In this document: positions 1 to 64,000 of the stretch, piece after piece | How the letters are laid out: the number at the start of each line of letters is the position of its first letter | Numbering within the stretch: position 1 is the stretch's first letter | DNA from: Marsupella aquatica | Taxonomy: Eukaryota > Plantae > Marchantiophyta | Direction: 5' to 3' | DNA length: 64,000 nucleotides | Assembly: GCA_973895155.1 (NCBI GenBank) | Contig: OZ316896.1 | Coordinates: 6,748,166 to 6,812,165 of the forward strand | Notes under the pieces: generated by a model | Databases searched by the model: none | The model's input: the letters and a program-made list of their open reading frames with translations, nothing else | What the model was told of the DNA's origin: nothing | Program-made: the position numbers and the translations under genes

Positions 1-801
1 AGGTATACTTTGTGTTCCGCCGCCGGAACGTACCTTAAGTTGATAGCTTGATCGACCCCAGCTTAAGAACTTCTAAGCCTTCATGCTATCCGCCCTCAGA
101 TCCGATGATACGGGTATCCAACCCGGGCTCGCAACCATTTTCCGTAGATCAACCTATTCATTAAAAGTGTATTTTCTTTTGTTCACAAATCAGTCTTGAA
201 ATTTACACTTTCATGGCCCCAAATGTACACTTCAAGATGCCCAAATGTACACTTTTGTGTCCCTAAATGTACACTTTATAGGTCAAATCACATTAGTATT
301 ATATTAATAAATAATATATATTATATTATTTAATAATTCACAAAGAATTGTAGGATAGGGATGATACTTATAAAAATATTTCATCCCCATTCAAGGACCA
401 TTGATAACGTGTGAACAAAAGTACATCATTCCAAATAGATTATAAGATAATAATATACAATTATCTGCCAATTTACAATGAATACGAACCCATTTCTACT
501 ATCTAAGGGGTTTAGCATGAGTCAATTAAATCTCTAAACCAAATGCTCGCTACAATGTGTATTTGAGCATGTGCCTCTATCTCCTTTCCTATCTACCCTA
601 TTGTCATGGTTGCAATGCCCTTTATTTTCAAGGAGTTGAAATTTGGTGGTGGTGTTCCTAATGACTATAATCTCCCGCAAAAACTGTCTGGGATTTTCTC
701 TATATGGACCTGAATAGTCCCTTCCTAAAAATGATTTAGCAAGTGAGGTACAAGTGCATTGTCAAGTTCCGACTCAGGATGTAAACTACATATCCGGTGC
801 T

Positions 802-1663
802 TTACATTCCAAGGAATCTCATTGCTATTGAGGTCCAACACACTATGCGTAAACTGTGACTTCCAAATTTTTGCTGCATATCTCTTGCTAAGTTGATCAT
901 AAGTAATCTCATTTTGGCCTTGTCTCTCTTCATGTGCAAAAGAGACCACTTTGGAGAGCTGAGAAGAAGATAACATTGAATGTCACTTGCATGTGATAGT
1001 TTCTCAAGACATGGCCAAAGAATTGCTAGAAGAAAATTATCTCCACGATTGGCATGCGTGTAGGGCACTGGAAATAATCCGGTCATGTCCGGGTTGGCAA
1101 ATGCCTTAAGGGGGGAGTCATCCACAAGGAGGGTGTTGGTTTCATCATATAAATTTCCAAATGCATTTCATACAACAAAAAATCCTTTAGTAGCACATTT
1201 GCCTTCCCATTTGTAATGTCACACCTTTGAATGCCTGTGTCAAAAGCTTCCACCTGTGTGAATACAAACTGAAGTTTTGACCTCTCCTCAGCAGTGAACA
1301 TCATGTTCAACATTTTCATTGTTCATGGTACCCAGCACATGTCCAAATTGCAACGTCAAATCTATCAAAAACCAACTTTAGAAACTCATGGAGCCCTGGT
1401 TGTTCTGTATACATGCGACTAATACCATTTTTTCTATCCCAATGCACTCCACTTGAGGTGACAATGTTCCTGGATGTGCCCTTGCTTTGGAATTCAACAG
1501 AATCCCAAAGTATTTTATTAAGGTCCAAAATCAGCAACTTCCGCTTGATGGGACCAGGTCTCGATTCTGCAAGTGCACCAAACACCATTCTTAAAGAAAA
1601 AACCAAAATTGAACTTTGGATTAGGATTGTCTCAGTCCAAAAATACAAGACAATGGCTGACAA
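802..1663 (-). pseudogene. FCP1/NIF-type HAD phosphatase-like domain, frameshifted
   Basis: Three overlapping ORFs in different frames give KRKLLILDLNKIL...PGLHEFLKLVFDRFDVAIWT...LLKD...DDSPLKAFANPDMTGLFPVPY, the motif order of plant FCP1-homology domains. DxDxT is replaced by DLN. Confidence 0.8.
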
Positions 1664-1856
1664 AAAAGAAAATTAACCTACATACCGTTTTTAGAAGCCC
1701 CACAATATGTAGACGGATATGGAGACTTTAATTGGTGAGCGCATTTTGTGAGACCAAGAAGTATTTTAGATTGGTATGAATAAATAGAAAGTGAAAGACT
1801 GGATTTCATTCCAAAATAAGAGATCCGTATTCATCAATGATGTTAGCACCAAGCTC

Positions 1857-2576
1857 CTATTGGATTTCAAAATTGACATCTGAAGTACTTTGTTCTACCC
1901 AATAAGGTGAAATCCAAACAGGAGTTATCAACCCCAATTCTCCACTCTTATACTCTTCCTTATTTAGAATTGATGGAGCAACATCCAATGATATTTCTTG
2001 GCCTCTATTTGGTCCACTTTTCCACACGTAACATTGTGCGTCGTGTTCAAGTGACCTCCATCCAGTTGATCCAACTCTGTTCCCTTTCTTTTTTGAGAGT
2101 GGAAGGACAACAGGACTCCCCGAGTGTGAACGAACGAACACCAATTTGTCATCAAAAGCTGAAAAGAGTGTGTCAGGACAAGTTGAAGCACTTGCCTGGT
2201 TGTCAGCAGCCATTGATGCATTTTCTCCTGGAATGATTGGAATATCAAGCAATCCGCCAGTCTTTCCCGGAGTCAATTCTTGAGTTTCAGCTTCATTTGA
2301 ATCTCCAAGCCTTGTTGCGCCTTCATCAATTAGATTGGTTGAAGAAAGATGATCAAACATATCAACCCTTGCTCCTTCCATTTGCTCCATCTGTCCTCCC
2401 AACGTTGTTGGATTGGGATCATCCTTGTCCAAGTTATCATCAACCTGAACTTCATTGGGCCCTAGAGGGATGTCATCTAAACCAGATGAACGGTTCGGTG
2501 CAAGTCCAATATCATCATCTACATTGTAAGGCTCACCTTGACCAACACGGTCATCAAAATTCTTGACATATGCCCC
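1857..2576 (-). pseudogene. Acidic low-complexity linker exon(s), probably the same gene as the flanking MTase-like and FCP1 segments
   Basis: 191-aa ORF on the same strand between the two domains, with an AT-rich intron-like gap at about 1680-1850. No recognisable domain. Confidence 0.4.
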
Positions 2577-4200
2577 CTATGATGCCTCCACGCCTTCGGC
2601 CACTTTCTCAACAACATCTTCAAACTTTGAACCGTCAGATTCAATAGCAACAGCTACAGCGGCAACAGTGGTAGCCCATTGTCGAGAATTTTCAGCAAGT
2701 GAATCACAATGGGCTTTAAGTGAGGGAACTTTCTTGCAAAGGTAGGAAGCAAAAGCTTCCACAAAATGCCTCTTGGAATGAGAGTCACAATAAACAAAGC
2801 ATTCCCGTTCGCACAAAAATGACGTCTTCATGACTTGGCCACCAGAGAAAAAATCTAGAACCAGATCTCCTAGTTCTGATAAGGATTCAATAATCCTTTG
2901 GATCATCCACGTGGGTTTGGCATGAGGATTAACCCACCCAACGCGAGTGCCAACTATGTCAAATTGAGGGTCCAAAAGCACTTTTAGGTCATCATTTTGT
3001 GTGCCCTCATTTGTTTCCTTAGCCTTCCACTTTCCCTTGTCGATCTTGCATACTTCGTAATCGACATCCTTTGAAGTATACAAGAATTTTGGCTTTGGAA
3101 TGTTGGGCTTGAAAACTTCATTCCAGTTGACGTCTTCAGCTTGAGAAATAATCACAAAGATAACTTCTTCAATCCCCCCACCCCAACATGAGTCATGAGG
3201 GTGCAGTTGATCATCTTGGGAATAACTCCCATACTCAATGTGAATGGTCAAAGATTTCTCTTGTCCCAATTTACAAAGGGCACCATGGACATTGAGTGCA
3301 AGTTGTCCAGGATGAACTGTTATTGCCACAACAATCGTGGGATTTTGTGGAAGCTCCACAATGTATTCAAAGAGAACGAGAATCTTTGCTTTAGTCCATT
3401 GTTTTTGCTGAAGCCGGCTGAAATCAACAATGGCAAGAGGGCAGGTCGGAGGAGCTTCTTGCAATGACTCTGGATCAATGGTCTTCATAAGATTGCTGCT
3501 AAAAAATGTAAACCACGGTAGGGTCCAAGAACGTGATCCTCCGCCAAATTTCTGGCAATATATATCATCTAGGCGGAATGCCAATGCAGTCGGCAAGATT
3601 GCGCTCTCCCGCGTATGATTTGGCTTTAGAAGGTTGGCAAGATAGACCTCACCAACGGCTCTTTGACACCTGCTAAACTCTGCATCAATTGCTAGCGTAG
3701 GAAGAACCTCAACTACTTTCCCCCAATTAGTATCTACCGGGAAATTCACCGCATCTTTGGTGCGTAGTCTTCAATAAGGGGACTTCAGTTTCCGCACTAT
3801 CTTCACATCTTTGGCCAACTCCTCTATAGATGGCATGTCTGATTTATTAGAGGCATCTTTCTTAAGCAATACCTTTCCTAACTTCACCCGTGTCAGTATT
3901 TTTGTGATGTCTCTCTATGAGATCAACTCACCATCAAAACAACGAAACATGGCAACAGTAATTGCTTTTTCAGACTTCTCATTTCCTTCTCATTTCCTTC
4001 TACCCCAGCTCCATTGGGAAGTTTTCCATCCAACCACATCTGGCATACCAAACACCATAACTCAAAAAGATCATTGTCCACAAAAAGTAACCAGTAAACA
4101 TTTTGACAATCCTTCCTTCCCATGGTCATTCTTGCAAGAGCCAACCAATCCTACAATTGCAAAGGAAAGTCTATTAGTTCTCCATAACTCAATTGTTTGA
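2577..4200 (-). pseudogene. Protein with a C-terminal beta-class N6-adenine/N4-cytosine methyltransferase-like domain; 5' part frameshifted and truncated
   Basis: NPHAKPTWMIQRIIESLSELGDLVLDFFSGGQVMKTSFLCERECFVYCD matches the HPtxKP..l..rii...s..GDlVlDpFxGsG......gR.fig.e signature. The upstream catalytic DPPY/SPPY is degenerate (candidate LAIVDFS). Confidence 0.65.
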
Positions 4201-4214
4201 AAGCACTCAGGTGC

Positions 4215-4397
4215 GGACTGAGACCATCCCAGTCCAACACAAATCTAGACGGTATCAGTGGAAATATTCTATTGAATGTGCATGAATTGATTTGGACTGG
4301 GACCATCCTACTCCAACACAAAACTAGACGATGTCAGTGGAAATATTCTATTGAATGTGCGTGAATTGATTTGGACTAGGACCATCTCAATCCAAAC
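4215..4397. repeat. 79-bp tandem repeat, about 2.3 copies
   Basis: GGACT.GACCATC starts at 4215, 4294 and 4373. Confidence 0.85.
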
Positions 4398-4551
4398 CAA
4401 ACTTGAAGCTCTGAGTTCAAAAACTACCATCTCAATCGTAACCACATATGGAGAGTCTACGGTATTGTACCCATCAAGCAATAAGTAACACTTTGTACCT
4501 GAAATTTTTGATTCTCTTGAGCGTTTGTTTTGTTGTCCCCGACCCTACATA

Positions 4552-4740
4552 CACTAGTAGAAACTGGGTTGTATTTAGACCCTATTAAACAACTATTCAG
4601 CACCGTTTAGGACTAGCAAATAACTGGGCGGGACTACAGTCCTTTATAGGACTGTGAGTCGTATGTTTTGTTACTAGAATCCACTGAGTCCTTTATAGAA
4701 CTACACAATTAGTCTTTTAATAGACTGGATTTTCAGTCTA
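4552..4740 (+). mobile_element. Orphan CACTA terminus of a second family
   Basis: CACTAGTAGAAA at 4552 followed by direct and inverted AGGACT/AGTCCT subterminal motifs. I found no partner TIR in the window. Confidence 0.55.
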
Positions 4741-5227
4741 TTGTTGTCGTGACATATAGAGTCGGTAGCATAAGATATCGAGACATGTATCATATGCATC
4801 CAAGTAACCCAACAAAATAGAAAACCAGAAAGATGATACATGGTTGTCCATTAACACCAAGATGAAGAAATGTTGGGGCATGAAAGTGAACCCCCGTATA
4901 GTAATACGTATGTAGCATGTGAGTAGTACATAAGAAAACCAACAGCATGCCATGATGTGCTAGGAGCATTAAAGAGTCATAGCCAATCCTCAAATGTGTG
5001 GAGGTGCCATGGAGTGTGCTGCCATAGCCAAGTGCTTGCAATGCTAAAGCTAAGACTCAAGCAGAACTGAAGTGAATGTGCAATGAGCAATCTAAGTATG
5101 TTGGCTCTGGAGTGCTCCTAACAAAGACTATTTGCTTCAAGAACAACCAGGGTTTGCTACAAGAACATTGCCCAAAGTGCTACTAAGAGGGTATAACCAC
5201 CGTGCTAGCAAATAGTAAATAGATATT

Positions 5228-5380
5228 CTCATACGAGCCAATTTTGCCTCGTACAAGCAAAATTTTGTCTCGTACGAGTAAACAAGTTCCTCGTATGAGC
5301 ATATCTATTTACTCGTACGAGTTTCTGTTTTCTTGTATGAGTTTCTGTTTTCTTGTATGAGTATTTTTTTTTCTTGTATG
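5228..5380. repeat. Array of palindromic CTCGTACGAG and deaminated variants, about 20-bp spacing
   Basis: About 8 units: ctcatacgag, ctcgtacaag, ctcgtacgag, ctcgtatgag, ctcgtacgag, cttgtatgag and similar. Confidence 0.7.
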
Positions 5381-5669
5381 CATTTTAGTTTCTTCTCTTC
5401 ATGGTATGTAGCGTCCATATATGCAATAATTGTGCGGACAATATTATGGTGGGTCCCACCATTGTACAACATCAGAGGAAATTTCTTGACGATTTCACAC
5501 AAGGACTCCAATATATTGCCACAAAATATGAAGTCGAAACAAAGTCATACAATACTAGCGCCCGACGCTAGTATTGTATTATACAAAAAGCAACACTTTA
5601 AGAACTCACACTTCTGCCCGTTAGAAAAGACAAACTACAATTGTAGCTGTTCAACGATAAAGCAACAGT

Positions 5670-8600
5670 CTACGTTCTCGTTCCCAACTGCGTATCAAGT
5701 ATGTAACGGATTTCTCCCAATGTTAGAATTGGCTGGCTACATAATGTCGAATCGAGCACATCCAGTTTGAACACATTCTTGAACACCCAATACACATGTT
5801 TGCAAGGCATGTAAGGCTTCTGATAAGTATGCCGACGGTAGAAATCCTCGCAAGAGCAACATGGGAAACAACATATCTGAACCCAATAAGAGGCGACTGA
5901 TCTCTCATGTTCATGGGTCCGGATACAAAACTGTTTCCCCGACGCATTTCCACTCGTGATCTCTCTCTCTCCAATGACGCTCATCACTTCTTTTTCAGAG
6001 GATTCAATTCTCTTCAAATGTGTTTGGGTAAGATGCACTCTTTGCAAGCATTTCTTCCCGTTCCTTGAAGCGCACCTCACAGATGGGTCAGTTAGGTTGA
6101 TCCTCTCCGGGAAAAGATTGACATCAATCTGTAACGCAAAAGGCAACGGTGCTTCAATTTCATCTCCACGGCCTTCGGAGAGAATAAGTCCTTGTTCTTT
6201 CAAAAATTGAATCTCTGCTCCAGAAAGATTGGTCCCTCTGGCAATTGGGAGATGTGAAGGAACATTGGGAATGTTCGAGACTCTTCTCCTTGTTTTGCTT
6301 CGGTGACAGTGGTTGTTGGGGCAAAACCATATCTGATCGTTATAAGGTTGCCCCCTGAACATTCTGCATCCTCTCACGGAAATTGCAACAACACCATCTG
6401 GATTCGGAAGGCCAACCTTCTTTACTCAATTTTGACATTCATCACGACTACCTCCCCATCCAAGGGTTCCGTTACACACTGGACCCGCACCCCATTTTGA
6501 GGTCCGACGCAACTGCCAGGCACCGGGAGGTACTTCACTTTCCATTGGGGAAACTGAATGACAATATGTAGTCTTGACAGGTCTTGCAGGCGTCACTGGT
6601 GGGACAGAGGATCTCGTTGCTCCACGCGTAGGTGTGTCAATGACCACAACTTCCTCAGAAGCATCGCTTTCCGACAAATTATGGACCGCATCAATTCCAC
6701 CGGCTGAAGGCGTAGAAGGCATTTTCTCGAAATCAGTGGAATGCAGGTTTATCCTTTTCAAACCTTTTATATTTGGTGAAGTAACAAGGATGGTATCATG
6801 CCTGTGCAAGTCTTCTGCCGAGACGTTCCCAGTTGCATGTCCTTTTCGTTTCACCGATCGAGTTACAACATCACCATTCAATGGAACGCTTCTTTCCAAA
6901 TCAAACTCAGCAGCGTTCGACAGGAGGAGATTGGTGGCTTCCTCAAAGAGACGCGGTGACCCCGCCAGGTCCGCCGATCTGAAGGCAAGCTCAAAAATAG
7001 TTGGGCCAGTTCCTCTGCTCAATCCCCTTTTGTATGCAGTATAAGCAGCAATTTGAGCAACCGCTCTATTTTGGTCCGTTTTGCATCCTTCAAACAGACC
7101 AACCTTTTTTTCTGTTGCCATGCTTTCATTCCAGCATGCCTAGATTCCGAACCAGTACAATTAGGAATCATCCCAGCCTCTTCGGCACTCTTGCTCTGAA
7201 ACATTGCACGCAAGGGTTTAGTACATGTAAGAAATTGCACACAAAAGTGGCAACACAATGGAAACAACAGTAGCGCCAGACGCTAATAAACTGATGATGA
7301 TATTTCCATGTAAAGAACCGTTTAACACAGAATAAAGGTAGTCCTTACATCACTCATAGTCCAAACGGATTATTAGCGCTCGGCGCTACTATTGCGGATA
7401 AGGAACTCTTCTATCTCACACATGCTTCACTAGCGCCGAGCGCTATTAATGGGAACATGCATCCTAGAGCAGTGTATAACTCACCAGTCTTATGAAGTTC
7501 CCCCATTGTCTCCATCGGACAACCCACCAAGACAGCCACCCTTGCAGCATCCGAAGTTTGCCTGAGTGACAATTGCCAGACCTCCACCAGTCATCGATTT
7601 CCCTCGAGATTCGATATGCTTTCAAGAAAGTTGGCGCGTTCCGAAGATGATCCCACATCTCCTTGTGCTCTCCGTGCTTTCCATCTTTTACACCTTCTCG
7701 GGAATGACGATGAAAATATTGGAAAAAATGAAAGGCATCTGATCTTTCTCGCTCTGGGTCGGGTACACCGTCAAAGAACACGTTTCAAACAGCATTCCAA
7801 CCAGCCTGAGCATTGTCCGCCATGAATCCCCAAATTGTAACGTCCTGTAAACCATTTTCATTGGCAACCTCTAACATCAAACGCCAGGCTCTCTCCAGAG
7901 ATTTTGCATCTTCGGCCTTTAGCTCACAAGTGAATATGGTGCAAAGTGCCCGGTAATGATGATCATATACATGGGCACTGAAAGTAAGCCAATCTGCCGT
8001 GCTTCGATGCATCACGTCAAAACTTACCCATGAACCCTCTAACGACCCATCAGGTTTCATTCTTTGGAGCAGGTCCAGACCACTCCCGTCACCTTTTACG
8101 GTCATTTTAAAGATATGAGCACTCTCGTCCCGATAGCCTTGACCAGGGAGCAAGAACCTATGAAGAAAAGGCAGTCGGATACACTTTTGCATCCTCACAA
8201 GAAATTCCAGTTCCCCTTTCCCCTTCTGATCTTGACGGACACTCCTTAACACGGATGCAAACTTCTGAGGAGATGCGACGACCATCAGGGACTCCCAGAT
8301 TTCCTTCTCTTCTTCAAGAGAGATTTCTTCAACAGAGGCCTCGCAAAATGTATTCATCAGTGTCTCAGTCGCAGAGTTTTTTATCCCTGCTGGGGATGCC
8401 ATGGGGTTTGCAGTGAATCCCTTCTCCAGATGAGACCTTGCAACCTTTTCTGCCTCCCTCGAAAAGACCCGTCGACTGGGATGATTGTGAAATCCCATAT
8501 GAACAGCTAGTCGCGACATGTGGGCCAAAGACTTAACGTCAACTTTTGCAGATGGATACATGTAGAACATTAGAGCAGGGCAGGCCTCAACGCACATCAG

Positions 8601-9484
8601 AGGTTTGGAGCAATGGTGACAAACAACTCCACCTTCGGAGATCAATTCCCCAACTTGGAATGACCCAAAAGTTTTGGGGTTCTTGCCCGCATCTCATTAT
8701 TTCAAAACTTGTTGTCTTTCCACCACGGACAAGCATTATTTCGACATTGCAGTGATCCCGTACACTGGACTTTCCCGAAATCCCACATTTTCTTCGGAAG
8801 AATATTTGAAGACGTTTTCACAATCCGAGTCCAATAATAACAATCCTTACCATGATCCATATCTTTCAAACGTTCACCTTTTGCGTTCACACAGTCTACC
8901 GGGGGTAACTCAAAAACCACATTCCCATTGTAAGATGTGGGAAGACTAGGCACTACGTGATGAACAAAATCACTCCCCCTTATAAACCGAGACAATTCAC
9001 TATGACCTTTGGATTTCAAGATTGTATCCATTGCACTCTGCCGGTACACAATCAAAGGCACAATCATTTCTTGATCCGCATTAGACTCCTTTTTAACCTT
9101 GGATGGGTAAACTGGAATCTTCTCTCCGAGAGTAGTTGTCACTTGCTTATCATCTCCAGAACTTTCCGAGAGTTCGATGACATCGAGTTCAGCCGCTGTG
9201 GGAGGACGAGTATAGGAGGCCCCAGAATCTCTCAAAACAAAAACCTCATATTCTTTCTGAGCCTCCAGAGTCCAATATCTTTGACCATGAACAACATCGT
9301 AGAAAACTGGAGTCTCCCCCAAACAAACCGACACTAACGAGATCGCTAAAATAGACTCCTTGGCGACATCAAATCTTACTCCCAAATATTCCTCTGAAAC
9401 ACGCTTTGATTCAGATGATTCGAGGACGGGAATTGTGATTACATCTCGAGTGTCCTTCCTCGTGACAACGATATTTTGAGCCAT
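5670..9484 (-). pseudogene. Mutator-like (MULE) DDE transposase with GCM-like Zn DNA-binding domain and C-terminal SWIM finger; stops and frameshifts
   Basis: DCYYW...CTGSLQCRNNAC...CHHC...C...MGFHNHP (GCM/WRKY-like); VSFD...FMAD...DAFH...CTGSESRH (MULE D, D, xxxH, E); CSCEDF...PCKHVYWV (SWIM). Intron at about 7190-7482, stop at 7785, frameshifts near 8700, 7120 and 6430. Confidence 0.8.
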
Positions 9485-9659
9485 GGCTTCAAAAGAGGGA
9501 TATGCATTTGCCCCATGTGAAATGAAATATGTTTATCATGAGATTCGAGTACGAGAAGTAAACGTTCCATTCTCATTATAGAGTCGTTATAGATTTGGAC
9601 GCACTCCATCAATGACATTTTGTTGTCTTACCAATGGCAGGATTTGGGTTCATAGTTAC

Positions 9660-9803
9660 TAGCGCCTGGCGCTACCTCTAAGTGTAAAACACTCTTGGGT
9701 GAGGACTACGAATGCCAATAATAATAGCGCCTGGCGCTACCTCTGGGTGCAAACATTCTTGGGTGAGGAGTACGAAGGCAATAAATAATAGCGCTTGGTG
9801 CTA
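9660..9803. repeat. 64-65-bp tandem repeat whose units begin with the palindrome
   Basis: Unit starts at 9660, 9725 and 9789. Confidence 0.8.
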
Positions 9804-10199
9804 CCTATTTCAATGGACTTGAAAACATTCAATGGAAGGATAAGTACGATAACGCGATACAGTACGAGTCATTAAGTTGGCACGCTTGAAGATCTCCACT
9901 GGATCTTTGCGAATCCGATCCGCCCGGGTCCAAATGTGTTAGAGAGGAAGCGTCCACGAAAGTTATATCAGAGGGTCCTCTTCGAAGTGGGTACCCAGGA
10001 CCAAGTGCGAACTCTCCTTATATCTAGTCGCTCTCCTCCGATGTCCTCATTGTCAAGCCATTCTTCACTGAGTCGTAGTTGTGGCTCATCTTTCGGGCGC
10101 GTGGTTCCCGTTCTCGCTTTCGGGCCCAGTTGTTCTTTTTGGCTTTCGTGCGCGTTCTTGTTCTTGTTCTCCTTCTCATCCTCGTTTCTCATTCTTGTC

Positions 10200-10865
10200 C
10201 TAGTTCACGCTGTTGCCCTCCTTCATGTTCTTGTTCGCGCTTCTTGTTCTCGTCCTCGTCCTCACTTTCAATGGCACCTCACGAGGGAAGGCAAAGGAGG
10301 AGGCACTTGTCCCGAGCGACACCGACCGGGAGACCCCCGCATCAAATAGCTTACCGCCTTGGCCGAATGCCAAGAGGACGACTGTTCCAATCTTGAAGAA
10401 GGGGAAACTCATCTCAAAGATGAAGAATGCCCCAACTGTGGGCCGCAGCGAAGGATCCAGTCGGCCAAATGCGAGCGGCCCGACTTCTGTTCCCGCTAGG
10501 GATATCGCACCTGCTTCAGTCGGCCGTCCAAGAGCCGACACTATCTGCACGGGAGTCTCCGTATCTTCTTCATCCACTAAGAGTGATCGTTCTTTGAGCG
10601 GGGACTCATCACCGAGCAGGCGAGGATTTGCGTGGTATGGATCGAGCGACTCGAATGACGACTCCGATGCGTACAAGCCAAGTTGGTGGGAAGACTGATT
10701 TCCCGTTGTCAGAGCGTATCGTTCGAGTGCTGGAGAGACTTGGAGGATCCATCGAGGTTGATAGGATCTGTTTCCACTCGTTTTTTTCCGATAGAAAACC
10801 CATACCGTTCCTTCCTCATATGCCGGATTTCTAGTGTACTGTAACATTTTGTATATGAATGGCAC
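10200..10865 (-). CDS. Hypothetical 221-aa ORF of the MULE-associated region
   Basis: ATG-initiated ORF with a possible donor GTAAGC near 10353. No domain recognised. Confidence 0.3.
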   Translation of the reverse strand: MPFIYKMLQYTRNPAYEEGTVWVFYRKKTSGNRSYQPRWILQVSPALERYALTTGNQSSHQLGLYASESSFESLDPYHANPRLLGDESPLKERSLLVDEEDTETPVQIVSALGRPTEAGAISLAGTEVGPLAFGRLDPSLRPTVGAFFIFEMSFPFFKIGTVVLLAFGQGGKLFDAGVSRSVSLGTSASSFAFPREVPLKVRTRTRTRSANKNMKEGNSVN

Positions 10866-11023
10866 AGCCGTTCATTTTTACCTCGGTGTCAATGCTTTTG
10901 AATTCAGAAGACCAAGCTTTAATTTTGGGTTCTACTCCCGTGTTTGCATTGTATTTCTGAATGCGAACCTGATCTATTTCTTTGAAATGGCCGTAAACAC
11001 TCGTTTGCTGTCAATGTTTTTAC

Positions 11024-11195
11024 TAGCGTTCGGCGCTATTATGAGAAATAAAGTGTCTGTAACACTGTCGTGACATGTCTTATCTCTAAAGTGTTTTTGA
11101 TAGCGTTGGGCGCTATTATGAGAAATAAAGTGTCTGTAACACTGTCGTGACATGTCTTATCTCTAAAGTGTTTTTGATAGCGTTGGGTGCTATTA
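11024..11195. repeat. 77-bp tandem repeat, 2.2 copies, units begin with the palindrome
   Basis: Unit starts at 11024, 11101 and 11178. Confidence 0.9.
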
Positions 11196-11918
11196 ATGAA
11201 AGGAATCACAAGTCAGACCCGTTCGGAGTTATTTTTACTTTTATTTCAACAAATTCTGTTCAATTGATGTGCATTTTAATAGCGCCAGGCGCTATTGTAA
11301 TTCATTGGAATATTCGTTGAATGAATGGGTTCATGTGGTCATGTTTGTTGTCATTGGACTCCGATTTCATCATTTATTTGAATACTAGCACCGAGCGCTA
11401 CTAAAGTTGGCTTGTCGACACCTGCACAAAATTGGAAAATTTATAGACAATTTTGTTGATAGTACTGCCCGTAGATACATTAAGACGGTTTTCAGATACA
11501 TTTGAAAGTATGTTGTATAATAGCGCGCTATCCACAACTACCGACACTGATGTGGTTCCAACGGTCACTTTCCAACGGTAATATTATAGTAGATTGAGGT
11601 TCACGAAACCCTTTTTGCTTTTGTTTGGGATGAAAGTCCAATCGGAGAATGCCATCTGTACTTGGGACCGTTGTAATTGAATGGCTGGTTCTATTGTATC
11701 GGTGTCTTAATACGAGGTGGAGATCGCTCGTTTGGGATAATTTAGTCCGTCTATGCGCTCAGACCTCGGACTGTACGAGTTTGTCAAGTGCGTATGTGCG
11801 TCCTTTATTGGTCCCGTACATTTTGAGACGTGATCGTCACAAGAACTGCATGGCGCGTACGACAGTGCCGGGTGGTCGAGTCGCTCTCCACGGCAACTTT
11901 TGGTTGGGTGATACGAGA

Positions 11919-14367
11919 ATGGGGGAGGCTGATGGTGGTCATTCTGAGTCCTCTCAGTCTTCGTTCGCTGGTTCAGTATACACCCGTCGCGTCACTCAAT
12001 CGACTGCATCCCTGTCAACTTCCAAAGCTGAATCTGCACAGCCCTTCCCGAGGTCGAGGAGAGGGAGAATGGACCCTAAGGACGTCTCCATGGGTGAAGT
12101 CAGTGACATAGGCTTATCGATGGACGAGGTAATATCAAAGCACGCATTGTCGTTCGGGAAGGATTTTCGAGGATTCGATAAGGAGCCACCTCGAATTCCT
12201 CTTTGTAGATTTCTCCCCATGGAGGTTGTTCGAACCTTACAGAAAGAAAGTGCATCGATCAAGAAGTTGAAAGAATCATTCTGTGTCACCGGGTACAACT
12301 CGCGCATTGGGATGCCTTTCTATGTTCAGCCTGCGAATGCCGATGGGGTTTCTCAGATATGCACCAGTGAGATCCGGGACTCTTGGGATCCAATCTGGGT
12401 CCAGAGAACGACAAGTTTGAGGAAGAGTGTGATGCGGACCCAGCGTTCCATATTCTAAAAGAAAAAATGTTTTGTGTGTTTGACGGAAATCATCGATTGT
12501 ACTCGTGGTCAATCGTCACGAGGGAGAATCCGGACAACTTGAAGTATCATCCTCGTGTGATTTGCGTCATTTTCAATGGTGACAGAGGTTCGCTAGTTGA
12601 GCTCAAGGCGGCAATGCACACCGTGAACCATTAAGTTCTATTTGTTAACTGTTGTTACCCCTGTCATTCATTTTGGACCAAACATGCTTTGCGAAAGTGT
12701 TCATTCCCCAATTTTTGCTAGCGCCCGGCGCTACTAATTCCTTTTCATTGCATCCAGGCTTGGACAAGCAATCGTTGAGCCTTCCTGGATTCTTGACGCG
12801 GACAGAATTTCCCAAATTCTGTCACGTGATCTTGATCACTATAAGCCACTCATCGACAACGCGAACATGGCAAAGTTTGAGGTGATCCGAAAGAAGACGA
12901 GAAAGGGGTCTTGGTTTACACATAAAATGCCACAGGATGCTCTCATCTACATTCTGTGTGTGGACAAAATCAAGTCTTACTCAAATCAATTTAAGTCTGA
13001 TATGGCTTTAGCCAAAGCTCAAGGGGCTTCTTGGTCAGAAGAGGAGACCACAAAGAGGCATGAGGCAATGATGAAGGAGGCGACCAAAGATTGGTCGATC
13101 AAAGTGACGAAGATCACCCCTTTACTTCATCCGGATTTTGGAGATTATTTGGGAACCTGTGCTGAGATGTATCCCGTAACTGAGAAGAACAAACGGGAGA
13201 AGAAGCCAGACACAGTTGTATGCACAATGGATCGAGCCAGGTTGTTTACTGTTGTTTCATACCTGGATCCAAAATTGAGGTGCACCCTTCTAGTAGCCCA
13301 CTGCACTCCCGAGATTCGGAAACAGTTTTTCCATCCTGCAAGTGTCAACGACGAGCCTGTGAAGCAGTGGTGCCATACATGGCATACTTGGAATTCTGTG
13401 GAGGGAATTGCAACTGGAATGCTTCACACTTCCTTCAAACAGATTTCTGACCGGATGCCGGCTGACCGTCTCACAAAGTCTGGGTGTGAGTCAATGGAGG
13501 CCATGCTTAAGATCATTCTCGATGAATTCAGAAACTTTGGGGATCTTGTCAAGGCAAAATTCTTCAACAACTTGTGGCCTTCCAAATATGCGGACAAGGA
13601 AGATTACACAGAGCGGAACCGGAAGAGAGCCAAACGATATCTATACCGGTTTTACATGTGGATGGAGCTTAGATCTCCAGACACTCTGTGGGCATACCCG
13701 GCTGCATTTCAGAAATGGGTGTCTATCGAAGAGGGAGACGCTCTTGCCGACCTTTATTCGATGTACCCAGCGGAGGGAAAGTTTCCACCATGTTCATTGT
13801 TGGAGTGGGAGAGACTTCACTGTCCGTGGTACCTCGACACAGACAAATGGGATTTACCGTTCGACAAAGCTGAGAAGGATGCCTTCATGAAGTTGCAGAA
13901 GTCCCAGATCCCTGCCAACTATGTGTCTGCAATGAAGCAAGGTCTCCAGTCTGATGTTGACGAATCTGCATCTGAGTTACAGAAGACTTGTGAGTCTCTT
14001 GTCATGCACGTTGACCGAAGCCGTAAGCCAAGAGCAAAGGCGAAGAATGAGTCAGCTGCACCAAGTGACTCCACAAGGTCCTTCAAGAAAAGTGAGTAGT
14101 CTAAGCGCTTTTTGGTTACTTGTTGGCGCTGCTTATGCAGGAGTTTCATTAGCAAATTCCTTTGATTAATAGCGCCTGGCGCTAGTCTGAAAGGTTGGAC
14201 TCATTCAAGTTTCTGTGCCTAACAGGAGGTCAAAAGTCCGACACGGAGGTCCCGGCTGCCGAAGGGAAGAATGATGCAACTCCTCAGGCATCGGAGGCAA
14301 ACACTGGAGCTCAAGAATCCCCGGATCAAGGGACCCCGGATGGTGCTGGCAAATCCATTGTCCCTCT
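11919..14367 (+). pseudogene. ParB/Sulfiredoxin-like domain protein, spliced, one frameshift, 3' end cut off by a LINE
   Basis: RIPLCRF...VRTL...IKKLKESF...GY...PFYV then (frameshift near 12405) FCVFDGNHRLYSW. Introns at about 12632-12757 and 14094-14225. The 410-aa ORF 12867-14099 is in frame with exon 2. Confidence 0.6.
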
Positions 14368-16786
14368 TGGTAATGGTAATGGTAATGTATTATAAGCTCC
14401 GGGACCATGAAAGTCAAAGGAGCTGCCACAAAAAGTAAAGTACAATGCAATCAAAGAAAAGAGCAACCAAAAGAGATTGCTCAGAAGAGGACAACTATGT
14501 CCTCAAAGAAACTATGGACCTAGAGAGCCTTGAAAGATTTTCCAAACCTATTCTCCTTTCCCTATCCACCGCAAAGATATATCTTCCAAGTTGCTGAGGG
14601 GGCAGACCAAACAATGCATACAAATCTTTCACCAAGATTTGAGATGCCATCCTAACCCCCTCATAAAACTTGCAAGCAATGAATACATGATATTCATTCT
14701 CTATACTAGAGCTATCACATAGTTGACAAACCCTCTTTTTCCTGTCAATATCCTTCCATCTCCCTTGTTCTACTTCAAGGTGGTGTGAGCTTAGTCTATA
14801 CTGAGCAATAAGTTGTCTAAGTTGTACTGAGATAGTGCTAGATAAGTATTCTTGTTCTCGATATTTCTTCATGGGGTTCACATCTCTCATGTAGTATTGC
14901 TGCCGTGGGCTAGGTTCATGCCAAAGTTTGTGCAAAGCCTTTTGCTCAAGTTTTGCTCTTAGCTTGGTTGGGTGTGTTGGCCATTCATGTTCAGGAAAAT
15001 CCCAAGCATGGGCCCACCTGCACACATCTGCATACCACCCTTTAGCTGAAGATGAGCGCAAGGCATGAAAAGGAAATCTGTTTTCCTCCAACTCTCTTAC
15101 ACGCATGATGTATTTGAGTGTGTGGAAGAGTGCCTCCACCTCCAAAGGAAACAAGCCTGCCTCTGCAAGTGTAAGTGCATATGGGGTTTGTGACTTGATC
15201 CCAAGCTCCATCTCAAGAAATAGCTTTTGCAGCCCCTCAATCTGTTGCCACCCAGATTTAGACACACCTGCTCCCCAAATTGGTGCTCCATAAAGAATGA
15301 CTGGTTTCACCAAAGCTCCAAAGAGATGTTTCCTTAACCTCCAAGTGTGTAGACCAGCTCTTTTGCATTTGTTCATGAATGCATAAAAAGCTCTGTACCC
15401 ATTGGCAGCCCTAGATTTTACACATGAGGCCCAACTCAAGTTTTGAGAGAACTCCACCCCAAGGTATTTGTAGGTCCTCACAAATTCCACCAGATTCCCT
15501 TGGAAGTAGAGCTCTGGATTTTGTGGTGTGCCAATGCCCAAACACTTGGTCTTCTTGAGGTTGACTACCATCCCTGTTGCTTGACAAAACTCCTCCAAGG
15601 CATTGAGATGTCTTTGCAAAGCTTCTTGAGCATGAGCAAGTAGGACCACATCATCTGCAAATATAAGAAGTTGGAGGACAAACCTACCCAATTGAGTGCC
15701 AACTCCACCATGCTCCTCCAAAATGTTGTGTAGCTGATCAATGAAGATGCCAAATAGAGTTGGTGAGAGAGGACAACCTTGGATCACCCCAAGAGTGCTC
15801 CAGATTTCTTCAGAGGTTTCCTTTGAAAGTTTGATGCGCACTTCTTGGTACAATTTAGAAACAGCCAACCTGAGCTCTTCAGGCACTTCCAACTCCACCA
15901 TCCTATCCCAAAGCTTGGATCGGGAAACTTTGTCAAAGGCCTTGGAGAAGTCCACAAACAAGCAAAATAATGGTTTATGTGGAGATTTGGCCTTTTCACA
16001 CAACACCCTCAAGCAGAGAATGTGATCCATAGTGCTGAATTCTCTCCTAAAACCTGCTTGTGAAGGTGCCCTTTTCATCTCACTCTCCAACCAAGAGCTT
16101 AATCTGGCTTCAAGTAGTCCTCCCAAAACTTTAGCAAAAGTATTGCCTACCATGATGGTTCTGTAGTTGTGCACATCGTCCTTGTTGCCTGCCTTGAAGA
16201 TAGGCACCACTCTTCTGGTCATCCAAGCTTTAGGTAAACCTAAAGCCATTGCTTGATTCAGCTCATGCACCAAGTTTGTTAATAAAGAGGGTCCTCCCCA
16301 CAAAAGAAGCTCCAAGTTCAGGCCCAACAGATCTTTAGCTTTCCCATGTTGCATGTGGGAAAGATGCACCTTCACCTCCCTCTCTGTAAACTGAATGGTG
16401 TCCCCAAGGGGCAAAGGCATGCCACTAGCATCTGGAAAGAAATACAAGGATGTGACATAGGTTACCAGGTCCTGATGATCCAAGGGGGGAGCAGTCTTGC
16501 CTGATTGCATTCTCTCCCAAAAACGTTTTGGATGTTTGATGAACTCCTCACATAGTGATTGTTGATGACTCTTCAAGAAGCACCTCTTCTTGTGTTTGAT
16601 GAAGTTCTTGTACATAGTGAATGCCAAAAGTCTCTTTTCCCCTGAATGTGATCTTGCTTGCATCCTTGCTCTAGCACAATCCTCGTCAAACCAAGCCTTC
16701 ATGTTTTGCTTTCTAGGGGGTTTGGTGGAGAAAGTAGAGGCTGCTGCTTGTACTATGACTTCTGAGAGCTCAATCTGATCATCCAG
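14368..16786 (-). mobile_element. LINE copy 1, 3' half (RT, CCHC finger, (CATTAC)n tail); RTE-X-like clade suspected
   Basis: NYRTI, QAGFR, FVDFSKAFD, GVIQGCPLSP, IFADD, YKYLG, RVCQLC...ENEYH...C. TGGTAA repeats at 14368-14387. Confidence 0.92.
14495..16786 (-). CDS. LINE ORF2, reverse transcriptase part
   Basis: Open frame. It joins in frame with the APE part at 35031 (...HLLHT-L-DDQIELSE...) once the CACTA element and one CAG TSD are removed. Confidence 0.92.
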   Translation of the reverse strand: MDDQIELSEVIVQAAASTFSTKPPRKQNMKAWFDEDCARARMQARSHSGEKRLLAFTMYKNFIKHKKRCFLKSHQQSLCEEFIKHPKRFWERMQSGKTAPPLDHQDLVTYVTSLYFFPDASGMPLPLGDTIQFTEREVKVHLSHMQHGKAKDLLGLNLELLLWGGPSLLTNLVHELNQAMALGLPKAWMTRRVVPIFKAGNKDDVHNYRTIMVGNTFAKVLGGLLEARLSSWLESEMKRAPSQAGFRREFSTMDHILCLRVLCEKAKSPHKPLFCLFVDFSKAFDKVSRSKLWDRMVELEVPEELRLAVSKLYQEVRIKLSKETSEEIWSTLGVIQGCPLSPTLFGIFIDQLHNILEEHGGVGTQLGRFVLQLLIFADDVVLLAHAQEALQRHLNALEEFCQATGMVVNLKKTKCLGIGTPQNPELYFQGNLVEFVRTYKYLGVEFSQNLSWASCVKSRAANGYRAFYAFMNKCKRAGLHTWRLRKHLFGALVKPVILYGAPIWGAGVSKSGWQQIEGLQKLFLEMELGIKSQTPYALTLAEAGLFPLEVEALFHTLKYIMRVRELEENRFPFHALRSSSAKGWYADVCRWAHAWDFPEHEWPTHPTKLRAKLEQKALHKLWHEPSPRQQYYMRDVNPMKKYREQEYLSSTISVQLRQLIAQYRLSSHHLEVEQGRWKDIDRKKRVCQLCDSSSIENEYHVFIACKFYEGVRMASQILVKDLYALFGLPPQQLGRYIFAVDRERRIGLENLSRLSRSIVSLRT

Positions 16787-18550
16787 CACTAGAAGAAAAC
16801 CACCCATTCTGAGACCCTCCCCTATGTGACTTGTGCGAGACCTTCATAAATATGCGACTCCAAGTTTGTGGGTGTCATGTTAGTTACATCATACCAACTA
16901 AGTTTTGGTGAGGTTGTGGGAAGTCATGCTTACAACTTTATCCAATGTCGCTATTGTAACACTAGTAAGTAAGAAATAGGTAAGTTATGTTAGTTACTCC
17001 ACAATAGTGCAATATGAATTGGACATCATTTTTTAAAATTCCGTCAGCATGCATACCCCATTAGCCAATTTCGGATGCCAATCCCTAATATGCAACTCCC
17101 GGTGCAACTACATATTGCACACTCATGGTTCAATAAGTCCAAATATAATGGGTATAAATATGGGGGTTTTCATCAGAATGGTGGGTACTTTCACTTATAA
17201 TGTGGATTCATACCTGACTATATTTGGCCTTGTTCTTGACCAAAGTGCACTCTCCCCACATTGAACTTTTTGCTAAGTCATTTGCATTGGTTCTTTTATG
17301 TCCAAACCAACCTGTTTGCTAAGTCACTCGATGGCTGCCCACATGTGAGGGGTACTACTTTCCCTCAGGGTCAGTGTACCTTGGAGGTTGGTTTTGCGAG
17401 AGATTTTGGGGGTACTACTTGCCCTAAGTGTTCAGGGTCAGTGTGCCGCAGAGGTTGGTTTTGCGAGGGAAATTGGGAGTCGACGACCTTCATTCCAGCT
17501 GCACTCTTCGCGAACTTCCTGCAGGGTCGTTTGAAAGTGTTTGAGCGCGACTGGACTTTAGGGTGCAAATGTGTTTAGGATTGGGCCTGCTACGAGCGTC
17601 AGTGTGGAGGTCTGCCAATCAGTTTTGAGGGGAGTCCATTGTCGCTTTTCAACCTGCTGGTGAGCTAAGCTGCTATTGAGTTTCAAGTGAGAGCTGCCGA
17701 CTTGGAGTTGAGCTCTACGAGGTGGTGCCTGAGTGTACATCTGCTCGACATACTTTTGGGAGCTCGTAGTTGGTAGGAGGGCCAAGTCATTGCACAAAAA
17801 GTTGCAGCCGTGACAGTGCAAACTAGCTAGGCGGAGGCTGGTTACTGCAAGCAAGGCGGAGGATCACTGCGAGCTAGGTGGAGGAATGCTGCGCTGCTTC
17901 ACATTGTGAAGAGACATGCTGCATCGGCCCAAGTAAGGTTGCATTGACCTATCTATCTCTATGTCTATAAGGTCCTAACCGATAGTCTGCTTAGTGAGGT
18001 CCTGCTTTAAGCTACATTTGTGCGATTGATTGTGTCCTCAGAAGCTTAACCATCACATGGGGGAACGGTAGCGAGAAAGGAGGGGTGGAGCCTGATGGTC
18101 GCCAAATATTCAAACAGGGTCGCCTTGCTCGATATTGGTCTCATTGTTTTTTGCTACGGTGTGAAGGCGGCGGAGCTTCTAGTCTGACCTTTGAGTGACT
18201 TGCGGTGAGCTTCTAGTGTGGCTATTGAGGTCGACTGACCTGCATTGACCGAGCTGATCAACCTACTGAGCTGCCATTGGGAGTTGGAGGTTGTGTTGCG
18301 TTCAATTTTGGAGTCGGGAGGCTAAATGCGATAGCTCTGTTCCGGGCTCTGTTTAGCTAATGCAGACGTTTCTGCTCAGGAGACGAGGTAAAATCTATCG
18401 ACCTTCAAGCTGTTGTGAGGTTCATTGAAGAGGGAGGTTGAATGCCTAGCGCTATGAGGTGAGGAAAGAGAGTATGGCCAAGCTGCATCTTTAGGGGTTT
18501 TGCTTCAGCTTTGACCATCTTTCATCGTCGTAATCGCTGCTCTCGCCTAT

Positions 18551-19605
18551 CGCTACATGGCGGATTGCTGCTCTGCCCTTTTGGCATGGGTCGCCGGCCT
18601 GCTGGATGCTATCTCCAGTTTAAAAACAAGTCATATCCTAAGTCCCGGTGTTGCAGTAGTGTCCCCGACTCTAAGATGGAACAGAGTATCATCTTTCTTG
18701 TTTCCTGCTGCTGCTGATGTATGTCTATTCTCCCCTATTTTTGCTTACTGATTGGTCTCTCCACGCTTCTTGCTTGACTTGCTGCTTCCTTCAATCCCCT
18801 ATCGCGGACTCACCTCGTGGCTGCAAGTATAGTTGTCTAGGTGATGTATGCATTGCGTGTTTAGGGTCTAGGTGACATCGCTGCTGAGCAAAATTCGCGA
18901 GCTGCCTAGGTCCATTGCCGAATGCTGCTTCCTTCAATCGCCAGGTGCCTGCTGTTACAATTGCCTACTCAATCATGCACCCAATCTCCTGGAGCTCATT
19001 CGCCTAGAGCTTCATCCGTCAGATTCAAACTATTATTGGACCTCCCTGTTGCCCGAAGTGTATACACTCCTAGCATTGTCGTCCCAAACTGCAAAACGCT
19101 TCTCCCTGTTCTGTCCTCGTGCTTCACTATTTGTATTCAGGTGTTTTTATCAGTTTCAGAGGGGAGGTCATTGTTTCTGCAAGTTGTTGGTGAGCTAAGC
19201 TTCCGCTGTGTGTAGGTTTAGGGAGTTGCGCGTGCGAGCTAACGACTTGGACCTGAGGCCACAATCTTTTAGGGAGCTTGGAGTGGAAGCCGACAACTTG
19301 GAGCGGGACTTCAACTTGCTATTACTAGCTACCTTGGACAAAGGTGACAGTCAGTAGCGCAAAGGTGAGACTCGGTAGTTTTAGCGGATTGTTGCTCTGC
19401 CCTTTTGCCATGGGTCGCCGGCCTGCCGGATGCTACTAGCAGATTAAGAACAACTCATATCCTAAGTCCCGGTGTTGCAGTGGTGTCCCCGACCCTAAGA
19501 TGCCACCCAAAATCATCTTTCTTGTTTCCTGCTGCTGCTGATCATGTATGTATGTTCTCCCCTATTTTTGCTTACTGATTGGTCTCTCCACATTTCTTGC
19601 TTGAC
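18551..19605 (+). repeat. Internal direct duplication of about 230 bp in CACTA A (18560-18780 vs 19384-19605)
   Basis: GCGGATTG.TGCTCTGCCCTTTTG...CCTAAGTCCCGGTGTTGCAGT...CCCCTATTTTTGCTTACTGATTGGTCTCTCCAC occurs twice in A and once in copy B. Confidence 0.8.
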
Positions 19606-21444
19606 ATGACTGTTTTGCTCCTCCCTGTATCAGAACATGCCTTGTGCCCCGTGCTCTGGCAATGGGGTGGGGGGCTGAACAGACGGCCTTAAGGTCCACT
19701 AAATTTATAGGAACCGTGCAATCGTTCAGCTGATTTTAGCAGCAAGTTCCCTTGCTTTCCCCTATTTTTGCTAAGATCCCTCCCCACTAATCACATGCAT
19801 CCTTTACTTTTCTCGGTGGCCCGTGCACCTGCCTTCCTACTTTCGTTCTTATGGACTTTCCTTAGGTTTTCTTTCACCTGATTTTGGACTTTTTGCTCCG
19901 GTGGAATCTGTCTTGACAACTTGTGTTTGTTCTAATTGTTAATATCTCAAGAGGGTCGTCAACTAAGCTCACAGGAGTCAAAGCTAACTACAAGCTAGCA
20001 AATAGGGAGAATGCTCCCAAGTCGAGTCAGGAGGAAGTTACTAAAACTAGACCTTCAGAACTCTCGAAACTGGAAAGTGAAATTCAGCCTGAGACACGCA
20101 GCTGAAGGCCACAAGGATAACTATATGGCCACGCTGTCCCTCATTCAAGTCCAAAGTCCTCTTCAGATTGTCTGAACTCCTATCTGAACTCCTGAACTGG
20201 ATGAAGTCCTGTCTGAATGTGAAGTTCAGATTGGCAATCTCAAATGGCAAGTTCTGAACTCTTGTCTGAACTTCATCCACCCTTCTAAACTGGGATTTGT
20301 GCTACGTGTATAGACTCCACATTGTTGCTTCTCCCTTTCGGGCCAGCCCTCCTTGTGAAACGTAGGAGCACGATCATGGCACTTACACATAGTCTGACAT
20401 TCAAAAAATGTTACTTCTCAGCAGCATGTTTCGAGTAGTTTGCCTGTGTGTTGAGCCCGGGGTTGAGCCTAATTATTTGTTTATTGCTTTAGTAACATGC
20501 ATGGCCAATTGGTTTCTCTTCATGTAAAGGCAAGTTTTTGAAACTTACTACTTGAATTGGTGGTTTGAATTTAGTTAAGTGTTGAGAAATTAGCATTCAC
20601 ACTAACTATTTTTCTTTTGTGATTGAGTTCTCTTTGCTATTGAATGTATTGAATAATTATTTCATCACAGAAATTTTCAGAACAAACACGGAAGCACCAG
20701 GGGGCTGAGGATTGGATATTGAGGCTGAAGACATTGAGGTAATAAACTGGGTGTGGTTCGGGTGACAATGTTAGCAACTGGTGCTTCTTCAGGGGAACTT
20801 CCCATGTGCAAAATATCCACACATGATTGACTTTGGTTCTTGCTGTTTTTCTTTTGGTGTACTCTTCAGTTTGGTGTCACTCTATCCTTTCTTGTAGCCT
20901 CGAAATAGGAACACACCTGCTTAGTGGTCCCCAATTGCCCAATGATTTATAATGACTGTGTCTAGGCGATGTATGCATTGCGTGTTCATTCCAGAAGAAT
21001 GAATATGTACACTTTGCACAAACCTGGACAGATTTTGAATGTTATTTATCTGAGTTTCTGTTTGTGAGCTCTGACTTGGAGCCTTAACATTTGTGTTTTT
21101 GTGGGGCTGAGCAGAGTTTGTTCCGTCCAGAAGCTGCTGTACTGAAGTGATCGGCCTCCGGCTTGGAGGTGAATCTTCAATTTTTTGTGGATCCGAGTGA
21201 CTTCTGTCCAGCTGAGTTTTGCTTTGTCGGGACGATTGTGTTTGGCTAAGATGCTAGATTGTGGCTTGTCTTCTTGCTTCCAGCTTGTGTATATTCAATT
21301 AATAGAAGTTGGGAACGAGGTGATAATTGAATTTCCTTATATTAAGCATCTTGACCTAGAAACTCAATACATAAACTCCTGGAGTCCCTCGGGACATAAA
21401 ATGAGCCAAATTGTTTCAAAATTGGGAACCTACACCCGCACTAC

Positions 21445-21660
21445 TCAAACAAATGTGTTGGGCTTGGTGGCCTTGTAAGTCGTCTTTAGCTTTCGCGATG
21501 GAGGTTGAATCTTGCGGTACGTCAAGGGGAACTTGATCTTTGAATCATGGAACTGCTTGGTACTTTCTCGCTTGCACAGAGAGACAGGGACTGTCGTAGT
21601 CTTGATGATCTGGATGCAAGGGAACCGAACTCTATGACAAGAAGCCATCTCATCATACAT
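21445..21660 (-). pseudogene. RPL18a: Captured 3' fragment of 60S ribosomal protein L18a (eL20)
   Basis: [71 protein letters not shown] closely follows the plant RPL18a C-terminus. Confidence 0.9.
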
Positions 21661-22779
21661 CTGCTGTGTGGTTGTTTAATGTGGTATCACAATATTTCTT
21701 GTACATGTTGGGATAACCTGTACAACTCTGATACCTCACCCAGATACCAAAGTTCTTAATTGTGGTGGGCTTCTTTTCGAAGATCTGGTAGACACATTAT
21801 TCAGCATTTGCTAACTTCGAAACTAGAAGGGTAACACATTAAACAACAGAGAAACTCACAACATCCTCCTTTGGTCCTTCAGAGTCTGTACTTTGATTAT
21901 GAAGTTTGATTGAGTTTCTGTTTACTGAAAGAATGTGACTGTGTAAGAGTTCCGTTTGGCAGTGGATTGGTTGAAGCACTTCATGCTAGTGTGTTGTCCA
22001 CAGCTCTTCAACCAGCTTTCGTCTTCCTTGTCTTTCACCACTTACGATGACATCAATTCAGCTAAGACCATAGAAGGTTCCAAAGCATCTAACTTGTAAA
22101 ATCGCATTCTGTTACATCAAGGACTAAGGTGTTGGGTGCCAAAGGAGACAGCACAACAAACACGCTGAAAAGACTTCAGGACTGGGTTCAACAAGGTAGT
22201 GAAGGTGCTTAGAGCCATAGTAAGTATGCATTCTGTATTTTTCTCTGTTGATGTGAGCTTGTGCATAATGGGAGTTGTAGTTGGCAAGAGTTCCAAATAT
22301 GAATAGATCCAGAAGTATGTGATCATGTACTTGCTCTATAAAGTTCTGAAGATATAAGCATTTTCTGTTAGACCAGGCAACTTGGGAGTTGGTAAGTGTC
22401 ACCTGCATCTGAGGGGCTACACCGGGGGCATCAGTGGAGGTTCACTTGCACAACACGACAACCAGTGAATTTTCTCTCTGCTGCAACCTGCAAGGTGAGA
22501 CTTTCGGTCTTTCTGGATGAAAAAACAGGATTTTAATACGATTGATATACATGTCCATCGAGAATATGGGTTTATCACCAAGCTCTTTGTCTTAGGAAAC
22601 TCATAAACTCAGAATCAAATATGTACTATGCACGTTTCATGCTATGTGTATACTATGACCTGTAGTTGAGTGGGAACTGATTAGTTTAGGTGGTTGCTGT
22701 TGGCGAGGCAAGTCGACCTCCTGCTCACCTTGCTCATCAAAGGACGTGAACAGAGGACATCACAACAAAAGCAACACTT

Positions 22780-23229
22780 ATGGTGAGGACCCGCAACGCT
22801 GAACATGTGCGACTTGCACGCAAGGCAGAGATGTTGCGCCTTGAGTATGTCAGACTTGGGATCCTTCCAGCCCAGTCTGCATGGTACTTTGAGTACCCTG
22901 TTGTTTCCAGGAACAACTACAGCCGGCCTCTACTTGCTTCAGTACCCTTCCCGACATCCTTGGTATTTGTGTCTCTTGTACATGACCCGCCACAAATTAG
23001 GTGCCAAGGGTGTGTACACAGTTGCCAATATGACTGTCCTGCCTGTAGGGCTTCTGGCCCAGAATTGGATGACCGTTCTCTTGGATGCCGATTTTTGCAT
23101 AGAGCACAATGTATCATTTGGAACCACTCGCCATCCTGCAGTGTGCCTGGTGATGTCACTTGTCCTGCCCTCCCAGACCCCACCACCGGTGACTTTGGTG
23201 TCTACACATGTTTGGATCACATGCTCTAG
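22780..23229 (+). CDS. 149-aa Cys/His-rich hypothetical protein (CACTA cargo)
   Basis: ATG-to-stop ORF with CxxCxxxCxxxCxxC...C..H..C...H...C...C. Homolog in copy B at 54708-55157. Confidence 0.5.
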   Translation: MVRTRNAEHVRLARKAEMLRLEYVRLGILPAQSAWYFEYPVVSRNNYSRPLLASVPFPTSLVFVSLVHDPPQIRCQGCVHSCQYDCPACRASGPELDDRSLGCRFLHRAQCIIWNHSPSCSVPGDVTCPALPDPTTGDFGVYTCLDHML

Positions 23230-23844
23230 AGGACCACTTGTCACACCGCATGCACAGACCAGATACCATTGACCTATAGCTTAACACTCTGACTTCAACA
23301 CAGAGGATATTTACTTAAAATTTTGATGTATGAGCAATTTTGGGTCCAGGGTTTAGGGTCAACAGTATATAACTTATATCCTATTATGCCTGCACTAAGC
23401 AAAATATCCTAATTTAAGAGGCTAGCAAACTCGCATAAAAGTCTCTATTGAAAGACTGCTTTCATGACTGCTTTAACCTGGTGAACATTGCAACGTTGAA
23501 TGAATTAATGGGCCATGTGATAATATGCAAAATGATTTATGCCTCACTTATTTGTCTCAGCCACTATCATAACCTATTTAGGATGTATAAATTTCAACCC
23601 TTATGACACTGCTTCATACCAATCCTCTTCGAAGAATGCCTGTTTTACATGTCACGACTATTGTATGTGATTCAAATGCATGAAATGTTGTTGCAGATCT
23701 CCTTTGGTGAATCATAGCCACAATTAAAATTGAGGTGTTGGTGGAGAAATTGTATTAGGGGATCAGTTTTGTGTGTGGGCTCAACATACCAAAAGTATGT
23801 GTGCTCTGCATCCTTGTGTGGCCATTCCAATTCATTGCAGTAGC

Positions 23845-23988
23845 AAATGCCTTTGTACCTTAAATGCTAAATATATTTTACTTTCTGTGCAGTCTGCTAA
23901 ATTGTAGAGTCTATCTAAATGCCTTTGTACCTTAAATGCTAAATATATATTACTTTCTGTGCAGTCTGCTAAATTGTAGAGTCTATCT
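23845..23988. repeat. 72-bp tandem duplication specific to copy A
   Basis: Units start at 23845 and 23917. Copy B has a single unit. Confidence 0.9.
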
Positions 23989-23999
23989 CATGCGCAGGC

Positions 24000-24680
24000 A
24001 TGGCACGGCCTAAAATTCAAGCCAAAAAGCGTGTGACAGAGGTGAGAAACACAGGTGTACTTGGGGCAGATGCTACTAACTTCTCTGCAAGTCAGATTTT
24101 CCAGAAGGCAGCTCATTGTTGTGCCATTTGTGACGATGGTGGGGGCCTGGTCATTTGTGAGGGCCCTTGCATGAGGCATTTCCACCTCAACCCGGAGTCT
24201 GACCTTGCTGCAGAAAACAACTGTCCAGGGGTGGGCCTCCCGTCAACACACCAGGGAGACTGGATGTGCACTGATTGTTTGGAGAAGCAGGCTAAGTGTG
24301 CACAGTGTGGGAAGTTGGGGTCCTATGAGGGCTCTGTTGATGCTGCAGCAAATGTTAGGAAATATCCAGACCGTTTTTGTGTGAGATTTTTCTGTTTTGA
24401 GTGTTTGCCTGCTCATGCCACAGCTTGCCCACTTCATAGGTGCAAGGCATGTGGTGAGCATGATGATGACTACTGGACTGACATAGTCCACTGTGCTAGG
24501 TGTCCCACTATGTGGCACTATCATTGCCTGAAAGATCATCAAGCAGAGGGTTATGCTTGTGACAGAGAAATCTATGATCACTCTGCACATGGTGTTGATC
24601 GATGGATATTTTATTGTCATCGCCATGCCATTGATCCTACCTCGCGCACTCCTGTGAGAGATCACATATCTTGGCTGTGA
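24000..24680 (+). CDS. Tandem PHD-finger protein, EDM2/NSD-type composite PHD (CACTA cargo)
   Basis: CAICDDGGGLVICEGPCMRHFH...CPG...WMCTDC...CAQCGKLGS...C..FFC..C...CPLHRCKAC...CARCPTMWHYHC...FYCHRHAID...TPVRDHI, as in EDM2-type PHD arrays. Confidence 0.85.
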   Translation: MARPKIQAKKRVTEVRNTGVLGADATNFSASQIFQKAAHCCAICDDGGGLVICEGPCMRHFHLNPESDLAAENNCPGVGLPSTHQGDWMCTDCLEKQAKCAQCGKLGSYEGSVDAAANVRKYPDRFCVRFFCFECLPAHATACPLHRCKACGEHDDDYWTDIVHCARCPTMWHYHCLKDHQAEGYACDREIYDHSAHGVDRWIFYCHRHAIDPTSRTPVRDHISWL

Positions 24681-25267
24681 AGCTGAACATTGTACATGCA
24701 CAGTGCACCTGATGTGGATGTACTATTTTTTGAGATTGCAGAGATTCCAATTTTGAAAAGGAGTTGGGTAGGCGAGTTTATATAGGCAGCACTTATCTTG
24801 TGCTCTGGCGTCAGTGGCTGGGTACATGCCTATACAAACTTATCCTTACAAGCCTTCTTGGAAGTATTTAGGCTGAGTGGTCATTTTCATAAACACTTTC
24901 ATCACACTGCTAAATTAAAACAGGACTTCTAAGTTGTAAGCGTATAAATTATCAGGCATGCAATTAATCAAATTGCCCTATAAGTTTGTCATTGAATGTA
25001 TCCTCCTTTACAACAAAATATGTATGTGCCATGACAAGTTGGTTGCACTTCATTTCACCACGGATATGGATTTTGTAGTATATATTCAAACAATGTCCTG
25101 CATCCGTGCAGGTGCCTAGTACGTATTGTGTGACATATCCCTTGTACCTATCAAAATCGGACCTGAGCACCAGTGGGCCAGATCAACTCAAAAAGCAGGA
25201 ATTTTGTTGTCCTTGTATTGTCAGGTGAACCCATTCTTCCAAAATTCACTGTCATCACGTAGGGTGT

Positions 25268-26146
25268 GTGTACATGGAGCCTGGTAAACGTAGAAAGTGT
25301 GACCACCCAGCAGTGTTTACAGGGGTCAGAGCGATTTTGGTCCATGGCCAGCATGGGTTGACCAAAGTGCATTGGCCAACTGTACAGAAACGATTCTCTG
25401 AGCTCCATGGCACTGTAGTTCAGGACATCACTCCAGAGACTACACATGTTGTTGCAGGGACATGGCTATCAGTGATAAAGAAGTGGTCATGGTCCTACAT
25501 GAATTCTGCAATTACTAAGCAAGGCCTAAAAGTAGTTGAGGCCTCTTGGATCACAGATTCCATAGCACATAAGATTGTACAGGATACTGAGCAATATGAG
25601 TTGTGGGAGGATGAAGAAGCTACTGCATCAGCTTGGGCTGAACAAGAAGTCTGGGAAGCAAAGGCACGGCTTGCTGATCTCCAATATGGACCTGTACTCA
25701 ACAAAGGACAGAGCTCTACAAGGCTGAAGAGTATGTTGGCTGAGGAGACGAAGCAACCAACCCCCATTCTGAAAGGGCTGAGCATGGTATTTGTGGAGGC
25801 GGGAATTGGAGAGGTTAAGTGCAAAGTGTACAAGTCCACAGTGCTTGACCTAGGTGGGACAGTGGAGGAGAATATAACAGAGGACACCACTCATGTCATT
25901 ACTAAGTCATATCCCAAAGCCTGCCGCAAGTTTGGGAAGGGAGACATTCGCTTTTATGTCATGTCCCATAATGTGTTTGTGGTTTCATATGCTTGGCTTG
26001 TGGAATCAGTAGCAGCTGGGAAGCGTCAAAACCCAATGGACTATGATCTTTTTGAGGCCTGGCCACGGAAGGGTCAGGATCCTTACAGAGAGGACTATGA
26101 GACAACAAGTGAGGAATGGGTCATTAGCGATTCTGAATCAGAGTGA
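25268..26146 (+). CDS. Tandem BRCT-domain protein (CACTA cargo)
   Basis: Two units: VFTGV...LHGTV...TTHVVA...VVEASWITDS and ILKGLSMVFV...LGGTV...TTHVIT...VVSYAWLVES. They resemble Pol lambda-type BRCT. Confidence 0.85.
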   Translation: MYMEPGKRRKCDHPAVFTGVRAILVHGQHGLTKVHWPTVQKRFSELHGTVVQDITPETTHVVAGTWLSVIKKWSWSYMNSAITKQGLKVVEASWITDSIAHKIVQDTEQYELWEDEEATASAWAEQEVWEAKARLADLQYGPVLNKGQSSTRLKSMLAEETKQPTPILKGLSMVFVEAGIGEVKCKVYKSTVLDLGGTVEENITEDTTHVITKSYPKACRKFGKGDIRFYVMSHNVFVVSYAWLVESVAAGKRQNPMDYDLFEAWPRKGQDPYREDYETTSEEWVISDSESE

Positions 26147-26579
26147 GGAGTAGTAGCATCAGTTTGGACACAAGTTTTTTTGTATAAATCAGATCATTGA
26201 AATAAATGTGATCTTTGAACTAATGTACCTTGTTATGGTTGGTGGCAGTTGGGCTTATTTTACTGTTGGCGGATTGTTGTTTCCTGCTGCCTGGGGGTGT
26301 CACTGTAAACGTACATGCAGAGGCGGTACATTTGAGGACAGCGGAGGAGGTGGTGACACCCTCCAACATTTAGAAATTTTGTGTCATTCACTTGACAATA
26401 GGTACACTACTTGCGAACCTGTTTTTTTCTTTTGGGGTGGTTTAGGGTTTGTGAGAATTTAGTACACGTTATGTTAACTCTTTTGGCAGATACAGTCAGG
26501 GATATATGGAACACAAATACCACCATTAGGCATCCTTGTTCACTGCTGTCCATGACTGCAGAGCTCCCAGCCTGTTACA

Positions 26580-29500
26580 ATGCACCCTGGTCACCACCCT
26601 CCCCAGACCCAGCCCAGGGCACAGGCACTGCCTTTGCATCATCCCACAAGGATATCACGCCATGATAATAAGCTTTGGCAGCGTGAAAGGTTACGAACCA
26701 GACTTTCAGGAGCCAGTAGGATGAGATGTCCTTGTGCAATCTGCCAAGGATCCCGTACCAGGGGTCTGAATGAGGTTTGGCGGCATATCGCGGTTCATGG
26801 AAGAGATCCACGACATCGAGTTTGGAATGATCCTGCAGAGGAAGATTCTTCCGACGAGGAGTGGAGGTTAGAATTTGATGCTGCCAATGCTGCAAGACGG
26901 GCAAGTGAGGTTCTGCCTGGTGCATTTGAAAATGTTGTAGCTGGTCTCTGTGGGTTGTCAGCTCTCCAACGGGATGGTGCTCAGGCAGCACCACGTGACG
27001 AAGGAATTCATGTGGAAGAGATGGTGAGAGACATCTTCCAAGACTTGGATGCATTTCATGATGGGCTGGACAATGAAGAGGATACGGCTGCAGATGCAAG
27101 TGTGCCCCCTGTCGAAGAGCCTCTTGATGAGTTTGAGATAGGGCAGGAAACCCCTGGGCATGATGGGATGTTTGGCTCTCCCCTGCAAATACAGGAAGGC
27201 AGGAAGTCTTTGTACCCCGGTAGCAAATGTTCTAAACTGGGATTTGTCATCATGTTCCTGAACATTTGCGGCAACCACAATGTCCCCAACGTTTTGGTTT
27301 CTGAGTTGTTGGCATTCTTGCGAACAACTGTGCTACCAGATGGTAATATTTTGCCCAAGAACATGTACGAGGCAAAAAGATGCATATCTAATCTTGGATT
27401 GAACTATGATTCGATCCATGCCTGTCCTGATGGGCATGTTCTTTTCAGAAAGGAGTATAAAGAATCGTTGACATGCCCTAAGTGTGGGAAGCACAGGTAT
27501 CGGAACTCAGGAAAGTCTATGGTTCCCGCCAAGGTACTTCGTCATTTTCCACTCATTCCCAGACTTCAGCGGATGTTCAGAAGCCGTGCCATCTCGGAGA
27601 TGATGACTTGGGCAACTGACAAGAAAAGTGATGATGGGCTACAACGACATGCTGCAGATTCAAGGCAATGGAAACTCATAGATGAGATGTATCCCGAATT
27701 TGCTGCTGAGCCGAGGAATGTCAGACTTGGGCTGTCATTGGATGGGGTAAACCCATTTGGAGACAAGAACAACAAATTTTCATGCTGGCCTGTAACTATT
27801 TTGAATTATAACCTTCCTCCTTGGATGACTACAAAGCGATTTTTTGTTCTGATGGTCCTACTGATACCAGGGCCAGACAGTGCTGTATCTGCCAACATAG
27901 ATGTGTTTCTGGCTCCCCTAGTGGAGGAATTGAGAAAGCTTTGGGAGGAAGGAGTTCTCACATATGATGTCCTACAGAGGCTTGGGAGGTTAAACCCATT
28001 CATCCTTAGAGCCATTGTCATTCTGACTATAGCTGACTACCCAGCCCATGGGATGATATCAGGCCAAACAACAAAAGGATATTGTGCTTGTACTATCTGT
28101 GGGCGCAATGTCACCAGTGAGTACTCCAGAGCCCTGCAGAAAGTGATATACATGGGCCATCGTCGTTTTCTGAAGACAGATCACCCTTACAGAGAAAGAC
28201 AGGCACTGATTGCACACTTTGGCAATGAGATTGAGCAACGTGGACCCCCGGCACGAGTGACCAAAGAGGAGATCAGGCAGTGGGGAGCACTGAGGGATGA
28301 CTATATCAAACGAGGGGGCAGGGAAGATGGAGTGAGTGATCCAATAAAGCGATATGGTGTAAAAAGACTGAGCATATTGGACTTGGAGCTCAAGTACTGG
28401 AGGGTAAGCCTCTTGGAGTTGATGCTAATTGGGATACATGTTTTGGTTCAGAGCATGTGCATTCATTTCGAAGAGAGAGACTAAACTTGAGGCATTTCCT
28501 GACGCTTTTGCATTGCAACGATGCAGGAGTTTGAGCCAAGCAAACATAACATTGATGTTATGCACATTGAAAAGAATATTTGTGAGAGTCTACTCAGATT
28601 CTTGTGTGGAGAGAAAGACACTGGTTCAGTGAGATTGGATCTTGAACAGAGGGGAATGAAACCCCATCTTTGGTTGAGGCCACATGCCCACAGAGCTGAT
28701 GTGCTCTTGAAGTACCAAGCGCCCTATGTTCTGACAGACACAGAGTGGGAACTATTTGTGCAGAGGTTGAGTTCTTTGAAGGTTCCTTCAAACTATGGCA
28801 GTGCTTTCAAGAAGCATATCATGACTAGAAAGCTTGGTAGTATGAAAAGCCATGACTACCATATGTTGATGCAACAGGTGTTGCCTTTATGCCTGAGGGG
28901 CCTGTTGCAGAAGCCTGTTCGTACTGTGATCATGCGACTCAGTGATGTGTTTCGTCGTATTTGTGTGAAGGTTTGGGATGAAACACACTTCCCACAACTG
29001 ACAGAAGATGTCGCTCAGGTGCTGTGTGACCTGGAGATTTATTTTCCTCCCGCATTTTTTGATGTCATGACCCACCTACTTGTCCATGTTGTGGAAGAGC
29101 TACACCAATTTGGGCCTGTGAGTGCTCGTTGGTTGTACCCTTTGGAACGGTACATGAAGCTACTCAAAGGTCACGTGAGAACATATTACAAACCTGAAGC
29201 AAGCATGGCTAAAGGTTACATCAAGGATGAGACTCTGGGATTTCTGACCGAATACATAGCACAATATGAGCATGTGAAGACCAGGGTGTGGAATTCTGAT
29301 GAGGAGGAAGGGGTGGTAGGTGAAGTACTGGAAGGGGCTGCAACCACAAAGAACCTGACCATATCTATGAGAGACTTGGCACATGACTTTGTATTGCACA
29401 ACACTGTGGTGATGGAACCCTGGATACAGTGAGTGCATACATGTGCTATAATCCAGTTCATGAGCTTAAATGTTGTGTTCGTGTGGTTTTCTCCTTCAGC

Positions 29501-30311
29501 CTGTTCATGTTTACCCAAGCTAATGCTGTGTGGTTGTTCGTTCAGGGAGTATGAGTCATTGAAGGCGGCCCATCCCACTGCAGGAACAACTTTTCCAGGT
29601 TTCATGGAGTGGATCAGAGTGGCAATTAGAGAGCATCACGAGACCCACCCAGACATGGATGCAGATGTTTACCTACTGTCTAATGCCCCTAGCCTGAAAG
29701 TGAAGACTTACAAACGGATGAGAGCATATGGGAATCACTTCCGAGTGAAGGATGGTGACAGTGCCTACAGGGTGACGAATGACTGCGGGCTCATCACTGT
29801 ATTTGAGCAACAGAGCCACAATCACGACAGGGCCTGGATGGAGATGGGATATGTGGGAGAATTAGTTGACATATGGGCTCTGGACTATGGGGCGGTGTCC
29901 AGTCCTGTGATTCTTATGAAAGGTTCATGGGTGCGGCAGGATTGGCTTGGTAACAGGGCTACCATGAAGAGAGACAACGACGGTTTCTTGCTGGCCAATT
30001 TCAGAGGGAAATTGCCCGAATGGTCTGAGCCATTTGTGTTTCCTAGTCAGGTGGAGCAAGCTTTCTTCCTGGATGTGGAAGACTCCCCAGGTTGGTGTGT
30101 AGTGTGTCATAAACAGGCCAGGCAACGCCGGATGGAAGGATCAAACCTTGAGTTTCATTTACACTCTCATAGTGCCTTTGATCGTCGGCGTTCAGACCAA
30201 GTGCCTGTAGTTCATGATAGCGGGGACTTCATTCCTGTGACAAGGGTAGATGCATTTGCTGAAGGAGGCGAATTCAGAGATGCAGATGCCAACAGTGTGC
30301 CTGTGCCATGA
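26580..30311 (+). CDS. CACTA TnpD-type transposase (transposase-associated Zn domain, Transposase_21, DUF4218, DUF4216); exons 26580-28403, 28527-29428, 29546-30311
   Basis: MRCPCAIC...H...HG; IHACPDG; RNVRLGLSLDGVNPFG; IADYPA; DVMHIEKNICE; MKSHDYH; WLYPLERYMK; EPFVFPSQVEQ. GT-AG introns are phase-compatible and give an open frame of about 1160 aa. Confidence 0.93.
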
Positions 30312-30467
30312 GTAATGTGAATTGTTTGCATAGACATTAGTGAGGGGAAGGATGTGTAATAAAGTAATTCTGAAGCAACACAGATGTATGGATGGATGCC
30401 TGGTGATTGTGGTTGCATTGTGTTATACGGGGTGACCATAGATGACATGTTTTTGTGGTCCAGTAGG

Positions 30468-33400
30468 ATGGAACAGAGTGACACAGAGATGTGTGAGTAT
30501 GAAAGGAAAGCTATGGAACAACGAGCATACGTGAAAGCCAAAATCGCAGAACTGGATCTGGAAAAGGATGTGGCTGAATTGTAAGGGAACGATTCTCAAC
30601 TACACCCCTCCGCTGAGTTTGTGTGACATGAATAGTTCAATGTGGCACTGAAATTGTGACTGTATTCTCATATTGGAATGTCGCAGAGCCACAGCATTTT
30701 CAAAGAAACAAAAGGAGTACGCAAGAAGGGTGACCAGCACTATCTCTGGGCCTGTGCGTCGGAGTGACAGGTTGAGCAAGAAGGTCGTACCTACAATGGC
30801 AGAATGTGGAGATGACATTGATGCTGCACAGGTGGGTGCAGACACTAGACAAGAAGATGCAGATGATGAGTATTTTCCAGAGGAAATGGATGAGGATGGG
30901 GGTTATGAAGATGAATACATTGCAGAGCAGCCCCAAAAGAAACATGTAAGTAGTTTTCCCAACAAGGTTTTGAGTTAAAAACTCTTGTTTAGAGGTTTCA
31001 TATGTTCAGTACTACACATATGTACCTTGCTTAGTTCCTGACATTGTAGTTGGTGATGTGATGCAGCGTCCTGCCAGTTCTGTTTTGCCTTCGAAGCCTG
31101 TGCATGCACCATACCAGCAGGGGGGGCTGACCTCTGATCAAGGTTGGCGAGGTGGTAGTAGTGGTAGATCCCAGGCTGGTGCCCAATACTATGGCAGGGG
31201 GCAAGCTCTAGGTTATGCCCGTGGTAGAGGCAGAGCAGGTCCAAACCCACAATCTCGTGGGTATGGACGTCCACCTCAACCGTGGGGATGTGAGTATATA
31301 TCTATATGCCAGTTCTTTGTGAAGGCATGGCACTCCTGAATTTCAGACTGCATATCAATTTTTGACATTGTTTGGGATGTATTGGATTCAGACAACATGA
31401 AATTCTGTCCACCTGCCATTGCATGCAGATTCTGCCCAACCTGATTGGGCAAATGCTAGTAATGATCAGTTCCAATGTCCACAAGGACAGACATGGGTTG
31501 AACCAGGTTGGGAGGATGGTGGTGGGTCGTGGAATGAACAAGGTTGGGAAGGTGGTGAAGGTAATTGGCAGGGATATCAAAATTCAGTACCTACAAACGC
31601 TGGAAGAGGAGCAGGTAATGTCTGATCTTGTCAGCAATGGAAGAACTCATTATATGTGGAGTCCATTCACGTGGGGGGGACTCTGCACATGTATAATGAT
31701 AGAAAATGTATGTGTGCAGGTTGGACAGTCGAACCATCGACTCAAGTATTCACTAATGCCCCTATGCAGATGCAGCACGGAAGGGGGACAGGTATGTCGG
31801 TGAATGTTCAGTTGTTTTCCTACAGTTTGTACTTAGTTTTCAGTACATATGTTTGCACACACATACCTAGAAAGTGACATCATCCGGCCCCTGTACTAGG
31901 CTGGACAGGTGGTCCAGGGTCGCAACAATTTCAGAGTGCAGTCCCTGCACAGGCATCTACAGGCAGAGCTACAGGTATGTATGTTTGAAGAATTTTTCTT
32001 GAAGTGAAGCATTGAATGTTGCCGTCATCCATTCTGCTATATGTAGTTCTCAAGCATGAATGGCATTGTATTTTCCCAGGTGGCTTCAGAACCCCAGGTA
32101 GGGTGAATGAAGGGGTGGCCAATACAACGCCCAGTACTACCGAGAGCAGTGCACGAGGGGAGGTGACAAAGAAAGGGAACGTAAAGTTGAATGAGAGACA
32201 ATGGGTGGATGCTGAGTGTCCTCGCAAGAACCGATGGCATGCTGATTTGAAAGCTGAAGTATTGCGTTGGTTAGATGTGAGTGTTATTAATTTTAAAAAA
32301 CAGCATCCAAAAGATTGGAAGACTGTATGTGAAAATGTTGCTGCCAAATGGAATTATGTGGGCAGTGATGATGGCGTGGACATAGGTTGCCTAGAGAGTA
32401 CAGCAGGTAAAATTATCAAGCAAGAGAGGTGGAGAATGCATAAGGCTTGGAAGGAAGGTGGGGAGAAGCCAGATATGCCTCCACCAGCCAGTTGTGATGA
32501 TAAAGTGTGGGCAAGGTTAGTAGCTTATTTTGTAACAGATGCTTCAAAAAAGAAGAGTTCACAGATGACCGAGGCCAGGTTGAGTGTTCAGAACCCTAAT
32601 CTGACAGGAAGGACCGGCACTGCACCGACAGCTAAACGTTTGGTAAGAATGAATGGCCTAGCTATGTAATTTATGCTACACTATGTACTATTTTTTAGTG
32701 TACTGTCCCTACATGTAAACTTTGTTTTTTAGTGTACGTTCCCTGAATATTGATCGATAACTTGTGTTTGCCATGCATGTGCAGAAAGCCCAATTGGGGC
32801 AAAGCCCTTCAAAAGAAGAGTTGAGGGCTGAAATTGTGAACACCCGGGCTCAAGAGGGTGCATCTGAATCCTCCAAGCATGTAAGTTATATGAGTTCTGA
32901 TTGGTAATTGAATGACCTGCGTTGAATTTCAGGTGTACACTGTATATAACATTGATTGTGCATATATTGCCCAACATTTCATATGGAGTGATTGAACCTA
33001 TACCCCTGTGTCATGTAGGGAGGTGGATCTTCACTTACAGAGATAAGTGGTCGTTTGAAGGCTGTCGAAACATGTCTTCCAGAGATCAATGAACGTTTGA
33101 ATTCATTGACTGACTTGTTCCATGTGAACTTCAAGACATTAATGGAAGCTGTTGTGTCGGTGAGAGATAAAATTGATTCCAATTCTGCAGGAGTTCCACC
33201 ATCACCACTTGAGGTGGCAAAGTCGATGCACTCTTCTGGCATGCCAACGACATGTAGGCTTGAAGGTAAGGCCTTTACAACTGTGTGGGATATGATTATT
33301 AAATGTATAGTTTGAATTGACATTGTTTGTTGAATGTGTTATTTTCAGTAACATATATTGTGGTTGTTGTGTCCATAGAGAATAAGACAGGTGCTACAGA

Positions 33401-34175
33401 GAAGAAGTATGAGAACCTGGCAAATACTCGCTGTAATTTAGAGGCAACAAAGTTGCAGTCTGTACAAGCAACTTGTTTGACAGAGGGCAGTCAACCATGT
33501 TTGGATGAGGATGACATTGGCAAGGGAGTGGATGATATCAATGTTGGGGCAAATGAGGATATCAGCAAGCATGACAATGATACCATTGAGCCAGATTCAT
33601 GCTATGTAGATCTTGACTCCATTGCAGAGATAAATGATTTGCAGAATGTATCATTCTCAATGACAGGTGTGCCTCTTGTTGAGATAAATCCAACCAAAGA
33701 GTTAGTTGGTATGACACTCCCAGGTGATGAACCTGCTACTGTGACAGTCCTAACAGAGGAACCTACTGAGCCTAGCTTCACTACTGTGAAGAGAGGAAGC
33801 ATGCGCACACGAAGCAAGTCTGCTGGTGGGAGCAGAGCCACGTCAAAGGTTTCATACAAACCTCCAAGAACAGTGCTGGCAGAAAGATCTAAGGTGGAAG
33901 TGGGGAAAGCACCTAATGCTGAGGGACAAAGTGGCTTGTTAGCTGTTGATGAGAGTGGAACACGAGTAGGATTTGCCAGAGTGCAGGTTGGTTCCACAAC
34001 GTTCCATGGCAAGAGGATTCCCCCAGGTTATTCAGTAGTGTTAGTCACATTACTAGTGAAACCTAAAGCTGTCCTTCCCATTCCAAACACAAATGATGAT
34101 CCTCCTCAAAAGACACTTGGAGATGCTGCAGGTTCTTTGGTATTATGGCCAAGCAAGTTCATAGAGGATCCATAA
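30468..34175 (+). CDS. CACTA TnpA-like multi-exon accessory protein (Transposase_24-like and Tnp1/En/Spm C-terminal domains)
   Basis: VWARLVAYF...KKSSQM..AR...NLTGRTG (32016-32669) and TFHGKRIP...LPIP...TLGDA.GS.VLWP (33327-34175). Upstream acidic and RG-rich exons have approximate boundaries. Confidence 0.75.
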
Positions 34176-35030
34176 CAATGTCATGCCATTATTTGTTTGT
34201 AGTGTGAGTCATGTTATGTAGATTTTAGATGTCAAGAAACAGTACAAGAATCATGTCCTCTTGGAGATTCATAGTATCATGCATGTGCTTTCAGTTATCT
34301 CATCCTACAGTCATCAATTATGAGTTCCTGTTTTGTCTAAATTACATTGATCACATTGTAAACTATTCCATTGGAATTCAAATGATCTTCATTTTTTAGC
34401 AAGATTGTGATTGTGTTTAATTCTTATGAATGTTTTATGTAGGATCTGCTTATATGATGCTTTGTTTCATGTGGATGTCATTCATGCTATGTTCATTTCT
34501 TGTATTCAATGTGTTATATTTCTAAAGTTAGAACATCAGGTTTCTATGTATTGTAATGTCGAGTGCTCTCTCTTCTTATGAACTGTCCCTCTGTGTTCAT
34601 TAGTCATGGTTATAACTTGCATGTGATCCTTATTAGTTATAAACATGAGTATATAGAGTCCCAAATGGTTCTGTTGTGTGACGCGGGCCAGGGTCTCCAT
34701 TGGTCTCTCCTGTGACACTAAATAGTCACACGCTAGTCGTTGTTGAATGCGGGTAAGTCATGTATGTGATTTACGATGTGACTCGCTGAAGTCATATTGC
34801 AGTCACGTCGAAACAAGGCTAGACTCCACAATAAAGTCACAGATCAGTCACAAATGGGTATCAAGCAAGTTGCAAAGCCCAGTATCAATAGTGACTTCCA
34901 TTTTTTGGTCTCAACTTTTGCAACTCCAAGGGTCACAGCGTGGGTCAAGTCACGTTGAGTCACAATGAAGTCACATGAGCCAAAATGAGTCATATATTGC
35001 GGTCTCAGTTCACCTCGGATTCTTCTAGTG

Positions 35031-35945
35031 CAGGGTATGGAGAAGATGTTCAAAGTTGGCTTTGAAGATGACTTCTCTATCAGGGTCTAGAAACAGAGGT
35101 TTGGGTACTGGATTTCTATGCACTTTGTTTGGGATTGTGGTCAGGTCAAGATGGAACAACAAAGGCAAGTGTGAAGACTTTGGTTGTTGATCAAGTATTT
35201 GAAAGTCAACCACTCTAGTGGCAGAGGTAGGTGTGGCAAGAAGGTAATCAATGGTACTACATCCTTGTTTAGATCTAAAAGTGTAACCAGATGATTGGGG
35301 AAATCTCTCAAGCCTATTCAATATTCTTAGATTACAAGAAGCTCCCAAATGCAAAAAGTGACGTGTCATGTCATTTGTTCTGGTGTCAAGAGCCTCTCTC
35401 ACCCAAGGTAGCTCTTCACTACATGATGACCAAGGTAAAGTTCCTAAGTCCTCACTTTCAGTAAATTGTTCATTAGATACCCTGGCATTAAAGTCCCCCA
35501 CTATCCATGTCTCCCCTAGTGGTGATATATCATGAATGACTTGGATTAACCTATGAAATGGATAATGTGCATCAGCAATTCCCATCTTATAGACATTCAT
35601 ATTAAGGGGAGCAAAGTAGGTGACAATCAGAAATGATGGAGTACCTCTGGTATGAAGTCTCACCACCATGAACTGCTTGCTGGGATCTTCATGCTCAATA
35701 GAGGTGATGTGTTGAAGTTGATTCTTGGTGTAGACAGCAATGCCTCCAAACCCTCTTCCCCGTGTGGTCTTCTTCTCATTGAAGATGGATTGTATGCAAG
35801 TAAAGCCTTTAATGCTAGGTAGAGCATTTCCCTCATATTCCCAAGTCTCCGTGAAAAGCAAGATGTCAAAATTCTCAAACAAAGGTTCCCCTCCAATTGC
35901 TGTTTCTATGGAAAGTCCTGAAACATTCCATGCCATGACTCTCAA
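35031..35945 (-). CDS. LINE ORF2, AP-endonuclease part
   Basis: MAWNVSG, FTETW, GGIAVY, VGDFNAR, STIDY, SSHLP (the usual SDH reads SSH). Confidence 0.92.
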
Positions 35946-35957
35946 GGTCCCGATCCA

Positions 35958-36731
35958 TCATTTAGAAACAACTCTCTTCTTATTGGTAACAACAGCTTGT
36001 CCATTGCGCAAGTAGGCTACCAATCCTTGGTCTTTGGCTACCCTCACCTTCTCAAGCTCAATTTTCCTTGCTTGGACTTGTGTGGGAGTCAGATCATCAT
36101 CCAACCAAATCCTTAGCCCTTTAAGCATGCTCCTGTTAGTCATCACTCTAGCTTTCTCGGATTCAGCTGCAAACTTCACCAAGATTGGACGTGGAAGGTC
36201 CCCCTTCTTTTGCCCAATCCTATATGCTTGCAAAATGATAGGGTCATGCACTTTCATCTGAGATTGGAAGAATGAAATTGCTACCTTCTTGGTGTCTTCC
36301 TTCTCCTCCTCAACAAGGCCTGATATTTTGCAGTTGCTGACTCTTGCATGCTGGTTCTTGTGTTCTTCCTCTGGTGCTCTCCTCTCCTCCTCCTTGGCTT
36401 GGACAAATTCCATATGTGATTGTTTTGCAGCCTGTGCAAAGGTTTTGAGCTTTTCCTCAATCTCCCCTACAGCCTCATGTATCACTGATTTCTCTGGGCA
36501 CATACTCTTCTCCATGTCTCCAAAACACGATGCAAGCAATGAGAGTTGCTTACCATTCTCCTGAGTTTGAGATCGAAGATCACTAATCAACCTCTTTTGC
36601 TTGACATTCTCATTCTTTAGCTCCGTCACCTCCTTGCTGAGTGTGGTAATCTCAATTGCGGAGTTTTCAACCACAACTAAGATTTTCTCAAGCAAAGCCT
36701 TGAGATGGGCAATCTCCTCCGTTGCCATCAC
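35958..36731 (-). CDS. LINE ORF1 (coiled coil plus RRM-like domain)
   Basis: Heptad-rich N-terminus, then NCKISGL...AYRIG...PRPILVKF...IWLDDDLT. Confidence 0.85.
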   Translation of the reverse strand: MMATEEIAHLKALLEKILVVVENSAIEITTLSKEVTELKNENVKQKRLISDLRSQTQENGKQLSLLASCFGDMEKSMCPEKSVIHEAVGEIEEKLKTFAQAAKQSHMEFVQAKEEERRAPEEEHKNQHARVSNCKISGLVEEEKEDTKKVAISFFQSQMKVHDPIILQAYRIGQKKGDLPRPILVKFAAESEKARVMTNRSMLKGLRIWLDDDLTPTQVQARKIELEKVRVAKDQGLVAYLRNGQAVVTNKKRVVSK

Positions 36732-36801
36732 AAAGCTGAAACTGTTGTTAGAATGTACTCTTATACGACAAATAGAAATTGGGAGCAGTAGAGGATGTCA
36801 A

Positions 36802-37395
36802 TTGCAACTCTACCTTTGCCAGTGATACACTCTCGCTGTTTGCAACACTCTGGCAAAGTCTGAGCTCAAACCGCAGCCGATTTCCCTTCCAACTCGAAGT
36901 GAAATTTTGCCCCAAGCTCAGAATCCCAAAACTGGACACGTAGCAGATCGTGCATGCTAAAGTGCATACCAAACGATGTCGGTTGCAGCTCTAACTTTGC
37001 CAGTGATACATTCTCGCTGTTTCCAATGCTCTGGCAAAGTCTGAGCTTAAACCGCAGCCGATTTCCCTTCCAACTCGAAGTGAAATTTCGCCCCAAGCTC
37101 AGAATTGCGAAACTGGAGACGTAACAGATTGTGCATGCTAAAGTGCATATCAAACGATGTCGGTTACAGCTCTAACTTTGCCAGTGATACATTCTTGCTG
37201 TTTCCAATGCTCTGGCAAAATCTGAGCTCAAACCGCAACCGATTGCCCTTCCAACTCGAAGTGAAATTTTGCCCCAAGCTCAGAATCGCGAAACTGGAGA
37301 CGTAGCAGATCGCGCATGCTAAAGAGCATACCAAACGATGTCAGTTGCAGCTCTAACTTTGCCAGTGATACATTCTTGCTGTTTCCAATGCTCTG
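36802..37395 (-). repeat. 181-bp tandem monomers in the LINE 5' UTR, about 3.3 copies
   Basis: Units start at about 36802, 36984, 37165 and 37346. Confidence 0.9.
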
Positions 37396-38764
37396 TTTCC
37401 AATGCTCTGGCAACTTGAGTCGATGGTTTCCAATGCTCTGAATACTTGAGTCGATGGTTCGACTGTCCAACCTGCACACATACATTTTCTACCATTATAC
37501 ATGTGTAGAATCCCCCCACATGAATGGACTCCAGATATAATGAGTTCTTCCATTGCTGACAAGATCAGACATTACCTGCCCCTCTTCCAGCGTTCGTAGG
37601 TACTCTATTTTGAAATCCCTGCCCATTACCTTCACCACCTTCCCAACCTTGTTCATTCCACGACCCACCATCATCCTCCCAACCTGGTTCAACCCATGTC
37701 TGTCCTTGTGAACATTGAAACTGATCATTACCAGCATTTGCCCAATCAGGTTGGGCAGAATCTGCATGCAATGGCAGGTGGACAGAATTTCATGTTGTAT
37801 GAATCCAATACATCCAAAACAATGTCAAAAATTGATATGCAGTCTGAAATTCTTAAGTGCCATGCCTTGACAAAAACTGGCATATAGATATATACTCACA
37901 TCCCCATGGTTGAGGTGGACGTCCATACCCACGAGACTGTGGGTTTGGACCTGCACTGTCTCTACCACAGGCATAACCTTGACCTTGCCCTCTGCCATAG
38001 TATTGGGCACCAACCTGGGATCTACCACTACTACCACCTTGCCAACTTTGATTAGAGGTCAGCCCCCCTGCTGGTATGGTGCATGCACAAGCATTGCAGG
38101 CAAAACAAACTGACAGGACGCTACATCACATCACCAACTACAATGTCACAAACTAAGCAAGGTACATATGTGTAGTACTAAACATATCAAACCTCTAAAC
38201 AAGAGAGTTTAACTCATAACCTTGTCGGGAAAACTACTTACGTGTTTCTTTTGGGGCTGCTCTGCAATGTATTCATCTTCATAATCCCCATCCTCATCCA
38301 TTTTCTCTGGAAAATACTCATCATCTGCATCTTCTTGTCTAGTGTCTGCACCCACCTGTACAGCATCCATGTCATCTCCACATTTTTCCATTGTAGGTAC
38401 GACCTTCTTGCTTAACCTTTCACTCCAATGCACAGGCCCAGAGATAGTGCTAGTCACCCTCCTTGCATACTCTTTTTGTTTCTTTGAAAGTTTTGTGGCT
38501 CTGCGACATTCCAATATGAAAATACAGTCATAATTTCAGTGCCACATTGAACTATTCATGTCACACAAACTCAGCGGAGGATTGTGGTTGAGAATTGTTC
38601 CCTTACAATTCAGCCACATCCTTTTTCAGTCCCAGTTTTGCGATTTTGGCTTTCACGTATGCTCGATGTTCCATAGCTTTCCTTTCATACTCACACATCT
38701 CTGTGTCACTCTCTTCCATCTAACTGGACCACAAAAACATGTCATCTATGGTCACCCTGTATAA

Positions 38765-39380
38765 GTCAAAGTCAAAGTCAAATTCTAAGCTCCACGACGA
38801 CCCAATGAGTCAAGGGAGCTGTGGCAAAAAAGCCAAATACAAAGCAAAGAAATGAGTCAAATGCTCATGTGAGGATCTCTACATCCTCACTAATAACAAA
38901 CTAAGGACCTTAAGAGTCACTAATGTGTAATGCTATCACATCATTTCCTATCCACTGCCATGATATACAATCCAAGTTGCTTTGGTGGCAACCTAAATAG
39001 ATCATGCAGATCAGAAACAAGGATTTGATGTGCTATTTGAACCTCCTCATACCGTCTACATGCTATGAATACATGATATTCATTCTCAATGCTGCCACTA
39101 TCACAAAGTCTACACACCCTATCCTGCCTCCTAATTCCCTTCCATCTACCCTCCTCTACCTCCAAGTGATGTGAGTTGAGTCTATATCTAGCAATCACTT
39201 GTCTCAACCTCATAGAAATGGGAGCTCTAAGATACTCTTGTTCTTCATACAACATCATGGGGTTTACATCCCTCATAAAATACTGTAATCTAGGGCTAGG
39301 ATCACTCCAAAGTTTTCTAATAGCTTTATCACGCAAGAGTGACCAAAGCTATTAGAAAACTTTAGGGTTTAGGGTTTAGG
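38765..39380 (-). mobile_element. 5'-truncated LINE of a second family, (TTTGAC)n tail, TSD GTATAA
   Basis: ORF2 C-terminus (RVCRLC...ENEYH...C). GTCAAA repeats from 38765. GTATAA at 38759-38764 and 39381-39386; the empty site is seen in copy A at about 30423-30428. Confidence 0.9.
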
Positions 39381-39381
39381 G
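39361..39381 (+). repeat. Interstitial telomeric repeat (TTTAGGG)3 at a LINE 5' junction
   Basis: Directly visible; absent from the homologous site in copy A. Confidence 0.95.
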
Positions 39382-41536
39382 TATAACACAATGCAACCAC
39401 AATCACCAGGCATCCATCCATATATCTCTGTTGCTTCAGAATTACTTTATTACACATCCTTCCCCTCACTAATGTCCATGCAAACAATTCACATTACTCA
39501 TATAACAGGCACATTGTTGGCATTTGCATCTTTGAATTCACCTCCTTCAGCAAATGTCTCTACCCTTGTCATAGGAATGAAGCCCCTGCTATCATGAACT
39601 ACAGGCACTCGGTCTGAACACCGATGATCAAAGGCACTATGTGAGTGTAAATGAAACTCAAGGTTTGATCCTTCCATCCGACATTGCCTGGCCTGTTTAT
39701 GACACATTACACGCCAACCTGGGGAGTCTTCCACATCCAGGAAGAAAGCTTACTCCACCTGACTGGGAAACACAAATGGCTCAGACCATTCGGGCAATTT
39801 CCCTCTGAAATTGGCCAGCAAGAAACCGTCGTTGTCTCTCTTCATGGTAGCCCTGTTACCAAGCCAATCCTGCCGCACCCATGAACCTTTCATAAGAATC
39901 ACAGGACTGGACACTACCCCATAGTCCAGAGCCCATATGTCAACTAATTCTCCCACATATCCCATCTCCATCCAGGCCCTGTCGTGATTGTGGCTTTGTT
40001 GCTCAAATACAGTGATGAGCTCACAGTCATTTGTCACCCTGTAGGCACTATCACCATCCTTCACTCAAAAGTGATTTCCATATGTTCTCATCCGTTTGTA
40101 AGTCTTCACTTTCAGGCTAGGGGCATTAGACAGTAGGTAAACGTCTGCATCCATGTTTGGGTGGGTCTCGTGATGCTCTCTAATTTCCACTCTGATCCAC
40201 TCCATGAAACCTGGAAAGTTGTTCCTGTAGTGGGATGGGCCGCCTTCAATGACTCATACCCCTTGAACAAACAACCACACAGCATTAGCTTGGCTAAAAT
40301 GAACAGGCTGAAGGAGAAAATCACACTGTCACGCACACAACATTTAAGCTCATGAACTGGATTATAGCACATGTATGCACTCACTGTATCCATTGTTCCA
40401 TCACCACAGTGTTGTGCAATACAAAGTCATGTGCCAAGTCTCTCATAGTAGATATGGTCAAAATCTTTGTGGTTGCAGCCCCTTCCAGTACTTCACCTAT
40501 CACCCTTTCCTCCTCATCAGAATTTCACACCCTGGTCTTCACATGCTCATATTGTGCTATGTATTCGGTCAGAAATCCCAGAGTCTCGTCTTTGATGTAA
40601 CCTTTAGCCATGCTTGCTTCAGGTTTGTAATATGTTCTCACGTGACCTTTGAGTAGCTTCATGTACCGTTCCAAAGGGTACAACCAACGAGCACTCATAG
40701 GCCCAAATTGGTGTAGCTCTTCCACAACATGGACAAGTAGGTGAGTCAAGACATCAAAAAATGCTGGAGGAAAATAAATCTCCAGGTCACACAACACCTG
40801 AGCGACATCTTCTGTCAGTTGTGGGAAGTGGGTTTCATCCCAAACCTTCACACAAATACGACGAAACACATCACTAAGTCGCATGATCACATTATGAACG
40901 GGCTTCTGCAACAGGCCCCACAGGCATAAAGGCAACACCTGTTGCATCAACATATGGTAGTCATGGCTTTTCATACTACCAAGCTTTCTAGTCATGATAT
41001 GTTTCTTGAAAGCATTGCCATAGTTTGAAGGAACCTTCAAAGAACTCAACCTCTGCACAAATAGTTGCCACTCTGTGTTTATTAGAACATAGGGCGCTTG
41101 GTACTTCAAGAGCACATTAGCTTTGTGGGCATGTGGCCAAAAGCAAGCTAGAGGGGGTATTATTTGATGTCACAAATGTCACATTTCAAATACCATAGAG
41201 GATGGTACTTGAAATGTACAAGGACCAAAAAGGACCATGGAAGGGCTTAGATGTATCTGAATGGGTGGCCAAGATTAGACAAGCATTACTGTGTAGCCCA
41301 AGAAGTAAAGGTGATGATTTCCTTGGTGTTGCCCTTCACTACCCACAGCCGACATTGTCACTTAAGGTACTAAGCTTAAGTAGTACTTTCTTGGAATTCA
41401 AATACCTCGTAACTCGTGTTGACCCTATGGTTTGAACTCTATGCAAGTTCCCAAGTCCATTGTACATGGCGCGTTAGGTCGTGAGTCCTTCTACAAACAT
41501 CGTTACGTGTCATATACTCGTGGACGCACTACACCT

Positions 41537-41790
41537 GTAAGTTTTTCTTAATCTTGAGTAAGTTTTTCTTGAGGGAAACAAGCTGCCCCGACATTGCGAT
41601 GCAGAAATTTGGTGGTACTCACGGATGCACTATACCAAGTAAGTTTTTCTTGCGAGAAACAAGCCCAAACATTGCGTATGTTGCAGAAATTTAGTGGTAC
41701 TCACACACGCACTATACTTGTAAGTTTTTCTTGCAAGAAACAAGCCCAGACATTGAGAGAAACAAGCGCGGACATCGCGTTGCAGAACTT
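41537..41790. repeat. Degenerate tandem repeat of about 80-100 bp (GTAAGTTTTTCTTGC.AGAAACAAGC...)
   Basis: Three related units are visible. Confidence 0.65.
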
Positions 41791-42153
41791 TTGTGTTACC
41801 TTGTCCTTTTCGTGTTCGACATTCACCTTCTTTTGCTCCTGTTTGGAGCTTCAATGTTGCGTTTTGCGTCGCATTGCCATGCATTGTGGTCTAAGGGATA
41901 TTAAGGACTGTAAACATCTGACCTCGTAGCGAATGTTCCTTACTCTGCGACAGGAAGCTGCGGCATTACTCTACGTTTAGACCTTCATTACTCTGTGGCA
42001 TTACTCTATGTTTAGGAGAACAAACATTGTAGCTCAAGGGCGGTTGAAGTAGGGTGAATCTCTACCCTCACACATGATCTCATGGTGTTAACCCAACATC
42101 ATGAGTAGTGTTTGGGATGAAGCAGCGAAAGCCAAAAGAGACCGACGAAATTT

Positions 42154-44165
42154 TGGTAATGGTAATGGTAATGTATTATAAGCTCCGGGACCATGAAAGT
42201 CAAAGGAGCTGCCACAAAAAGTAAAGTACAATGCAATCAAAGAAAAGAGCAACCAAAAGAGATTGCTCAGAAGAGGACAACTATGTCCTCAAAGAAACTA
42301 TGGACCTAGAGAGCCCTGAAAGATTTTCCAAACCTATTCTCCTTTCCCTATCCACCGCAAAGATATATCTTCCAAGTTGCTGAGGGGGCAGACCAAACAA
42401 TGCATACAAATCTTTCACCAAGATTTGAGATGCCATCCTAACCCCCTCATAAAACTTGCAAGCAATGAATACATGATATTCATTCTCTATACTAGAGCTA
42501 TCACATAACTGACAAACCCTCTTTTTCCTGTCAATATCCTTCCATCTCCCTTGTTCTACTTCAAGGTGGTGTGAGCTTAGTCTATACTGAGCAATAAGTT
42601 GTCTAAGTTGTACTGAGATAGTGCTAGATAAGTATTCTTGTTCTCGATATTTCTTCATGGGGTTCACATCTCTCATGTAGTATTGCTGCCGTGGGCTAGG
42701 TTCATGCCAAAGTTTGTGCAAAGCCTTTTGCTCAAGTTTTGCTCTTAGCTTGGTTGGGTGTGTTGGCCATTCATGTTCAGGAAAATCCCAAGCATGGGCC
42801 CACCTGCACACATCTGCATACCACCCTTTAGCTGAAGATGAGCGCAAGGCATGAAAAGGAAATCTGTTTTCCTCCAACTCTCTTACACGCATGATGTATT
42901 TGAGTGTGTGGAAGAGGGCCTCCACCTCCAAAGGAAACAAGCCTGCCTCTGCAAGTGTAAGTGCATATGGGGTTTGTGACTTGATCCCAAGCTCCATCTC
43001 AAGAAATAGCTTTTGCAGCCCCTCAATCTGTTGCCACCCAGATTTAGACACACCTGCTCCCCAAATTGGTGCTCCATAAAGAATGACTGGTTTCACCAAA
43101 GCTCCAAAGAGATGTTTCCTTAACCTCCAAGTGTGTAGACCAGCTTTTTTGCATTTGTTCATGAATGCATAAAAAGCTCTGTACCCATTGGCAGCCCTAG
43201 ATTTTACACATGAGGCCCAACTCAAGTTTTGAGAGAACTCCACCCCAAGGTATTTGTAGGTCCTCACAAATTCCACCAGATTCCCTTGGAAGTAGAGCTC
43301 TGGATTTTGTGGTGTGCCAATGCCCAAACACTTGGTCTTCTTGAGGTTGACTACCATCCCTGTTGCTTGACAAAACTCCTCCAAGGCATTGAGATGTCTT
43401 TGCAAAGCTTCTTGAGCATGAGCAAGTAGGACCACATCATCTGCAAATATAAGAAGTTGGAGGACAAACCTACCCAATTGAGTGCCAACTCCACCATGCT
43501 CCTCCAAAATGTTGTGTAGCTGATCAATGAAGATGCCAAATAGAGTTGGTGAGAGAGGACAACCTTGGATCACCCCAAGAGTGCTCCAGATTTCTTCAGA
43601 GGTTTCCTTTGAAAGTTTGATGCGCACTTCTTGGTACAATTTAGAAACAGCCAACCTGAGCTCTTCAGGCACTTCCAACTCCACCATCCTATCCCAAAGC
43701 TTGGATCGGGAAACTTTGTCAAAGGCCTTGGAGAAGTCCACAAACAAGCAAAATAATGGTTTATGTGGAGATTTGGCCTTTTCACACAACACCCTCAAGC
43801 AGAGAATGTGATCCATAGTGCTGAATTCTCTCCTAAAACCTGCTTGTGAAGGTGCCCTTTTCATCTCACTCTCCAACCAAGAGCTTAATCTGGCTTCAAG
43901 TAGTCCTCCCAAAACTTTAGCAAAAGTATTGCCTACCATGATGGTTCTGTAGTTGTGCACATCATCCTTGTTGCCTGCCTTGAAGATAGGCACCACTCTT
44001 CTGGTCATCCAAGCTTTAGCTTAGGGTTTAGGGTTTAGGGTTTAGGGTAAACCTAAAGCCATTGCTTGATTCAGCTCATGCACCAAGTTTGTTAGTAAAG
44101 AGGGTCCTCCCCACAAAAGAAGCTCCAAGTTCAGGCCCAACAGATCTTTAGCTTTCCCATGTTGC
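42154..44165 (-). mobile_element. LINE copy 2, 5'-truncated, near-identical to copy 1
   Basis: Same tail and 3' UTR as copy 1. The 575-aa RT ORF differs at only a few residues (KRAG/KKAG, SRLS/SGLS). Confidence 0.95.
44020..44046 (+). repeat. 27-bp telomeric insertion (C-TTAGGG-(TTTAGGG)2-TTTAGG) inside LINE copy 2
   Basis: Copy 1 reads AAGCTTTAG|GTAAACCTAAAGC at about 16225-16246. Copy 2 has the insert at the bar. Confidence 0.95.
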
Positions 44166-44479
44166 TATCAATACAATCAGACATGGGAAATGCCACAAAT
44201 GCCTCCATGTCCTAGCCGATGTGAGCATGCTTTATAAATAAAGCGCCGAGGATGGGGGAAGGTTGAATGAAAGTTCACAATATGAACCACGACATCTCGA
44301 AATGAAGCAGACTGCCCTGCTTCCATGACCTGCTCAACTTCTGTTACAGGAGTCCCCATTCTTCTGCGTCAACAAGATCCTGCAAAACTACAAGTCCAAT
44401 ACTCAAATCAATACTCAAGGATTCCCGATGGATATTCAATGACAAAACCTTGCTTGCACTACCACAACATGACACACAA

Positions 44480-44900
44480 TCCTCAAGGGATTACACTACT
44501 ACTCAAAGGTATTGAACTAATACTCGCAGGAATTTGAAACAATACTCAAACGCGTAACTTACATAATACTCAAAGGTATTTACATAATACTACAAGGTAT
44601 TTACATAATACTACACGGTATTGTGACAATACTACAAGGTATTGTGACAATACTACAAGGTATTATGATAATAATACACGTTATTGTGATAATACTCAAT
44701 GGTATTATGATAATACTCAATGGTATTGAGATAAAACTCAACGGTATTGAGATAATAGTACTTGAGGTATTATGAAAATACCAGGAATTGACTAACACCT
44801 GAAACTCTTACAGTAATACCTTATTGTATTAGACTAATACCCGAAGGTACTAAACTAATACTTAGTATTAGAGTAACAATCACAGGTACCAGGTAAATAC
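44480..44900. repeat. 21-bp minisatellite (ATAATACTACAAGGTATTGTG-like) with internal AATAC/GTATT dyad
   Basis: More than 10 units between 44560 and 44780, with degenerate flanks. Confidence 0.85.
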
Positions 44901-45199
44901 TCTGTGACATGAAAGCACAGCCAGAGAAATTACCTGAGTCTGGTAGTGCATGTAAAGTGAGTATTCAAATCTACATAATATGCATGTATGAAGTGAGTGA
45001 ACCCTAAACCAAATAAACCTGTGACAATACATAGAAATTGACTGGTACAAAGGATGAGCAATAGGAGAGTAAGAAAATTTACCATCAATGCATCCACATT
45101 GGGTATCTAGACAGACATCTAGGGTTCATGAATGCTCAGAGGCAGACGACAATGTCAACATAGTAGTCCTATTTAAATTACCCAGCCTCACCTATTACA

Positions 45200-48039
45200 A
45201 TTTCCTAGCTGATCCACGACCTCTTCCTCGTCCTTTGACAGGTGGTTTAACCTTTTCAACTGACTTTAAGGCAACATTACCACCCTTGTCATGAGCAGGA
45301 TCCAATCCTAGACTGATAGCAGCACCCCTTAACTTCCCCTTAGCTTGAGAGGAGCTTGTGCCATTCTTCTCCTCGGCCTTTCACTTTTTGCTACTCCCCT
45401 TACAAGACTCAGAGCCAGGCTCAGAGTCATTAGAGACATTCTCCACCTGAGTGACCGAACCAGGTTCTGGAGCAGCACCCTTTTCGACCTTCACAATTGA
45501 GAGATTCACCTCACCCTTGGACTCCGGGGCTGAAGTCTGCATTTGAACTAGAGTAGGAACTGACTTGATGTCAACTTTTGAGACCCTCAACAACTCATGG
45601 TGTACATGTGCAGCTTTACCAACAGCCTCATGATATTCGATAGACTTCTTCACACTTTCCTGCAGCGCAAAACAATATCCCACAATTAGCAATTGACCAA
45701 TATCCCCGCTAATACCAATGGTACGACAAAGCCAGATCATACTATGCCAACAACTCGAGTGACCAGGTTTAGTGATATACCTTTGAATATAACTTGGTCA
45801 CTTTCTTATGCTTCAAGGCTTGATTCTCCCTCCTTCCCTTTAAATTCAAGGCATTCTTGCAATACAGATCACTAAGGCTCTTTTGAAAAGAGATAGATTG
45901 TTCTTCCAAACCCCAATCATCTGCTAGCTTCACTACATCTGGATGGTCCACTCGGGATGAACCCCAGCACTTCAGCCAGGCTGGATGAAACACTTCAGCA
46001 CAGGCTAAACACTTAGGAGGTTTACTGTCACCGTTTCGAAGCAACGGGAACAAACAACTTGGATGATAGCAATGTCCACATGATGTGGGAATCCAATTGT
46101 TACAAAAGAAGCCAAGAGAGCAAACAGGGCATTCGCTTATGGGAAAATAAGCCTCCTCTGTCTGCGCAGGACAAATGATACTAATAGGGCATACATAAAT
46201 TGCATGAGAGGTATTCAAGTGCTCCTTTAGTCTTGCGCACTCTAGATTGAGAGCATCATAGGACTTTGTCAATTTGTATGCTGTATGATCTAGCTTGTGC
46301 AAGGTCTGTTTCCCATACTCCTGTTCCTCATCCAACTTATTCAACTCTTTCATAAGAACTTGAGCATCTGCGACTACATCAATGCGCTTCTGCTTTGAAG
46401 CAGCCAAGTTTGCTTGCAGTATATTTGTTTCATTGCAACACGAGACATATTTTTCTCGCAACCCTTTGCAAAGTGCCTGCACAAGTCCCGGCCAACACAA
46501 CAGGATTGTTATAAGCAACTGAAAATCACATTCAACAAAGATAATATGAAAACAAATGTAGCTTTAAACAAAATGAGATCATTTACCTCGTCTTCAGAAT
46601 GCTCTTCGTCAGGATCTTGCAGCAGTTCAAGATCCTCAGATACTTGAGCTTGCTCTTTGACCTGAGCATGGATGCGTCGCTGTACGTCGTGGATGATATT
46701 AGTGAGTTCATTCTTTTGCACTTTCAACCTTGACAATGTCGTTTGAATTGAGTTGATTCGATCAGTAGCCTCATTCTGAGCTGCTGTGAATTGAATGGCA
46801 TCTTGTGTAGACTTCTGCATTTCAGGGCCAAGCTCTGCAAGACTAGCCTCCACTACCTCCAACATTGTTTCAAGAAGTGTATTCTTCTGGTGTGGAACTG
46901 GCGTGCCAGTAGTGACTCCAGTGCAAAGTTTTTTGGTTTGAGCTTCTGGAAAACCTATGAAACTATTTTCTGGTGACATTTCATGATTCGGACCACCTAC
47001 CTGAGAAAGGGACTCACCTTGCTCTTGCTCATTTGCCTCTAGTCCTAACACCGTACCTGGAGATATTGTATCTTGCTGCAATTGGTTCATGTTTTGCGGG
47101 AAGTTTTGACTACTCGAATGAGGACCCGAGGCTTCGGGTGACTTGAGCTCTAGGTTTGCCGGTTTCTCCTCCCCAGGTGATTCACAATGTGCTCCACTCG
47201 CAACGGACTGTATTCTATTGAAGAGGTCTAGAGGAGGGATATACTTTGTCTCAATCCTCTTCCACGGTGGCGAGTTTCTATCGATTGGAGACTTCCTTAC
47301 AAACCTCAACCGAAGCTGCCCTCTATGCTTGTCTGCACCACAAGCTGCCCAATTCACAGGTTTTTTTAAGATCCGCTCATAGTACAAACCTTTGGCAACC
47401 TCCACAGTGTATGGTTGAAACTTTCCGATTCCGTCCAGCGCACAGGTAAGCATGGCGATGTCGTCGGCAGGAATCCCCTTAACGCCATCCTTCTTGTAGC
47501 CGTTCTTCCCAGACTTGTTCCCAAAATACTCCTCCAACACCTCAGCGGACACGTCTTCACTTGTGAGCTACTTCGGAATGCTTCCCACATTGGGCATTGT
47601 GGAAATGATCGATGTCCTTCACAAACTCATCAACTGTCCACTCTTCTGATGAGGGGACCTTTACAAGACTCTCACCGTGTGATTTCGGTGGTAGCTTGTG
47701 ACTCGTGGACTTTCCAGGCATTTCAGAAGACATACCTGTTGTGTAGCTTGAGTTCTCCCAGCTGCTCGCTCCAAGCGTTGGCAACAAACTATTTGGGCGC
47801 AAACCTGCGCTATGCGACTCCGCCCGAGTCCCTTGAAAGCACGTTACTCCAGAGTCTGACTCGTCCCTTCCAGTGCCTTGCGCCTGAATTACAACACAAG
47901 AATGTGAGTTCAATGTCATCTTATTTGAAAAGATTGAATGTGTGCCTAATGCGTGGCCTAGATCATAGAAGACATTCAATATTAAACAAGTGGGGAAGAA
48001 AACAATCAGAGCAACTTTCCGAATGTCCTCAACTTTCAA
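45200..48039 (-). pseudogene. Spliced gene encoding coiled coil, RING-H2 finger and a C-terminal GRGRG AT-hook-like motif; frameshift near 47555
   Basis: CPVC...SCGHCYHPSC...CLAC (45769-46518) after heptad repeats. Introns near 46485-46587 and 45663-45780. Confidence 0.6.
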
Positions 48040-50988
48040 AATTGTAGCTCAGGTCCTGTAACTCTTCAATCTCCACAACGCAAACGAGAATGCAAAAAGT
48101 TCCAGAGATTCAAATGCTTGCAGCCCTCGACTAAAAGCAACTTCCTGCGCCAAAATGCAATGTCATTCCCTCCCGCATTCCCTCCCCTGCTACCTAATCA
48201 AGGATCACAATGTTGCGGTCTTCTCCAACTGGCACATTGCGCAACATTCAAACTGGAGTACGCATCGTGAAAGTTGATTCAACGCGACAAAAAGGAAATA
48301 GAAAGGAAGTGCGCACTTTGCGCCCAGGTCTCCCTTGATTGCAGGCAATCCTACGGTTTGGATCATCCTTCTAGCAGGAAGGGTCAAGATCCAACAATGC
48401 TACTCCCTCAACCACCACCATTGATCTTCATTGCCACCACGGCACGGTCCGGATTTGCTGACCTTTCTAATTTTGAAATGATAGGAGGTTACGGTAGTAA
48501 TGTCTTTTCGGCCCTTCCTCCCTCCAACGTGATTGTACTTGCAACAACCTCCTCCCTCATCATTACATGACTTGTAGTACTAACTATACTATGAGCTTTG
48601 TTGTAGGGGTGGTATTAGGAGGGGTATTATTTTGCTCAAATTAGACCCCTCTGTTCAAGATCCAATCTCACAGAACCAGTGTCTTTCTCTCCACACAAGA
48701 ATTTGAGTAGACTCTCACAAATATTCTTCTCAATGTGCATTACATCAATGTTATGTTTGCTTGGCTCAAACTCCTGCACAGTTGCAATGCAAGAGCATCA
48801 GTAAATGCCTCTAGTTTAGTCTCTCTCTTCAAAATGAATGCACATGCTCTGAACCAAAACATGTATCCCAATTAGCATCAACTCCAAGAGGCTTACCCTC
48901 CAATACTTGAGCTCCAAGTCAAATATGCTCTGTCTTTTTACAGCATATCGCTTTATTGGATCACTCACTCCATCTTCCCTGCCCCCTCATTTGATATAGT
49001 CATCCCTCAGTGCTCCCCACTACCTGATCTCCTCTTTGGTCACTCGTGCCGAGGGTCCACGTTGCTCAATTTCATTGCCAAAGTGTGCAATCAGTGCCTG
49101 TCTTTCTTTGTAAGGGTGATCTGCCTTCAGAAAACGACGATGGCCCATGTATATGACTTTCTGTAGGGCTCTGGAGTACTCACTGGTGACATTGCGCCCA
49201 CAGATAGTACAAGCACAATATCATTTTGTTGTTTGGCCTGATATCATCCCATGGGCTGGGTAGTCAGCTATAGTCAGAATGACGATGGCTCTAAGGATGA
49301 ATGGGTTTAACTTCCCAAGCCTCTGTAAGACATCATATGTGAGAACTCCTTCCTCCCAAAGTTTTCTCAATTCCTCCACTAGGGGAGCCAGAAACACATC
49401 TATGTTGGCAGATACAGCACTATTTGGCCCTTGTATTAATAGGACCATCAAAACAAAAAATCATTTTGTAGTCATCCAAGGAGGGAGGTTATATAATTCA
49501 AAATCGTTACAGGCCAGCACAAAAATTTGTTGTTCTTGTCTCCAAATGGGTTTACCCCATCCAATGACAGCCCAAGTCTGACATTCCTTGGCTCAGCAGC
49601 AAATTCGGGATACATCTCATCTATGAGTTTCCACTGCCTTGAATCTGCAGAATGTTGTTGTAGCCCATCAACACTTTTCTTGTCAGTTGCCCAAGTCATC
49701 ATCTCTGAGATGACACGGCTTTTGAACATCCGCTGAAGTCTGGGAATGAGTGGAAAATGACAAAGTACCTTGGCGGGAACCATAGACTTTCCTGAGTTCC
49801 GATACCTGTGCTTCCCACACTTAGGGCATGTCAACGATTCTGCATACTCCTTTCTAAAAAGAACATGCCCATCAGGACAGGCATGGATGGAATAAAGTTC
49901 AATCCAAGATTAGATATGCATCTTTTTTCCTCGTACATGTTCTTGGGAAAAATATTACCATCTGGTAGCACAGTTGTTCGCAAGAATGCCAACAACTCAA
50001 AAACTAAAACGTTGGGGACATTGTGGTTGTCGCAAATGTTCAGGAACATGATGACAAATTCCAGTTTAGAACATTTGCTACCGGGATACAAAGACTTCCT
50101 GCCTTCCTGTATTTGCAGGGGAGAGCCAAACATCCCATCATGCCTAGGGGTTTCCTGCCCTATTTCAAACTCATCAAGAGGCTCTTTGACTGGGGGCACA
50201 CTTGCATCTGCAACCGGTATCCTCTTCGTTGTCCAGCCCATCGTGAAATGCATCCAAGTCTTGGAAGATGTCTCTCACTATGTCTTCCACATGAATTCCT
50301 TCGTCACGTGGTGTTGCCTGAGCACCATCCCGTTAGAAGGCTGACAACCCACAGAGACCAGCTACAACATTTTCAAATGCACTAGACAGAACCTTACTTG
50401 CCCGTCTTGCAGCATTGGCAGCATCAAATTCTAACCTCCACTCCTCGTCGGAAGAATCTTCCTCTGTAGGATCATTCCAAACTCAATGTTGTGGATCTCT
50501 TCCATGAACTGCGATATGCCGCCAAACCTCATTCAGACCCCTGGTACGGGATCCTTGGCAGATTGCACAAGGACATCTCATCTTGCTGGCTCCTGAAAAT
50601 CTGGTTCGTAACCTTTCATGCTGCCAAAGCTCATTATCATGGCATAAAATCCTTGTGGGATGATGCAAAGGCAGTGTCTGTGCCCTGGGCTGGGTTTGGG
50701 GAGGGTGGTGACCAGGGTGCATTGTAACAGGCCGAAAGCTCTGCAATCATGGACAACAGTGAACAAGGATGCCTACTGGTGGTATTTGTGTTCCATCCCT
50801 GACTGTATCTGCTAAAAGAGTTAACATAACATGTAATAAATGTACACAAACCCTAAACCACCCCAAAAGAAAAAAAACAGGTTCTTGAGTAGTGTACCTA
50901 TTGTCAAGTGAATGACACAAAATTCCTAAATGTTGGAGGGTGTCACCACCTCCTCCGCTGTCCTCAAATGTACCGCCTCTGCATGTAC

Positions 50989-51698
50989 ACCCCATGACCA
51001 TATCAGAGTCCAATCATGTAAAGTCAAAGTCAAAGTCAAATTCTAAACTCCACGACGACCCAATGAGTCAAGGGAGCTGTGGCAAAAAAGCCAAATACAA
51101 AGCAAAGAAATGAATCAAATGCTCATGCTCATGTATAGTCATAGGCACAGGTGTGAGAGCCGTATCAGATATCTCACCTTATTACCAGGTGAGATATGGG
51201 TATCAACCCTATTCTCGATGCCACTCAGACCTCAGGTACTTACCATGGGGGTCTTGCATCCGTGCCTACAAGCAGTGGATGCAATGCCCTCCACTGGGGG
51301 CAAGTTGCTACCAAGTCCCTCCACCGGGTATTAATTTGTCTATATTTGCAGATATCTTGTGCGCAAGACACCACAAGAACCCTCGGCCAGACATGTGTAA
51401 AGAACTATATCATCTGCCAAATCAGGCAACAAGGAACCACCTACAACATCGTGCTTGTCTAACTCATCTGTTGAAAAGTAGATGTCCTCTTCGGACTGTG
51501 CATCCTCATTCACCATAGATTCAGCGTCTCTTGCATCCTCGGGCGGTGCCAAGAAATGTTTTAGCACCAACCCATGCAGGAGAGTCCAAATTGTGGCCAG
51601 CCATATGACAACCCGGAGGAGGAGCCGTAATAGCGCCTATTGATCTAGGAAAGGCAACATACCCACCAAAGTCTGCCGCCAAGATTTGACCCCACCCA
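50989..51698 (-). pseudogene. F-box-like cargo gene fragment present only in copy B
   Basis: SLLPDLADDIVLYTCLA resembles the LipgLPDDia..CLaR start of plant F-box(/kelch) proteins. The segment is bounded by GTAC at both ends, and A has a single GTAC. Confidence 0.55.
51021..51128 (-). mobile_element. 108-bp 3' fragment of the (TTTGAC)n-tailed LINE, TSD TCATGTA
   Basis: Matches 38765-38869. TCATGTA at 51014-51020 and 51129-51135. Confidence 0.85.
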
Positions 51699-54600
51699 GT
51701 ACGTTTACAATGACACCCCCAGGCAGCACGAAACAACAATCCGCCAACAGTCAAATAAGTCCAACTGCCACCAACCATAACAAGGTACATTAGTTCAAAG
51801 ATCACATTTATTTCAATGATGTGATTTATACAAAAAAACTTGTGTCCAAACTGATGCTACTACTCCTCACTCTGATTCAAAATTGCTAATGACCCATTCC
51901 TGACTTGTTGTCTCATAGTCCTCTCTGTAAGGATCCTGACCCTTCCGTGGCCAGGCCTCAAAAAGATCATCTAGTCCATTGGGTTTTGACGCTTCCCAAC
52001 TGCTACTGATTCCACAAGCCAAGCATATGAAACCACAAACACATTATGGGACATGACATAAAAGCGAATGTCTCCCTTCCCAAATTTGCGGCAGGCTTTG
52101 GGATATGACTTAGTAATGACATGAGTGGTGTCCTCTATTATATTCTCCTCCACTGTCCCACCTAGGTCAAGCACTGTGGACTTGTACACTTTGCACTTAA
52201 CCTCTCCAATTCCCGCCTCCACAAATACCATGCTCAGCCCTTTCAAAATGGGGGTTGGTTGCTTTGTCTCCTCAGCCAACATACTCTTCAGCCTTCTTGA
52301 GCTCTGTCCTTTGTTGAGTACAGGTCCATATTGGACATCAGCAAGCCGTGCCTTTGCTTCCCAGACTTCTTGTTCAGCCCAAGCTGATGCAGTAGCTTCT
52401 TCATCCTCCCACAGTTTGTATTGCTCAATATCTTGTACAATCTGATGTGCTATGGAATCTGTGATCCAAGAGGGCTCAACTACTTTTAGGCCTTGCTCAA
52501 TAATTGTAGAATTCATGTAGGACCATGACCACTTCTTTATCACTGATAGCCATGTCCCTGCAACAACATGTGTAGTCTCTGGAGTGATGTCCTGAACTAC
52601 AGTGCCATGGAGCTCAAAGAATTGTTTCTGTACAGTTGGCCAATGCACTTTGGTCAACCCATGCTGGCCATGGACCAAAATGACTCTGACCCCTGTAAAC
52701 ACTGCTGGGTGGTCACACTTTCTACGTTTCCCAGGTTCCATGTACACACACCCTACGTGATCAGAGAAAATTTTGGAAGAATGGGTTCACCTGACAATAT
52801 AAGGACAACAAAATTCTTGCTTTTTGAGTTGATCCGGTACATTGGTGCTCAGGTCCGAGTTTGATAGGTACAGGGGATATGTGAACAAGACGTACTAGGC
52901 ACCTACACGGATGCAGGACATTGTTTGAATATATACTAGAAAATCCATATCGAAGGTGAAATGAAGTGCAACCAACTTGTCATGGCACATACATATTTTG
53001 TTGTAAAGGAGGATACATTCAATGACAAACTTATAGGGCAATTTGATTAATTGCATGCCTCATAATTTATATGCTTACAATTTTGAAGTCCTGTTTTAAT
53101 TTAGCAGCCTGATGAGAGTGTTTATGAAAATGACCACTCAGCCTAAATACTTCCAAGAAGGCTTGTAAGGATAAGTTTTTATGGGCATGTACCCAGCCAC
53201 TAACGCTAGAGCACAGGATAAGTGCTGCCTGTATAAACTCGCCTACCCAACTCCTTTTCAAAATTGGAATCTCTGCAATCTCCAAAAATGGTACATCCAC
53301 ATTAGGTGCACTATGCATGTACAATGTTTAGCTTCACAGCCAAGATATGTGATCTCTCACAGGAGTGCGCAAGGTAGGATCAATGGTATGGCAATGACAA
53401 TAAAATATCCATCGATCAACACCATGTGTAGAGTGATCATAGATTTCTCTGTCACAAGCATAACCCTCTGCTTGACGATCTTTCAAGCAATGATAGTGCC
53501 ACATAGTGGGAAACCTAGCACAGTGGACTATGTCAGTCCAGTAGTCATCATCATGCTCACCACATGCCTTGCACTTATGAAGTGGGCAAGCTGTGGCATG
53601 ATCAGGCAAACACTCAAAACAGAAAAATCTCACACAAAAATAGTTTGGACATTTCCTAACATTTGCTGCAGCATCAACAGAGCCCTCATAGGACCCCAAC
53701 TTCTCACACTGTGCACACTTAGCCTGCTTCTCCAAACAATCAGTGCACGGATTCTCCTTGGTGTGTTGACGGGAGGCCCACCCCTGGACAGTTGTTTTCT
53801 ACAGCAAGGTCAGACTTCAGGTTGAGGTGGAAATGCCTCATGCAAGGGCCTTCACAGATGACCAGGCCCCCACCATCATCACAAATGACACAACAATGAG
53901 CTGCCTTCTGGAAAATCTGACTTGCGGAGAAGTTAGTAACATCTGCCCCAAGTACACCAGTGTTTCTCACCTATGTCACGTTTTTTTGCTTGAATTTTAG
54001 GGCGTGCCATGCCTGCACATGAGATAGACTCCACAATTTAGCAGACTGCACAGAAAGTAAAATTTAGCATGCAAGGTACAAAGGCTTTGCTACTGCAATG
54101 AATTGGAATGGTCACACAAGGATGGAGAGCAAATATACTTTTGGTATGTTGAGCCAACACACAAAACTGATCCCCTAGTACAATTGCTCCACCAACACCT
54201 CAATTTTAATTGTGGCTACGATTCACCAAAGGAGATCTGCAATAACATTTCATGCATTTGAATCACATACAATAGTCGTGACATGTAAAATAGGCATTCT
54301 TCGAAGAGGATTGGTATGAAGCAGTGTCATAAGGGTTGAAATTTATACATCCTATTTAAATAGGCTATGATAGTGGCTGAGACAAATAAGTCAGGCATAA
54401 ATCACATTTTTCAGGTTGTCACATGACCCATTAATTCATTGAACGTTGCAATGTTCACCAGGTTAAAGCAATCATGAAAACAATCTTTCAATAAAGACTT
54501 TTAAGTGAGTTTGCTAGTCTCTTAAATTAGGATATTTTGCTTAATGCAGGCATAATAGGATAAGTTATGTACTGTTGACCCTAAACCCTGGACCCAAAAT

Positions 54601-57600
54601 TGCTCATACATCAAAATTTTAAGTAAATATCCTCTGTGTTGAAGTCATAGTGTTAAGCTATAGGTCAATGGTCTCTGGTCTGTGCACGTGGTGTGACAAG
54701 TGGTCCTCTAGAGCATGTGATCCAAACATGTGTAGACACCAAAGTCACCAGTGGTGAGGTCTGGGAGGGCAGGACAAGTGACATCACCAGGCACCCTATA
54801 GGATGGCGAGTGGTTCCAGATGATACATTGTGCTCTGTGAAAATATCGACATCCAAGAGAATGGTCATCCAACTCTGGGCCAGAAGCTCTACAGGCTTGA
54901 CAGTCATATTGGCAATTGTGCACACACCCTTGGCACCTAATTTGTGGCAAGTCATGTACAAGAGACACAAATACCAAGGATGTGGGGAAGGGTATTGAAG
55001 CAAGTAGAGGTTGACTGTAGTTGTTCCTGGCAACAACAGGGTACTCAATGTACCATGCAAACTAGGCTGGAAGGATCCCAAGTCTGACATACTCAAGGCG
55101 CAACATCTTTGCCTTGTGTGCAAGTCGTACATGTTCAGCGTTGCGGGTCCTCACCATAATTGAAGCTTTTGTTGTGATGTCCTCTGTTCACGTCCTTTGA
55201 CGAGCAAGGTGAGCAGGAGGTCAACTTGCCTGGCCAACAACAACCAACCTAAACTTATCAGTTCCCACTGACTGTCTTGGTTCCAACTACAGGTCACAGT
55301 ATACACAAAGCATGAAACGTGCATAGTACATATTTGATGGTGAGTTTATGAGTATCCTAAGACAAAGAGCTTGCTGAAGACGTGGTTCCTACATGCTTGG
55401 CGGGAAGTCTTACACTCATTTGCTATCTGGCCAGTGTTTAATTATCATTGTTACAGCATCACTCAATTGTTCTCCTTCACTTAAACTACGAGTGAGACAA
55501 TACAAACTTTACCAAGTACCACTGGTGTAGGCAATATGGAGTCTGAGTCTACCATCATTGTTCAGAATGATGGTGAGGAAGGAGACAACCAAAATTAGAA
55601 AGAACCCAATACCAAACTTAAGGTGGCCTTACATGTCATTCCTGTATTTATCTTCACAGCAAAGTGAGAACTTAGACAATGAATGAAGCACATGGGATCA
55701 TGGTTATAAAAAACAAATATACTACGCCCCTGTCTGAACTTCCAGAATCAGATAAATAACATTCAAAATCTGTCCAGGTTTGTGCAAAGTGTATATATTC
55801 ATTCTTCTGGAATGAACACGTAATGCATACATCACCTAGGCACAGTCATTATAGATCATTGGGCAATTGGGGACCACTAAACAGGTGTGTTCCTATTTCG
55901 AGGCTACAGGAAAGGATAGAGTGACACCAAACTCAAGAGTAGACCAAAAGAAAAACAGCAAGAACCAAAGTCAATCACGTGTGGATAAACTACACATGGG
56001 AAGTTCCCCTGAAGAAGCATCAGTTGCTAACATTGTCACCCAAACCACACCCAGTTTATTACCTCAATGTCTTCAGCCTCAATATCCAATCCTCAGCCCA
56101 AATTCTTCTGTGTTTGTTCTGAAAATTTCTGTGATGAAATGATTATTCAATAGCAAAGAGATCTCAATCAAAGAAGAAAAATAGTTAGTGTGAATGCAAA
56201 TTTCTCAACACTTAACAAAATTCAAACCACCAATTCAATTTGTAAGTTTCAGGAACTTGCCTTTACATGAAGAGAAACTAATTGGCCATGCATGTTACTA
56301 AAACAATAAACAAATAATTAGGTTCAACACACAGGCAAACTACTCTAAACATGCTGCTGAGAAGTAGCATTTTTTGAATCTCAAACTATGTGTAAGTGCC
56401 ATGATCATGCTCCTACGTTTCACAAGGAGGGCTGGCCCGAAAGGGAGAAGCAACAATGTGGAGACATACACGTAGCACAAATCCCAGTTTAGAAGTGGAT
56501 GAAGTTCAAACAAGAGTTCAGAATTGCCATTTGAGATTGCCAATCTGAACTTCAGATTCAGACAGGACTTCATCCAATTTAGGAGTTCAAACAGGAGTTC
56601 AAACAATCTGAAGAGGACTTTGGACTTGAATGAGGGACAGCGTGGCCATATAGTTATCCTTGTGACCTTCAGCTGCGTGTCTCAGGCTGAATTTCACTTT
56701 CCAGTTTTGAGAGTTGTGAAGGTCTAGTTTTAGTAACTTCCCTCTGACTTGACTTGGGAGCATTTGACCTATTTGCTAGCTTGTAGTTAGCTTTGACTCC
56801 TGTCAGCTTTGTTGACGACCCTCTTGAGATATAAACAATTAGAACAAACACAAGTTGTCAAGACAGATTCCACCGGAGCAAAAAGTCCAAAATCAGGTGA
56901 ATGAAAACCTAAGGAGAGAAAATAAGAACGAAAGTAGGAAGGCAAGCACACGGGCCACCGAGAAAAGTAAAGGATGCATGTGATTAGTGGGGAGGGATCT
57001 TAGCAAAAACAGGGGAAAGCAAGGGAACTAGCGGTTAAAATCAGCTGAAAGATGCACGGTTCCTATAAATTTCAACGGTCTTGAGGTTGTCTGTTCACCC
57101 CCCACCCCACCGCCGGAGCACGGGGCACAAGGCATGTTTTGATACAAGGAGGAGCAAAATAGTCATGTCAAGCAAGAAGTGTGGAGAGACCAATCAGTAA
57201 GCAAAAATAGGGGAGAACAAACATACATCAGCAGTAGCAGGAAACAAGAAAGATGATTTGGGAAAGCATCTTAGGGTCGGGGACACAACTGCAACACCGG
57301 GACTTAGGATACGGCTTGTTCTTAATCTGCTGATAGCATCCGACAGGCCGGCGACCCATGGCAAAAAGGCAAAGCAGCAATCTGCCATGTAGCAATAGAC
57401 GAGAGCAGGGATGACGACGACAAAAGATGGTCGATCCAAAAAACTACTGAGTCTCACCTGTGCGCTACTGACTGTCACCTTTGTCCAAGGTAGCGAGTAA
57501 TAGCAAGTTGAAGTCCCGCTCCAAGTTGTCGGCTTCCACTCCAAGCTCCCTAAAAGATTGATGCCTCAGGTCCAAGTTGTCAGCTCCCACGCGCAACTCC

Positions 57601-60409
57601 CTAAACCTACACACAGCGGCTGCTTAGCTCACCAACAGCTTGCAGAAACAATGACCTCCCCTCTGAAACTGATAAAAACACCTGAATACAAATAGTGAAG
57701 CACGAGGACAGAATAGGGAGAAGAGTTTTGCAGTTTGGGACGACAATGCTAGGAGTGTATACACTTCGGGCAACAGGAAGGTCCAATAACAGTCTGAATC
57801 AATAGGATGAAGCAAAACCCCTAAAGTTGCAGCTTGGCCATACTCTCCTTCCTCACCTGATAGCGCTAGGCATTCAACCTCCCTCTTCGATGAACCTCAC
57901 AGCAGCTTGAAGGTGGTAGATTTTACCTCGTCTCCTGAGCAAAAACGTCTGCATCAGCTGAACAGAGCTATCGCATTTAGCCTCCCGACTCCAAAATTGA
58001 GCGCAACACAACCTCCAACTCCCAACGGCAGCTCAGTAGGTTGATCAGCTCGGTAAATGCAGGTCAATCAACCTCAATAGCCACACTAGAAGCTCACCGC
58101 AAGTCACTCAAAGGCCAAACTAGAGAACTAGCGTAGCAAAAAATGATGAGACCAATAGCAATTACCACAAAGCTTCAAAATGGCAGGTGTGTTGTTTGAT
58201 CCCCAACAGATTAGCATAGAAATCCAGACAACATTGTACCGCAACACACTCTCCTGCAGAACTTTTGATCGATTAGCATTCGCAAACGCAAACGCAAAAA
58301 TCCCTTGCGCTTCTACCTTGCTCCTCGATCCCTTGCGCTTCTACCTCCCTCCTCGTTCTACCTTGGGCTTGAACGAAACTTCAACAAGGAATAGGGTTGT
58401 GGTATGCATTGGACAAGAAGTCAGTGAGTGAGGTAGTCAAGTGACACGAGAAAAACCGAGAGTAGAACTAATCGCACCAGTAGTGGCAGCAAAAGACAAA
58501 TCAGATGAGATGAAGACCCCGACAACAATGACATATCCAGAATGACGAGCAGCGACTTATGCAATAATGTCAAACCTTGATCAAGCGCTGCTGCTGCGCT
58601 TGCACGCCATCGCCATCTCTAGAGCTCTCTTCTCACCTGACAAAATCAATCACGGATTGATCTACAAGCTGGATATTGGAGTCTGCATCTCTCGCCCGAG
58701 GCTTCCGATCATCTGCTCTGGTCCAAAGCTCCCAAAAGTATAGAGGGCAGATGTACACTCAAGCACGACAAGCGGGAGTGAAGTCTGTAAAGCTCCTTGC
58801 ACAAAACCCTTCACAAAACCTTCAGGCACGACGGTTGTTGGTAAGCACAATGGACATCCAAGTTTTTCCTTGACAAAAACCTCCGAGTTCCCGCGCACCT
58901 TCAACTCCCATTTGCACTTTGCTGGCGTGTTTCCTATTGAAAAACCCGTGCACCCTAAACTCATGTCCAAAGGCACACTCACGCATAATGCATACCTTAA
59001 CACTTAGTGAGAGAACTGAACCCAATGACACTTGACCACTTTGCGTTGACATGAGCCGTTGAGACGCATGTTAGTACCCTAAAGCAAATTTGACACAACA
59101 CTTTGTGAGCAAACGCACAGGGCTAGGATTAACCTAACAATAGCCTTGTTGCATATTCATTAATTAAGAGCATAAATGATGAGCCTAAAAGAAAATACTA
59201 TCTAAGATCAAGCCTTCTTCATATGCATATGTACATGCATGCAAAAATACAGATAGCCTATAGCATGCAAAAATATAGTAGGGGGTGGACATCCAATGTT
59301 CTATGGCTGATATAGAGGGTAGGACAAGTGGTTTAGATGGGAAAAATTAGAGATTGACTACAAAAAGCATTAAGTTAGGTTAATAGCAAGGTTTGACAAA
59401 GCCTTTTTTTGTTTGAATGGGGCTGGGGCTTCATTGTGTCTATTGGGGTCAGGAGTAATTATGGTTTTAAATGGTATGACTAAACTATTATTAAATTGAT
59501 GTGGAATGACTTATGGTGTATCCAAAATCATATTTATTTGGTCGCGGATCCCATACTTTAAGGTTTAAGGGTTCAAATGTAGTGGTGTCATAAGTTGTAC
59601 TCTAATGTAGAGTCACTTGTATAACTTCACGCTAATTGCCTTAACTGAGTTATAGTTGCAACTTACCTAAAAGTTGTAAACATGACTCGGCAAAACTTCA
59701 CCAAAACTCAGTCAAGAAGGTGTGACTAACATGACACCAACAACCTTGGAGTCGCTATTTCATGAAGGTCTTGGACAAGTCATTTATGGGAGGGTCTCAA
59801 AATGGGTGGATTTCTTCTAGTGTACAGATGCCTCCACAATATTCAAACGATCACCCAATTTACTTTTCACTCGAGGGAGTCCACACTCTAATGACTTCAA
59901 CTGTTCACACATCTCTGTCAGAGTTGTAACAGTTCCCTATCATAACACACCTTACATATCTCAGATAACTGTCCCCAAGAATTGGTTGCTTTCTTCCTAC
60001 TACATTTACTTCTAATGCTGAAGGCCAAATAGTCTACGAACATATAGAATTACAACATAATCACCTGTTTGGAAGTCACACTTGTCACCTCACTCCTTTA
60101 TTTCATGAACTCCTCTCTCACTTCTTGTGCTAATGGTTCTTCATCTGTCAATTTCTTCTGCATGCCACATCAACATACATATGAATGAAACCAAGTGTTG
60201 ATCGTCAATGAAAATGTAATAATGGTAGCAAGATGATAAGTTTGAGGCTTACTATTAGACATGTCAGTGCCTTACCAATTGTTCTTTTACTGGAGCATAA
60301 CTTCCTCTCCTAGCTTGTGAAAGGTGTTTCACTTTGCCTTGAGCATTTGACATCAGTTCACTCTTGCTTTGCCCAGCCTCCGACATGAACCCTTTGATTA
60401 ATCGTGTCC

Positions 60410-62204
60410 ATTGTGGCAAACAGCGGACTAGGTGATCTCCTTTCCACATGTAACGCTTAGACTGTTGTTGTATCCGATCCCTTTGAGTAGTGGAGCCTGG
60501 TGGGTACTGCTTGTGCTGCAAGAAATTCAGAGTGTCCAAATCCTCCCAGATGTCCACAATTGATTGGTCAACAATGTTGCAACTAAGCAAGGCAAGATAG
60601 GCAGAGGCCTCAAGTGTAGAGCTAGGACTAGCATGATCAAAATCTTGCCGTGCATCTGAAAAATCTGTTGAAGTGATCAAAGGAGTGCGAGACATGGTGT
60701 CAGCATTCTGGTGAGTAATTCCAGGTCTATGAATAACTTCAAACTCATATTCTTGCAAAATGAGGGCCCAACGAGCTAGCTTGCCGGTAAGCTTATCATT
60801 GGTCATCAACCACTTTAGTGGCTGGTGATCGATAAAGAGCATGAACTTAGTGCCATACAGGTAGGGTCTGAAATGTATGATAGCCCACACAACAGCCAAG
60901 CATTCACCTTCATAAGAGGAGTAGTTGCTCGCAGCCTTGTTATTGCTCCTAGACGCATAAGCAATGACATACTCCCTCCCGTCCTCATCAGATTGACCCA
61001 GAATGGCACCAATACCTAGAGCACTCCAATCTGTATGCAAAATGAATGTTTTGCTGAAATGAGGCCTTCTGAGAACAGGGTAACTTGATAACTTTCCCTT
61101 CAAAGTTTCAAATGCCACCTGAGCGTCTTCAGTCCATTTCCAGGTAACATCTTTCTTAAGCAACATGTACAATGGGTGAGCAATGATGCTAAAGTATGTA
61201 AATTCTGTAGTAATTACATAGACCAATGAAGCTTTGCAAAGTGTGAGTATCAGTAGGCTTGGGCTTCTCAAGAATAGACACCACTTTAGCCCAATGAGCC
61301 ATAGTGCCATTTGGAATGATTCGATGCCCAAGGTAAACCACTGAGGTAACAGCAAACTCACACTTCTTGGGATGGATCTTCATATTAACATTTCTTAGCC
61401 TCCTGAACAACTCTTCAAGATGTAATAAGTGTTGCTCAAAACCCTTGCTATGAACTAACACATCATCAATATAGCATTTTAGGAAATTAGCACCTTCTAG
61501 TACTTGATCCATCACCCGTTGAAAAAAGACGGGTGCATTCTTCAGTCCAAATGGCATCACCAGCCATTCCCACAATTGATTGCTCCAATGAAAAGTTGTC
61601 TTCTTACGGTCCTCAGCCAGAATAATGATCTGGTTGAAGCCTTGCCTCAAGTCTACGAGGGTAAAGATATCAGAATCTCCAATGGAGTCAAAGAGCTCTT
61701 CAGCGATAGGCATGGGTACTTGTCTTGAGTTGTGACCAGATTGAGTGGCCTGTAGTCCCCACACATCCTCTTCTCTGTCCATAGCCCACTAGAATCTTTC
61801 TTTGTTGGCATCACTGTAGCCGCTGCAAAGTCAGAGTTTGAGGGCTGGATCAGACCTGCTTCGTAAAGCTCTTTGCATCTCTCATCCACCAGCTGCCACT
61901 CATGCTTGCTCAACCGGTGTCTCCGCCGATAAATAGGTCTCTCATCGGTCAGCTCAATGGAGAATTGCATCACCTTGCACTTGCCCAAGTCTCTCATTGA
62001 GAAAGCAAACACATCTTCATAGCTCAACAGCAAATTCAGTACCTGATCCCGTTGCTTCTTACTCAACTGATTACCCATCACAAACTGGAAATTTGCAACG
62101 CATAGCGTAGAGCTAGTGGGTGTACTAGAAGAACTTGATGTGCTTTCCTCTTTGCCTGGTGTGATCTGGTCCATGCCATGCTCTGATTTTGAAATTTCAG
62201 TCAC
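60410..62204 (-). pseudogene. Gypsy reverse transcriptase and RNase H
   Basis: ORFs 61653-62204, 61189-61782 and 60264-61361 are linked by frameshifts. Similarity is lost after ...HLVRCLPQ. Confidence 0.9.
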
Positions 62205-63571
62205 ATTACAAGGTACCTCTCCCCCCCAACACTAGGAGTGAAATGTAGAGTGGAGAGGATGGGTAAATGTACTTCATCAGGGTGCCAGGTAAGAAGTTCA
62301 TTAAGGCGAGAGGTTTGGTCACCCATAGTAGGAACAGTATGCATCTGGAAAAGAATACAAGTAACCAAAAGCCATGTTAAAGCATTAAGATCCATGACTC
62401 TGCCAAGAAGAGAATTCCGCTCTAGCCTAGTCACTTTAACATGACCAGTAGTGCCAGTTTGGAAACCCATAGCTTGCTCTCGCTCCTCCAGGCTTGGCTC
62501 ATCCCATGTATCCAAAGCGTGACGGTAGACCAGCCCTGGTCTATCCCCTTGGAAGGCATGGGCGCCAGGAAACAAAACAAAGGTAGGCCAAGCACCTCTT
62601 GGCTCCCCAATGGTGTTAGCAGGGTACCAAGGTGCTCTCTCTTGCCGAGTGACGGGCTGACAAGAGCTATTAGCATCCAAAATCTGGTGCAACTGTAATG
62701 TAGGGTCCCTGACCGTATGTTTTAGAGCCAATTGTAGTAAGCAAACCGGTGCAATATTGGTCCAGAAATTATGCAAACAATGCGCATAAGACCCACATTG
62801 GGCTGCATCAATTAAGAACGGTGGACCAAGATAGTGTTGGACTAGAATCTGAAAATCCTCTTGGATGTTCTTCCGCTGGTCAAATTGAGAGGGTGTGTTC
62901 TCAATGACATAACCAACAGCAGGGTAAAGAGCCTGGGCCCAATTGAGTATTTGTACCAGGTCCATGAAGAGCCTTGATCGGGGATCACTCAAACAAGCTG
63001 CAGAACCTGCAACAGAGAAACCTTGGCATGCCCAGCCAGCAATGATGAGGTCCAAGGAACCAAGTAGCTCAATGTGTTTCTGTTGTAGCAACTGAACATC
63101 AGGAGGAAAGAGAGTGAAGCTTGCCTTCCATGCACTAGGTGGAAATTGTTGTGGGAATTCCAACATCCGTGATTGAGCCACCTTCCTTGCATATGGGTCA
63201 GTGTCCACATAGATGTACCTCTTCGCCATCATGCCAGACTACAAGACCCCCTCTAGGCCTGTAGAAATGCCACCAAAAAGCTCCAGCAAGGTAATGCCAT
63301 CTTGAGGAGGTGTCCAAGTGATTAGTGTGCTCAAGATTGGGAAGATGGGCTGGCCATGGCTTTGTAGGCCCTCACATTGCTGTAGAGCAATAGTCAATGG
63401 TCCATGGGCAGCTCTTAGCCGTTGGACAACCTCAGGTTGAGGGGCTAACTCAGTAGGTGCAACCAGTAAGCTCTCATTGGCTTGTGTGGTAGCCAACTCC
63501 TCTTCATCTTCTTCAATCCAATTGTGCAATGAATGGTTGACATAGGAGACTGTATGCACCTCTTGCAACAC
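62201..63571 (-). pseudogene. C5-cytosine DNA methyltransferase domain within the Gypsy pol region
   Basis: Motif I LLELFGGISTG; II YVDTD; III PDV; IV DLIIAGWACQGFS; V DPRSRLF; VI IENT; VIII AHCLHNFW; IX-X EQAMGF..G.T...R..LLG. ORFs 63239-63571 and 62201-63232 share a frame across one TAG. Confidence 0.88.
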
Positions 63572-64000
63572 ACAGTAGTGAGCACTAGGGATATGCTCTT
63601 AAACGCCTACTTCGACCTTGCGATTAATGGCCATTTAACTACCTTCTCCTCAGTAATCTCATTTAAACGATTAACCGACCTTCGAGAGGCGGCACTCCGT
63701 CTATCTCGACACAGTCCCCGTAAGTGAATCCGACCAAGTGCTCTTGAATGTCGAGTTCCATCTTCCACTTCTTAGGCACTTCAGCCTCGGCCAACACTAA
63801 CCCCTCTCTATACACAATCTCAATGAACCCACACCACTCGCGGTAAGTCATCAAGCAAATCGGAATGTTCTCGTATAGTAACTGACGGGAAATAAGATGG
63901 GTGCTGATAGAACAGATCCACAGTTCCAGTGATCTTAAGGTAATCAAGGAGCAAGACTTGTCGTCACTGCTGTCTGCGTTCATGGTTTTTAGTAGCCGTG

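Follow-up and report, generated by a model that had tools for sequence, protein, structure and literature searches.

A decayed Ty3/Gypsy retrotransposon in Marsupella aquatica belongs to a family that carries a DNMT3-like methyltransferase and split terminal repeats

The window, a stretch of 64,000 nucleotides from contig OZ316896.1 of the liverwort Marsupella aquatica, contains the remains of one retrotransposon copy. Six-frame translation placed all its coding remnants on the minus strand, at window positions 63598-60411, in the order DNMT3-like C5-methyltransferase (DNMT), Gypsy reverse transcriptase (RT) and RNase H (RH). The following features were recognized.

63314..63598, minus strand: remnant of the protease-DNMT linker, with the 5' truncation point of the copy at ~63598
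62369..63313, minus strand: DNMT3-like C5-cytosine methyltransferase domain, motifs I-X unpermuted, dead in the window copy (Pfam PF00145; DNMT3A is the best solved relative)
about 63269-63289, minus strand: motif I, LLELFGG
63239-63241, minus strand: stop codon in frame, past motif I and ahead of motif II; 4 contigs of run X1 and 2 of X2 lack it
63026..63031, minus strand: Ala-Cys of motif IV (GWACQGFS), catalytic Cys retained at 63026-63028; the family has Glu-Cys
62897..62902, minus strand: motif VI Glu-Asn, intact (Glu in 124/124 distant relatives)
62771..62779, minus strand: motif VIII, Cys-Leu-His replacing Arg-x-Arg (Arg in 124/124 and 123/124 distant relatives)
62076..62368, minus strand: DNMT-RT linker of about 100 codons with a frameshift at ~62220; in frame in P0099, P0110 and P0132
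61195..62075, minus strand: Ty3/Gypsy reverse transcriptase (Pfam RVT_1), YIDD at 61462-61473, frameshifts at ~61715 and 61195-61220
60411..61193, minus strand: RNase H and RNase H-integrase linker (Pfam RT_RNaseH), with the 3' truncation at ~60411, just before the integrase zinc finger

The three domains were detected by Pfam above the cut-offs: DNA_methylase (PF00145) in ORF 62201-63238 (E 6e-8, 32.9 bits for a cut-off of 22), RVT_1 in ORF 61189-61788 (E 2.5e-28) and RT_RNaseH in ORF 60264-61379 (E 5e-38). Motifs I, IV, VI and VIII were located in the window, as were motifs IX-X near the C-terminus of the DNMT, confirming the ordered, unpermuted set described in an earlier note on this DNA. 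The same note had reported the DNMT directly upstream of a Gypsy RT on one strand, which it left unspecified, and without an intron, and the DNMT-RT stretch is indeed collinear with relatives in which it is part of a single ORF. Within the RT, window 61716-61195 is 84% identical to P0099. Homology to relatives agrees with the interval of 60410..63571 first proposed: a tblastn match to residues 845 onward of the Calypogeia protein P0132 begins at window 63598, and blastn matches to related loci stop at 60411, whereas the relatives continue into an HHCC-DDE integrase. Window 60078-60413 matched a different contig, with deeper coverage, in the public runs.

Damage to the window copy totals one stop codon, three frameshifts and the loss of both motif VIII arginines. 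The frameshift at ~62220 is a lesion since the relatives read through without it, as does one contig in each of runs X1, X2 and X3; its existence between DNMT and RT had been noted earlier, but the gap also holds the linker of ~100 codons. Apart from a weak tail extending to about 60310, the flanking parts of the window contained no remnant of gag, protease, integrase or PHD finger; a search of the window for the end motif gave 0 matches for 1.3 expected, and end repeats of the family were likewise absent. The window copy is a truncated, mutationally dead member of a Ty3/Gypsy family, and the verdict that it is dead, reached before from the sequence, holds. It is surrounded in the window by a nest of LINE and CACTA elements, the CACTA domains being of plant type. 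The ratio of observed to expected CpG is 0.26 in the copy and 0.23-0.95 in other repeats of the window. Since the loss is similar to that of these other repeats, it is explained by host methylation; CpG depletion was rejected as a sign of self-methylation because it fails to separate self- from host methylation.

A word search listed 97 relatives, of which 90 were 55-74% identical, with Calypogeia fissa and three Sphagnum species represented by named proteins; the other seven were prokaryote- or phage-like methylases (27-37% identity). The C. fissa protein CAM6101866.1 (P0132), encoded on a 14.8-Mb sequence, comprises gag, protease, DNMT and the start of RT in a single ORF of 1549 residues. 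Over 461 residues it shares 71% identity with the window, and its DNMT domain is the closest named relative of that of the window (73.5% identity). P0099 (DNMT-RT-RH) and P0110 (DNMT-RT(-RH)) are likewise encoded by one ORF each. P0337, a full-length ORF of 2358 residues, contains Pfam protease, DNMT, RT, RH, integrase and PHD domains, and its best solved relative is the Ty3 Gag-Pol polyprotein (E 3.5e-101). The integrase of the relatives has HHCC and D-D-E signatures followed by a PHD finger, a domain also borne by REM1, a Gypsy element of Chlamydomonas. The defining features of Ty3/Gypsy elements, namely the gag-PR-RT-RH-INT order, a primer site with a polypurine tract (PPT) and an HHCC-DDE integrase, were present in relatives, RT and RH being those also seen in the window.

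With P0099 as the query, 635 pattern-matched stretches gave 621 relatives, of which the best 80 loci were retained; being top matches to a DNMT-RT-RH query, these loci favour adjacency by choice. The DNMT lay 347-394 nt before RT in 75 of these 80 loci (exactly 349 nt in 62), and the contigs of the other five begin within 519 nt of RT. The 75 loci form 62 clusters at 98% identity. Gag was reached in 50 of the best 80 of 621 loci, protease in 63, integrase in 51 and the PHD finger in 43. Loci are called Sphagnum-type here because their proteins closely resemble, by eye, the named Sphagnum proteins. Only one ORF of 600 codons or more was found among the 80 loci, indicating that the Sphagnum-type loci are decayed too. 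Four public runs contained several variant copies close to the window sequence, some without the 62220 frameshift and the stop, and no contig of these runs spanned an intact element. None of 7 runs listed was from RNA, which has no bearing on whether the element is expressed. Metagenome contigs yielded matches to P0099 and none to the window DNMT. Viral contigs yielded no match to P0337 or P0099 and contained two distant methylase loci (24-27% identity), and P0318 as a query of genome contigs retrieved one locus.

The earlier note had recognized that the DNMT-RT adjacency might be unique to this locus and result from chance nesting. A Gypsy fragment could have come to lie next to a retrocopy of a host DNMT3/DRM gene, or next to DNA from a bacterium or phage. 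Such an origin would be in keeping with the lack of gag, integrase and end repeats in the window copy, and with family profile scores of 88 bits for prokaryote- or phage-like methylases, close to the 96 bits of DNMT3A (host DNMT3 sequences are absent from the tree described below). It is refuted by the single ORF of Calypogeia and by the Marchantia and Closterium proteins, whose domains follow each other in the same way; named proteins and 75 of the best 80 of 621 loci, the latter in 62 distinct junction clusters, share the adjacency, the trees are congruent, and the best phage matches to the DNMT are only 24-28% identical. A processed DRM or DNMT3 pseudogene, also considered in that note, does not account for the domain because it shows no permutation and, in relatives, shares one reading frame with protease and RT. 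We regard chance nesting as having a negligible probability, and membership of the window copy in a family of DNMT-carrying Ty3/Gypsy elements as nearly certain.

Among PDB entries, the best match to the methylase of the window was DNMT3A (E 1.5e-6), the alignment covering motifs I-VIII and IX-X. In 124 full domains from distant relatives, which are only 33-45% identical to the query domain, the motif IV Cys, the Ser that comes next, the motif VI Glu and the first motif VIII Arg are invariant, and the second Arg is present in 123. The residue preceding the motif IV Cys is Glu in 71 of these 124 proteins, Pro in 43 and another residue in 10. In 15 close sequences it is Glu in 14, with Ala in the window alone, and the Glu codon was found in 5-8 contigs in each of the four public runs. 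The Ala-Cys of the window is a copy-specific change of the family Glu-Cys. The AC motif of the earlier note is real in the window, but the family state from which it departs is EC, not PC. In the same four runs, the second motif VIII Arg was found in 2-6 contigs per run, and the first Arg was not listed at the 50% threshold.

The DNMT is under purifying selection in the family: pN between window and loci was 0.19 for the DNMT (71 loci) and 0.13-0.15 for RT and RH (64-80 loci), values that include decay after insertion, and pS was saturated at 0.78 (0.74-0.84). An alignment-based model of the close relative P0002 (pLDDT 89), from which motif I is missing, matched DNMT3B with a Z score of 23.1 (rmsd of 3.2 over 250 residues), DNMT3A with 21.8, M.MpeI with 19.4 and HhaI with 19.1. 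A single-sequence fold of the DNMT (pLDDT 34) was discarded. Motifs I-X in order, with the catalytic Cys, Glu and Arg-x-Arg, are present in the family, whereas the window copy has the stop and has lost the arginines. Intact members quite probably encode an active methyltransferase. The non-canonical Glu in place of Pro before the Cys and the divergence of the motif I and motif X regions count against the main reading given below.

An exhaustive search yielded 189 cluster representatives at E 1e-30 or better, and a profile search 57 long proteins. Among the best 150 of the 189 representatives, most long ones displayed the order RT-RH-DNMT-INT-PHD and a minority the order PR-DNMT-RT. Named proteins with the DNMT after RH came from the chlorophytes Monoraphidium neglectum, Haematococcus lacustris and Chlamydomonas eustigma; those with the DNMT after protease included MARPO_0204s0011 and MARPO_0024s0079 of Marchantia polymorpha and a Closterium protein. 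The named Calypogeia, Sphagnum and Marchantia proteins bear out the earlier suggestion of a DNMT-Gypsy lineage in land plants. No Klebsormidium nitens sequence was found among the named matches of the word and profile searches.

A DNMT tree was built with FastTree from 6 outgroups and 103 element domains that were named or whose architecture could be scored, near-duplicates being dropped. The window, Calypogeia and Sphagnum-type sequences grouped together (support of 1.0) within a clade of 29 'after protease' members that also holds Marchantia and Closterium (support of 0.976). Its sister was a clade of 69 'after RH' members (support of 0.966), and three 'after protease' and two 'after RH' proteins fell outside both clades with weak support. 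The RT-RH tree (84 rows, midpoint root) displayed the same split by architecture, with supports of 0.997 and 0.96. Distances in the two trees were correlated (rho of 0.57 for 76 shared proteins, the pairs not being independent), and DNMT and RT co-descend in the relatives. The agreement of the two trees points to a single, old capture of the DNMT in the green lineage, which, with a later shift in position, would be the simplest reading of the two architectures. The donor may have been either a host DNMT3 or a prokaryote or phage enzyme, given the profile scores of 96 versus 88 bits.

The anatomy of the element ends was established from complete relatives about 70% identical in DNA, the window copy being without ends. 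The 80 loci were probed with the repeats of one copy. In these best 80 of 621 loci, a repeat A lies upstream of pol, and B-A-B or B downstream; B was found upstream of pol in none of 35 5' ends, versus 26 3' ends of the B-A-B form. The earlier note had expected ordinary LTRs. The relatives carry split repeats instead, the internal region being flanked not by two identical LTRs but by A...B-A-B or A...B. The ten A...B loci may stem from one-LTR circles or from recombination between B1 and B2. The complete layout is A1 ... PPT-B1-(CA-GC-TG)-A2-B2, with 4-bp target duplications; the element starts with TGTCATG and ends with CACGACA, i.e. it has TG...CA ends. Among 20 loci with both ends called, the 4-bp duplication was exact in 10 and within one mismatch in 17 (1.3% and 8.2%, respectively, in mismatched-pair controls), and none had an exact duplication of 5 or 6 bp. 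Ends were poorly called in two of the three misses, and L039 has an exact 4-mer by eye. L005, L006 and L012, which are rearranged or incomplete, were excluded from end scoring.

The G-run of the PPT adjoins B1. In A, a stretch of 15 nt located 31-34 nt past a TATA box is complementary to the A1 boundary; self-complementarity of at least 10 nt was found in 18 of 35 loci versus 0.7% of controls (fold z of -4.2), and a primer site of the TGG type for a tRNA in 0 of 35. The geometry of this site resembles that of the self-priming hairpin of Tf1. All 20 non-redundant loci have a spacer of 2 nt between B1 and A2, and 34 of 35 loci have one of 4 nt between A1 and the primer binding site. The A2|B2 joint varies in length (4, 2, 5 and 3 nt in 9, 5, 3 and 3 of 20 loci, respectively). 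The surroundings of this joint are AT-rich and may have undergone slippage once inserted. Identity between the B1 and B2 of one element has the top rank in 5 of 20 loci and exceeds the between-element median in 16. The B side of the junction is CpG-rich. The junction was considered as a perfect 16-bp palindrome, and this description was rejected: the A of TGTCATG is present in 27 of 27 sequences, and only a 10-bp core is palindromic. A chlorophyte-type locus filed in a bacterial bin, L083, has the Monoraphidium protein as its sister in the DNMT tree and in the RT-RH tree. It has a G-run followed about 110 nt later, at the contig end, by CACGACAGCTG, which at this one locus reads as the junction of the Sphagnum-type loci. 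No tyrosine recombinase appeared in the Pfam lists of the 57 long relatives, in which protease and rve integrase are present. The family works in a Gypsy-like manner, yet it is not a canonical LTR element.

These ends can be accommodated in the following replication cycle. Transcription would begin about 32 nt downstream of the A1 TATA box, and the 5' end of the RNA would pair with the 15 nt at the A1 boundary for self-priming, as in Tf1. Plus strands would begin at the G-run preceding B1. Reverse transcription would then yield an LTR composed of B, the junction and A at each end, because this is the segment between the plus- and minus-strand priming sites. The ends of the cDNA would probably be linked to form a circle with two LTRs, their joint being the ragged A2|B2, and the integrase would probably cut this circle open at the palindrome GACAGCTGTC, midway along the upstream LTR, and insert the TG...CA ends. 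The integrase ends do sit head to tail (CA-GC-TG) in the middle of the predicted RT-made LTR, and this position, together with the ragged A|B joint, suggests integration from an opened circle. The integrated form would accordingly correspond to a circular permutation of the two-LTR circle. We lean slightly towards integration from a circle. An observation against it is that a symmetric two-LTR circle should give rise to the reciprocal form, A-B-A-internal-B, equally often; this form was seen in 0 of 35 loci, which requires an unexplained asymmetry.

Alternatively, the split repeats could be copied from RNA through A2 and B2 by template switches of the kind proposed for DIRS/Ngaro elements, giving a linear substrate for the integrase and no end-joined circle. 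The layout is that of DIRS elements, A...B-A-B and A...B would be accounted for as the sole forms, and the own-element B1-B2 identity ranks first in merely 5 of 20 loci; that it exceeds the between-element median in 16 of 20 argues the other way. The self-priming site after A1 would moreover direct the minus-strand transfer to A2, bypassing B2, and the A2|B2 joint varies in length, whereas templated joints do not. We consider this route somewhat unlikely.

In the cycle proposed above, the DNMT would be freed by the protease into the particle with RT and would meet the naked cDNA first. It would probably methylate the cDNA before integration, allowing it to pass as host heterochromatin or to resist editing, and the PHD finger would probably read target chromatin. 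That the cDNA is the substrate of the enzyme is marginally favoured. Our main reading, to which we assign a probability of roughly 0.6, is that the family encodes a gag-protease-DNMT-RT-RNase H-integrase-PHD polyprotein, that the window copy is a dead member of it, and that the DNMT3-like enzyme is likely to methylate newly made element DNA. The same element could also use its DNMT otherwise than to mark cDNA for the host, by methylating the integrated copy or the target, by binding without catalysis, or by marking one junction so that the integrase cuts only one. The non-canonical EC motif, a PHD finger suggestive of a role at the chromatin stage, and the unexplained one-sided choice of junction, with its CpG-rich B side, speak for such a use, as does the Klebsormidium enzyme, KnitGypsy-Dnmt3, which failed to methylate yeast DNA, a result deemed inconclusive by the authors in the part of their report concerned (PMC5890265). 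Invariance of the catalytic Cys, Glu and Arg over 124 proteins that are 33-45% identical argues for catalysis, and the fusion of the DNMT next to RT, at two distinct places in the polyprotein, favours a role inside the particle; we judge these other uses unlikely. More tentative than the main reading, and rather doubtful as a whole, is a scenario in which an ancient Gypsy clade, extending from chlorophytes to mosses and liverworts, would descend from a single capture of a DNMT3-like enzyme and combine self-primed reverse transcription, circularisation and DDE cleavage at the palindrome CACGACA-GC-TG within the LTR, the DNMT marking the cDNA and perhaps choosing the junction to be cut.

KnitGypsy-Dnmt3 of K. 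nitens is, as far as the available text describes it, similar to the present family in its Gypsy domain set, an unpermuted, intronless Dnmt3-like domain in Pol, purifying selection and DIRS-like split repeats (de Mendoza et al., 2018; PMC5890265). It was presented there as an acquisition of the K. nitens lineage, whereas the family described here, compared with it by description, occurs in mosses, liverworts, Closterium and chlorophytes with two DNMT positions; the available portion of that account (PMC5890265) describes neither a target duplication nor how the element is primed or integrated. SymbioDIRS-Dnmt3 of Symbiodinium, as outlined in the same source, shares a Dnmt3-like domain in the RT ORF, A-coding-B-A-B repeats and two domain orders, and its enzyme methylates CG in yeast (PMC5890265). 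It uses a tyrosine recombinase, in contrast to the HHCC-DDE integrase, protease, TG...CA ends and 4-bp duplications of the present family. More generally, DIRS and Ngaro elements have split direct repeats in common with the family but not their tyrosine recombinase without DDE integrase or protease. Tf1/Sushi and the moss Tcn1 chromoviruses are Ty3/Gypsy elements with self-priming in place of a tRNA site (PMC6317226, the main text of which does not mention methyltransferase, methylase or PHD). Their LTRs are ordinary and they carry chromodomains, whereas the present family is distinguished by split repeats, a DNMT and a PHD finger. Gypsy-7a_cRei of Chlamydomonas is a Gypsy polyprotein with a PHD finger, with LTR subparts mentioned in a legend and no methyltransferase among the domains listed in the part of PMC9940879 that covers it. 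Host DNMT3/DRM enzymes provide the best solved matches by sequence and fold (DNMT3A and DNMT3B), but identity is about 20%, and the family domain, embedded in a polyprotein, lacks the DRM permutation, introns and companion domains.

An opinion piece states, in the portion that treats the subject, that land plants such as tracheophytes lack transposons coding for methylases (PMC6338049). The available text of another study mentions reports of DNMT3s embedded in retrotransposons of streptophytes and dinoflagellates, and its supplementary trees may include bryophyte or chlorophyte copies (PMC12344493). A full-text literature search, with most subscription journals, Repbase reports and theses outside its scope, returned no report of land-plant DNMT elements, of the two Marchantia gene identifiers or of an integration route like the one proposed here. 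Gypsy elements with a DNMT were already described in Klebsormidium; what appears to be new is that such elements extend to mosses, liverworts and chlorophytes, along with the EC motif and the end structure.

LTR circles are usually regarded as dead ends; if the circle model is true, the family would offer a DDE integrase with a circle as its normal substrate. The end structure suggests how an element with a DDE integrase can carry DIRS-like repeats, and tools that search for paired LTRs would likely miss the family, copies of which may inflate counts of host DNMT3 genes. The named Sphagnum, Calypogeia, Marchantia and Closterium proteins and those of three chlorophytes make this a broad and old lineage, in contrast to the lineage-specific description from Klebsormidium. 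With Marchantia polymorpha, a genetic model, the benefit of a DNMT to the retrotransposon that encodes it becomes testable in a land plant.

The repeat adjoining the 3' truncation point of the DNMT-Gypsy copy had far deeper contig coverage; its frames contained many stops, and no match was found between this repeat and the integrase region of the DNMT-Gypsy family.

Features of the window outside the DNMT-Gypsy copy
802-1672: NIF-phosphatase pieces
2577-3770, minus strand: 397-aa N6/N4-methylase-like ORF
5670-9532: ORFs judged by eye to be transposon-like
14495-16843 and 42281-44020, minus strand: two near-identical LINE RT copies
23973-34175, plus strand: CACTA unit (Transposase_21, DUF4218, DUF4216, Transposase_24)
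35025-36797, minus strand: endonuclease plus ORF1-like piece, separate from the LINE RT copies
~49472-55150, minus strand: second, inverted CACTA copy with near-identical ORFs
56000-58157 versus 18133-20801: repeat, inverted duplicate (87-89% identity)
59835-60413: repeat at the truncation point

ORFs bearing NSD-like PHD fingers and BRCT domains were located upstream of the plus-strand CACTA unit. One of the two LINE RT copies retained a 782-codon open frame and is therefore probably recent.

In four related Sphagnum-type loci, inverted pieces of the split end repeat (A or B-A-B) were detected inside the elements or adjoining them, indicating either that one insertion lies within another or that the palindromic junction has undergone rearrangement.

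L005: 4898-5188
L012: 4898-5188
L024: 14043-14500
L052: 9282-9967

The chlorophyte-type DNMT retrotransposon contig L083 (10362 nt in its entirety) is eukaryotic and was assigned to a bacterial metagenome bin, a placement probably due to contamination.

The 397-aa ORF gave a weak Pfam match to N6/N4-methylases (E 1.7e-5), slightly below the cut-off. Its Atlas neighbours were unnamed clusters (0.94-0.95) and bacterial N6_N4 methylases (0.87-0.89). The ORF is flanked by the NIF-phosphatase pieces on one side and by the transposon-like ORFs. It may be a second methylase, unrelated to the DNMT and carried by a DNA transposon.
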